From Squalus acanthias (lineage: Eukaryota), in NCBI GenBank assembly GCA_030390025.1, contig CM059432.1, positions 83,392,001 through 83,456,000 on the forward strand: a stretch of 64,000 nucleotides of DNA, read 5' to 3'. The notes under the pieces are model-generated. The model did no database searches. It was not told the origin of the DNA and was given only the letters and a program-made list of their open reading frames with translations. Each line of letters begins with the position of its first letter. The first letter of the stretch is position 1. The position numbers and the translations under genes were made by a program. This document shows, one piece after another, positions 1 to 64,000 of this stretch.

Positions 1-866
1 CCTCAGATAATGAAGCAGTCCATGCCTGCATGCAACAAGACCTGGACGACGTTCAGGCCTGGGTTGATAAGTGGCAGGTAACATTCGTGTTACATAAGTG
101 CCAGGCAATGACTATCTCCAACAAGCGAGAGTCAAATCACCGCCTCTTGACATTCAACGGCATTACCATCGCTGAATCCCCCACCATCAACATCCTGGGG
201 GTCACCATTGACCAGAAACTTAACTGGACCAGCCACATAAATACTGTGACAACAAGAGCAGGTCAGAGGCTAGATATTCTGTGGCGAGTGTCTCACCTCC
301 TGACTCCCCAAAGCCTTTCCACCATATACAAGGCACAAGTCAGGAGTGTGATGGAATACTCTCCACTTGCCTGGATAAGTGCAGCTCCAACAACACTCAA
401 GAAGCTCGACACCATCCAGGACAAAGCAGCCTGCTTGATGTGCATCCCATCCATCACCTCAAACATTCACTCCCTCCACCACCGGCGCACTATGGCTGCA
501 GTGTGTATCATCTACAAATGCACTGCAGCAACTCGCCAAGGCTTCTTCGGCAGCACCTCCCAAACCCGCGACCTCTTCCACCTAGAAGGACAAGGGCAGC
601 AGGCACATTGGGAATACCACCACCTCCAAGTTCCCCTCCAAGTCACTCACCATCCTGACTTGGAAGTATATCGCCGATCCTTCATCATCGCTGGGTCAAA
701 ATCCTGGAACTCCCTACCTAACAGCACTGTGGGAGTACCTTCACCACACGGACTGCAGCGCTTCAAGAAGGCGGCTCACCACCTCCTTCTCGAGGGCAAT
801 TAGGGATGGGCAATAAATGCTGGCTTTGCCAGCGACGCCCACATCCCATGAATGAATTTTATAAAA
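1..866 (+). mobile_element. 3' end of a CR1-group LINE (family A): RT C-terminus plus 3' UTR; runs off the window start
   Basis: ORF 30-803 (QQDLDDVQAW..KWQVTF..ILGVTIDQKLNW) is the C-terminus of a non-LTR RT. Near-identical copies occur at 2135-3335, 19695-20808 and 61945-64000. The 3' UTR holds the hairpin GGGATGGGC-AATAAA-TGCTGGC..GCCAGC..GCCCACATCCC. Confidence 0.9.
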
Positions 867-1828
867 GGCCCCGCTTCAGTAAGGAGGTAGTCACAGAGCT
901 CTGCCACCTCCTGCAGCCAGAGCTCCAGCCTCAGCTCAGGACCAGGACGTCTCAGTGGCAATGAAGGTCACAGTCACTCTCAATTTCTACGCCAGTGGCT
1001 CCTTCCAAGCTTCAACAGGGGATATTGCAAGCATTTCACAGTTCGCCGTCCATTGCTGCATCCTGGAGTTGACAGATGCACTGTACAGAAGGAGAAGGGA
1101 GTACATCTCATTCCTCATGACCAGAGACAAACAGCATGAACGCTCATGTGGCCTCGCAAGGATAGCGGGCTTCCCCATGGTTCAGGGCGCCATTGACTGC
1201 ACCCACGTGGCATTGCGGGCACCTCATCACAATGCAGAGGTGTTCCACAACCACAAAGGCTATCACTCTCTGAATGTGCAGCTGTTGTGCGACCATAGAC
1301 AGCGCATCCTCTCCGTCAATGCCCGCTATCCTGGCAGCAGCCACGATGCATTCATCCTGCGATAGACTGGTGTCCCAGCACTGTTCCTCCCACCACATGG
1401 AACTTGCGGCTGGCTGCTCAGAGACAAGAGTTATCCTCTCGCCACCTGGCTGATGACACCCCTCCGCAACCCCAACACTCCTGCTCAGCACGCATAAAAT
1501 GAGAGCCATAGCGCCACCAGGAACATGATCGAACAGACTATCACCATGTTAAAGCAACGGTTCCACTGTCTTGACTGCTCTGGAGGAGCTCTGCAGTACT
1601 CCCCTGATCGAGTCTTCGTTTTCGTTGTTGTGTGCTGTGTGCTGCATAACCTGGCTATTGCCACCAGGGATTGCAGGTCCACCTCAGGAGGAGGAAGAGG
1701 GACAGGAGGAGGAGGAGGCGGAGGATGAGGATAAAGAGGAGGAGGAGCCGCACCAACATAGGAGGGAGCCGCTCAATGTTGCTTCTTCAAGGGCTGTTTG
1801 TGAATGCCTCATTACACAGCGCTTCTAA
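867..1828 (+). pseudogene. Harbinger DDE transposase, disrupted
   Basis: Motifs [58 protein letters not shown] and CCVLHNLAI, then an acidic tail. In-frame stops at about 1363 and 1495, plus frameshifts. Confidence 0.9.
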
Positions 1829-2134
1829 TAAATGAGATAGCACAAGGCATTTGCACAGAACAACCACATCATTACAGCCAGCTCGCAGCCCCTATGACCA
1901 GGCAAAGCTCAAATGAGAAACATCACAAAATTTGCTCCATCGAAATAAACATTTATTATTCTGCACAACTTTATCTTATCAAACACAACCAATAATAAAC
2001 AAACACAACAATTTATGAACAAACACTACTGGTTCTTAGCAAGCGGAACTATTTCTTACCAAACTGAACAATATATTTACAAACACATCAACTTATGTAC
2101 ACACACTCCCCCCATTTGCTATTAACGTTTTATT

Positions 2135-3335
2135 TGAATTCCAGAGGTGAGGTGAGAGTGATTGCCCTTGACATCAAGGCAGCTTTTGACTGAGTGTGGC
2201 ATCAAAGAGCCCCAATAAAATTAAAGTCAATGGGAATCGGGAGGAAAACTTTCCACTGGCTGGAGTCATACCGAGCACAAAGGAAGATGGTTGTGATGGT
2301 TGATGGTCAATCATCACAGCCCCAGGACATCGCTGCAGGAGTTCCTCAGGGCAGTGTCCTAAGCCCAACCATCTTCAGCTGCTTCATCAATGACCTTCCC
2401 TCCAACATAAGGTCAGAAATGGGTATGTTTGCTGATGACTGCACAGTGTTCAGTGCCATTCACAACTCCTCAGATAATGAAGCAGTCCATGCCCGCATGC
2501 AGCAAGACCTGGATGACGTTCAGGCTTGGGCTGATAAGTGGCAGGTAACATTCGTGTGACACAAGTGCCAGGCAATGACTATCTCCAACAAGCGAGAGTC
2601 TAACCACCTCTCCTTGACATTCAATGGCATTACCATCACCGAATCCCCCACCATCAACATCCTGGGAGTCACCATTAACCAGAAACTTAACTGGACCAGC
2701 CACATAAATACTGTGGCAACAAGAGCAGGTCAGGGGCTAGGTATTCTGCGGCGAGTGTCTCACCTCCTGACCCCCCAAAGCCTTTCCACCATCTACAAGG
2801 CACAACTAAGGAGTTTGATGGAATACCTCCAATTGCTTGGATGAGTGCAGCTCCAACAACACTCAAGAAGCTCGACACCATCCAGGACAAAGCAGCTCGC
2901 TTGATTGGCACCCCATCCACCACCTTAAACATTCACTCCCTCCACCACTGGCGTACCGTGGCTACAATGTGTACCATCTACAAGATGCACTGCAGCAACT
3001 CGCCAAGGCTTCTTCGGCAGCACTTCCCAAACCCGTGACCTCTTCCACCTAGAAGGACAAGGGCAGTAGGCGCACAGGAACACCACCACCTCCAAGTTCC
3101 CCTCCAAGTCACACACCATCCTGACTTAGAAGTATATCGCCGATCCTTCATCGTCGTTGGGTCAAAATCCTGGAACTCCCTACCTAACAGCACTGTGGGA
3201 GTACCTTCACCACACGGACTGCAGCAGTTCAAGAAGGCAGTTCACCACCATCTTCTCAAGGGCAATTAGGGATGGTAATAAATGCTGGCCTTGCCAGCAC
3301 TGCTCACATCCCATAAACAAATTTTTTTTTTTTTT
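2135..3335 (+). mobile_element. 5'-truncated CR1-group LINE (family A)
   Basis: GVPQGSVL and FADD RT motifs; same 3' UTR hairpin as 1-866. Confidence 0.9.
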
Positions 3336-3372
3336 GCTGGGCCTTCCTCAATGATTTCCCTCCCCTTTGCAA

Positions 3373-5209
3373 TTACCCCTTCCCAACCCTACTGCTCCTT
3401 CGTAATGTGGCCCCAGTGGCTGCAGCAAGGTTGGTGGATGGTTGCTGAGTCTGGGAGCCAGAGACTGGAGATGGCCTTGCAGGATGCCCTCGACCAGCTC
3501 TGGGCCTATAAGGCCCGGCTGCAGACTGCACCAACTCAGCATGGGCAGCAGCAGTTTGGGATGGCTGGCTTACAGGCTGCGGCAAGTGCAATGGCAGAGT
3601 GGCAGTGGTGGGAGCAGGAATGCTGTCAACCTGAGAGAGGACAGCACCTTCCTGCTCGACTGACACACTGCCACTCCCCCAGGCCAGAACCTCAGCATCC
3701 GGAGCAATCTGCTTGAGCACAGTTTGCTGGCCTGCTGCGGCACCGTGAGATCCCTGGTGGACAGTGTGTGACCCAACCACGATGGCAGCAGTCAGCGCTT
3801 GCGTGGCATCAATCTGAGACTGCATGAGAGCAGCCTGAGATTGGATGCCACCAACCACTGACTCCATTACAGCACTAAGCCGTTGCGTTGCCTCAGCATG
3901 TGCTGCAATAGCTGCTGCCACCTCACCCATGACACGCGGCATGAGGTCTGTGTCCCCACGGTCTCTCTGCAAGTCAACCATCCTCTGCAAAGTGCCAAGG
4001 ATGGGCTCGATGGTTTGCGCAGAGATGAGAGCACTGCTGGAGGTGGACTCCTCCATGCTCCTAGGCAGTGCATCCATGCTCTCGGGCACCCTTGCCATTG
4101 CACCCATGAGCTCAGTTTGCATGCTCATCGCCTGTGTGGTCATCGCCTCGACATTAAGGTCCTCATCTGAGTCCTGTGCAGCAGAACTCATGCACGCACT
4201 CACCCTCCAGGGAGATGGCCCTCGAGCTTCCCTTTCCCCATGGCGTTGCTGCAGCCCGCTGGGTCCTGGAGCTTAACCCACATCAGAGCCATTTCCTCTG
4301 CTCCCCTCCAGTGACCGGGTAGCCCCATTATCGGATGTCTCAATCTCAGGAGACACAGGCAGTGAGGCTCCGGCTTGGTGTTCCTCCTCTTCTCCCGTGT
4401 CACTGCCACTGGGAGGCTGAGGGACAGGCTGGTCAGATGGTGGCTGATTATCTGAAAGCAGGAAGGCACAAGAGCGGGTTTAACGTCAGGGGAGGGGGGC
4501 AGGAAGGGAGCAAGGAATGGAGATGGTATACTTAGATGGAAAGTGGGAAGGCCTTGTGTTGTGAGGGGGAAGCGGTATGAGAGAAGAGGGAGAGCTGATG
4601 AACATACCGTTGCTGTCCCTAAGGAGGTCGACCTCTCCGACTGCCACAGAGATGATGCTGCGCACTCGCTCCTCCAGCTGTTTAAGGGGGTACAGCTCCG
4701 CCTGACCTCCTCCCGTGTGTTGCTGCTCCCTCCTGTTATGAGCAAGCTTGGCCTGCAAGAAAAAGGACAGCATGTGAGTGAGTGAGTGTGCAGCCATGTG
4801 TTTGGCAGATGTGCCTACCATAGTTGAATAGCTGTTAATGTATGCAAGGCGCGAAATGTGGATGTGACTTTTAGTAGATGGGCATAGTTGGTGAGTGAGT
4901 GTTGGGGATTTGGCGGCTTATACCGTCTGTGCACAGAGTGAGGTTGAGATGGTGGCATGTAGAGGTTTTTGAAACATGTACTCACCCTGACCACCCGAGT
5001 GAGGTCGTTGAACTTCTTGCGGGCGTGAGTCCTGTGGACCACGCTTCTGGCCGAGACGAACTGGGCCACCTCCCTCCACGTCCTTCTGAACTCCTGCGGC
5101 AATGGCCTCCTGCCAGTGTCTGGGAACAGCACTGCCCGCCGGCGTTCCACAGCCGCAACCAGAGCCTCCAATGCCTGGTTGCTCTCTCCCCGGGCCTCTG
5201 ATCAGCCAT
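3373..5209 (-). pseudogene. Harbinger Myb/SANT-like DNA-binding protein gene, 3 exons (5209-4986, 4752-4608, 4451-~3373), frameshifted
   Basis: LEALVAAVERRRAVLF..W.EVA..RKKFNDL followed by a TGGG motif. GT-AG introns (AGG|GTGAGT, TTCTTGCAG|, G|GTATGT, CTTTCAG|) sit at the same positions as in the copy at 48678-50557. Confidence 0.8.
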
Positions 5210-5577
5210 GAGATTTGTGGTTGATGAATTGCAGGTCCTTGCAGGCCCAGGTCACAAGCAGCAATGATCAGAATGAGGCTGTGCAGCACGATTGAACCTC
5301 CCCTTTAAGAACTGTCTGAGTACTTGTAATTGGCAGCGCCTGAACTTGAGTAGCGCTCTGCGGTAGCGCCCCGCTCCCCGACATTAGCGCCCTAAGAGAA
5401 GTGTGTAGCACTTGATTTAGCGCTCCACTGCCCTCTTGGGGCGCTAAAACTGAATTTCGCACTAAAGTTTGCGCCTGGGCGATGTTAGCGCCCCAAAATG
5501 GTTGAGACCGAATTTTTCCTCCCTTGAGTCTATGTTGCCTTATATTTCCAAAACATTTTTCTCTTTTTGTTTTAAAG

Positions 5578-5765
5578 GTTCATAAAAGCACTTGCTTCTG
5601 GATACAAGGCAGCATTCAAACAAAAAAACATTCACCCCGATGTCATTGGTGCAGCAACAGACTTGAGCATGTTACGATTGTTTGAGGCATTTTTGGAAAC
5701 CGCACCTCAACTTGTTCTTCAGACCTTCATCCTGCTGGAGTCTGATGACAGAGACTATATTCAGT
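5578..5765 (+). CDS. XKR9: XK-related protein 9, penultimate coding exon
   Basis: Polypyrimidine tract and AG at 5576-5577; GTAAGT donor at 5766. Translation FIKALASGYKAAFK..TDLSMLRLFEAFLETAPQLVLQTFILLE matches the XK-family signature. Its phase-1 end joins 13944 in frame (T|AT = Tyr). This exon is missing from the ORF track. Confidence 0.92.
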
Positions 5766-6299
5766 GTAAGTTTGTTTGATGCTGTTTTTATTTAAAATGT
5801 CACTGACTCTAGGTACCATTGTTTGAAGAACTGGAATTATGGATTATTTAGGGTAGACTTTCCTGGGTTTAATACAATTAGCACCTATCTTATAACATAA
5901 AGTAAAATTGTGTGCTATCCCACAGTGCTCATTTAGTGTCACAAAAGCACTACCCGTGTTTTTCCTGTTGCCAGGGTAGAATTTCTGCGGCAATTCACTG
6001 ATCTCCCACTGTAACTTTGGTTCAGCATTGGTTGAAGCCCTGGAGTAACGGTGTAAATGGCAAATTACACCATTTCTTTGGGGTGTCTGCTGATCATCCA
6101 TCAAAGATTGGGAACCCCCCTACTGACATTACTGGCAGCCAAATTTAGCACCTGCACATTTTTGCACCTTGTGGGGTGGGGTGGGGGGACTGTGATCCCA
6201 TGTTAATGCGGTCTAGATGTTGTCACAGTATCTTAGGCTCCATTATCCTGTATTTGTTCCAGATGCCGGTCAGATGCTGCTTCTCCCCATACAAATTGA

Positions 6300-6510
6300 G
6301 TGCTATCTGGTTTTCCAGGGAGGTGGTCAGAGAAATTTGTGACCTCCCGAGAGAAGGCTTGAAACCATGGAGCAGGGATAGCTCATGACACTATAAAATT
6401 TCCATGCATCAGGAACTTTTCAAGGGGTGACAGGAGACATGGCAAACAATAGCCAGTCAGCAGAGCACCACCATATAGCCTGAGTCACGCATTCACTGCT
6501 CCAAGGGGCA
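6300..6510 (+). pseudogene. Older, diverged Harbinger transposase N-terminal fragment
   Basis: FSREVVREICDL and ASGTFQGVTGDMANNSQSA parallel FSKEVVTELCHL and ASGSFQASTGDIASISQ in copy 1. Confidence 0.55.
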
Positions 6511-6944
6511 AACAGAGCCACCATATTAACCTCGATCTGCCCCCTCCGAAAAATATCTGTACCCCAGCCTACTCAAACTCCCATCAGTTATCATCTAAAA
6601 GAATTCAGAACAATAACATAAAAAAACATTTACAGTGCTCCAATACTCTTTATTTACATATCCATTTACCAATCTCTAAATGATTTTCACACCATGCATA
6701 CCATTTCGATAATGAGGTATTTTTTGTGTTCTACTCCTATCCTTGTGCTTCTATTTATTACGACCCATAAGACAGGAATGTGGCTGGAGGCTGGCAGCTG
6801 ACTCTCTCCGTATCTGGCTCCTGGGATTGAGGCGGTTCTCAATCTGTGTATGCTCGGGACCCAGAAATTCAAGCCTCAGGCTGCGACTCCTCCTTGTTGG
6901 GGGTAATGGGGCAACAGTCTAGCCCTGCCTGCTCTCAATCTCAG

Positions 6945-9900
6945 TAGCAGTCATAGTGATAGGGGATTCATTGGTTAGGGGAACAGACAGGCGTTTCTGT
7001 GGACACAGACGTGACTCCAGGATGGTATGTTGCCTCCCTGGTGCCAGGGTCAAGGATGTCACTGAGCGGTTGCAGGACACTCTGAGGGGAGAGGGTGAAC
7101 AGCCAGAGGTCGTTGTCCACATTGGTACCAATGACATAGGCAGGAAAAGGGATGAGGTCCTGTAGGCAGACTATAGGGAGCTGGGAAAGAGATTAAAAAG
7201 CAGGACCTCAAAGGTAGTAATCTCCGGATTACTCCCAGTGCCATGTGTTAGTGAGTACAGGAATAGGAGGATAGAACAAATGAATGCGTGGCTGGAGAGA
7301 TGGTACAGGAGGGAGGGCTTTAGATTCCTGAGGCATTGCGACCGTTTCTGGGGAAGGTGGAACCTGTACAAGCCGGACAGGTTACACCTCAACAGAGTCG
7401 GGACCAATATTCTCACAGGGAGGTTTGCCAGTGCTGTTGGGGAGGAATTAAACTAGCTTGGCAGGGGGATGGGCACCAGCATAAAGGAGTAGAAAAGAGA
7501 AATAAGGTGCATAAAAGAGTGAGTGTGTTGGATAGTACTAGAGAAGATAGTACTGGAGGCGGTAGTAGTACCATATTAGATAAGAGCAGACTAAGAAAGA
7601 CTACAAAAAATTCAAAAATGGGTTTAGAATGCATGTACGTAAACGCACAAAGTGTGGTGAATAAGGTTGGTGAGCTACAAGCACAATTAGCCGTGTGGCA
7701 ATATGATGTTGTGGCAATAACGGAAACGTGGCTTAAAAACGGTGAGGACTGGGCACTTAATATTCATGGGTACAAGGTGTTCAGAAAAGATAGGGAAGGA
7801 AAAATGGGTGGTGGGGTGGCAGTGCTGATTAAGGAAGACATTGTAGTGTTGGAAAGGGAGGATGTTCTGGAGGGGACAAGGACAGAATCCATTTGGTTAG
7901 AGTTGAGGAGCAAAAAGGGTATGATCATGCTATTGGGGGTATTCTACTGGCCTCCAAATAGTGAGAGGGAGGTAGAGGAGCAAATCTGCAGGGAAATCGC
8001 AGAGATATGCAAGAGCTATAGGGGGAAAAATTCAGTTGGTTGCGCCTCCCGTTAGCGCCTTAAGAGGACGCTAATGGGGCGCAAAGCACCTAGCGCCCAG
8101 GCGCGGCGATGTTTGCGCCGCTCGCGAAATTAACTAGACATTTTGCGGCGGCGCTAAACACTACTGCCATGATCTCCTGCGCCGGCAGATCGTGACGTCA
8201 GTCGAGTGCGCAACACCCCGGTATCGTCCCGGAGCAGATATTGAGTGGCGCCCCCTGTCTTACCACCTGACGCTAGCAACGACAGGTTGAGGGGAGCATT
8301 TTGCAGTCATGAAGGGACTGGGGGAGCGCTATTTAAAGGCGACCGCTTCCTGCCTTTTATTGTTGGTGCCATTTTTGAACCACGCATTCTGAGAGAGAGA
8401 GAGAGAGAGAGACTTCTGGAGAGATTCAACGCTGTGTGAAGGAGTTTTGGGTACTGAGCAGCACTTTGCAGGTTCATTTTGATTTGCCATTCCTTGTATC
8501 GATTTAGAAGAGACTGTGGGGGCTGCACTCTAAGCTCTTTCCCTAGTACTCTCCATTGTTCTTTCCAGCAGATTTGATGTGCAGGTCTCTCCAGGCCGGG
8601 ATTCAAGGCTGTAATGAGCAGGATGTGGATGGAAAGCAAGATCAACCATCCCCTTTAAGAACTGGCCGGTGCCATTGTGTGTGTGTTCCATTGCTGACTG
8701 ACATCACATGAGCTTCGCCAGCGCTCTGAGATAGCGCCTCGCTCCTCGGCCTTAGCGCCTTAAGACAGGTGTGAAGCGCCTGATTTAGCGCTCCAATCAC
8801 CTCTAGGGGCGATAAAAGTCAAGTTTGCAGTCGGTGGCGATAATTAGCGCCAGGCGCTAATCTTTGCGCCCGGCCGATAATTGCGCCCCAAATGGGGCAA
8901 TACTGAATTTCTCCCCCATAGAGTGGTAATATTGGGGGACTTTAATTACCCAAATATAGATTGAGATAATGCTTGGGTAAAGGGAAAGGAGGGGGAGGAA
9001 TTTCTGAAATGTGTTCAGGAGAATTTCCTTGACCAGTATGTTCTTGGCCCAACTAGGAAGGAGGCATTGCTGGATCTGGTGTTGGGGAATGAGGTGGGCC
9101 AGGTCGACCAAGTGTCTGTGGGAGAACACTTGGGTACGAGTGATCATCGTATCATAAGATTTAGATTTGCAATGGAGAGGAGCAAGGAACAATCGAGAGT
9201 GGAACTTCTAAACTGGAATAGAGCTAACTTTAATGGGATGCGAAAGGATCTAGCCAGGGTAAAATGGAACCAAAGACTAACAGGAAAAACTGTAATGGAA
9301 CAATAGATGATCTTCAAGGAGGAGATGTTCCAAGTACAGGCTAGATACAGTCCAACAAGAGGGAAGGGTAAGGGAACCAAAGCAAGGGCTCCTTGGATGA
9401 CGAGGGAGATAGAGAAGATGATGAAACAAAAAAAGAGGGTGTATGATGAATGTCAGGTGAATTCTTCAAGGGAGAACTAGACCAAATACAATAAATTGAG
9501 AGGGGAAGTGAAGATGAAAATAAGATTGGCAAAGAGAGAATATGAGAGTAGAATGGCGATTAACATAAAAGAGAGCCCAAAAATCTTCTACCGGCATGTA
9601 AACAGTAAGCGGGTAGTAAGAGGCAGGGTGGGGCCTATTAGGGACAAAGAAGGTGTTATATGCTTAGAGGCGCAGGGCAAGGTTAGAGTACTCAATGAGT
9701 ACTTTGTATTGGTGTTTACTAAGGAGGTGGATGCTGACAAAATATCTGTAGATGTGTAAAATTTAGAAGCAATGGAAGGGGTGAAAATTGATAGACAGGA
9801 TGTACTAGAAAGGCTGGGTATGCTTAGAGTGGATAAGTCGCCTGGTCCAGATGACTTGCATCCCAGGTTGCTAAGGGAATTGGGGGAGGAGGTAGCAGAA

Positions 9901-11398
9901 GGGCTTGCCATAATTTTCCAATCTTCCCTAGATGCGGGGGAGGTGCCTCAGGATTGGAAAGTGGCAAATGTGACACCAATGTTCAAGAAAGGGTGTAAAG
10001 ACAATCCTAGTAATTACAGGCTGGTTAGTTTAACATCAGTGGTGGGTAAAATTTTAGAAACAATAATCAAGGAAAAAATTAACAGTCACTTGGAGAGGTT
10101 TAAGCTAAATAAGGAGAGCCAACACGGATTTGTAAAAGGCAGATTGTGTTTGACTAATCTAATTGAATTTTTTGATGAAGTAACAGGGAGGATTGATGAA
10201 GGGAATGCAATGGATGTTGTCTACATGGATTTTAGGAAGGTGTTTATAAAGTACCACATAGAAGAGGCTCATGGAATAGGTGGGTCTCAGTGGCAGCTTG
10301 GATAAGGAATTGGCTTAAGGACAGAAAACAGTGAGTTGTGGTAAATGGCTGTTTTTCAGACTGGAGGATGGTAGACAGTGGTGTTCCCCAAGGGTCAGTG
10401 CTGGGGCCACTGCTTTTTTGATATATATAAATGATCTGGATATTGGAATACAGAGTAGAATTTCTAAATTTGCCGATGACACCAAACTTGGGGGTGTGGC
10501 AAACAGTGAGGATGATACCAATCGACTGCAACAGGACATAGAAAGGCTAGCAGAATGGGCAGACAAGTGGCAGATGGAATTTAATACAGAGAAGTGTGAG
10601 GTGATGCATTTTGGCAGAAGGAACAGGGAAAGGCAATATACACTTAATGGCACAGTTTTAAAGAGTGTGCAGGGACAGAGGGACCTGGGAGTTAATGTGC
10701 ATAGGTCCCTGAAGGTGGCAGGACATATTGAGAGAGTGATTAGCAAAGCATATGGGATCTTGGGCTTCATAAATAGAGGTATTGAGTACAAAAGTAGAGA
10801 AGTTATGCTGAACCTTTATAAAGCGCTGGTTAGGCCACAACTGGAGTATTGCGTCCAGTTCTGGTCACCACACTTTAGGAAGGATGTGAAGGCACTTGAG
10901 AGGGTGCAGAGGAGATTTACCAGAATGGTTCCAGGGATGGGGATCTTAGCTACAAGGATAGGTTGGAGAAGCTTGATTTGTTTTCATTAGAGCCAAGGAG
11001 GTTGAAGGGTGATTTGTTAGAGGTGTTTAAGATTATGACGGGTTTGGATAGGCTAGACAGGGAAAAGGCTGTTCCCACTAGTTGATGGTACAAGGACTAG
11101 GGGACACAGATTTAAGGTTTTGGGCAAGAGATACAGGGGGGATGTGAGGAAAAACTTTTTTACGCAGCAAGTGGTGAGGACCTGGAACTCGCTGCTGACG
11201 GAAGTGGTGGAAGCGCAGACACTCAATGTTTTCAAGGGGAGACTGGATAGGCACTTGAGGGAAATAAACTTGCAGGGCTATGGGGATAGAGCGGGGGAAT
11301 AGGACTGACTGGATTGCTCTACAGAGAGCTGGCACGGACTCGATGGGCCGAATGGCCTCCTTCTGTGCCGTTATGACTCTATGACTCAATGACTCAAT
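6945..11398 (+). mobile_element. CR1 LINE, 5'-truncated: ORF1 esterase, ORF2 EN-RT and (ATGACTCW)n tail
   Basis: ORF1 motifs IGDSLVRG..VHIGTND. EN motifs YVNAQS..ITETWL. RT motifs SPGPD, QHGF, FADD and RPQLEYCVQFW. Many stops; interrupted by the MITE at 8021-8917. Confidence 0.92.
8021..8917. mobile_element. Non-autonomous Harbinger MITE
   Basis: TIRs GGGGGAAAAATTCAGT / ACTGAATTTCTCCCCC and a 3-bp TSD ATA. Removing it restores the CR1 frame (CKSYRVVILGD). Its right end is homologous to 5299-5523. Confidence 0.9.
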
Positions 11399-11599
11399 GG
11401 AAGAGGGTTTTGGACTTGCTGATGGTATTGCAGGCTTCAGAATGTGTGGCATCCATGAACAAAGACCGCATGTCATCCCTGGTCGTGGCCTCATTGCCAC
11501 CATGTGAGCTGATTAGTGTGAGAACTGACCCAACAGCATTGGTGACACTCCCAACGCCTATGATATAAGATCATAGCTGATTTGTTCTAGTCCTATGGT

Positions 11600-12111
11600 G
11601 TATTTTAGCTGCTGGTGTCCTTGCAGCACACGGCACAACTCAGCATCTAGCTTTCTGCTGACCTGGAGCCTGTGAACCCAGTTCCCAATGGTCATTACCA
11701 GGTAGGTGTGTCAGGGCCTGTTCATGTAGTTGGTAGGATCTTGGCGGGTTTGGTTATGCTGGCTGTTGACCACCAAACTATACCTGCTTTCAAGCCACTT
11801 AATACATACCATGCTGTGATTGGAATGCTTCCAAAGACCGATCCAGCATAATGGTTAGGCAGGCCCTCACAAATAATATTTGTGCCATCAAGTCTACTGT
11901 CATGGAATTGGAGCCTCTGCATGCAGTAATCCTCTGATATAGCAAGGTATGTGCACCTTTGTCTGAAGATACGGGTAAACGGTACCAGCAGATGGACAAA
12001 GTATGCCTCCGTGCAGCCTAACCTGTCTAGCATCCCTTTGTTGGTCATCCTCTTCTCCCATTGGAAAACCCATCGTGATATTATTGGGGCTGTGGGAAAA
12101 AAAGGCAGCAA
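11600..12111 (-). pseudogene. Highly decayed Harbinger transposase fragment
   Basis: RIFRQRCTYLAISEDYCMQRLQF resembles RVFREHFSYIHLSEELCISRICF at about 46400-46475. Confidence 0.5.
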
Positions 12112-12282
12112 CAGAACAATTGCTACAAAGCCTAATTGGCAGCAGAAAAAAAATCTATCAAAGAAAATGGTTACAAAATTGATTGGCTTAATCCTCTTGC
12201 TAGGCTCTTTAAATGAACTTGCTCATACAGCTCATTCCCTAGCAACCATATACGTCATTTCATTTGGGTGTTTACTTCACTC

Positions 12283-12870
12283 CAGAGCATGGTACATCGG
12301 CGAGACCATGCAGACACTGAGACAACGTATGAACGGACACCGCGCAACAATCGCCAGGCAGGAGGGTTGCCTCCCAGTCGGGGAACACTTCAGCAGCCAG
12401 GGGCATTCAGCCTCGGATCTGCGGGTAAGCGTTCTCCAAGGCGGCCTTCGAGATACACGACAGCGCAAAATCATAGAGCAGAAACTGATAGCCAAGTTCC
12501 GCACTCATGAGGATGGCCTCAATCGCGATATCGGGTTCATGTCACGATACAGAACGTGACTTGACATCATGGCCGGTCTTCCCAGGGGTTTTTTTTTTTT
12601 AAAAAGACTAACACAAGAACACAAATTGACAGGATATGCAGCCAGCAGGTGGTTTGACACGTTGGACCCCCTGGGACACATCTCGTTGTCTTGGCTGTGC
12701 TCTTTGTTGTAGGGAATAATGTGAATAGATTTTGTCTGGGTTTAAATTGTGAATTCTGGGAGATTCTCTCATTGCTAACTTACCTGACGAAGGAGCGAAC
12801 TGCTTCGAAAGCTTGTAAAATTAAATAAATCTGTTGGACTATAACCTGGTGTTGTGCGACTTCTCATTTT
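12283..12870 (+). mobile_element. 5'-truncated Penelope-like element (GIY-YIG endonuclease C-terminus plus pseudo-LTR)
   Basis: YIGETMQTLRQRMNGH..PVGEHF..EQKLIAKF..GLNRD, stop at 12559. Exact 12-bp TSD TTTACTTCACTC at 12271-12282 and 12871-12882. Confidence 0.9.
12780..12818 (+). ncRNA. Minimal type I hammerhead ribozyme in the Penelope pLTR
   Basis: TTAC-CTGACGA-A-GGAGC(gaact)GCTTC-GAAA-GC-TT-GTAA: conserved core, stem I TTAC/GTAA, 5-bp stem II and palindromic AAGCTT stem III. Confidence 0.8.
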
Positions 12871-13085
12871 TTTACTTCACTCAATGCACTGCACAAACAT
12901 CAGAAAACTGTGTGAATGTCAAAGTGACGTAATTTGATTTAGATATTGTTTCAAGCAGCAGCTTCCTGCTCCTATTTCATTCACTGCCATAAATGCGCAT
13001 GATGTGTAAAGTAGATGGAGAGTCTATGTTAAAAATCTACGCTCAGTTTTCCAATTAGGTTCGCCCAGTACACATCCATTTAGAA

Positions 13086-13430
13086 CCAGAGAACAATAGC
13101 AGTTTACAGCACAGGAGGAGGTCATTTGGCCCATTGTGTCTGTGCCAGCTCTTTGCGACATCAATCAAAATTATAAATTTGCCATAGCTGACTCTAGACT
13201 AACTAGTCTATAGTTACTTGTTTATCCTTGTCTCCTTTCTTGAACAAACATGTTACACTGGCGACTCTGCAGTGTCACCGTACATTTGCATAACTAAGGG
13301 GATCGAAAAATTGTGGCCAGAGCCTCTGCTATCTCCTCCCTGACTCCTTTCAACAGCCTATAGTGCATGCCATCAGGGCCCAGTGACTTATTCACCTTCA
13401 GTTCAGCTAATTTTTTAGAACAAATTCCTG
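13086..13430 (-). mobile_element. Decayed CR1 fragments
   Basis: KSLGPDGMHYRLLKGVREEIAEALATIF plus a CR1-like tail sequence. Confidence 0.65.
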
Positions 13431-13943
13431 TTTTACCTTGAAACAAAAATGTTTTATCCTCCTCTAGGAGACGTATATTCTTTACGCATGCATGTGTCAG
13501 TCCCTGGTTCTTTCTTTCTGTTGGCAGAGCTAAGAGCAAGAAGGTGAAATTCCACTATGGCCACCGTGGGATTTCTACAACTAATGCCTGGCACAAAAGC
13601 AATTTATATTGGGGATGTTGTCCCAGTCCACAGTGGCTGAGCCAACACTAAAAATATTCCATTTCCCTCTCACCTTACTGCAGTGGTACATCATCCTGGT
13701 GGTAATTTATTACTAGGCCACACGCAGATGGTTCACAGATAGTCCAAAATCTTACTTTTGAGGCCTGGAATGAAAGTACAGTGAATGAAAATAACATGAT
13801 ATGAAGTATTTTGTATTTTCTGAGATTGATCTTGAGGCTGCAATGGTAGAGAAGTTCTGGAGTGCCCAAGATTATTAATAAAGTATTGCAGCTCCGAAAG
13901 GCACTGAATTATGTCACCATACTGTGTTCCTTTTCTTTTGCAG

Positions 13944-14698
13944 ATGGGTCTGTGATTATATCATGCATGAGCATTTCATGGGCGACTTTGGATTACTATG
14001 CGGCACTAAAAAAATCATTGCCCACTCGACAGAAGCTAGCTTGTGGATTCCCTTATGTGATGTACTTTTTTTACAAGTTGTTTACACTTTGTGCAAAGAT
14101 TCTGAGCATAACGCTATTGGCTACTCTACATATCATAGCTGTCGCCGCTTACTTGTGTGTTTTGTGGCTGATCATGATCATCTATGTCTTGACGCAGAAG
14201 ACCACGTTTGGTACATCCACATGCCAAAACTGTATTTACAGGATAGTAGTTGGCATCATCTTAGTTTTCACCTTTTTCAATATAAAAGATCAGGATACAA
14301 AAGTGGTTATGGCTCTCTATTATATATTTAGAACCTTTGAAATCATTTCAATACTTCTCCTATGCTGGTTTCTGAAAGGCTCTACGGTTGATAAAAGCTA
14401 TGATCTGCCACTTAGTATAACTGTAGGGCTCTCACTATTTATAGGGATTGTTTGTCTTGTGTTGTACTATAGATTTTGCCATCCTCATATTTATTCAGAA
14501 AGGGCAAATGACTTTAATAATTCTCAAACTGAACCACCATTACACAGATCTCATGATGAGGTTGATGGTTGCCTGCCTGAAAATTCAGCAGTTAACATAA
14601 CACTTAACAACATAAATGAAAACAGCAGTATGATTAATTCAGCAATCCCTAATCCTGGAAGAAGAAGCAGGAGAATAACACATTGTTTAACTTTTTAA
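13944..14698 (+). CDS. XKR9: XK-related protein 9, last coding exon
   Basis: Acceptor TTCCTTTTCTTTTGCAG. ISWATLDYYAALKKSLP, YFFYKLFTL, YRIVVGIILVFTFFNIK and YYRFCHP are followed by the caspase site DEVDG. These match vertebrate XKR9 as I recall it. The frame is open to TAA. Confidence 0.93.
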
Positions 14699-15929
14699 TT
14701 ACACGAGAAAGGGACACAACCGGAATGAACTTGAACACCTGCTACAGATGGAGGTTGTTATATTTTGGGATTTAAAAGGACCCATTTTTTCTCAACAGTT
14801 TCACAGCGGAACCCATAAGTGGGGCTTGTTCTTACAATCTGCAAGCTGTATTTTTATACATAATCTAGAATTAAGAATTGATGAGTTGTTAAAATGTGGC
14901 CCTGTCTACCAAGTTAGGTGTACATTAAAGGTTCCGTGGCACCATTCAGGAAATAGTAGGGAGTTCTCCTGGCAGCACTGACTAATGTTCCTCCTCCCTC
15001 AACCAACATAAAAACAAATTTATTGGTCACTCATCTAACTTCAGGGAATCTTCTGCAAGCAAAATTGTTGCAGCATTTGCCTGCATAGCAGTCACTGCAT
15101 TCCGAAAACTAACCATTCGAGTGTGAAGTGTTTTGAGACATTTCTGACAGACATGATAATCTGTTTAATAGGTTATACATATTTGTGTGCATTGCAATCA
15201 ATAATTTCTAAATGGCATATCTTAAATATAGATCAGAATTTACAAGCAAAACAATGAATACATTTATTTACAGCTAAATAGAAAGATGAAACACAAATGT
15301 TCAGTGAATGCTAATGGTCCAATATAAATATATATATATATATATATATGTTTGAAAAATACCTGTAGTGGGCCAATTACCCTTAATAACTGCTTCTGAA
15401 GTAACATGATAATCCTTTCTGTTTTGAAAAACAAAAATCCTTGCAAAATGAATTCAATGGTTTCATATTCTCATATAACTTTCAGTATCAGCACAACTTA
15501 ACATAAATAATAATTTCTCTCAAATAGAGAGCTAAAAATGTAAGCCTTCTTTATAACTGCTTAATTTATCTGAAGTTGAGTTATATAAATAAACTTCAGG
15601 AAGTTGCATGTCAAATAAAGAGTGGACAAATTTAGCAAATTATGAATAATGTACATTATGCAAGTGCAGAGATCACCAAGATTGATATAATCCATTCAGC
15701 AGGAAAGTAATGTCTGTGTTAGGAATTCCAAACAACTTATCAATTTCCCACAAATCATTCAATCAATTATTAATAGGAACCATTTTGAACCTAGGATCAA
15801 AAGTCACTATCACCTTTAATTAATAAGTAAACAAACCAATTTAACATTTATGACAGAGGGATAGGCTGATAACAAGAGGAGAAAGGTAAGAACATATCAC
15901 GACTACAGGCACCACAAGAAGAGTGGGAG

Positions 15930-17060
15930 AGAGAAGTTACATTTATATAGCACCTTTCACGTCCTCAGGATATTCCAAAGTGCTTCACAGCCAATGAGAC
16001 ACTTTTGACGCATAGTTACTGCTGTAATGTCGGGAAATGCGGCAGCTAGTTTGCACACTGCAAGGTTTCACAAACAGCAGTGTGATAAATGACCAGTAAT
16101 CTGCTTTAGTGATATTGTTTGGGGGATAAATCTTAGCCAGGATACCAGGGGAACTCACCTGATCTTCTTTGAATAGTGCCATGGAATATTTTATATTCAC
16201 CTGAGAGGGCAGAGGGAGTCTCAGTTTAATATCTCATCCAAAAGACAGCACCTCCCTCTGTGCTGTACTGGAGTGCCAACGAAGACTATGGCCCGTATTT
16301 TCCGATCGAAGGATTCCTGCACGCGGAGGCCTCTGATCTGGAAAAAATCTATGCCCTTACCTGAGGGCCCCGGCGGTCCGGACATTTCCGTTCCTGGGCC
16401 TCTGCTCTGCGAAATGCGCAGGGCCCAGGTATCCCAGGGGCGCAGGCGGTTCGCAAGCGTCCCTGGGATCATGTGGGCCATGGGGAACCAATGTAAGAAG
16501 GGAAACCCCCTTCATACTTTTGACAGGTCTCTCAGCTTAGACCCGTCAAAAGTATGAATGGAGATCACTCCAAAAACACATCAAAACATTAAATAATTTT
16601 TTTTAAATCACGTTTTTAAAATTAGTTAAAATTTCATTAAATTAAATATTTTATACAAAAATGTAATAGTATTTTTTAAAGTATTTTAAAATTATAAATG
16701 AGTGAAATTAAAAAAAAACTTTTTAAACTCTTATGCTGGTAAAAGCAGGCCTTACGCCTGCTTTTACCAGGTGTAAGATTTTTAAGGGATTTCAGTGGGC
16801 AGAGGTTCTGCAGAAAGCTGAACACTCCACCGCCGGAGGCCCTTCTCCAGGGCAGGCGCAGGATCTGTCAAGAGGATTCCTGACAGATCGGAAGTGCCGG
16901 TTTTCAGCGCGCGCGCTTCGCATGCCTGAAACCGGCACTTGCAAGGTTCCTACAGGTGTACACACCCATAGGGATCGGAAAATACGGGCCTATGTTATCT
17001 GGAGTAGGGTACAATCGTCTGACTTAGAGGCAAGCGTAATTCCAGTGAGCCACAGCTGAT
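15930..17060 (-). mobile_element. Deu-domain SINE (SacSINE1/AmnSINE1-like), interrupted by a MITE
   Basis: CATTTATATAGCACCTTTCAC..AATAGTGCCATGG..TCTCATCCAAAAGACAGCACCTC; a better-preserved copy lies at 47940-48405. Confidence 0.75.
16290..16990. mobile_element. Harbinger-type MITE, hairpin-rich family
   Basis: Perfect 18-bp TIR GGCCCGTATTTTCCGATC and TSD TAT. Internally homologous, in reverse orientation, to 24446-25210 and 55798-56558. Confidence 0.9.
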
Positions 17061-18565
17061 ATCGAAGCAATCTAGTGACTACTCAAATCAACCCCAAACA
17101 AGGTAGGGTGTACTTCTATCTAGCAAATCCCCCTCCCCAATTCCACAACAATTAAACACCCTGATCTTGAAGCGTGTAACATTGCTTCACCTAGATGTAC
17201 AACTGTGCCATGGCTTTTCTAACTAGAGTCCCTGAGGTCATCAGATTTTTGAATTTGTCTGTATTTATTCTCTTGCCAGCATGTTAGTTCTGTTATTATT
17301 GTGAATAAAATATGTTTTCTATTTTGGCAGTTCTGATTTCCTTTGGGTACCTGATATTATCTTTTGGAAGGTAGGACAGGAAGTTGCTGGGAGTGTTAAT
17401 ATTTTTAGGGGCTTCACCGCATGGAATAGTTTGAAAACCACTGAAATATGCCAACGGATTCATTTGGGGCAATTTTTGCTTTGGGCAGACTTTGGGTGGG
17501 AGAAGGCACTGATGAGACGGCCAAGCCATTTTAAGGGCTGATTGGCATATCAATATCAACGGTGAACTGCGAGCACAGAACCAGCGCACACAGGCAGATC
17601 GCCATTTGGAGAGGAGAATTGTGGATGGCAGGAAATTCAGCAGCTCCAACGCAGAAATGAGCTGGAAGTAGGGACTGAAAGGGAGAGAGGAAATCATGGG
17701 AGGAGGTGTGGGTGGTGCAGACCGAAAGATTTTTGTGGGGCCACAAAAACCTTTTCAAAAACTTACCTTGGCCTGTTTTATAAGTAGTTTGCAGCAGCCC
17801 CTTTAAGAGCCACTGGTTAGGATGCTCAACACCGAGCACCAATGGGAGGAGCCTGTGTGTTGATTGCTCCGCCCATTGGTACTTCAAAATTGCATATTAA
17901 AGGCAGCCTTTCCGCTTGAAAGCATTCTGGTTGGAAATGGTGGTGGCCATATTGGGAGCAGGAACGAGGCGGTTAGTGGTGCGCTACCATTTTCAGCCCA
18001 CCACCACCCGTTCCCACTGGTCAGAGGCCCTGAAAATCGGGGCCATTTTATCAATGTACCTTCTTGTAAATGCCATGCAAAAAAAAGTACAACTGCGCTA
18101 ATATGGATACCTGCGTAAAAAAGTAAAACAAAAGAAAGATTATTTACTTACCACTGGGTCTGGAGATTACAGGAAATTGTTCAGTGTTTAAAACGGAAAC
18201 AACAGTTAGAGGGCAGGGTTTTTCTCTTCTTGCTTGGTAGTCCACAATTCTCCACCCATTCATTTTAATGAGTGCAAGATCATGGGCTGGTGAGCGCAAA
18301 TGCAGGAAATCCTAGCCAAGAGTTCGCAGTTTCTGCATAAATATGACATAAGTATGCAATTATACCAAGGTGGTATAGAGAAGGGCTACGATGTTGATCC
18401 GAGGATCAGAGGGTTGAGTATTGGGAAAAGTTAGAAAAACTTGTACTCCTTAACCTTGAAAGGATTTGAATGAGAAGGGATCTAAGAGGCATATACAATA
18501 CTAAGTAGAATAGGAAAGCTAAATGTGGAACACTATTTTAAGTTTAGACCATAGTAATTAGACAA

Positions 18566-20808
18566 GTGTTGTGTGGCATTACCACTGTGCTAAATGGGAT
18601 AGATTAAGAACAGATCTAGCTGCTCAAAACTGGGCATCCATGAGGCGCTGTGGGCCATCAGCAGCAGCAGAATTGTATTCCACCACAATCTGTAACCTCA
18701 AGGCCTGGTATATCCCTCACTCTGCCATTACCATCAAGCCAGGGGACCAACCCTGCTTCAATGAGGAAAGCAGGAGTGCAGAAGAGCATGCCAGGAGCAG
18801 CACCAGGTGGAGGTGCCAACCTGGGGAAGCTGCAACACAGGACCACATGCATGCTAAACAGCGGAAGCAACATGCTATAGACAGGGCTAAGCGATCCCAC
18901 AATCAACAGATCAGGTCAAAGCTCTGCAGTCCTGCCACATGCAGACGTGAATGGTGGTGGACCATTAAACAAGTAACGAGAGGAGGAAGCTCCATGAATA
19001 TCCCCATCCTCGATGGCAGAGCCCAGCACGTGACTGCAAAAGACAAGGCTGAAGCGTTTCCGACCATCTTCAGCCAGAAGTGCCGAGTGGATGATTCATA
19101 TCGGCCTCCTCCCGAGGTCCCCACCATCACAGAAGCCAGTCTTCAGCCAATTTGATTCCCTCCACGTGATATCAAGAAACAGCTGAGCGCACTGAATACA
19201 GCAAAGGCTATGGGCCCCAACAATATCCTGGCTGATGTGCTGAAGACTTGTGGTCCAGAACTAGCCATGCCTCTAGCCAAGCTGTACCAGTACAGTTACA
19301 ACACTGGCATCTACCCGACAATGTTGAAAACTGCCCAGCTATGTCCTGTCCACAAAAAGCAGGACAAATCCAATCCGGCCAATTACTGCTCCAACAGTCT
19401 ACTCTCAATCATCAGCAAAGTGATGGAAGATGTCGTCGACAGTGCTATCAAGCGGCACTTACTCACCAATAACCTGCTCACCGATGCTCAGTTTGGGTTC
19501 TGCCAAGACCTCATTACAGCCTTGGTCCAAACATGGATGAAAGTGCTGAATTCCAGAGGTGAGGTGAGAGTGACTGCTCTTGACATCAAGGCAGCATTTG
19601 ACTAAGTGTGGCATCAAGGAGCCTTAGTTAAACTGAAGTCAATGGGAATCGGGGAAAACTCTCCACTAACTGAAGTCATACCGAGCACAAAGGAAGATGG
19701 TGTGTAACTTGGAGGGGAACTTGCAGGTGATGGTGTTCCCATGCACCTGCTGCCCTTGTCCTTCTAGGTGGAAGAGGTCACGGGTTTGGGAGGTGCTGCC
19801 GAAGCAGCCTTGGCGAGTTGCTGCAGTGCACCTTGCAGATGGTACACACTGCAGCTACGGTACGCCGGTGGTGAAGGGAGTGAATGTTTAAGGTGGTGGA
19901 TGGGGTGCCAATCAAGCGGGCTGCTTTTTCCTGGATGGCGTTGAGCTTCTTGAGTGTTGTTGGAGCTGCACCTATCCAGGCAAGTGGAGAGTATTCCATC
20001 ACACTCCTGACTTGTGCCTTGTAGATGGTGGAAATGCTTTGGGGAGTCAGGAGGTGAGACACTCACCGCAGAATACCCAGCCTCTGACTTGCTCTTGTTG
20101 TCACAGTACTTATATGGCTGGTCCAGTTACGTTTCCTGCCAATGGTGACCCCCAGGATGTTGATGGTGGGGAATTCGGCAATAGTAATGCCGGTGAATGT
20201 CAAGGGACGGTGGTTAAACTCTCGCTTGTTGGAGATAGTCATTGCCTGGCACATGTGTGGCGCGAATGTTACTTGATACTTATCAGCCCAAGCCTGAATG
20301 TTGTCCAGGTCTTGCTGCATGCGGGCATGGACTGCTTCATTATCTGATGAGTTGTGAATGGAACTGAAGACTGTGCAATCATCAGCAAACATCCCCACTT
20401 CTGACCATATGATGGAGGGAAGGTCATTGATGAAGCAGCTGAAGATGTTTGGGCCTAGGACACTGCCCTGAGGAACTTCTGCAGCGATGTCCTGGGGTTG
20501 TGATGATTGATCTCCTACCAGCACAACCATCTTCCTTTGTGTATAGGTATGACTCCAGTCAGTGGAGAGTTTTCCCCCTGATTCCCATTGACATCAATTT
20601 TACTAGGGCCCCTTGATGCCACACTCGGTGAAATGCTGCCTTGATGTCAAGGGCAGTCACTCTCCCTGCACCTCTGGAATTCAGCTCTTTTGTCCATGTT
20701 TGGACCAAGGCTGTAATGAGGTCTGGAGCTGAGTGGTCCTGGCAGAACCCAAACTGGGCATCAGTGAGCAGGTTATTGGTGAATAACTGCCGCTTGATAG
20801 CACTGTCA
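18566..20808. mobile_element. Two family-A LINE segments fused in opposite orientation (+ 18566-19700, - 19695-20808)
   Basis: Forward part is the RT N-half (KDKAEAF, MGPNNI, ALDIKAAFD). Reverse part is the RT C-half. The junction has GATGGT microhomology. Confidence 0.85.
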
Positions 20809-21770
20809 TAGAAACATAGGAAATGGAGTAGGCCATTGACTCCCTCGATCCTGTTCCGCTATTCAATGAGATCATGGCTAATCTGCGACCTAACTCCATA
20901 TACCTGCCTTTGGCCCATATCCTTTAATACCTTTGTTAACAAAAAGCTATCAATCTGAGATTTAAAATTAGCAATTGGTCTAGCATCAATTGCCATTTGC
21001 AGAACAGAGTTCCAAACTTCTACCACCCTTTGTGTATAAAAGCGTTCCCTAACTTCACTCCTGAAAGATTTGGCTCTAATTCTGAGACTACGCCCCCCAG
21101 TCTTAGAATCCCCAACCCAGCGGAAATAGTTTCTCTCTACCCACCCCCCTATCTGTTCCCCTTAATATCTTGAAAACTTCAATCAAATCACCCCTTAACC
21201 TTCTAAATGCTAAGGAATACAACCCTAATTTGTGTAATCTCTTCTCGTAACTTAACCCTTGAAGTCCGGGTAACATTCTGGTAAACCTACGCTGCACTCC
21301 CTCCACGGCCAGTATATCCTTCCTAAGGTGTGGTGCCCAGAACTGCTCACAGTACTCCAGGTGTGGTCTAACCAGGGTTTTGTATAGCTGCAGCATAACT
21401 TCCTTGTGCTCTAGCCCTCTAGATATAAAGGTTAGTATTTCATTAGCCTTTAATTTTTTTCTGTATCTGTTCATGACATTTTAATGATCTATGTACCTGG
21501 ACCCCCAAGTCTCTTTGGACCTCCACTGTTTTTAGCTTTTCACCATTTAGAAAGTACCCTGTTCTATCCTTTTTAAGTCCAAAGTTGATGACCTCACATT
21601 TGCCTATATTGAAATCCATTTGTCACAGTTTTGCTCATTCACTTAATCTATAAGTATCCCTTTGTAATTTTATGCTTTCATCTACAATGCTGCCTATCTT
21701 TGTGTCATTGGCAAATTTGGATATATGACTTTCGATGCCATCATCTAAGTCATTAATAAATACTGTAAAT
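20808..21770 (-). mobile_element. CR1 3' end
   Basis: RPHLEYCEQFWAPHL..LRGDLIEVFKI; tail at about 20808. Confidence 0.85.
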
Positions 21771-22348
21771 TAGGGAGAGTTTAAACTAATTTGGCAGGGG
21801 GATGGGCACCAGGATGTAATATTAGGATGGAGAAACAAAGCGCACAAAGGATGGGGAGAGACAGGTAGCACTAGAGTAAGAAATAGTACGATATTAGGTG
21901 GGGCCAGACTAAAAGAGAATACAGGATGGTCTAAGACAAGTTTACAGTGCATATGTGCAAACACATGAAGCGTGGTAAATAAGGTTGGTGAGCTGCAGGC
22001 ACAAATAGCCACATGGGAATATGATGTTGTGGCGATGACGGAGACCTGGCTCAAAAAAGGGCAGGATTGGGTTTAAAATATTCCTAGATATAAGGTGTTC
22101 AGAAAAGATAGGGAAGGAAAGCAAAGAGATGGGGTGGCAGTATTGGTTAAGGAGCATGTTACACTGCTGGAGAGGATGTCCTGGAGGGGTCAAGGACAGA
22201 ATCTATTTGGTTAGAGTTAAGAAATAATAGAGGTGCCATTATACTACTAGGTGTATTCTATAGGCTACCAACTAGTGAGAAAGATTTGCAGGGAAATTAC
22301 AGAGAGGTGCAAGAAATATAGAGTAGTAATAATAAGGGATTTCAATTA

Positions 22349-22701
22349 CATAGAAACATAGAATCTAGGAGCAGGAGTAGGCCATTCGGCCCGTCGAGCC
22401 TGCTCCACCATTCAATACGATCATGGCTGATCATCCAAATCCAGTACCCTGTCCCTGCTTTAATCCCCACAGTACACATATCCCACCCTACCCCCATAAC
22501 CCCACATATTTAATTCCCCCTAACATATCCCATCCTATACCCATAACCCCACATATTTAATCCCCCCCTAACACTAAGGGTCAATTTTATCATAGCCAAA
22601 TCAACCTAACCCGCACATTTTTGGACTGTGGGAGGAAACCGGAGCACCCGGAGGAAACCCACGCAGACACGGGGAGAATGTGCAAACTCCACACAGACAG
22701 T
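22349..22701 (-). mobile_element. 5'-truncated HE1-like V-SINE
   Basis: V-domain (GTTTCCTCCGGGTGCTCCGGTTTCCTCCCACAGTCC) and a CR1-type tail; nearly the same as 36593-36990. Confidence 0.85.
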
Positions 22702-22729
22702 CCTAATATAGACTGGGATAATAATAGCG

Positions 22730-23325
22730 TTTGTTACCTCTAGACTTGACTATTCCAATGCACTCCTGGCTGGCCTCCCACATTCCACCCTACGTAAACT
22801 TTAGGTTATCCAAAACTCGGCTGCCCGTATCCTAACTCGCACCAAGTCCCGTTCGCCCATCACCCCTGTGCTCACTGACCTACATTGTCTCCCGGTTAAG
22901 CAGCGCCTCGATTTCAAAATTCTCATCCTTGTTTTCAAATCCCTCCATGGCCTCGCCCCTTCCTATCTCTGTAATCTCCGTCAGCCCCACAACCCCCCTG
23001 CCGAGATATCTGCGCTCCTCTAATTCTGCCCTCTTGAGGATCCCTGATTATAATCGCTCAACCTTTGGTTAACAGCCTTCTGTTACCTAGGCCCTAAGCT
23101 CTGGAATTCCCTGCCTAAACCTTGTCCGCCTTGCTACCTCTCTTTCCTCCTTTAAGATGCTCCTGAAAACCTACCTCTTTGACCAAGCTTTTGGTCACCT
23201 GCCCTAATTTATCCTTATGTGGATCAGTGTCAAATTTTGTTTTTTGTCTTAAAATATTACTGTGCAGCGCCTTGGGACGTTTTACTACATTAAAGGCGCT
23301 ATATAAATACAAGTTGTTGTTGTTG
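22730..23325 (+). mobile_element. L2-like LINE 3' end with (TTG)n tail
   Basis: SRLDYSNALLAGLP..IQNSAARIL..PITPVL..FKILIL; homologous to 42920-43585 and 52020-52440. Confidence 0.85.
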
Positions 23326-23715
23326 TGTAAAGGGCAGAGAGGGGGAAGAATTCTGAAGTATGTTCAGGAGAACTTACTTGATCAGTATGTTTCCGGCCCA
23401 ACGAGGAAGGAGGCATTGCTGGATCTGGTTCTGGGGAATGAGATGGGTCAAGTGGAGCAAGTGACAGTAGGTGAACATTTCGGGAACAGTGATCATAGTA
23501 TCATAAGATTTAGATTAGCTATGGAAAAGGACAGGGAGCAATCTAGAGTAAAAATACTTAATTGGAGGAAGGCAAATTTCAGTGGGTTGAGAACAGATCC
23601 GGCCCGGGTAAATTGGAATCAAAGATTGGCAGGCAAAACTGTAATCGAACAATGGACTGCCTTTAAAGAGGAGATGGTTCGGGTACAAAGAGAGAGTATG
23701 AGAATAGATTGGCAG

Positions 23716-25320
23716 TGTAAGCCTCGCTGTCCTATTCTCAGGCTTGTAGTTCGTTTTGATCTGCGAATTATAAGGGAAATAATTAATGAATCACTCAAAA
23801 ACTCTTAAGTTAAATAAGGTCTTTTATTAAAGGAAAAAGGAGAGAAAAGAAAACAAAAACACTTATAGATTTAAATGGCAATGCAATGCCCTTCCTAGCC
23901 TACCTGGCAATACAATGCCCTTCTTACTCTACTCTTAGCAATAAAGATGCTCTAGCAATACAATGCCCAAATATGTTCTAAGTAAATGGTCATACAATCA
24001 CCCCGATGTGGCCAGCTCCTGTTGATTGCAGCTCTCCTCTCGATGATCGGTCGGGCTCCCTTCTTGTTGACTGCAGCTCTTCTTCCGACCCCCCCCCCCC
24101 ACCGACTGCAGTAACAAAGTTACCTTAACAGCTTCTTTTATATCTTTTCCTTTCAATGGTGGACAGGATGTAACATCGTCAAGGCCTCATTGACCTATCG
24201 ATGATAGCCTTAGATCATGATAGCCAAAAATATGTCGCAGTTTTTGTTTAAACTTAAAGTTAAAGCCAGCATGTGAAGACCACAGTAACAGTTAATTGGC
24301 TGGATAGCTCACGCAAATCTCAACCGTCTAGCTGGCAAACTTTCTGATAAGGATTATTTATTGAAGAGGCCCATTGAGTTCTGTGTTATCTCGTCAAGGC
24401 CTAATCCCTCATTGTTTACACAGACGTCTCCTTTAGCTACACAATGGCCCAAAAATTCGGCCGAGAACGGGTGAGTACGGACTGCGTATTCACCCGTATT
24501 AGTTCCCGAAGTGCCGGTTTCCTGCATGCACTGCGCATGCGCGGGAAACCGGCACTTCCGGTATGGTGAAGGGGGCGGTTCCTAAGTGAACCGCGTGCGC
24601 ACTAGAGGTTGCGTGCACGCAGCACACTTAGGTTTTTATTCAGGTTTCAACGCGAGGGTAAGTATGGAAGATTCTACACATGTAAAAAGGAGGCGTAAGA
24701 CCCCTTTTGAACAAGGTAAGTAGTTAATTAAGTATAATTTTTAATTTTTTTCAACAGGTTTATCTTTTTTAGAGACTTTAAAGAAAGGTAAGTTTATTTT
24801 TATAATTTTTAAAAAAAAATTTAGTTTTTTCAAAAATTTAAATTTTTGTTTAAAGTGGTTAATTTATTTAACTATAGTTATTTTATTAATGTGATGGGTT
24901 TTTAAAAAAATTATTTGAGGTTTAGCTGTTCTTTTGTGGTCTCTTTCAATTCACAGATTTGACAGGTCTCCTGTCAAATCTATGAATGAAAGATGGTCTG
25001 CTGCCATTGGCTCTCCATGGCCCACGTGATCCCAGAGGTCGCATCGCACTAACTGCGCCCCTGGGACACGCACACACTGTGCGCTGGCACTAGGGAAAGG
25101 CCCAGGACCCGAAGTCCCTGTGGGCCCAAAACACAACGGCCGGCGCGGAGTGTGATATCGCGCGCGATCCTTACCCCCCACGGCAAGCCTCCGAGTCAAA
25201 TTTCTGGGCCAATGTCTTTGTTCCTTATTGATAGCACGTCTGGTTTCTCTGCTTTGCTACAGCTCTTGTAAGTTTTAATGTCCAGCATGAAAATTGTGTC
25301 AAAACAAAAAGGCCTCCCTC
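23716..25320 (-). repeat. 3' LTR (contains MITE 24446-25210)
   Basis: Direct repeat of 36036-37461, a few percent diverged; similarity breaks down at about 25314-25320. Confidence 0.92.
24446..25210. mobile_element. Harbinger-type MITE, hairpin-rich family
   Basis: TIRs GGCCCAAAAATT / AATTTCTGGGCC and TSD AAT; the empty site is visible in the other LTR (TACACAATGTC at about 37161). Confidence 0.92.
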
Positions 25321-25326
25321 AAGTGT

Positions 25327-27515
25327 CTAGTGTGACTTGACACACTGCGACACTTTTAATAGTTGTTTCCTTTCGGCTTTCTCCACCATATTAAGCAAAC
25401 GTTTGTACCGTTTTCTTCTATATCGATTAATTGATTCTGTAAGGAGGTAGATAACGATGACCAACTGTACCATCACTAGGACATGAGATATGATCCTGAT
25501 CCAGGGGTGAATCTTGATGTTCATACCAATGTCCCACCAGGATGTGGTGGTTTTTATATTGTTGATTCTTGTCCTGGTTGCCCGAATGTGTTGCTGTAAC
25601 TGATAATAATGTTTCCTTGACCGATCAATGGCCACTTTAAGCTTCGTTAAATGTTCGGGCGGGGTGGGATGTCATAACCAAACTTAGTAACATATTTGAG
25701 CAAGCTGAATCTAAGCGTATTATTTACAAGCACTTCAGTAGCGACCTCATGCTGATATAGGTTCATTAACTCTTGCATCCCTATTCTAACTGGTTTAATC
25801 GGGGTAAAACAGAAGTTATGATGATCAATCTGACAAGTGCTATTAGACCCATACTTATATTGAGTTTCACTAGTAGTCACACAATATTCCCCTCTGCCTT
25901 GATATACCCAAGTACCTCCATAGTACAATTAATTGTTTGTTTAGTAAGGTTGAAACCGCATAACGATTCATCATGTTCCTGGACTCTCTGAGGGCACACT
26001 ATGGTCTGTCTCTGCTTCTTACACCCCTGTAGTTCTGTTCCGACTAAAGTCCCACTGATATTCACGAGATAAGCATGGTGTTGGTGATATTGTATATGCA
26101 TCTCCCCTTTTATTATTCTAATATTTTCTAAGCGATAAACTGGGATGGGATTTTCTCCCTTCGGAACTACGGGAAAGTATAAGACTAATCCTAACATAAT
26201 CAAGTTTGATCCTGATTTACATTCATGTCTTACAGGGTAGACTTGTATTAGCCTCCTCAATTCACACATGGTGATATTCCTATGATATTTGACCAGAGCA
26301 CTTAGATACCGATCCTCTATCCAAGAGGGAATTTTACCTTCTTCAACCAATCTTAAATTCTCTCGTGCTTGTTCTACTAACCAGGATCCGTACATTATGC
26401 ACACATCATTCTGTGCTGCCTCGGTAGAAGCATTTCTATCTTCTTTGACTATTGCATTTATTGTTGTGGCGAGAGATTCCAATTGTGTAATTACATCTTG
26501 TAAATGTACTGTCATGATTTGATCTTCACTAAGTTCTCGATCCTGATTAGTATTTGTTTCTTGTAAAATTTTCTTGAGCTGTGCTTTCGTATCTTTAATT
26601 TGTTTATCCAAAGCGGCTAAATCTAAGCTATTTACAAGTGATGTTCCTGTATTAAAGATGATTGCTGCATCATTTACTAAGCTTCGCCTCCCTCTACCAT
26701 GAGTTTCTCCCCCCTTCGGGTTCCCATAGATCTGGTCCTCGTGACGAGACCCATAACTATTACCATTTCTAGCCCAGAGATCATCAACGACTTGTTGCAA
26801 CAGGTTTCCAAACAAGAGGGTGGTTTTTGGCTTACAAAATTCCGGTAACCCCATATTTGTTAATCATTACAGGCACTACCTCATGATGGATATCATGGTA
26901 CAGGATCATGCGTGTAGGAATAATGACTAAACCGTTAGTCGGTCCCTCAGTATGGGTAGGGCAGGGGCCGTCTGGAGAGTGGAGGTTTTCAGGGATACTT
27001 TCTTTCAGTTTAATTTGTACCTTCAGTCCTTGTGGATATATGGTATTGATACATTTATTTTTGTATACTGTCTCACATACATATATCCCCACATCCTTTT
27101 GCCAAAAATTTCTCCAGCAGAAAATTTGTTTCATTTCTCTCGCGTAAGTGACCATCCCGGTTGTATTAAAATTAGCTTGTGTTTTATTGCTCGCATCCTT
27201 TCTTAGGAATGTCTTATTGTTTGATTCACATTCGAGACAGAATCCATTACCTTCTTTCACATATATGGCAGTAGCCTGTATGGACCCATTATAACATGCG
27301 TTGGCCTCCTTATCTGAAGTCTGATTACTGTTGGTACTGGAGTCGTGTTGATTCACGCTCCATCCCCCATCTTTACTGATTATGTGAATTCTTTCGGATG
27401 GACCCTCTGTTCCACCCCTTTGAGTTATTGAACTGGGACCTATGTCGAATCCTTCACTGCAGATTACTACGGTGAATAGCTCAACCACTACTATCAATGA
27501 CCACCACTTCTTCAT
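25327..27515 (-). pseudogene. env: env: class I fusion glycoprotein, 3 frameshifts (about 26850, 25900, 25645)
   Basis: Signal peptide MKKWWSLIVVVELFTVVICS, furin site RGRR (26684-26695), candidate fusion peptide SLVNDAAIIFNTG, heptad repeat, Cys-rich region, TM helix IISHVLVMVQLVIVIYLL and a basic tail. Confidence 0.85.
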
Positions 27516-27520
27516 TGCAC

Positions 27521-27550
27521 CTGCAAAACACAATAAGAACTGTGGTCAGA
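27521..27550 (-). promoter_or_regulatory. env splice acceptor
   Basis: CTCTGAC branch point followed by TTCTTATTGTGTTTTGCAG|GTGCAATG, 5 nt upstream of the env ATG. Confidence 0.7.
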
Positions 27551-29611
27551 GGTGAATTGGCATTCCCACCCGGTCTACACCTTTCTTCCTGGCTGTACTT
27601 TATTGGAAAGAGGGGCTGAACTTATGTGGGGGTTTCCTCTGTCTCCCAGAGGTACGGTGGGGTTCTGGACTATTGTGTCCCGATGAGGATGCCGAGGAGG
27701 ATTGATCTTCCCCCCGAACACCCTTCTGATGCAATACCTGCGGTATCGGTGTCTCTTCAGCTTCCTCTTCTTCTTCATCTAGGATCCACGGCATACTTCT
27801 GACCATGCACATGATGGTTCCAGTCTTCCTAGGCTGCTTCACCTGTGCTTCTGTAGGTCTAAGCTTCATTTGGTTAATATGAAACCATTTGACTTTTTTA
27901 GGCAATTGAACTGCATACACCATAGGACTTGCTTTATCTACTATACTGTATGGTCCCTTATGCAGGGGTTCAAAAACTCCTACTCTGGCCATCTGGTAGT
28001 TTCTTACCATCACTCGGTCTCCGATGTCCTACTCCTGTGGTTTGGACGGAGCCAACAGGAGCTTATTACCTTGATGCGTCTTGCCAATTTTGGCGGCAGC
28101 ATCCAAGTGACGCTTTGTCAGGGTTTCCCATAAATCTTTCAGGAACTTATCCCTGGTTACTTCCTTGATTTGCTTTTCGGTGATGGTGGGAACTAACAGA
28201 TATGCAGGGGTCCGCATAGGTCTCCCTGTCACCAATTCGTGTGGAGAATATCCCGTTCCCTTCGATTCCTTACTCCGGATTCCCATGAGGACCAAGGGAA
28301 GCACTTCATCCCATTTAGCATGCTGCTCGTTCAATTCTTTTCAAGGTGCGGTTCATCCTCTCTATATTCCCAGGTGATAGTGGGTTATGGGCTACATGCC
28401 ATTTCCCTTCAATTCCCAACATCTTCAGAGTGGCCTGCATTACCTTCCCCGTGAAATGGCTTCCCTGATCTGATTCTACCACCTTCGGCAGCCCCATCTG
28501 GAGAATGCTTCCCTGACTAATGTTTTTGCTGTTCCCAAGGCTGTTCCTAATCTACATGGGAAGGTCTCCACCCACTTGGTGAAATTGTCTACCAGGACTA
28601 AACAATATTTATTTCCCTTCTTAGTGGTGGGTAAGGGTCCGATAAAATCTATCTGACCACAGTCCTTCAACACGCTGTGTGTGTCCCAGAGGAGCCTTTC
28701 TCTTGTGTGGATCGGGGTTGATAGCGACGCATATTAGACATCTCTTACAAAAGCTCTCCACATCCTCTCTGAGGTGCGGCCACCATCCCACTTCTTCTAT
28801 TCTTTTCCAAGTGGTCTCAGGTCCCGGGTGTCCTGCCCCTGGACCTCCATGTGCTAACTGAATAAACTCCACCTGATACCCTTCCGGCACTATCCATTTG
28901 TCTCCTTCAAACAGCATTCCCTCTTTAATTTCTGCCTCTCTGGCTCCGTATGGTCCTTCTATCTCTGCCCCTTCCTCTTTTTTTATGACTGCCTTCCGTA
29001 GCACATCTTTCAACTGAATAGTTTTAAGGTTGGGAGGGGGAGGCACCGTATTTGAGGTATGAGTTGCGACATTCACTACCCCCGATTGATACGGGTTTCA
29101 GAAAACTGCTTTCTCTGCGCCCTTCCTGGCCAATTCATCGGCCTTCTGATTACCCTCCCATCTAGTTTCTGTTTTCAAATGGGCTTTTACCTTATGGATG
29201 TAATAGGCATGGCCTGTATCCTTTACGGACTCGAAAATGGTGGCTAACGTAGGAGCCGTGGTTAAGGGTTTTCCATCTGCTGATGTGAACCCCCTTCTAG
29301 CCCAGATGGCTGGATACTCTGTACAAGAATTACAGGTGAACATTGAGTCGGAACAGATAGTATACAGAGGGGGAAACTCAACAGGATGCGTGACCACATA
29401 AGTCACTGCGGCTAGTTCCGCCTGCTGGGCACTCATAGTGGCGGGAAGGGATATTGCTAGTTCAGTTCTCCTCTGTGGATCATAAATCCCACAGCCCATT
29501 TTCCGTTTCCCCCCCTCTACAAAGCTAGAGCAGTCTACATAAATATCTCGTCCCTCTGGGTGGATCCCTGCTCTAAATCCTCCCTCAGTTTCCCAGACTC
29601 CCTCTACAGTA

Positions 29612-30351
29612 CAGTAAACTTTTGTTTAAACGGCACTTAATCATCCGGAATTCTCTAATAACCGGCAAAATTGATACTCAGAAAACAACACCTCAATAAC
29701 CGGAAATGTTGCCGAGTCCGAGTCTTAGTTTCTGTTTGCTTCAGAATATTGAGAGTGGCAGCTACTTTAGAATTGAATGTGTTTCCCAGAGACTCAATGG
29801 ATGAGTTCATTTTTCAGTATGTTACTGTGCCATATAGACTAGGGAAGTCCCAGGTTCTATTGCCGATTTGATGTGAAATTGACATCAAGGACAGTCAGAT
29901 TATGTATAGCACAGATTGCGTGTTAACCACCCCATGGATTCATGGCTGTCAGGTGATAGGTCGTAAATCTTCAGTTGTATAGGGAATAATATATAGTTGG
30001 TTGGGAATAATAAATACTTCATAGGGACTTACCCAGAAGAAAAAGATGACTGGCTGTTGGTGAGTTAGGTAGAGATTGATATGTGAGTGTGGATAAGCTA
30101 TATAGAAGGCATTGGTATGGATAAATTACTTGGAGGGCAATGTACACTTGCCAGTGAAAGCTGAAAATTGATGTCCAGATAAAGATTGTACCAGATAAAA
30201 GTTGGTCATGTTATGTAAATAGCATTCAAATCTTATTTTATTTTTGTTTGTTAAAAATAACCTTGGTAGGCATACCTCTCCGTTATCCGGAATTTTCAAT
30301 CAACCGGTACCATCCCGGTCCCGTCGGTGCCGGATACGAAAGAGTTTACTG
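29612..30351. mobile_element. Tc1/mariner-pogo (Tigger-like) MITE
   Basis: TIRs CAGTAAACT..CGGCAC / GTGCCG..AGTTTACTG and TSD TA. Excision restores the pol frame (KPHTCTVEGVW). Confidence 0.85.
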
Positions 30352-31050
30352 TACATGTGTGGGGCTTTCCCAGGTAGTCGAGGTTAACTGCCAGCTTTGG
30401 ATCATTTATTCTTTTTACCTTGATGCTCCTCTCTTGTAATAACAAAGACCATCTCGCTATCCTAGCACTAGATACTGTCCCTTCTTTGATTCTTCCGTCC
30501 AGCAACAAGCGGATCGGAGTGTGGTGGGTAAGTAACGCGAGAGCCTGGGTGCCGGTAAACACCGAAAAATGCTTCACCGCCCAGAAAGTCGCCAGCAGGT
30601 GGCATTCGCAAGGGGGGAGAAACCCTTTTCCGCCCCTGCTAAAACTCTGGGCGCGTATGCCACTGGTCGCAAGTGGCTGTTCGTTTCCTGCAAAAGGAAA
30701 GCACTTAAACTGGCATCGGTGGCTGCGGCTTCCAAATAGAAGCCCTTGTCAGTGTCCACCGCTCCCAGAGCTGGGGCGGTCAGAAAGTCCATTTTCAGTT
30801 TAACAAACGCCTCGTCGCACTTATCGTTCCATTCCCACTTCACTCCTTTCCTCAATAATCTCAGCAGGGGAGCCACAGTCGCACCGTACTCATCTATGAA
30901 CCCTCTATACTATCCTGTCAGTCCCAAGAATGATCTGAGGGCTGTCAGTGATCCTGGGCGGGTAAATCTTGAACTGCCTTTCTCTTTGCTTCATCTATTG
31001 CTCGCTCCCCACGTCGAATAGTTAGTCCCAAGAACTGAACCTCCTTCTGC

Positions 31051-32701
31051 TGAAGGGATAATTACAAGTCCTAGCCCTTTCGGACTACCCCAGATCAGGC
31101 GTATTCCCCAGACGTTTACCTTCAACTAAAGTTTGCGGTAGCCGGATCCTATAAGACACTTAATTGGGTCTAAAGGTCAGACTACCTCTCCCTAAAGGAA
31201 AGAAACGGTCTAAAGATGTTACCGTCCTCCGGATAGTACTTTTAATAAGTTTAACTAGATTGTAACCTTCCGGATATTATGAGGATCTGGAATACCCCCC
31301 AGAATTCTGCAACTCCTTTGAGTGTACAGAAATTGAGTTTGCAAGATGATACAGAAATACTCTTTGAGATTATTCAAAAAATATATAGATTTATTAACGA
31401 ACCGACATTTAGATAACATTTATTATGGCAATCGCAACTTTAATCGTTTAAAATACAAATAGCTTACATTTCTTATTCTCAGAGATCCTTATTCTCAAAT
31501 CTTAACTTCGTTACATTTCCACACTTCTACTTATTTCTTAATCCAGGATATCCACCAAAATCAAATACCTTGATTACCAGAGACTCAAAAGTTGTAAACT
31601 TACAGAGAATGTCTGTAAAGTTGAGAAACGCTTGTCTTCCCAGTGACTTCTGACTTTCTGTTTGAAAAGGTCTATTTTTATATCTTTTTTGGGTGGTTTA
31701 TCCTTTGAAGTTTTCCTGATGATGTAAGCTAATTGTATCAAGTCATTCTTTGCTGACTTTGTTCTATTCTTTATTGATATCTCTGTTGAATGCTTTCTGT
31801 CTTTACTGTCAATTTAGCCATTGCATGCATAATTATGTCTCTACCTTAGATGTTTCAAAAACCATCAAAAACACAATGACAGCAATGGTTTCTGTTTGAT
31901 GCAATTCTTAGGAAGTCTTTCTATTGAATTTCTAATACTACCTTAACTGATTATTATCAGATGTTGTGACTCTGTGGTATTCCAAGTTCAATACAAGAAC
32001 AATGTAATTGCTTGGTGTATCCATTGAAGTAATATTTTCAAAGTCATCTTGTTTGTGTACCTTTTACAACTTGCAAATACTTTATCTAGGGTGTTCCATA
32101 CATTTCTTATTTACTTCAATTGGTTTTTATCAGACCTCAGGACTCCATATTTCAAGCTTAACATTAAAACTATTTGTTCAGCAGGCGTTTCTTTTACTTG
32201 ATGTCATTTCTTCAAAGCCTTCTGTAGGTATCATTTTTACAATATGTAAATTGAAAATACTTTAACTCAGTGTTTACTTGTTTTCTAGCTATCTCAATTG
32301 GTTGCATATTTAATCGTGTTTCCTGTCTTATTTGATGTTATATTATGAAGGCTTATGGTTGTTTAATATTCTAAGTTTTTGTTTGCATCAGTGTTAGCTT
32401 TTGACATTTTACTTGGATGATTCCATTGTTTTGGTTCCAATGTTCAGACATAGAGGAACCTCCCAATGGTTTGCTTCAATAGGGCATTGTTTCTTGGTCA
32501 ATATCCTATTTCCATTTCAAAGCTTGTGGTGTTTTACAACTTTGTTTAACAACTGATCTTTATCTCAGAAGCCTGTATTGTGCCTGCAGCCTGTGTCTGC
32601 TAAGGCTTATGTCTTTTAAACCCAGTATGTCATTTATTAATAATTTCAGAAATCTGTTTTTAGTATCGTGTATTTTTCTGAATCCTGGCTATTCCTTCAC
32701 A
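31051..32701 (-). mobile_element. Probable solo LTR (1.65 kb) of a different LTR element, inserted in RT
   Basis: TGAAGG...CCTTCACA termini and 4-bp TSD CTGC; excision restores AQIGQKEVQF. Minus-strand TATAAAA at 31676-31682 and AATAAA near 31420. Non-coding and AT-rich. Confidence 0.7.
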
Positions 32702-33311
32702 CTGCCCTATCTGTGCCTTCTTAGGATTTACCTTAAAGCCTGCTGTTCGGAGTAGCTCCAATAACTCCGCCAATAACTCCCCGTGCTCCTTCTCATTCTC
32801 AGAGAGCAACAGCAAATCGTCTATGTACTGTATCAGTTGAGCTGGACAACTGAACTCCCATAGACAATTCGCCATGCTCTGGTGGAAGATTGAGGGACTA
32901 TTATGGAAACCTTGTGGGAGACAGGTCCATGTGTACTGCTGTCCCTTAAAGGTGAAGACGAATTTGTACTGATCCTCTGGATGCAGAGGAATTGACCAGA
33001 AACCATTTGAAATGTCTAAAACTGTGAATACCCTGGCGGACCTCAGGATGTTGCCAATCAGATCTCCCACTGCAGCCACAGTAGGTGCACAAGCAGGGAT
33101 ATTCTTGTTCAGGACTCTATAGTCAATGGTCATTCGCCATGAACTGTCTGGCTTCCTGACCGGCCAAATAGGTGAATTCACATGGGTAGCCAAGGGTCTC
33201 AAGACTCCCTGATCCACCAAAGATGTCACCGCCTTTTCCAAGTCCCTCTCTGCCTCCTTTGGGAAGGTATATTGTTTCTGAGTTCGGGACATAGACTCTC
33301 TTCCTATTCTA

Positions 33312-33758
33312 GACATAGACATAAGACATAAGACGTAGGAGCAGGAGTAGGTCATTTGGCCCCTCGAGCTTACTCCGCCATTCAATAAGATCATGGCTGA
33401 TCTGATCTTGGCCTCAACTCCACTTCCCTGCCCGCTCCCTATAACCCTTGACTCCCTTACCTTTCAAAAATCTGTCTATCTCCACCTTAAATATATTCAA
33501 TGACCCAGCCTCCACAGCTCTCTGGGGAAGAGAATTCCAAAGATTCACGACCCTCTGAGAGAAGAAATTCCTCCTCATTTCCAATTTAAAAGGGTGCCCC
33601 CTTATTCTGAAATTATGCCCCCTAGTTCTAGATTCCCCCACGAGGGGAAACATCCTCTCTGCATCTACCCTGTGAAGCCCCTTCAGAATCTTATATGTTT
33701 CAATAAGATCCACTCTCATTCTTCTAAACTCCAATGAGTATAGGCCCAACCTGCTCAA
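33312..33758 (-). mobile_element. CR1 3' end inserted between protease and RT
   Basis: LGLYSLEFRRMR..RNFFSQRVVNLWNSLP and an (AGACATA)n tail; the flanks rejoin as GRVTGGQVRIGRES. Confidence 0.88.
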
Positions 33759-34329
33759 CCTGTCCTCCCGTCACCCGTCCACAATCATGCTTATGAGTGG
33801 CGAAAGCTTCCCTGTTCTCTTCCACTATCCGCCTATAACTTTCTGGGGTCCTACTCTTCAAAGTCCCCAGGTCATAGGGTCCCGTTGAGGTTACCACCCA
33901 CGCCTCTCCATGGCGAGGCGGGATAACCATTATTTCATCGGTTTTGTCCACTCCACCCCACAAACAGTTATTGTGCATATATACAACTATATTGTGTGCC
34001 AGTAGCCAATCTGATCCCACTACTCCCATTCCCGGTTGATCCCAACGCATTAAAATACACGTCCACTTGGTTTGCAGTGACCCTACTTTAAAACTTAAGC
34101 GTTTGGATACCGCCACAGCCACTGATTTGCCCGAAAATCCTTTGAGTACATATGGTTTTCCGGTAGACCATGGGGAAGTGTTGGGAGCAACTGAGTCAAC
34201 CACTGTATTCGAAGCTCCAGTATCTATTAAGTAATCCCCTTTCTTCCCCTCTACAACTACATCTACACATGGTCTATTGTACTCGTCGTACCTGAGTGGA
34301 CACAGGTACTCGGGCTGGGCGCGGCCCCG

Positions 34330-35966
34330 TCACGCTTGTTCATTGAGCGGTCCCTCATCCCCCTGGGTTAAGTGGACCTTGCCTTCCTGTTGGGCCTTTT
34401 GTTCGTTCATAAATTTGGCTACACATTCCACTAGTTCCTTACAACTAGGGGCACTTGGCTCGGAGGTGGTCACCCCTTTACTTCCTCCTTCTTGCTCCCT
34501 TTTAGGCCTCCTACATTCTCTTACAAAATGGCCCCTTCCTCTAAAATTGTAAAAAACCCTTTCATCCATCCCCAGGGTAGGCTTGAAGGGTTTACCCTCC
34601 TGCTGCCATTTCCTGGGGGTTCCCCCTTTCATTTCACACACCTTCCACTGGGCTGATTCATTTTACCCACTTCCCGCTTCTCATCTTGACGGGACTCGAA
34701 TAACCTAGTCATTGTCCGTAACACCTTCTCCTCAGTGTGCTCGTCATCGGGATCGAACCAGTTTTCCATATGAGCCCTTATATAGGCCAAACTATGGCTA
34801 GTCAGGGTCCTTAACCAATGATTCAATCCCTTTCCTTCTAATTTTTCTCTCAGGATCTCTCCTCAGAGTCAATCAGCAAACTACCTAGGCCATTCTTTCG
34901 GGCCTTGGGTAGTCAATTCTATCTTTCGAAAAGGGTTTCCTACTTCGGCCCCCAATAATTTCTGTAATTCATCCACCAATTCCTCCCAGTCTGATTCGCC
35001 ATTCCTATGGGCCTTCGGGAGTCCCTATAAAACGTCAGGTTCTAACGTGAACAATAACAGTCTTTTATTTTCTTCTTTACTGCAATTTGCCATAGAGGCA
35101 TGTTGCTCTACTATCATTAGATGTTTTTCTATCTCTCCTCCCCTACTCAATTTGCCCACTTCCTTCACTAAACTTTGAAGATCGGTTAGGGAGTACTCCT
35201 GATGGCACTGTCTTTCTTCCTCCATACCTCCATCTCCATCTGTGCCATACTTAAACTTAGTGGTACGGAGGGGACACATTCTCCCGTCCTCCCTTTTCGT
35301 GGGTGCACACGCCGGGGGTCTCCAGTGTTCCCCAGGCGGTCCATAGTCTAACTCCTCTTCCTCATTGCTTACACACCCCGGGGCCATCGCACATACTATC
35401 CCCTTTTTGGTGGACAGTTTCCCCTCTAACTCCCTAATTCTTCTTTCACATTCTACATGGCTTTCTTTCCCCTTCTCTTCTAGAAGTGGCTGGTGGGCCA
35501 CTCTCACTGCCGCTTTCAAGTCCTCATTCTGCCTTTCGGCCTTGTCTGCTCTCTCCTTTTGTCTGGACACTTCCTGTTCCCTTCCATCACTTAGCTTCTG
35601 CCCTTCTAAGACTTGGCTCTTTAGGTATAGAATTTCAGTGAGCTGACACTCCCTTTCACAGTCCCAGTTTTCTCTTTCCTCACTCGGTTCTTTTAACAAT
35701 CGGTCAACCACTGCCTCCTGATCGCTAGCCCTTGCATCCTTTTCCTTGATCTCTTTTCTTAACCTGATCTTTTCACATTCACCATTTTTAAATTGTCTCT
35801 GGTATGCCATGAGCCAGACAGCTTTTAGTAAACCAGAGCGGCAGGTAGTACCCTGCGTCCGCTGTTCAGCTTCACAGACTGGATCTTCCTCGTCTATGAT
35901 CACCCGAACCCAACCTTCTTTCAAAGGTAGCTTCCCTGCTATATACTTAGTTACTAGTTCATCCAT
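34330..35966 (-). pseudogene. gag: gag: N-terminal coiled coil, capsid-like region, decayed CCHC knuckle
   Basis: ATG 70 nt after the 5' LTR; E/K/R-rich heptads; FYNFRGRGHFVREC is a knuckle that has lost two Cys; stop at 35025; final TGA at 34330. Confidence 0.78.
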
Positions 35967-36016
35967 AGATTTCTTTTTTGGATTTGGGTGCTTCTTCTTA
36001 TTTTCCCTTTACGCGG

Positions 36017-36034
36017 GTCCTGCCGCAGTCGTCG
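36017..36034 (-). promoter_or_regulatory. Primer-binding site, tRNA-Arg(UCG)-like but lacking TGG
   Basis: CGA-CGACTGCGGCAGGAC starts 1 nt after the LTR. It is 14/15 complementary to the vertebrate tRNA-Arg-TCG 3' end GTCCTGCCGCGGTCG (tRNA sequence recalled from memory). Confidence 0.65.
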
Positions 36035-36592
36035 TTGTAAGCCTCGCTGTCCTATTCTCAGGCTTGTAGTTCGTTTTGGCCTGCGAATTACAAGGGAAAT
36101 AATTAATGAATCACCCAAAATCTCTTAAGTTAAATAAGGTCATTTATTAAAGGAAAAAGAGAGAAAAGAAAAAAAAAACGCTTATAGATTTAAATGACAA
36201 TACAATGCCCTTCCTAGCCTACCTGGCAATACAATGCCCTTCTTACTCTACGCTTAGCAATAAAGATGCTCTAGCAATACAATGCCCAAATATGTTCTAA
36301 GTAAATTGTCATACAATCACCCCGATGTGGCCAGCTCCTGTTGGTTGCAGCTCTCCTCTCGATGATCAGTCGGGCTCCCTTCTTGTTGACTGCAGCTCTT
36401 CTTCCGACCCCCCCCCCCCCCCCGACTGCAGTAACAAAGTTACCTTAACAGCTTCTTTTATATCTTTTCCTTTCAATGGTGGACAGGATGTTACATCACC
36501 AAGGCCTCATTGACCTATCAATGATAGCCATAGATCATGATAGCCAAAAATATGTCGCAGTTTTTGTTTAAACTAAAAGTTAAAGTCGGCAT

Positions 36593-36990
36593 AGAAACAT
36601 AGAAACTAGGAGCAGGAGTAGGCCATTCGGCCCGTCGAGCCTGCTCCACCATTCAATACGATCATGGCTGATCATCCAAATCCAGTACCCTGTCCCTGCT
36701 TTCTCCCACAGAATCCCCATCGAGCCTGCACCGACACATATCCCACCCTATCCCCGTAACTCCACGTATTTAATTCCCCCTAACACTAAGGGTCAATTTA
36801 TCATAGCCAAATCAACCTAACCCGCACATTTTTGGACTGTGGGAGGAAACCGGAGCACCCGGAGGAAACCCACGCAAACACGGGGAGAATGTGCAAACTC
36901 CACACAGACAGTCACCCGAGGCCAGATTCGAACCCGGGTCTCTGGCGCTGTGAGGCACCAGTGCTAACCACTATGCCACCGTGTTGCCCT
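36593..36990 (-). mobile_element. Full-length HE1-like V-SINE
   Basis: tRNA-derived head with A box TGGCATAGTGG and B box GGTTCGAATC, V-domain and CR1-type tail; TSD GGCAT; absent from the 3' LTR. Confidence 0.9.
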
Positions 36991-37185
36991 GGCATGTGAA
37001 GACCACAGTAACAGTTAATTGGCTGGATAGCACACGCAAATCTCAACCGTCTTGCTGGCAAACTTTCTGATAAGGATTATTTATTGAAGAGGCCCACTGA
37101 GTTCTGTGTTATCTCGTCAAGGCCTAATCCCTCATTGTTTACACAGACGTCTGCTTTAGCTACACAATGTCTTTATTCCTTATTG

Positions 37186-37357
37186 CGGAGATGCTGGTGT
37201 TGGACTGGGGTGGACAAAAGTGAGAAGTCGCACAACACCAGGTTATAGTCCAACAGCTTTATTTGAAATCACAAGCTTTCGGAGCGCTGCGAAAGCTTGT
37301 GATTTCAAATAAAGCTGTTGGAATATAACCTGGTGTTGTGCGACTTCTCACTTTTGT
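37186..37357. mobile_element. Penelope pLTR fold-back insertion
   Basis: 68-bp inverted arms (37214-37281 and 37290-37357) homologous to 12806-12870; TSD TCCTTATTG; absent from the 3' LTR. Confidence 0.85.
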
Positions 37358-39300
37358 TCCTTATTGATAGCACGTCTGGTTTCTCTGCTTTGCTACAGCT
37401 CTTGTAAGTTTTAATGTCCAGCATGAAAATTGTGTCAAAAAAAAGGCTTCTCTTCCTTACAGCAGCTAACATAAAAGAGAATTCAAAAGTCTTCTATAGG
37501 CATATAAATAATAAATGGGTAGTAAGAGGGGTGGGGCTGATTAGGGACTAAAAAGGAGACCTACGCATGGAGGCAGAGGGCATGGCTGAGGTACTAAATG
37601 AGTACTTTGCATCTTTCTTCACCAAGTAAGAAGATGCTGCCGTAGACATAGTGAAAGAGGAAGTAGAGGAGATACTGAATGGGATAAAAGTTAATAAAGA
37701 AGAGGTACTAGAAAGGCTGTCGGCACTTAAAGTTGATAAGTCACCAGGACCGGATAGGATGCATCCTAGGATGCTGAGGGAGGTTAAGGAGGAAATCGTG
37801 GAGGTACTGGCCATAATCTTCCAATCCTCCTTAGATACGGGAGTGATGCCAGAGGACTGGAGAATTGCAAATGTTACACCATTGTTCAAAAAAGGGTATA
37901 AGTATAAACCCAGCAACTATAGGCCAGTCAGTTTAACCTTGGTAGTGGGGAAGGTTTTCGAAATGATTATCAGGATAAAGTTAACAGTCACTTGGACAAG
38001 TGTGGGTTAATTAAGGAAAGCCAGCACAGATTTGTTAAAGGCAAATCGTGTTTAACTAACTTGATTGAGTTTCTTGATGAGGTAACAGAGAGGGTTGATG
38101 AGGGCAACGCGATTGACGTGGTGTACATGGATTTCCAAAAGGCATTTGATAAAGTACCATATAATAGGCTTGCCAGCAAAGTTGAAGCCCATGGAATAAA
38201 GGGGACAGTGACAGCATGGATACGAAATTGTGACAGGAAACAGACAGTAGTGGTGAACGGTTGTTTTTCCAGACGGGAGGAAGGTATACAGTGGTGTTCC
38301 CCAGGGGTCAATACTAGGACCACTGCTTTTCTTGAATATATATTAATGACTTGGACTTGGGAGTACAGGGCACAATTTCAAAATTTGCAAATGACACAAA
38401 ACTTGGAAGTATAGTGAACAGTGAGGAGGATAGTAATAGACTTCAAGAAGACATAGACAGGTTGGTGAAATGGGCGGACAGGTGGCAGATGAAATTTAAC
38501 GCAGAAAAGTGCAAAGTGATATATTTCGGTAGGAAGAACGAGGAGAGGTAATATAAACTGAAGGGTACAATCCTAAAGGGGGTGCATGATAGAGAGATCT
38601 GGGGGTATATGTGCACAAATCATTGAAGGTGGCAGGGCAGGTTGAGAAAGCGGTTAAAAAAGCATACGGGATCCTGGGCTTCATAAATAGAGGCACAGAG
38701 CACAAAAGCAAGGAAGTTATGATGAACCTTTATAAAACACTGGACGGACCTCAACTGGAGTATTGTGTCCAATTCTGGGCACCGCACTTTAGGAAGGATG
38801 TGAAGGCCTTAGAGAGGGTGCAGAAAAGATTTACGAGAATGATTCCAGGGATGAGGGACTTCAGTTACGTGGATAGACTAGAGAAGCTGGAATTGTTCTC
38901 CTTATAACAGAGAAGGTCGAGAGGAGATTTGATAGAGGTATTCAACATCATGAGGGGTCTGGACAGAGTAGATAGAGAGAAACTGTTCCCATTGGCGGAA
39001 GGGTCGAGAACCAGAGGTCACAGATTTAAGGTGATTGGCAAAAGAACCAAAGGCGACATGAGGAAAATCTTTTTTACGCAGCGAGTGGTTAGGATCTGGA
39101 ATGCACTGCCTGAAAGGATGGTGGAGGCAGACTCAATTGTGGCTTTCAAAAGGGAATTGGATAAGTACCTGAAGGAAATATTTTTTCAGGACTACGGGGA
39201 AATGGCGGGGTAGTGGGACTAGCTGAAGTGCTCTTGCAGAGAACTGGTACAGGCTCGGCAGGCCAAATGGCCCCCTTCTGTGCCGTAACCATTCCATGAT

Positions 39301-40400
39301 TTTAAATATTTGAAGCCCCAACACAGATCCCTGCGGGACACCACTAGTCACATCCTGCAAATTTGAGTACCTATCCATTATCCCTACTCTCTGTCTCCTG
39401 CTGCTCAGCCAATTTCCTAACCAGGCCAATAATTTGCCCTCAATTACATGGGCTTCTACCTCAGTTAACAGTCTCTTATGTGGGACTTTATCAAATGAAT
39501 TCTGGAAGTCCATATAAATAACATTCATTAGTCACCTCCTCAAAAAATTCAATCAGGTTTGTCAGGCATGAACTACCACTCACAAATCCATGCTGGCTCT
39601 TTCTGATCAACTGAAAATTTTTGAGGTGTTCAGTCACCCTATCCTTAATTATAGACTCCAGCAATTTGCCGACAACAGATGTTAGGCTAACTGGTCTATA
39701 ATTCCCTGGTTTCCCTCTCTCGCCATTCTTAAATAGCGGAGTGACATGTGCAATTTTCCAATCTAAAGGAACGGTTCCTGAATCAAGAGAACTTTGGAAG
39801 ATTATAGTTAGAGCATCTGCAATGTGCTCACCTACTTCCTTTAAAACCCTGGGATGGAAACCATCTGGTTCTGGGGATTTGTCAATCTTTAGTGCCATTA
39901 TTTTCATCATTACTGTTATTTTACTTACTTTAATTTTATTGAGTCCCTGATTCAATATTAGTTGACGACACCTTCCATCACTTTGCTGATGATTGAGAGT
40001 AGACTGATGGGGTGGTAATTGGCCGGATTGGATTTGTCCTGCTTTTTGTGGACAGGACATACCTGGGCAGTTTTCTACCTTATCGGATAGATGCCAGTGC
40101 TGTAGCTGCACTGGAACAGCTTGGCTAGAGGCGCAGCTAGTTCTGGAGCACAGGTTATCAGCATGATAGCCGGGATGTTGTCAGGGCCCATAGCCTTTGC
40201 TGTATCCAGTGCGCTCAGCCGTTTCTTGATATTACGTGGAGTGAATTGAATTGGCTGAAGACTGGCTTCTGTGATGGTGGGAACCTCAGGAGGAGGCTGA
40301 TATGGATCATCCACTCGGCACTTCTGGCTGAAGATGGTTGCAAACGCTTCAGCTTTGTCTTTTGCACTCACGTGCTGGGCTCCACCATCATTGAGGATGC
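39301..40400 (-). mobile_element. CR1 RT fragment (39301-39960) joined to a family-A LINE fragment (39961-40400)
   Basis: KSPEPDGFHPRVL..QHGF in the first part; KDKAEAFATIFSQKC in the second. Confidence 0.85.
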
Positions 40401-41489
40401 TGCAGGCTTTCCCGCCTGACAGGCAGCCAACCTATCAATCAGGGTTTCCCGTCCATAACTCCCCCCCCACCCCCTTGCAGCGAACGCGCCTCCCAGATAA
40501 TATCGGGGCCACTGTATTTCTTTCAGACTCTGCCTTGTTCTGTCTTCAGAACTTCTCCATTACTCTACATTGGACTGGTTCCTTGGGGTCCTTCTGCTGA
40601 TCCAGATTTTGTAAGATCCTTGCCGCTCTACAGCTGTTAACTTGGATTTGCCTGTCACCCTCTTCTGACTTCATGATCTTCGCTGTTCTTGGTCCCTTAG
40701 TTTCACTCCCACTACTTCACGTTCCTCTACTGGTCCAGTCAGATCAGCTGGAGTGTACTGCTAACACTTGAGGCCCTTATGCATTTCTATGGACCCCAGG
40801 AAGCAGAGCTCTGCTGGTTTTTGGTTAACACTCTGCTCCTCTTGAGCTCCCTCAATTCACTGGATAACCTTCACCAGCACTCCCGTTATTACTCCCCCCT
40901 CCAATGGCTCCTAGATCTACCAATCCTTTCCATTAGCGACTCCGAACCCAATCGTTGGTCGGTAGCTGCTCTGTCCCCTATGCTATCTATAATTGGCTTT
41001 CATTCCAAAGGCCCCTGGCCCTCAGATTTTAACTTTGGACTGTTTCATATTGTCTCCTTCCTAACCCTAAAGGCTGACATGCCTGCTCTTTTTCCTGGCC
41101 AGTGAGACTGCTACATGTCATGCCAAGTCTCTGCCATGGTTATGTTACCCAAATTTCCTTTATGCCTACTCACATGCACATTTTGGCTTATTCTCTGGAC
41201 CTGAGCCCATTACTCTAACTCCCTTTTAAAATTATTTTTGGCCCCTCTTTGGCACTCCTCTCTGCCTCCCTTCTTCTCACCTGGCTATGCCACCTTTCAT
41301 TTCTCCCTTCTCAGGTACTTTGCTCCCCCCCCCACTACTCAATCCCCAATCTCCACTCCAACTGCTCCTCAACCCTTCTCCGCTGCAACTGCCGCATCCT
41401 TCTCTTTCACTGACTTTACAACCTCCTTTGTTTCCTGCTCAACCCCCACCACTGTCCCCTTTGACTCTATCAACCAATCAACAATCATC

Positions 41490-41660
41490 ACTCCCTTCAT
41501 ATTTCCCTCCAGAATGACCGTTCACTTATGAAGAAGACCTTTGCGATCAACAACTTCATTGTGGATGATCATATTGACATCCTGGTTTTGACTCAAAGCT
41601 GGCTCATAGGCATCATCATCCCATCCCTTAGTATAGCCTCCTGAGCACCGACCCCATCCA
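41490..41660 (+). mobile_element. Decayed LINE (L2-like) endonuclease N-terminus; 40510-41490 may be its ORF1 or 5' region
   Basis: LQNDRSLMKKTFAINNFIVDDHIDILVLTQSWL fits the APE pattern N.RSL..DIL.LTETWL. Confidence 0.55.
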
Positions 41661-42244
41661 AACCACAGCAGTAGCAGTAATGCCAACTCTCGTGATTTAA
41701 TCGCGAGACACACGATTTTTAATGAAAATCCTCCCAACTCGCGATCTCGCAATTTAACTCAGAAAACTCGCGAGTTGAACAGTTGATTAATTCCAGACAG
41801 CTTCTTTCACCGCAGCCCCCTTCTCCTTCCAGGTCTGACAGTCTGTACGGAACCGGTGAAATCGCCCGGTCACTGGCGGCTCCCGCTCTGCCTCCTCGGA
41901 CCACAACGCGTCACTGTCTCCTGAGCCGACATGCAAGTATGGCGTGTGCCGGCCCCCAGAAACAACACGCTGCCCATTGCGCGAGATTTCAAACCAGTCA
42001 GAGGCGAGTCTGTGGTTCCTGGAACTCGGATCCCAACAAATACAAGGAGCATAGAAGAGAGATGAGGAGACGAGCAAACAACCGCTTACACTTGCAGGGG
42101 AATCAACAATACAAACAATTATAACTGCAATGTAAGTGGAGAATTTGTAGTAGGAGAATGACTGTCAGAATCGTCAGCTTTAATCCATGTGTGAAAACCA
42201 GAAACTAAGCTGTGAGGGGAGTGGTAGCAAAAAGGGGAAACAAT

Positions 42245-42350
42245 TTATGAACAGAAAATGCTGGAAATACTCAGCAAGTCAGGCAGCATCTGTGGAGAGA
42301 GAAACAGAGTTAACGCTTCAGGTCGATGGCCTTTCATCAGAACTGGAAAA
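42245..42350 (-). mobile_element. pLTR end of a second Penelope-like family with a degenerate hammerhead (42308-42344)
   Basis: Minus strand reads AGTT-CTGATGA-A-AGG(ccatcga)CCT-GAAG-CG-TT-AACT. Confidence 0.65.
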
Positions 42351-42441
42351 AGTTGTGGTGATGGGTAGACTGGCGTTTGGAGCTCAGCTCTGGATCAAAC
42401 AGAGGTCAAGGTCTCACATTGTCTGGTTCAGCCTGACTGAG

Positions 42442-42822
42442 TGAATTCACAGTGATTTGACAAGCAATGTTATGAACTGTTCTTTCAAGCCTGAAGAAAC
42501 AGATATCATAGCAATGGTTCCAAGAACTTTTATGATCCTGTTCTTCTGAGTTGGCGTAGTCGAGTTGATTTTCTCGCCTTCCTCTGGGTTGATATTGTTA
42601 GCTTCATGCGACGTTAGAGTAATGAGCCTCCATCTATTGATATGATATCTGTTTCTTCAGGAATAAAAAAAATTATAAATGGAGCACTTGCCTACACAAG
42701 ATCCAGTTTTGACTAAAACATTCCTTCATTGTGTGATGTGCAAAGAAACCAGTTTGGGCAGTCTGAGATTCAGGCTTGAAAGAACAGTTCATAACATTGC
42801 TTGTCAAATCACTGTGAGTTCA
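42442..42822. repeat. Split long inverted repeat (MITE-like)
   Basis: 42442-42495 pairs with 42769-42822 (53/54) and 42490-42515 pairs with 42636-42661 (25/26). Confidence 0.85.
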
Positions 42823-42919
42823 TAATGAGTTTCCAAAAAGTGTTGCAGATTTGTGAGAACTGTGAGGTACCAATTTTGTGCAGACACAATGGGGGTAAAG
42901 TTCAACGTCGGTGGGGATG

Positions 42920-43585
42920 CAACATCAACAACAACAACAACTTGTATTTATTTAGCACCTTTAACGTAGTAAAACATCCCAAGGCTCTTCACAGGAGTGT
43001 TGTAAAACAAAATTAGACACCGAGCCACAAAAGGAGATATTAGGGCAGATGACCAAAAGCTTGGTCAAAGAGGTAGGTGTTAAGGAGCATCTTAAAAGGA
43101 GGAAAGAGAGATAGAGAGGTGGAGAGGTTTAGGGAGGGAATTCCAGAGCTTAGGGCCTTGGCAGCTGAAGGCACGGCCACCAATGGTGGAGCAATTAAAA
43201 TCAGGGATGCTCAAGAGGCCAGAATTTGAGGAGCACAGATATATTGGAGGGTTGTAGGGCTGAAGGAGATTACAGAGATAGGGAGGGGTGAGGCCATGGA
43301 GGGATTTGAAAACAATGAGGAGAATTTAAAAATTGAGGCGTTGCTTAACCGGAAGCCAATGTAGGTCAGCGAGCACAGGGGTGATGGGTGACGGGACTTG
43401 GTGCGAGTTAGGACACAGGCAGCAGAGTTTTGGATCACATTAAGTTTATGGAGGGTAGAATGTGGGAGGCCAGCCAGGAGTGCATTGGAATAGTCAAATC
43501 TAGAGGTAACAAAGGCATGGATGAGGGTTTCAGCAGCAGATGAGTTGAAGCGGGGGCGGAGTCGGGCGATGTGACGGAGTTGGAA
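42920..43585 (-). mobile_element. L2-like 3' end, inserted in a small GGGGTAAA-ended MITE (42891-43706)
   Basis: (CAA)n tail and IQNSAACVLTRTK; flanks are GGGGGTAAAGTT and AATTTTACCCC. Confidence 0.8.
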
Positions 43586-43988
43586 AACGGGTGGGCCATG
43601 GATCGGCCGCCTGTTGAAGTCAATGAAATACTAAGTCGAGCAGGGTGATAACAAGCCGATCTGCCACTGCCTGTTTTTCACAGCTGCCGAAGATAAATTT
43701 TACCCCTATTGCCTTTTTTGTGTATTTGTTGTTGCAAACGGATGATTTTTTTTGTCTTTTTTGCTTTATTTTAAATCACAACTTCTTTTGGCCATCCAGA
43801 CAGACTGGTTAATTGGGGTAATCAAGGCAGTGGTAGCCATTTCCCCTCTGTGCCAGGTAAGAAAACCATCCTTAGTATAAATGGAGTGATTTCTTAAGCC
43901 AGCAAGAATATGAGCCTAAGAAATCTGCCATTCAATACAGTGATAAATGGGGTATTACTGCTCGTGAGCTTTCAACTTTTGACACATT

Positions 43989-44140
43989 GGCCAGGAAATT
44001 CCTCGGAGCTGCTCCCACTTCACTGGCGTTTCTTTGCAGGAAGTGCGGCGGAAACTCCATTTACACACATTTAGAACCCTATTTACTTCCTGCAAAGTAA
44101 CAATGGAGGAGCTGGAGCAGCTCCAAGGAATTTCACGACC
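43989..44140. mobile_element. Short palindromic MITE
   Basis: GGCCAGGAAATTCCTCGGAGCTGCTCC / GGAGCAGCTCCAAGGAATTTCACGACC. Confidence 0.75.
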
Positions 44141-45703
44141 AATATCTCATTTACAATCATGCACAGGAGATAAATTGTGAAGAAAATATTCAGGCTGTTT
44201 GATTTTTACTTGTGACTATAAAACCTTGCAAATTCATAATATATGAAACTTGCTTCTTTGAGGGGGATTCTTTTATTCCAAATAATGATCGGATCTGACT
44301 ACAGGCCCCTTGAATGAGACAAAGACGATGATAATATCTATGATGAGATAAGGTCTTATACACTTTTCAGGGTCTCCAAAGAAACTGCTGTCAATCGCCC
44401 ATAATTAATGGAATTTATTTTCCTCTTCAGATCTATCAGTTTCAAATGGTTAAGAACAGGTGGAAATTCTACCTGAAACTTCAAGCGCAAATAATACACC
44501 AATCTCTGGTGTAAGCATATTTTCATAATTATTCATAGCACTGGTGCAGACTCAGACATGTCTAGGGAGGACACGAGTGGTGGGAGAGGAAGAATTGTGT
44601 GTTTATCAAATTTAAAACAATGGGGACAATTAAAGGGAGTGTCACAATAGGGGGACAAAAATTCTGAAGCCTTAAAAGGCATCTCAACCAATCAAGGCTG
44701 AACGGGCAAAAGATTAAGATGTGGCAGGTAAATAATTAAAAGAAAGGCAGCCCTAGGTTCAGGCATGAGTCTATGTACAAATAACCAAGCACCAACCCAC
44801 TGTTTGGTGGTGTCTGAAGTCGAGATGATGCTACATGAAGTTGGGTTGACCTCTGTGCTATTTCACAAGCCTCAAGGATCCCTGAAAAAAGTACAATGCA
44901 AAATTGGGTCGGGCCATTTTTAAGGCATCTGAGGTGGGCACCCAAAACAGGCATCTGCTAATGAGGGGCCTAGGCCTGTTTTAGGTCCTCACTGCCAAAT
45001 TAAACTTTCCTGAGCAGAGCAAGCGTCGGACTTGCTCCGCTCAGAGTTCCTGGACGTGGATGTGGTCTAGCCAGTGGCTGCCACCGAAAAGGTCAATGTA
45101 ATTCATTTTTAAAATATTGATCCACAGCACTCCTGTCGGCCGTTGCAACTATCACCTCCTGCACTTTATTCGTGTCGTGATTACATACAATATATTGCAT
45201 GGGAAGTGGGCAGTGCTTGGCTGGTGTTGTGTTGCCCATGGCTGCACTTTGGACTAACTGCCCTGCAAAGTCAGCTCTGTCCCATGACTGGCAGAAAGCT
45301 TCACAATGAATCTACAGACTGTTTCTGCTCTCAGATACCACACTGATTGGATGATGTCCTGTGTCTTCCCTTTGAGCAGTCAGGACAGATAAGCCTATCT
45401 TGTCATGGAAAGTGGTAGGTTTGATCTATTATTCCATTGGAGTGAGTGTCCCTGATAAACCAATTACACATCTTTGGGAGAAAAATCACCGCCTTGAGCT
45501 TGAACTGTACGGCAAGATCTCTTTTCTTTTCCTGCCTCCACATTGTTTCTGCTGTAATGTCAGCATGAATTTCAGCTCTAGCTATTTTAAAACACTGCAT
45601 CAAATAAAAATAGAAATTTTGTTATGATCAACAGGACCTCGCAGTTATGTAAAAATGGTAATGTAAGAAGTTATTAGTATAGAAAAAGTAAATACGCAAC
45701 ATT

Positions 45704-47135
45704 GGGCTAAAAATTCAGGGGTTTAGCGCCACCCATTACCGTCATATTCGGGGGGGAAAAATGGCGGCCGCCACACTTCCACCCGCTGCTGGCGGGTCCC
45801 GCAGCAGCCGGCATTTTCGGGTAGGCGGCAGCGCTGCCGATGTCCGCACTCACGAAAATTATGTAGATTATGTAGATTGTGGCGTCACTGAGTATGCACT
45901 GCTCACTTGATGCTTGATTTGCCATTTAGAACTTTGCTGCTCCACTTCCCTGAAAAGTGTACAAGACCTTATCTCATCATAGATATTATCATCGTCTTTG
46001 TCTCATTCAAGGGGCCTGTAGTCAGATCCTATCATTGTTTGGACCAGCTGAGCAAGTGTTGACCAGTAGGAAGGAGGCTCCAGCAGTGGTAGTTAAAGAG
46101 ATCATCAGCAGCAACTTGCAACTGACATGTTTCTGCAGTTTGATTGGCTCTGTGCAACTTTCTGCAACTCCAGCAGCTTTATAAACGTCGTTCAATGTTC
46201 TAAGGTAACAGGGAGTGTTGCTGCAAGTGGAGAACACCTTCATTCTTATTTAAAGGTTTCTGCTCACAACATTTGCTCACAGTCATGAAGGCTGTACTGG
46301 TAGTCGAGTATCTTAGCGAGAGGGAGCGGAGGTAGCGAAGAAGACAAGAAGATGCGCTCAGAGTAAGGGTGAGGAGGGCTCTCAACAGGAGGCCTTACCC
46401 AGCTAGGGTCTTCCGAGAGCACTTCTCTTATATCCACTTAAGCGAGGAGCTGTGTATTAGTAGGATCTGCTTCAATAAGGAGGTGGTCACAGAACTCTGC
46501 CACCTCCTACAACCAGACCTGCAGCCTGAGAGCAGGGCTGAGATTGCATGAGAACAGTCTGATCTTGCGTGGCAGCAAGCTCATACTGCAGGACAGCGGT
46601 CCATGCTTCCGCTGCAGCACTAAGACTTTGGGTCGCTTCCGCCTGTGCTGCAATGGCAGCTATGACCTCATCCATCACATGCAGCATCATGTCTGGGTCA
46701 ACACGGTCTCTCCTGGAGTTTTCCATCATTTCCAGCCTGGAAAACCTGGGCTCCAAGCTTTGCGCAAAGCCCCGTTCAATGTTGGAGGCGGACTCATCCA
46801 TGCTCTTTGACATTGCCATTGCACCTAGCAATTCTGTGTGCATGCCCATCACCCTTCTTCTGAAGGCTGCCCCATCGAGGTCCTCATCTGAGTCGTGTGC
46901 AGCAGAACTCATATGCAAACTCGCCCTCTGGGGAGCTGGCACCAGAGCTACCCTTTCCCCCTGGCCTTGCTGCAGCCCACTTGTGCAGATCCTGCTTCTA
47001 CACTACCCTCTAAATTACACGCAGAGCCAGTTTCTGAGCTGGTGTCTGTGAGTGACAGATGCAGTGATGCTGTGTCGTCTTCCCCCTCGCTCTCCTCCAT
47101 CACCTGGGTTCAGGCTGGGCTGGTGCTTGGTCTTG
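45704..47135. mobile_element. Internally deleted Harbinger, copy 2
   Basis: End GGGCTAAAAATTC. Transposase 5' part 46285-46538 (+; RVFREHFSY..KEVVTELCHLLQPDL) abuts a piece of Myb exon 3 (-; AAHDSDEDLD..) at 46540-47135. Confidence 0.8.
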
Positions 47136-47137
47136 AT

Positions 47138-47335
47138 TAGGACAGAGATGGAGAGAAATTTCTTCACTCAGAGGGTTGTGAACCTTTGGAAGTTTCTACC
47201 CCAGAGGGTTGTAGATGTTCAGTCGTTGAGTATATTCAAGACTGAGATCAATAGATTTTTGGGCACTAAGGGAATCAAGGGATATGGGGATAGGGCAGGA
47301 AAGTGAAGTTGATGTAGAAGTTCAGCCATGATGTC
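47138..47335 (+). mobile_element. CR1 3' fragment
   Basis: RTEMERNFFTQRVVNLWKFLP..GYGDRAGK. Confidence 0.8.
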
Positions 47336-47939
47336 GAGCCCTGTTAACAACATTGCATGGTACAAAATCACCCGTTTAAAAACTACGTGTACCTGCCATT
47401 TTTGCCAGTGAGTAATTAATAATATAAAAGGTTATCAATCTGTTTTACAAACGAAAAAGAAAATTTAGCCGAGATCTAGGTGCAAATTGCGCCTAGGAGG
47501 ACCCATGATGCACCAAGACAAAAACAATTTTGTAACACATTCTGTTGCTTCACTTCAATTAAGAAATCCCCAGTTTACGTTGGGTTGATTGAAGTCACCC
47601 GTTATTACAACATTATTGATTTCATAATTAAAGTCACAAGATGTGGATGAGGAAGGTCGTTCACCCTGTCTTAGCTCATGCAACCAGAAAGATTCTATCG
47701 TTCTCCTTTCACAACATCCAGTTGTTTCTTAAATGAGAACAGGGTTTTTGTCTCAACTATACTTCCCAGAAATCCATTTCACATGTTGATCACTCTGTGC
47801 AAAGATATTCCTGGTATCAGTCCTAAATTTGTCTTTTGCTGATTTAAACCTGTGCCCTTCTCTCCAGCTGTCATGATTTAATTTGGGCTAAAAATTGGAT
47901 GTGGCCAGAAAATGGGCAGTGTCATGGCTCAACGGTATT

Positions 47940-48405
47940 AAAGAAAGAAAGACTTGCATTTATATAGCGCCTTTCACGACCACCGGACATCCCAAAACGC
48001 TTTACAGCCAATGATGTACTTTTTGAAGTGTAGTCACTGTTGTAATGTAGGAAACGCAGCAGCCAATTTGCGCACAGCAAGCTCCCACAAACAGCAATGT
48101 GATAATGACCAGATAATCTGTTTTAATGATAATTCAGGGATAAATATTGGCCAGGACACCGGGGATAACTCCCCTGCTCTTCAAAATAGTGCCATGGGAA
48201 CTTTTACGTCTACCTGAGAGAGCAGACGGGGCCTCGGTTTAACATCTCATCCAAAAGACAGCACCTCCAACAGTGCAGCACTCCCTCAGTACTGCACTGG
48301 AGTGTCAGCCTAGATTTTTGTGCTCAAGTCCCTGGAGTGGGACTTCGAACCCACAACCTTCTGACTCAGAGTCGAGGGTGCTACCAACCGAGCCACAGAT
48401 GACAC
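47940..48405 (-). mobile_element. Deu-domain SINE (SacSINE1-like)
   Basis: tRNA-like head (GGTTCGAAGTCCC B box on the - strand), Deu-like body and (AAGA)n tail. Confidence 0.8.
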
Positions 48406-48677
48406 TATTAAGCTGTGCCAGGTCATAATGGTCTAGGTAGCATGCAAAATTCGTGCTCAGTCCGTATTAATATGATCATAGTGCTGATCTCAGCGCTAAA
48501 ACTGCTGCTCATTGGCTTACTGCTCAACAGGTGGGCCAATATCGGGTTCAGTCTAATTCCCAGTCATGTTTGGCCTAGGCTATATTCAGTACTTAAAGGG
48601 GAGGAGCATTGATGCAACAGCACTTCATTGTCAATCCAATTCGAACTCCACCTGGAAGCAGGCACTACTAGAAACAG

Positions 48678-50557
48678 ATGCTGAGCCTCAGCACAGGGAG
48701 AAAGTGAGAAGATTCTCAGACGTGGCTCTGGAAGCACTGGTGGTGGCCGTGGAGAGGAGGCGGGCTGTCCTCTTCCAGCAAGGCGGCAGAAAGCCATCGG
48801 GACATACATTCAGAAGGCTGTGGTGGGAGATAGCCACTCGTGACGGCCAGCACTGTGGTCCCCAGGTCGGCCATCCAGTGCCGAAAGAAATTTAATGATC
48901 TCACACGGCAGGTCAAGGTGAGTGAAGGCTTCAGCAAATGCCATATCCCACCATCTGCACCACAAGCCTCACACACTGCTCAATGCACCACTCCCCCAGC
49001 ACTCACCTACCAACAATCTCTATCATCACTCACATCTCACAATCATAGCTTCACTTCACCCTCACAACCTTACCACTGCTGCAGCGCCTCACACCTTGCA
49101 CACACTGACAACTATTCAACTATGGCAGGCACATCACCCAAACACTGCATCACACTCACTCACACACTTCCCTTTCTCTTGCAGGCCAAGCTGGCACATA
49201 ATCGCTGGGAGCAGCAGCAGACAGACGGGGGCCAGGCAAGCACGCAGGACTTCAGCCAGCTGGAGGAACGAGTACTGTAGATAATTGGGCGGCATGTGGT
49301 AGAGGCCGTAGTAACTAGTGAGGTTGAACCACCTGGGGACAACAATGGTATTCTCATTCCTAATCCTTCTTCTCAAATCCCACTTCCCCTTCATCCCACA
49401 ATCTCTTCTCGCTTTCAAGCTACTGATGCTGTATGCATGCATATCTTGCTTTCCCGCTCCCATCCCTCACCATAACCCAACTCTTGTGCCTTTCTGCTTT
49501 CAGGTAATCAACAAGCACCTAACAGCCTGTCCCCGACGTCATTGCAGAGAGCATAGGGGGAGAAGAAGAAGACACCACATTACTGCATCTGTCACTCGCA
49601 GACTGCAGCTTAGAAACTGGCACTACGCAAACTTTAGAGGCTAGCGTAGTAATGGGATCTGCACTGGGCGATGCACCGGGCACAAGTGGGCTGCAGCAAG
49701 ACCAGGGGGAAAAGGTAGCTTGGGAGCCAGCTCCCTGGAGGGCGAGTTCACATGCGAGTTCTGCTGCACAGGACTCAGATGCGGACCTTGATGGGCAGGC
49801 ATACCGAATTGATGGATGCAATGGCAAGCCTGCATGAGAGCCTCTCGGCAATGTTAAGGAGCGTGGAGGAGTCCGCCTCCAACATTGCACAGGGCTTCGC
49901 GCAGAGCATGGAGCCCAGGATTTCCAGCCTGGAAATGATGGTACACTCCCAAAGAGACTGTGGCGAACCAGACGTGATGGCGTGCATGATGGGCGATGTT
50001 GCAGCTTCCATTGCAGCACAGGTGGAAGCGACCCAACATCTTAGTGCTGCAGCAGAAGCTCAGACTGCTGTCATGCAGTCGCAGCTTGAAGCCACCCAAG
50101 CTCTGACTGCTGCCATCATGGCTGAGTTTACCACCGTCGACCGGGGCTTTCAGGGTGTCGCAGCAGGCCAGCACTCTGTGCTCCAACAGATTGCTAGGAA
50201 TGCTTAGGCGTCGCCCCGGGGGAGTGGCAGTAGGAGCAGGACCCTGCTGTCCTCTCTCAAGATGACAGTATTCCTGTTCTGACCTCTGCCACTTCGCCAT
50301 TGCCCTTGCCGCTGTCTGTCAGCCAGCCAGCCCACACTGCTGCCACCCATGCAGAAGTGGTGCAGTCTACAGCAGGGCCTTCTAAGACCAGAGCTGCTCG
50401 AGGTTGTCCTGCAAGGCCATCTGAAATCTTCTGCATGGAAACTCAGCAGCCTTCCACCAGCCATGCTGCAGCCACTGGGGGAGCACTTTGTAGGAGCACT
50501 AGATCAGGAAAGGGCACCCAAACGACAGGCACTAAGGCATTGCACAAGGGTGATTAG
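48678..50557 (+). pseudogene. Harbinger Myb/SANT gene (exons 48678-48917, 49185-49347, 49504-50557), disrupted
   Basis: RFSDVALEALVVAVERRRAVLF..QCRKKFNDL|AKLAHNR..TDGG; canonical splice sites; stops and frameshifts. Confidence 0.8.
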
Positions 50558-50737
50558 TTAATATTTTTCATGGAATATGTGCGATTTGATTTGGGATAAA
50601 TTTATTAATTTTGTTTGGAATCTTTTGTGGTGTCTCTCATTTCAGCTTTGTGCCCAAGACAGCGCTGTGATAGTCCGTGAGACGGGGATGGTATGATGGG
50701 GATGTGGTGAGCAACGGGGATCTGGGGGTTCATTCAT

Positions 50738-51345
50738 TGGAATTGCAGTCTGATGAGCCGTTCACGGGGAGCCCGTCCAGAGGGTGATGAGCTGCCTGCC
50801 TCCTCCCTCCTCGTCCTCTTGCTCCTCATGGTCCTCCTCATCCTCTTCCTTCTTGTCCTCCTCCCCCTTGTCCTCCTGAGGTGATGCCGCAATCCCTGGT
50901 GGCAAGGTCTGTGCCCTCATGATGGCCAAGTTCTGAAGCATGCAGCAGACCAACACGAAATGGGACACCTGCTCCGGTGAGTACTGGAGGGCTCCTCTCG
51001 AGTGGTCAAGGCAGCGGAACCATTTCTTCAGTAGCTCGATGGTCCGCCCAATGATATTCCTGGTGGAAGCATGGCTCTCATTATAGGAGTGCTGGGCACA
51101 AGTGTTGGGGTTACGGAGGGGAGTCATGAGCCAGGTGGAGAGCGGATAGCCCTTGTCTCCAAGCAGACACCCTCGAGCCTGATGTGGTGGCTGGAAGATT
51201 GCTGGCTCACCAGACTGACGCAGGTTGAATGCATCATGGCTGCTGGCAGGATAGCGGGCATTGACACTGAGGAATCGCTGTGTGTGGTCGCACACCAATT
51301 GCACATTAAGTGAGTGGTAGCCTTTCGGTTATGGAAGATCTCAGG
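50738..51345 (-). pseudogene. Harbinger transposase C-terminal half
   Basis: [34 protein letters not shown] and an acidic tail. Confidence 0.9.
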
Positions 51346-51349
51346 ATAT

Positions 51350-52440
51350 TGTTAATGTTCCCTCTCCTCAGGAACTATCCCCCTCCCCTTCAAATCTGCT
51401 GTTATGACCCCCCTCTTCAAAAAAAACACCCTTGACCCCTCTGCCCTTCCAAACTACCGCCCCATCTCTAAACTTCCTTTCCTCTCCAAAGTCCTTGAAC
51501 ATGTTGTCGCCTCCTAAATCCGTGCCCACCTTCCCGCAACTCCATGTTTGAATCCCTCCAGTCAGGTTTCCGCCCCTGCCACAGTACTGAAATGGCCCTT
51601 AGAAAAGTCACAAATGACATCCTATGTGACTGTGACCGTGGTAAACTATCCCTCCTCACTCTTCTCGACCTGTCTGCAGCCTTTGACATGGTTGACCACA
51701 CCATCCTCCTCCAACGCCTTTACTCCGTCGTCCAGCTGGAATGGATTGCCCTCACCTGGTTCCATTATTATCTATCCAGTTGTAGTCAGAGAATCACCTG
51801 CAATGGCTTCTCTTCCCTCTCCTGCACCTTTACCCCTGGAGTCTCCCAAGGATCTATCCTTGGCCCCCTACTATTTCTCATCTGCATGACACCACCTCTC
51901 TCAGCCCTTCCAGTCTTTCTGATTTTCTGAGATCCAGTACTGGATAAACAGAAATTTCCTCCAACTAAATATTGGAAAGACTGAAACCACTTCCTTCGGT
52001 CTCCGCCACAAGTTTCGTTCACCCATCATCCCTGTGATTGCTGACCTACATTGGTTCCCTGTCTGGCCAAGCCTCGATTTTAAAACTCTCATTCTTTTTT
52101 TCAAAACCCTCCATGGCCTCACCTCTCTTTATCTCTGTAACTTCCTCCAGCCCTCCGAGATATCTGCGCTCCTCCAATTCTAACCTCTTGTGCATCCCCG
52201 ATTTTAATCGCTCCTTCAGCTGCCTACGCTCTAAATTCTGGAATTCCCTCCCTAAACCTCATCTCCTTTCTACCTCTCTCTCCTTCTTTAAGACGCTCCT
52301 TAAAACCTACCTCTCTGTCCTAATATCTCCTTATGTGGCTCGGTGTCAAATTTAGTTTGATAATCGCTCCTGTGAAGCGCCTTGGGACGTTTTACTATAT
52401 TAAAGGTGTTTTATAAATGCAAGTTTTTGTTGTGGTTGAC
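51350..52440 (+). mobile_element. L2-like LINE fragments with internal deletions
   Basis: QSGFRPCHSTE..LLDLSAAFDMVDH..GVSQGSILGP and an L2-type 3' tail. Confidence 0.85.
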
Positions 52441-52894
52441 TTAAGCCAAGATTTAAATTCCATCCAGAGCTGAAAACTAATCTCTCACGATGATTAATGT
52501 GTGTTTGCGGTACTCTTCTGGTATGAACTATTTGTACAGCACCTCCAAATTGTGTTCTGCCACTCAAAGCAAAAGGAGTATAAGAAGGGCAGCAAAGCTG
52601 TGCCCAGCCAGGATGTGTTCAACACGTTCAATAACAGTACTCTTCATGGGAGAACCATATACTGGCACAATGGGACCTGGAGCCCCCCTCTTCAGTTCTC
52701 CAGTCTCCCGCTGTATCTCCGGTGGAACCCCCACGACCGCTAGCGCTGTTTCCCTGCGGCTTCTGCCAGTCTCCCGCTGGAGTTATGGGGGGATCGCTGG
52801 GAGAACTTCCATAGAATTTCAGGGCCTGAGTTTTATCATGCAGTGAAGTGACACCTATTTGTGAAGAACGGAACAGTAGATTGCAAATACAAGA

Positions 52895-53740
52895 ATTATA
52901 GAATCATAGAATGATACACCATGAAGAAGGCCATTCGGACCATCGTGACTGTGCCAGCTGTTTGAAAGAGCGAACCAATTAGTCCCACTTCCCTGCTCTT
53001 TCCCTATAGCCCAACACATTTTTCCTTTTTCAAGTATTTACCCAATTCCCTTTTGAAAGTTATTATTGAATCTGCTTCAACCATCCTTTCAGGCAGTGCA
53101 TTCCACATCAAAACAACTCGCTGCGTAAAATAATTTGTTCCGCATGTCGCCTCTTTTACCAATCACCTTAAATCTTTGTCGTCTGGTTACCGACCCTGCT
53201 GCCACAGGAAAGAGTTTCTCTTTATTTACTCTATCAAATACCTTCAAGATTTTGAAATCCTCTATCAAATCTCCCCTTAACCTTCTCTGCTGTAAGGAGA
53301 ACAACCTCAGTTTCTCTAGTCTCCCCTCATAACTGAAATCTTTCATCCCTAGTACCATTCTAGTGAATCTCCTCTGCACACGCTCTAAGGCCTTGACATC
53401 CTTCCTAAAGTGTGGTGCCCAGATTTGAACACAATACTCCAGCTTGGGCTTAACCAGTGTTTTATAAAGGTTTATCATAACTTCCTTGCTTTTGTACTCT
53501 ATGCCTCTGTTTATAAAGCCAAGTATTCCGTATGCCTTCTTAACAGACTTCTCAACTTGTCCTGCTGCCTTCAAAGACTTGTGTACATATACCCCCAGGT
53601 CTCTGTTCCCGCGCCCCCTTTAAAATTGTACCGTTTAGTTTATATTGCCTCTCCTCATTCTTCCTACCAAAATGAATCACTTTACACTTCACTGTGTTAA
53701 ATTTCATCTGCCATGTGTCTGCCCATTTCACCAGTCTGTT
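52895..53740 (-). mobile_element. CR1 3' end
   Basis: KAYGILGFINRGIEYKS..LEYCVQIWAP; (ATAGAATC)n tail. Confidence 0.88.
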
Positions 53741-55797
53741 AGGACCTAGCAACTAAATCCTAATTATATTACAATGTGAAAAAAGTCTCACTGAAGCATA
53801 AACTGGCTTTGAGGAGTAAGAGTCAAACAAGTTGGCAAATGCAGCATGGCAGAAAAAAAGCTGACTGACAATTCTCAATTATAATACAAATTGCACAATT
53901 AAATGAATCAGCCAGGGCTGCTGAAATAATGTGAAGAAATGTAACCGAAATAAAATGGATTTCCTTTGCTGCCGGTGGTGCCTGGCACTGAAGTGAGCTG
54001 TGGGCGAGTTTGGAGGAGAAAGAACTGTTTCTGCTTTAAAGAAGATGTGATAAACTTGGGGATGACGAAGAATGGAAGGGAAGAGAGATAGTGGGCGTGG
54101 GAAAACTGGGCATCAACCAGGAGAAAAAACATTTTTTGTAAGTTGCTTGGATCCTGTTCAGAACATGTGGGGAGAGGAGTAAGCCATTCAGCCCCTCATG
54201 TCAGTTACGCCAGCCTATTAGATCATGGCTGATCTGTCCCCTTATCCCATGAAAATCTATTGATCTCAGTCTTGAAAATTTAAATTAAGAACGTAAGAAA
54301 TAGGAGTAGGCCATTCGGCTTTTAATGAGATCATGGCTGATCCGATTTTGGCCTCAACTCCACTTTCCTGCCCGTTCCCCATAACCCTTGACTCCCCTGT
54401 TGCTCAAAAATCTGTCTATCTCAGCCTTGAATATATTCAATGTTTATCTGTTCAATGTTCAATGATTATATGTTCAATAATTAAACCGGCATCCATAGCC
54501 TTTTGGAGGACTAGTTCCAGATTTCCACTCCAGAGTAATACTTAAAAAGCACGTTTTTTGGCATGATAATTTCCTCTACAGTATTTAATGGTTGTTTGCT
54601 GCTGGAGGAGTGGGCGAGGGTGGTTTCTCTGGGGAGAGTAGAGTCATCCAGAGATGAATAGTGGAGATGTAAGCTTCATTCAAAATAGACATTTGGGGTG
54701 AGTTTAAATTTGATTGTGTCTGCTCACAGTAATTGGCTTTAGTGGCAGACTTTGCGACTGTGTGGTATAATAAATGAGGCCTAGTTTAACAGCAAATGGA
54801 TAATCTGCACTGGTGGAAATTTGATTGAAGCCCAAAACTCTGCCCAAAAATCTGTGTGAAGTGACCAGAGAGTTCACTGACAGGTGGACGATTTTCTCAT
54901 TTATTTCCTGCAGTGTAAAATTTTACTTTTTTAAATTATAATTATGGAGATAACAAATTATACATTAAAGAATCACTAATCAGGCCACTGTTTACATGTT
55001 TGTAAATCTGATAATCTGTCTTGTCAAAATATGAATTACATTCAAGTATTGGTTTAAACTTTTCAAAATGGAATAACATGAAACAAAATGAAATTTCTAC
55101 ACTATTCATTTCTTTACTGGCATGTTAGTGAGAACATTGTCCTGAGGCTTTTTGTTTCTAATGTCTGTATTTATTGGTGAAAAGATCTGGTGAAGCAAAT
55201 GAAAGCATCAAGTGACATCTTGTGGTGAAAGTTTGAACTGCACATTGTGATTGCTGTACTTACACCAGCGCGGGTGCTACAGTTTCAATAGATTTGCATC
55301 AGCTTGTGTTGCTTATGATACTTGTTTGGGGCTGGTGTGACATCATTATTTTTACAAACTGTGACCTGACCAAATAAAACATAAGTATTAAAGTCTTAAA
55401 TATGTTGACATCGAATATAATAAGAACATAAGAACATAAGAAATAGGAGCAGGAATAGGCCACTTGGCCCCTCGAGCCTGCTCCACCATTCAATAAGATC
55501 ATGGCTGATCTTGGGCTCAAAGCCACTTCCCAGCCCGCTGCCCATAACCCTTCACTCCCTTATCTTGCAAAAATTTGTCTATCTCCATTTTAAATGTATT
55601 TAATGACCCAGCCTCCACAGCTCTCTGGGGCATAGAATTCCAAAAATTTACGACCCTCTGAGAGAAGAAGTTCCTCCTCATCTCAGTTCTAAAAGGGTGA
55701 CCCTTTATTCTGAGACTGTGCCCCCGAGTTCTAGATTTCCCCATGAGGGGAAACATCCTCTCTGCATCTACCCTGTCGAGCCCTCTCAGTATCTTAT

Positions 55798-56558
55798 GGG
55801 GCAGAAATTAGGCTCGCCACGGGTGAGTACGCACTATGTACTCACCCGTGGACGGAACGAAAGTGCCGGTTTCTTGCATGCACTGCGCATGTGCGGGAAA
55901 CTGGCACTTTCGTTCCCCTGAAGGAAGGGGTTCAGAGGTCGAACGCGCACGCCGGAGAGGCAGCGCGTAGACCTCGCACTTTTTTTTTTACAGGTTCCTC
56001 CGTGAGGGTAAGCACGGAAAAGATACACTTTGAAAAAGGAGGCGCAAGGCCTTCTTTTAACAAGGTAAGTGGTGATTTTATTCAAATTTAAACATTTTTT
56101 TCATAGATTATCTTTTTTAATTACTTTAAAGAAAGGTAAGTTTAGTTTTAGCCCCGTTAAAAACTGTAATTATTTTTTTCAAAAATTTTAATTTTTGTTT
56201 AAAATAGTTAATTTATGTTATTTATAGTTATTTTAAAAATGTGATGTTTTTAAAAAATTTATTTGTAGTTTTAGGGAGGTTTTGGGGCTGATTTGTATTC
56301 ATAGATTTGACAGGTCTTCCTGTCAAATCTATGAATGAAAGGTGGCCTGCTGCCATTGGCTCTCCATGGCCCACATGATCCCAGGGAACGCATCGCACTA
56401 ACTATGCCCCTGGGATACGCAAGCACTGCGCGCCGGCAGTTGGAGGAGGCCCAGGAGCCGAATTCCCCGCGGGCCCAGGGGTCAACGGCAGGCGCGGTAG
56501 GTAGGTGCGCGCGCGATCCTTGCACCCGCGGGAAGCCAGGGAGCCGAATTTCTGGCCC
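55798..56558. mobile_element. Harbinger-type MITE, hairpin-rich family
   Basis: TIRs GGGGCAGAAATT / AATTTCTGGCCC; TSD TAT/AAT; colinear with 24446-25210. Confidence 0.9.
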
Positions 56559-59500
56559 AATATGTTTCAATAAGATCACCTCTCATTCTTCTAAATTCCA
56601 ATGAGTATAGGCCCAGCCTGCTCAACCTTTCCTCATAAGTCAAACCCCGCATCTCTGGAATTAACCTAGTGAATCGTCTCTGAACTGCCTCCAATGCAAG
56701 TATATCCTTCCTTAAATAAGGAGACCAAAACTGTACGCAGTACTCAAGGTGTGGTCTCACCAATACCTTGTACAGTTGTAGCAGGACTTTCCTGCTTTTA
56801 TACTCCAACCCCCTTGCAATAAAGGCCAACATTCCATTTGCCTTTTTGATTACTTGCTGTACCTGCATGCTAACTTTTTGTGTTTCATGCACAAGGACCC
56901 CCAGGTCCCTCTGAACTGTAGCATTTTGTAATCTCTCTCCATTTAAATAATAGTTTGCTTTTTTATTTTTCCTGCCAAAGTGTATAACCTCGCACTTTCC
57001 CACATTATACTCCATCTGCCAAATGTTTGCCCACTCACCTAACCTGTCTATATCCCTTTGCAGATTCTTTGAGTCCTCTGCACAACTTGCTTTCCCACCC
57101 ATCTTTGTATCATCCGCAAACTTGGCTACATTACACTCGATCCCTTCATCCAAGTCATTAATGTAGATTGTAAATAGTTGGGGCCCGAGCACCGATCCGT
57201 GTGGCACCCCACTAGTTACCATTTGCCAACCAGAAAATGACCCATTTATCCCGACTCTCTGCTTTCTGTTATATTAGCATGGATAGAGAATTGGCTAACT
57301 GTTACCCCCAACTTTGTGAGCTCTTATCTTATGCAGTAACCTTTTATGTGGCACCTTATCGAATGCCTTCTGGAAATCCAAATACACCACATCCACTGGC
57401 TCACCCTTGTCCACCCTGCTTGTTACATCCTCAAAGAACTCCAGCAAATTTGTTAAACATGATTTCCCTTTCATAAAACCATGCTGACTCTGTTTGACTG
57501 CAGTATGTTTTTCTAAATGCCCTGCTACTGCTTCCTTAATGAAGGACTCCAGCATTTTCCCAATGACAGATGTTAGGCTAACTGGTCTATAGTTTCCTGC
57601 TTTCTGTCTCCCTCCTTTCTTAAATAGGGGTGTTACATTAGCGGTTTTCCAATCCGCTGGGACCTCTCCAGAGTCCAGGGAATTTTGGTATATTGCAACC
57701 ACTGCATCCACTATCTCTGCAGCCACCTCTTTTAAGACCCTGGGATGCAGGCCATCTGGTCAAGGGGATTTGTCGTCTTTTAGTCCCATTATTTTACCGA
57801 GTACTATTTCCTTAGTGATAGTGATTGTCTTTAGTTCTCCCCTCCCTGTGGCCCCTTGATTATCCATTATTGGGATGTTGTTGGTGTCTTCTACCGTGAA
57901 GACAGATGCAAAATATTTGTTCAGAGTCTCTGCCATTTCCCCGTTCCCCATTATTAATTTCCCAGTCACATCCTCTAAGGGACCAACGTTTAGTTTAGCT
58001 ACCCTCTTCCTTTTTATATACCTGTAGAAGCTCTTACTATCTGTTTTAATGTTTCTTGCCAGTTTACTCTCATAATTCATCTTCTCTCTCTTTATTATTT
58101 TTTTAGTCATCTTTGCTGGTTTTCAAAAATTTCCCAATCCTCTGGTCTCCCACCAATCTTGGCGACATTGTATGCCTTCGTTTCCAATTTGATACCATCC
58201 TTTACTTCCTTAGTTAGCCACGGATGGTGCTCCCTTCTCTTAAAATCTTTCTTTCTCACTGGAATATATTTTTGTTGAGAGTTATGAAATATCTCCTTAA
58301 ATGTCTGCCACTGCATTTCAACTTTCTTACCCTTTAATTTGTTTTTCCAGTCCACTTTAGCCAGTTCTGCCCTCATGCCATTATAATTGCCTTTGTTTAA
58401 GATCAGGACACTGGTTTGGGAGACAACTTTCTCACCCTCCAACTGAATTTGAAATTCAACCATGCTATGATCACTCTTTCCTAGAGGATCCTTTACTATG
58501 AGATCATTTATTAATTCTGTCTCATTACACAGTACCAGATCCAAGATAGCCTGCTCCCTGGTTGGTTACATTACATACTGTTCTAGGAAAGCATCCCGGA
58601 TGCACTCTATGAACTCCTCCTCCAGGCTACCATGGCCAATTTAATTTGTCCAATCAATATGGAGATTAAAATCACCCATGATTATTACCGTACTTTTTTT
58701 ACAGGCCTCCATTATTTGTTGATTTATACTCTGTCCAACAGCATTGCTACTGTTCGAGGGCCCACCAGAGACTTTTTCCCCTTATTATTTTTTATCTCCA
58801 CCCAAACCGATTCTACATCTTGATCTTCTGAGCCAATATCACTTCTCACCACTGCACTGATCCCATCTTTTACCAACAAAGCCACCCCACCTCCCTTTCG
58901 TTTCTTTCTATCCTTCTGAATGATCATATACCCTGGAATATTCAGTTCCCAGCCCTGGTCGCCTTGCAACCACGTCTCTGTAATGGCGATCAGATCATAT
59001 CCATTTGTATCTATTTGTGCCGTCAACTCATTTATCTTGTTACGAATGTTGTGTGCATTCAGATATAGAGCTTTTATCTTTGTCTTTTTACCATTTTTCC
59101 TTGTTTTGGCCTTTTTTTCTGTTACACTCTTATTTTTAAACATTCTGTCCCTTCCTGTCACACTCTGGTTATTATTTCCCCCATCTGTAGCCTGCTCTAT
59201 TGCTTTCTCATTTCTCTTGACTGTTTATTTTCCCGCTCACCTGGATCCTCCCCCCCACTATTTAGTTTAAAGCCCTCTCTACAGCCCTAGTTATTCGATT
59301 TGCCAGGACTCTAGCCCCAGCATGGTTCAAGTGAAGCCCGTCCAAACGGAACAGCTCCCTCTTATCCCAGTACTGGTGCCAGTGCCCCACAAATCAAAAC
59401 CCATTTCTCCACACCAGTCTTTGAGCCACTCGTTCATTTCTCTGATCTTATTTACCCTATGCAAATTCGCTCGTGGCTCAGGTAGTAATCCAGAGATTAT

Positions 59501-60416
59501 TACCTTTGTGGTTCTGCTTTTTAATTTAGCCACTAGCTGCTCATACTCTCTCAGCAGAACCTCTTTCTTTGTCCTACCTATGTCATTGGTACCTACGTGG
59601 ACCATGACAACTGGATCTTCCCCCTCCCACCCCAAGTTTCTCTCCAGCCCAGAGGAGATGTCCTTAACCCTGGCACCGGGCAGGCAACACAGCCTTCGGG
59701 ACTCACGCTCTCAGCTGCAGAGAACAGTATCTATCCCCCTCACTATACTGTCCCCAATCACTACAATATTTCTTTTTGCTCCCCCCACTTGAATGGCTCC
59801 CTGTACCACGGTGCTGTGGTCAGTTTGCTCATCCTCCCTGAAGTCGCTGGCCTTGTCCACACACGGAGCAAGAATCTCGTACCTGTTGGACAAGGCCAAG
59901 GGCTGAGGCTCCTCCACCACTACCTCCTGGATCCCAATACCTGCCTCACTTGTAGTTACACCCTCCTGTCCCTGACCATGGGCCAAATTGGAAGTAATTA
60001 TTCTAGTGGGTGTGACTGCCTCCTGGAATATAGTGTCCAGGTAACACTCCCCCTCCCTAATGTGTCACAGTGTCTGAAGCTCGGACTCCAGCTCATCAAC
60101 TCTGAGCTGAAGTTTCTCGAGCAGCCAACATTTGCTGCAGATGTGGTCGCTGTGGACTTCAATGGTGTCCACCAGCTCCCACATGCAACAACAACAACAC
60201 ATTGCCTGGTCTCCCATCTCAATTAATTAATTAGTTTTAAAATTTGGAACACTTATATCTTTTAATCTACAACAAGGCACGTAAATTTAGACGCTCAAGT
60301 TTGGAAAAAAAAGCGAGAAATAGAGAAATACTCACCAGCCAATCACTTACCTGCTTTCTGGTGACTTCGATTACTTTTTACTTCTTTACACTCACCGGTC
60401 CCTTGTATCTCAGCGT

Positions 60417-60680
60417 CTCCCGGGTTTTGGTGCTCTCCCTGTGCTTCCGCTGCTTTTGTACTCTCCTGGGTTTTGGTGCTCTCCCTGTGTTCCCGCTGCT
60501 TTTGTACTCTCCTGGGTTTTGGCGCTCTCCCTGTGTTCCCGCTGCTTTTGTACTCTCCTGGGTTTTGGTGCTCTCCCTGTGTTCCCGCTGCTTTTGTACT
60601 CTCCTGGGTTTTGGTGCTCTCCCTGTGTTCCCGCTGCTTTTGAACTCTCCCGGGTTTTGGCGCTCTCGCTCTGCTCCCGT
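60417..60680. repeat. 46-bp tandem repeat (about 5.7 copies) in the CR1 5' UTR
   Basis: Units start at 60417, 60463, 60509, 60555, 60601 and 60647. Confidence 0.95.
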
Positions 60681-61255
60681 GTATATGTGTAGCTGGGCAC
60701 GTTCCAGTTTAAGTGCTAGGAAGGGCACTCCTACGGTTGCTGCCACTGACCCTGCAGAAGTTCATGAGACCAGGAGGCAGGCCATGAAAAGCAGGCCTTT
60801 AGCGCTTGGGGGGCACATTTGGGGTGCCTTCCACCAGAAGAGGCTGCATAGTGTAACATAAATGGCCAACAGCAGGGAGGGGCATGCCAGGCCCAAAACA
60901 AAATGTAAAAGAGTCTCCCGAATCTTCAGGCCCCATTCCCGCCTGGATCCCCTTCCCCTCCTGGTAGAGCCCATTTACATTGGGATTTCTCTTCTCTCTT
61001 GCCTTACTCTCTTCTGATTTTACACTAGGTTGGGATCAGGGTCTCCCAGTGTTGGGAGTATGCACCCTTGGCCTCGCCCCCTCTGATGCGGTTGCTTAAA
61101 TAAGGGATGGCCTGCCATCCACTTCTATTAGGCCCTGTGGAAGCTCCTGGGAGTGGAGGAGAGCTGAGGCAACCAGGTCTCTGCCATTTTCTGAGGAACT
61201 CCGATGAGCTCCCCCTGACAATACAGAGGGAGCTCGAAGGAATTTCGGCCTCACT

Positions 61256-61440
61256 GGGGTAGATTTTCAACTTGCAACTGGGTATAAAATTGACGTTGTT
61301 GGTCAGCTGCGTGTTATAGAAACCGCCTGAGTTTCCTTTTCATTGACATGAATGGAAATGAAACTTGGGAGCTTTCTATAACGGGTGGCTGATCTGCAAA
61401 GTCAGTTTTACGCCCAGATGGCAAGTTAAAAATCTACCTC
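61256..61440. mobile_element. Short palindromic MITE
   Basis: GGGGTAGATTTTCAACTTGC / GCAAGTTAAAAATCTACCTC, with imperfect symmetry along its whole length. Confidence 0.75.
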
Positions 61441-61944
61441 ATTATTCATTCATTGTGAAAAATGTACCAAATACCAGCCCAAAGTTAGATATAAAACTAC
61501 AAATTATGAAGTGGTAAGAAATAGTGCAGCTTTTTAAAAAATCAACAAAAACCTTTTCCCATGAATACATGTTTTTGTGGTGACAGAGCAGTGCATGGCA
61601 GTCAAGAAGTGGGTCCCAATGCACATCACTGCCACAGAAACAGATAATACACATCAGGCTTATTTAACAGAAATTATAGCTGTGAAAATGAGATGGAACA
61701 TTTTATACTTATAATTAAAATAGGACACAGAAATATGTTCAAATAAATTTTCTCTTTGTTAAAACTGACTTCAAAAGAAATTCAAATTAAGTTATGAGAG
61801 TTTGCAAGAACAACGGTATTAATAAAGTTCTCAAACTTTTGTTCTTGCCATTATAGACCTCACTTTTAACTAAAAGTGAGAATGGGCTTTAATGTGGCCA
61901 AATGGAGTAATGAGTTGATGTACCAACATTATCCACGACAGTGT

Positions 61945-64000
61945 TTTTTTCTTTTATTCGTTTATGGGATGTGGGCGTCGCTGGTAAGGCCAGCATTTAT
62001 CGCCCATCCCTAATTGCCCTTGAGAAGGTGGTGGTGGTGAGCCGCCTTCTTGAACCGCTGCAGTCCGTGTGGTGAAGGTATTACCACAGTGCTGTTAGGT
62101 AGGGAGTTCCAGGATTTTGACCCAGCGACGATGAAGGATCGCCGATATACTTCTAAGTCAGGATGGTGTGTGACTTGGAGGGGAACTTGGAGGTGATGGT
62201 ATTCCCATGCGCCTGCTGCCCTTGTCCTTCTAGGTGGAAGAGGTCGCGGGTTTGGGAGGTGCTGCTGAAGAAGCCTTGGTGAGTTGCTGCAGTGCATCTT
62301 GTAGATGGTACACACTGCAGCCACGGTATGCCGGTGGTGGAGGGAGTGAATGTTTAAGGTGGTGGATGGGGTGCCAATCAAGCGGGCTGCTTTGTCCTGG
62401 ATGGTGTCGAGCTTCTTGAGTTGTTGGAGCTGCACTCATCCAGGCAAGTGGAAAGTACTCCATCACACTCCTTACTTGTGCCTTGTAGATGGTGGAAAGG
62501 CTTTGGGGAGTCAGGAGGTGAGACACTCGCTGCAGAATACCTAGCCTCTGACCTGCTCTTGTTGCCACAGTATTTATGTGGCTGGTCCAGTTAAATTTCT
62601 GGTCAATGGTGACACCACCACAGGGTGTTGGTGGGGGATTTGGTGATGGTAATGGCGTTGAATGTCAAGGGGCGGTGGTTAAACTCTCGCTTGTTGGAGA
62701 TAGTCTTTGCCCGGCACTTCTGTGGCACGAATGTTACCTGCCACTTATCAGCCCAAGCCTGAACGTCGTTCAGGTCTTGTTGCATGCGGGCATGGACTGC
62801 TTCATTATCTGAGGAGTTGTGAATGGCACTGAACACTGTGCAGTCATCACCGAACATCCCCATTTCTGACCTTATGTTGGAGGGAAGGTCATTGATGAAG
62901 CAGCTGAAGATGGTTGGGACTAGGACACTGCCCTGAGGAACTCCTGCAGCGATGTCCTGGGGCTGTGACAATTGACCTTCAACCACCACAACCACCGTCC
63001 TTTATGCTAGGTATGACTCCAGTCAGTGGAGAGCTTTCCCCGATTCCCATTGACTTCAGTTTTACTCGGGCTCCTTGATGCCACACTCGGTCAAATGCTG
63101 CCTTGATGTCAAGGGCAGTCACTCTCACCTCGCCTCTGGAATTCAGCTCCTTTGTCCATGTTTGGACCAAGGCTGTAATGAGGTCTGGAGCCAAGTGGTC
63201 TTGACGGAACCCAAACTGGGCATCAGTGAGCAGGTTATTGGTGAGTAAGTGCCGCTTGATAGCACTGTCGATGACACCTTCCATCACTTTGCTGATGATT
63301 GAGAGTAGACTGATGTGGCGGTAATTGGCTGGATTGGATTTGTCCTGCTTTTTGTGCTTCCACATTGTCGTATAGATGCCAGTGTTGTAGCTGTACTGGA
63401 ACAGCTTGGCTAGAGGCGCAGCTAGTTCTGGAGCACAAGTCTTCAGCACGATAGCTGGGATATTGTCGGGGTTCATAGCCTTTGCTGTATCCAGTGCACT
63501 CAGCCATTTCTTGATATCACGTTGAGTGAATTGAATTGGCTGAAGACTGGCTTCTGTGATGGTGGGGCCTTCAGGAGTAGGCCGATATGGACCATCCACT
63601 CGGCACTTCTGGCTGAAGATGGTTGCAAACGCTTCAGCCTTGTCTTTTGCACTCATGTGCTGTGCTCCACCATCATTGAGGATGGGGATATTCATGGAGC
63701 CTCCTCCTCCCATTAGTTGTTTAATGGTCAACCACCATTCGCCTGGTGCTGCTCCTGGCATGCTCTTCTACACTCCTTATTGAACCAGGGTTGGTCCCCT
63801 GGCTTGATGGTAATGGTAGAGTAAGGGATATGCCGGGCCATGAGGTTACAGATTGTTGTGGAATACAATTCTGCTGCTGCTGATGGCCCACAGTGCCTCA
63901 TGGATGCCCAGTTTTGAGCTGCTAGATGTGTTCTGAAAATATCCCATTTAGCACGGTGGTAGTGCCACACAACACGATGGAAGGTGTCTTCAGTGTGAAG
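61945..64000 (-). mobile_element. CR1-group LINE (family A), runs off the window end
   Basis: RT motifs NYRHISLL, QFGFR, LDIKAAFD and GVPQGS; 3' UTR hairpin at about 61963-62012. Confidence 0.92.

Follow-up and report, generated by a model that had tools for sequence, protein, structure and literature searches.

Introduction

Lokiretroviruses (Loki), described by Wang & Han and since renamed lokiorterviruses, were found in 0 of the 6 cartilaginous fish genomes in Wang & Han's table, in line with the original prediction on this locus (PMC7947760, PMC9040795). Wang & Han inferred an integrase replacement in Loki, and based their case for separate origins of Loki and the canonical retroviruses on having found no Env similarity between them (PMC7947760); independent Env acquisition is the preferred model in PMC9040795. 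CmiERV lineage I of the elephant shark, 9.6 kb long with 3.3% LTR divergence, is reported to cluster with SnRV (Han 2015, PMC4422223), and clade Huo occurs, according to Xu et al. 2018 (PMC6001957), in all major vertebrate lineages. Surveys of ERVs in fishes and amphibians by means of Env have used gamma- and beta-type queries only.

We analysed a provirus in the window, that is, the whole stretch of 64,000 nucleotides of DNA, which had been predicted to be a lokiretrovirus or a member of a new related lineage. We read it, with a probability of about 0.85, as a dead provirus of a large retrovirus family of the canonical branch carrying an F-type Env, and not as a lokiretrovirus.

Results

Anatomy of the provirus

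The provirus is located on the minus strand, at positions 23716-37461, with the gene order gag-pro-pol-env and six nested inserts. Its features are as follows.

23716..25320 (end about), minus strand: 3' LTR, with one nested insert, a short U3 edge and GCAG at 23712-23715
24446..25210: nested insert 1, resembling a MITE, with inverted ends and a 3-bp duplication; second copy at 55796-56567
25327..27545, minus strand: env, F-type, in four pieces, with signal peptide, probable Ig-like domain, RGRR cleavage site, long HR1 helix, Cys-rich beta domains, HR2 and transmembrane helix
27600..29097, minus strand: integrase, with zinc finger, core (rve) and SH3-type tail; stops and frameshifts
29098..29611, minus strand: second RNase H, RNase_H E 2e-19 (Pfam)
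29612..30351: nested insert 2, also resembling a MITE, with inverted ends and a TA duplication
30344..31050, minus strand: RT thumb and tether (old RNase H), frameshifted, RT_RNaseH_2 E 6e-14 (Pfam)
31051..32701: nested insert 3, a 1.65-kb TG...CA element with 4-bp duplication
32702..33310, minus strand: RT core, uninterrupted, RVT_1 E 2e-32 (Pfam), source of all RT trees
33311..33767: nested insert 4, SINE/LINE 3' end, no clear duplication
33724..34329, minus strand: protease, RVP E 1e-4 (Pfam)
34330..36008, minus strand: gag, broken, with charged coiled-coil-like N-terminus, degenerate zinc knuckle and in-frame TGA before pro
36017..36035, minus strand: primer-binding site, degenerate here; sister copies match host tRNA-Arg(UCG)
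36036..37461, minus strand: 5' LTR, made up of about 850 bp of its own sequence and two nested inserts, bounded by TG...CA, with the GCAG duplication at 37462-37465
36590..36991: nested insert 5, resembling a SINE, with a short duplication
37178..37366: nested insert 6, a 144-bp fragment of a palindromic repeat, with a duplication of about 14 bp

The provirus had been called complete, and the LTR pair, the 4-bp GCAG duplication flanking it on both sides and all genes are indeed present, but it is not intact: every gene is broken, with stops and frameshifts in pol and env, a degenerate primer-binding site and a 3' LTR whose U3 edge is shorter than in sister copies. The LTR-LTR alignment consists of three pieces with 95.5, 97.8 and 96.1% identity, and the K2P divergence is 0.036 over 835 sites (3.6%). 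The age of the insertion is bracketed no more closely than 8-81 My. Without the inserts, which sum to about 4.2 kb, the provirus measures about 9.5 kb, the ancestral genome size proposed earlier. No accessory ORF was seen in it.

Target duplications are visible for five of the six inserts, the one between protease and RT having no visible one. The four inserts examined by depth are high-copy host repeats. Nested insert 2, with its TA duplication, is presumably of the Tc1/mariner type, and nested insert 3 is probably the solo LTR of another high-copy element; the joint across the latter, with 4 shared letters, was found in contigs of three sequencing runs.

The integration site is most likely an old LINE lying downstream of the final XKR9 exon identified. 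The flanks of the provirus are collinear with a different copy of the LINE, where a gap of about 220 nt separates them. The host is chondrichthyan, as predicted, and probably a squalomorph shark, the latter assignment being made from XKR9 identities only; the XKR9 tree does not decide between shark groups. The family to which the provirus belongs is large in this genome.

The coiled-coil Gag of the original prediction stands as an E/K/R/Q/L/A-rich N-terminus, with a crude composition score as its only measure (0.68, vs 0.73 for SnRV and 0.70 for Loki). Gag gave zero matches in Pfam, in Atlas or by blastx against reference ORFs. A CCHC knuckle is present in sister-copy Gags and in the SnRV Gag, and absent from both Loki Gags compared. 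The separate smc-like ORF that occurs in some lokiretroviruses was not seen in the provirus, whose charged region is the Gag N-terminus.

Placement of the reverse transcriptase

The RT core contains the motifs WPVRKPD, LPQG and YIDD, as the original prediction had noted. It is 54-59% identical to frog and coelacanth sequences, 50% to SnRV, which is the highest value among named viruses, 34-38% to foamy, 34-35% to Loki and 23-29% to two gypsy rows. All 24 Loki RT rows examined have PFG where the provirus, like SnRV, has PQG. The frog and coelacanth relatives carry an NYNRIN-like annotation.

In trees of 61, 26 and 40 rows, built on an alignment of 188 columns in which deep nodes are weakly determined, the provirus fell within a starred retrovirus clade without Loki (support 95/86, 95/95 and 95/92) and in a shark-frog-coelacanth clade (93/91, 95/92 and 94/91); among the rows were three Loki (all teleost-like) and two gypsy, with no Odin. 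The 19 own-genome rows in the RT tree all fall in the clade of the provirus. The foamy rows formed a separate 100/100 clade in all three trees, with the provirus outside, and SnRV remained in a polytomy, never resolved as its sister. A clade of provirus and Loki was rejected by the AU test (p=0.0009). Of 146 places in this genome scored with a Loki RT query, none exceeded 41%; in viral_contigs, the provirus RT found zero loci and the Loki motif 0.

The RT thus lies inside the canonical Retroviridae, in a clade with members from sharks, skates, frogs and coelacanth that is loosely class III or SnRV-related. The predicted membership in the lokiretroviruses is given up, an RT nested among known ERV classes being an outcome which that prediction had named beforehand as contrary to it. 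A Ty3/gypsy identity, considered as a candidate, was refuted by the RT trees.

Integrase, tether and RNase H

The two RNase H domains predicted were both recovered, as the tether and the second RNase H listed above. The integrase of the family is 44% identical to Loki vs 35% to SnRV, and its tail gave a weak SH3/p58-C match (Pfam). The integrase tree places the family, the frogs, the coelacanth and Loki on one side of an unstarred split (53/81) and rejects a grouping of the family with SnRV (p=0.006). The thumb-tether is 37-38% identical to Loki, and in both regions the identity to Loki exceeds that to SnRV, gamma or foamy. The thumb-tether and RNase H trees set the family beside Loki with unsettled branching, the RNase H tree carrying little information. 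Integrase and tether, as far as their sequences indicate, thus lean weakly to Loki.

The envelope protein

We investigated the Env by sequence and by predicted structure. ISD and CX6CC, the marks of gamma-type Env, were absent from all three env frames. A pairwise comparison with Loki Env gave 23% identity over 288 aa (E 6e-7), and a pairwise comparison with SnRV Env gave no match. The Env profile A3, built without Loki, SnRV or foamy rows, retrieved among 441 ORFs the Loki Envs at E 6e-20 and 3e-18, SnRV at 4e-11 and foamy Envs at 3e-7 and weaker, with gamma Envs only above 1.5; among 194 further ORFs it matched the WDSV Env at 1e-11. Reversed decoys reached 0.28 at best, and after the long helices were stripped from the profile Loki was still found at 1e-13 and foamy at 7e-7. 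Loki is therefore the strongest outside match of the profile, and, judged from these alignments, the Env is homologous to that of Loki, as had been proposed.

The predicted model of a sister-copy Env (47% identical, pLDDT 70), whose input alignment contained four Loki-type rows, matches the F proteins of hPIV3, RSV, NDV and Nipah (Foldseek E 1e-9, Z 11.4, rmsd 4.1 over 275 residues), so that an F-type fold of the paramyxovirus-F kind was shown for the family in this modelled sister copy, and the F-like Env of the original prediction was upheld. The 327-aa Env piece of the provirus itself (pLDDT 45) had no Foldseek match at E<=0.001; its weak rows include F proteins and foamy Env. The best PDB sequence match of the family profile is foamy Env 8rm1 (E 0.002), and searches of PDB by phmmer and by the shallow profile A1 returned nothing relevant. 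The Pfam F family gave no match in the provirus Env or 25 relatives; PF00523 matches the Loki Env, not that of the provirus. A word-based protein search with the provirus Env piece against longer proteins gave 0 of 5021 candidates.

All 12 loci examined in the RT clade have an F-type env downstream, in three of them only as short weak pieces, and none of the 12 has a gamma-type env. In one frog sequence of this clade, Pol continues into the start of an Env of the same family. An F-type Env in this RT clade was not found in the literature searched; in Repbase or Dfam the family may already have an entry. The "new related lineage" once suggested is partly borne out: the RT clade itself seems, by eye, already sampled as CmiERV lineage I, and its F-type Env is absent from the literature searched.

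Discussion

The parent virus would have integrated into an old LINE, and its provirus then gained six host repeats, stops and frameshifts. It most likely primed on tRNA-Arg(UCG). Gag-Pro-Pol may have been made by readthrough of the in-frame TGA and Env from a spliced RNA, as suggested by a pyrimidine tract and CAG just before the env ATG. Env would act as a class I fusion protein cleaved at RGRR, and the probable Ig-like module ahead of the fusion part may bind a receptor.

The gene order, the double RNase H, the RXXR site and the Env homology would also be accounted for if the provirus were a genuine chondrichthyan lokiretrovirus whose RT had diverged unusually far. Nevertheless, an LTR-gag-pol-env-LTR element with tether and second RNase H is not diagnostic of Loki, because this layout is common to canonical retroviruses, and SnRV too has a coiled-coil-like Gag, a double RNase H and an F-type Env, so that none of these three is specific to Loki. 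The RT motifs, the identities, the three trees and the AU test are all contrary to such an origin, as is the distribution of the CCHC knuckle, and we consider it very improbable. An env-bearing, errantivirus-like Ty3/gypsy element is scarcely credible: bioRxiv 2023.10.26.564294 describes F-type env as common in invertebrate gypsy elements, and the integrase tail is SH3-type, but the RT is far closer to SnRV than to the gypsy rows, a second RNase H is present and every tree places the provirus within the retrovirus clade.

Rather unlikely, though well above these two, is an old recombinant in which a canonical-type RT core was joined to a Loki-derived tether, integrase and env, or a clade that itself donated integrase and env to Loki, so that the Loki likeness reflects transfer and not common ancestry. 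The integrase and thumb-tether identities, the rank of Loki among outside matches of the Env profile and the integrase replacement inferred in Loki (PMC7947760) would agree with it, and Env swaps occur in the RT clade, CmiERV lineage I reading as gamma-type. However, a family-Loki node is supported in no domain, slow evolution in both lineages would yield the identities observed, and a single transfer leaves the spread unexplained, since the SnRV, WDSV and foamy Envs are matched as well.

For a canonical-branch family with an F-type Env, the best reading of the Loki-like Env is that of an old trait common to Loki and several retrovirus branches, and not a sign of Loki membership; this suggests that retroviruses have had a paramyxovirus-like fusion protein for a very long time. 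We propose tentatively, at somewhat less than even odds, that the clade is a slow, deep canonical branch which kept the Env, integrase and tether of the Loki-Retroviridae ancestor, its Env being a bridge in sequence to one F-type Env ancestral to Loki, foamy, SnRV and epsilon, with the gamma- and beta-types coming in later. Here a lineage with a canonical RT has an Env plainly homologous to Loki and linked by one profile to SnRV, WDSV and foamy. The F-type Env of the family, compared in this way, argues against independent Env gain by Loki and canonical retroviruses; if an ancestral F-type Env is true, the model of PMC9040795 would be overturned. Sequence trees of the ordinary kind can now test the origin of retroviral Env, which goes further than the structural relationship known for foamy Env, and surveys with gamma- and beta-type queries would miss such a family. 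The copy itself is an ordinary dead provirus, and its value rests in the family.

CmiERV lineage I shares with the provirus, in a by-eye comparison, the RT motifs PACAP and PQGFHNSP and a charged, repetitive Gag, whereas its Env appears by eye gamma-type (ISD-like, CX6CC motifs) and its primer-binding site is unlike that of the provirus. SnRV resembles the family in its in-frame gag-pol, charged Gag N-terminus, single CCHC knuckle and an Env matched by the family profile, and differs in the integrase and in having accessory ORFs. Loki has in common the gene order, tether and RNase H, the RXXR site, a homologous F-type Env and a similar integrase, but the Env of the family has a long arm at its N-terminus, bearing a probable Ig-like domain, which the Loki Env L021 lacks. 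The foamy Env, of subclass Ib (Fernandez et al. 2024, PMC11468914), has an F-like fusion core as in the family, with its receptor-binding domain inserted between the subunits, whereas the extra module of the provirus family is N-terminal.

Host, insertion site and anatomy of the provirus

The host was identified through an XKR9 exon, which was 80% identical to Heptranchias and Pristiophorus; against a further 14 proteins of sharks and rays the identity was 56-69%, and against mammals about 40%. On this sequence evidence the host is a chondrichthyan and probably a squalomorph shark; the XKR9 tree did not resolve the shark group. The genome measures 3.7 Gb. The following features were located in the window.

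5576-5764 and 13979-14695, plus strand: two XKR9 exons
37461 to 23716, minus strand: whole provirus (13,746 bp; TG...CA termini; GCAG duplication on either side)
883-1365, 3373-4272, 46487-47002, 49719-50207 and 50762-51328: DDE_Tnp_4 transposon copies
11930-12559, plus strand: ORF resembling, by eye, a GIY-YIG (Penelope-type) endonuclease; no Pfam match
60370-60725: tandem repeat, 46-nt unit, about 6 copies

Some 9 kb separate the provirus, on the opposite strand, from the second XKR9 exon, the last one found, which is upstream of it; the provirus was inserted into an old LINE. At the insertion site this LINE (23687-23711 and 37466 onward) is short of about 220 nt relative to the copy at 8980-10490. 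The DDE_Tnp_4 transposons, which we take to be of the Harbinger type, also carry a second ORF belonging to no Pfam family.

The original prediction of a complete provirus held for the paired LTRs, which aligned in three pieces at 95.5-97.8% identity with GCAG at both flanks, and for the protease, RT, tether (the old RNase H domain of pol), second RNase H and integrase, which Pfam recovered in the expected order. The provirus is not intact: pol and env contain stops and frameshifts, the primer-binding site (PBS) is degenerate, and this copy is inactive. The six nested inserts anticipated were all found (about 4.2 kb in sum), five of them with visible target duplications, and the four covered by the depth analysis stand out there as high-copy repeats. 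The insert at 31051-32701 is a probable 1.65-kb solo LTR whose parent element is very high-copy. The LTR-LTR divergence (K2P 0.036, 835 sites) corresponds to about 8 My at a mammalian rate and to 81 My if the rate is ten times slower, as assumed for sharks in the available part of Han 2015 (PMC4422223), so that the age is only loosely bounded.

Related copies, which together with the provirus form the family, are abundant in the genome, all counts being lower bounds on family size: at least 150 RT matches at 74-100% identity (among 14,640 candidates), about 35 of those listed, counted by eye, lying in open frames of more than 1,000 aa; at least 122 matches to the Env piece (from 8,082 candidates); and at least 41 to the LTR (from 40 scored of 148 candidates).

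Phylogenetic placement

The unbroken RT core of the provirus shared 34-35% identity with lokiretroviruses (Loki), 50% with snakehead retrovirus (SnRV) and 54-59% with proteins of frogs and coelacanth. Three trees, of 61, 26 and 40 rows, were built on 188 columns after near-duplicates had been thinned out of a set of 141 RT segments, later enlarged to 160; Loki was represented by three rows, all teleost-like, gypsy by two and Odin by none. The foamy, beta, delta and ERV-L labels, given by motifs and lengths, are our assumption. The Loki references (L021-L023) came from a motif scan and their RTs closely match the available published rows; the published SnRV row is matched by L075 and P0013 and that of WDSV by L156, and the gamma labels partly rest on the same published set.

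The RT trees match the published layout, with Loki outside and the provirus within the starred retrovirus clade, in a shark-frog-coelacanth group. SnRV is the nearest named virus by RT, although the trees do not resolve it as sister and deep nodes are unsettled. Forcing the family together with Loki was rejected (p=0.0009), and a Loki RT query found nothing above 41% in the genome among 146 places scored of 16,871 candidates. The predicted membership is thus abandoned: judged by RT sequence, the provirus is not a lokiretrovirus. The accompanying statement that Loki had gone unreported in cartilaginous fishes agrees with the accessible text of Wang & Han (PMC7947760), where screening of six chondrichthyan genomes found none.

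The integrase, compared on unbroken relatives, shared 44% identity with Loki and 35% with SnRV. Its tree put Loki on the same side as the family, frogs and coelacanth, an arrangement that had no support; grouping the family with SnRV was rejected by tree test, and the thumb-tether and RNase H trees did not resolve the family's placement. This likeness to Loki fits both shared ancestry with slow change and an old recombination.

An F-type envelope

The provirus Env combines a signal peptide with an RGRR site, one long helix, beta domains rich in Cys and a transmembrane helix; the ISD and CX6CC of gamma-type Envs were looked for and are absent. Pairwise, it was 23% identical to Loki Env over 288 aa and gave no match to SnRV Env. 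A profile search found 74 relatives, the named ones being from one skate, three sharks and three frogs.

Its predicted kinship with the paramyxovirus-like (F-type) Env of Loki was borne out. Profile A3, built from the family without Loki, SnRV or foamy rows, matched two Loki Envs (E 6e-20 and 3e-18), WDSV (1e-11), SnRV (4e-11) and foamy Envs (3e-7 and weaker), but no gamma Envs; among PDB sequences foamy Env came on top (E 0.002), and the best reversed decoy reached 0.28. With the long helices removed, the Loki and foamy matches were kept while SnRV dropped to 0.015 and WDSV to 0.003. The provirus's own Env piece gave a poor fold model. The model of a 47% identical sister Env (pLDDT 70) matched paramyxovirus and pneumovirus F, with 216 PDB chains reaching E<=0.001 and the best of them giving Z 11.4 and an rmsd of 4.1 over 275 aligned residues. 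It further matched Env models of WEHV-1, WDSV and feline foamy virus. Since WDSV and SnRV are matched by profile, and WDSV and WEHV-1 by fold, the Envs of the fish retroviruses WDSV and SnRV seem to be F-type too. Across the RT clade, an F-type env lay downstream of RT at all 12 loci sampled (weakly at three), and a gamma-type env at none.

The N-terminal arm of Env (26950-27450, minus strand) contains a probable Ig-like domain, for which the score of about 0.9 against Ig V-set clusters (Atlas) is a lead only. A similar arm occurs in one frog relative and, by eye, in SnRV Env.

Proposed replication and comparison with known retroviruses

From the anatomy and general retrovirology, the ancestral element would have been primed by tRNA-Arg; in two sister copies the PBS matches the host's tRNA-Arg(UCG) at its 3' end. 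Long tandem arrays that repeat about every 1,623 bp carry this tRNA (loci L147-L150; G000 C26, ~39-42 Mb), with 433 exact matches across the genome. The in-frame TGA after gag, a layout found likewise in SnRV and Loki, would be read through, env RNA would be spliced at a candidate acceptor before the ATG, and Env would undergo furin-type cleavage, with the Ig-like module serving attachment and the F-type core class I fusion.

In the literature covered, we found neither a description of an F-type Env in the shark-frog-coelacanth clade nor a sequence bridge from its Env to those of Loki, SnRV, WDSV and foamy viruses; Calcraft 2024, supplements and repeat databases may hold either. In the available text, Wang & Han 2022 (PMC9040795) favour independent Env origins for Loki and canonical retroviruses because similarity between the two was undetectable there. 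The accessible parts of other sources describe foamy Env as F-like by structure (PMC11468914) and expect further F-like cases in Retroviridae (Viro3D).

Sharks were already known to hold a retrovirus of this sort, because, from the portions available, Han 2015 reported elephant shark CmiERV lineage I clustering with SnRV, and Xu et al. 2018 (PMC6001957) reported Huo, an SnRV-related clade, in all major vertebrate lineages. Compared by eye, CmiERV lineage I has RT motifs in common with the provirus clade, but its Env appears gamma-type, whereas that of the provirus is F-type.
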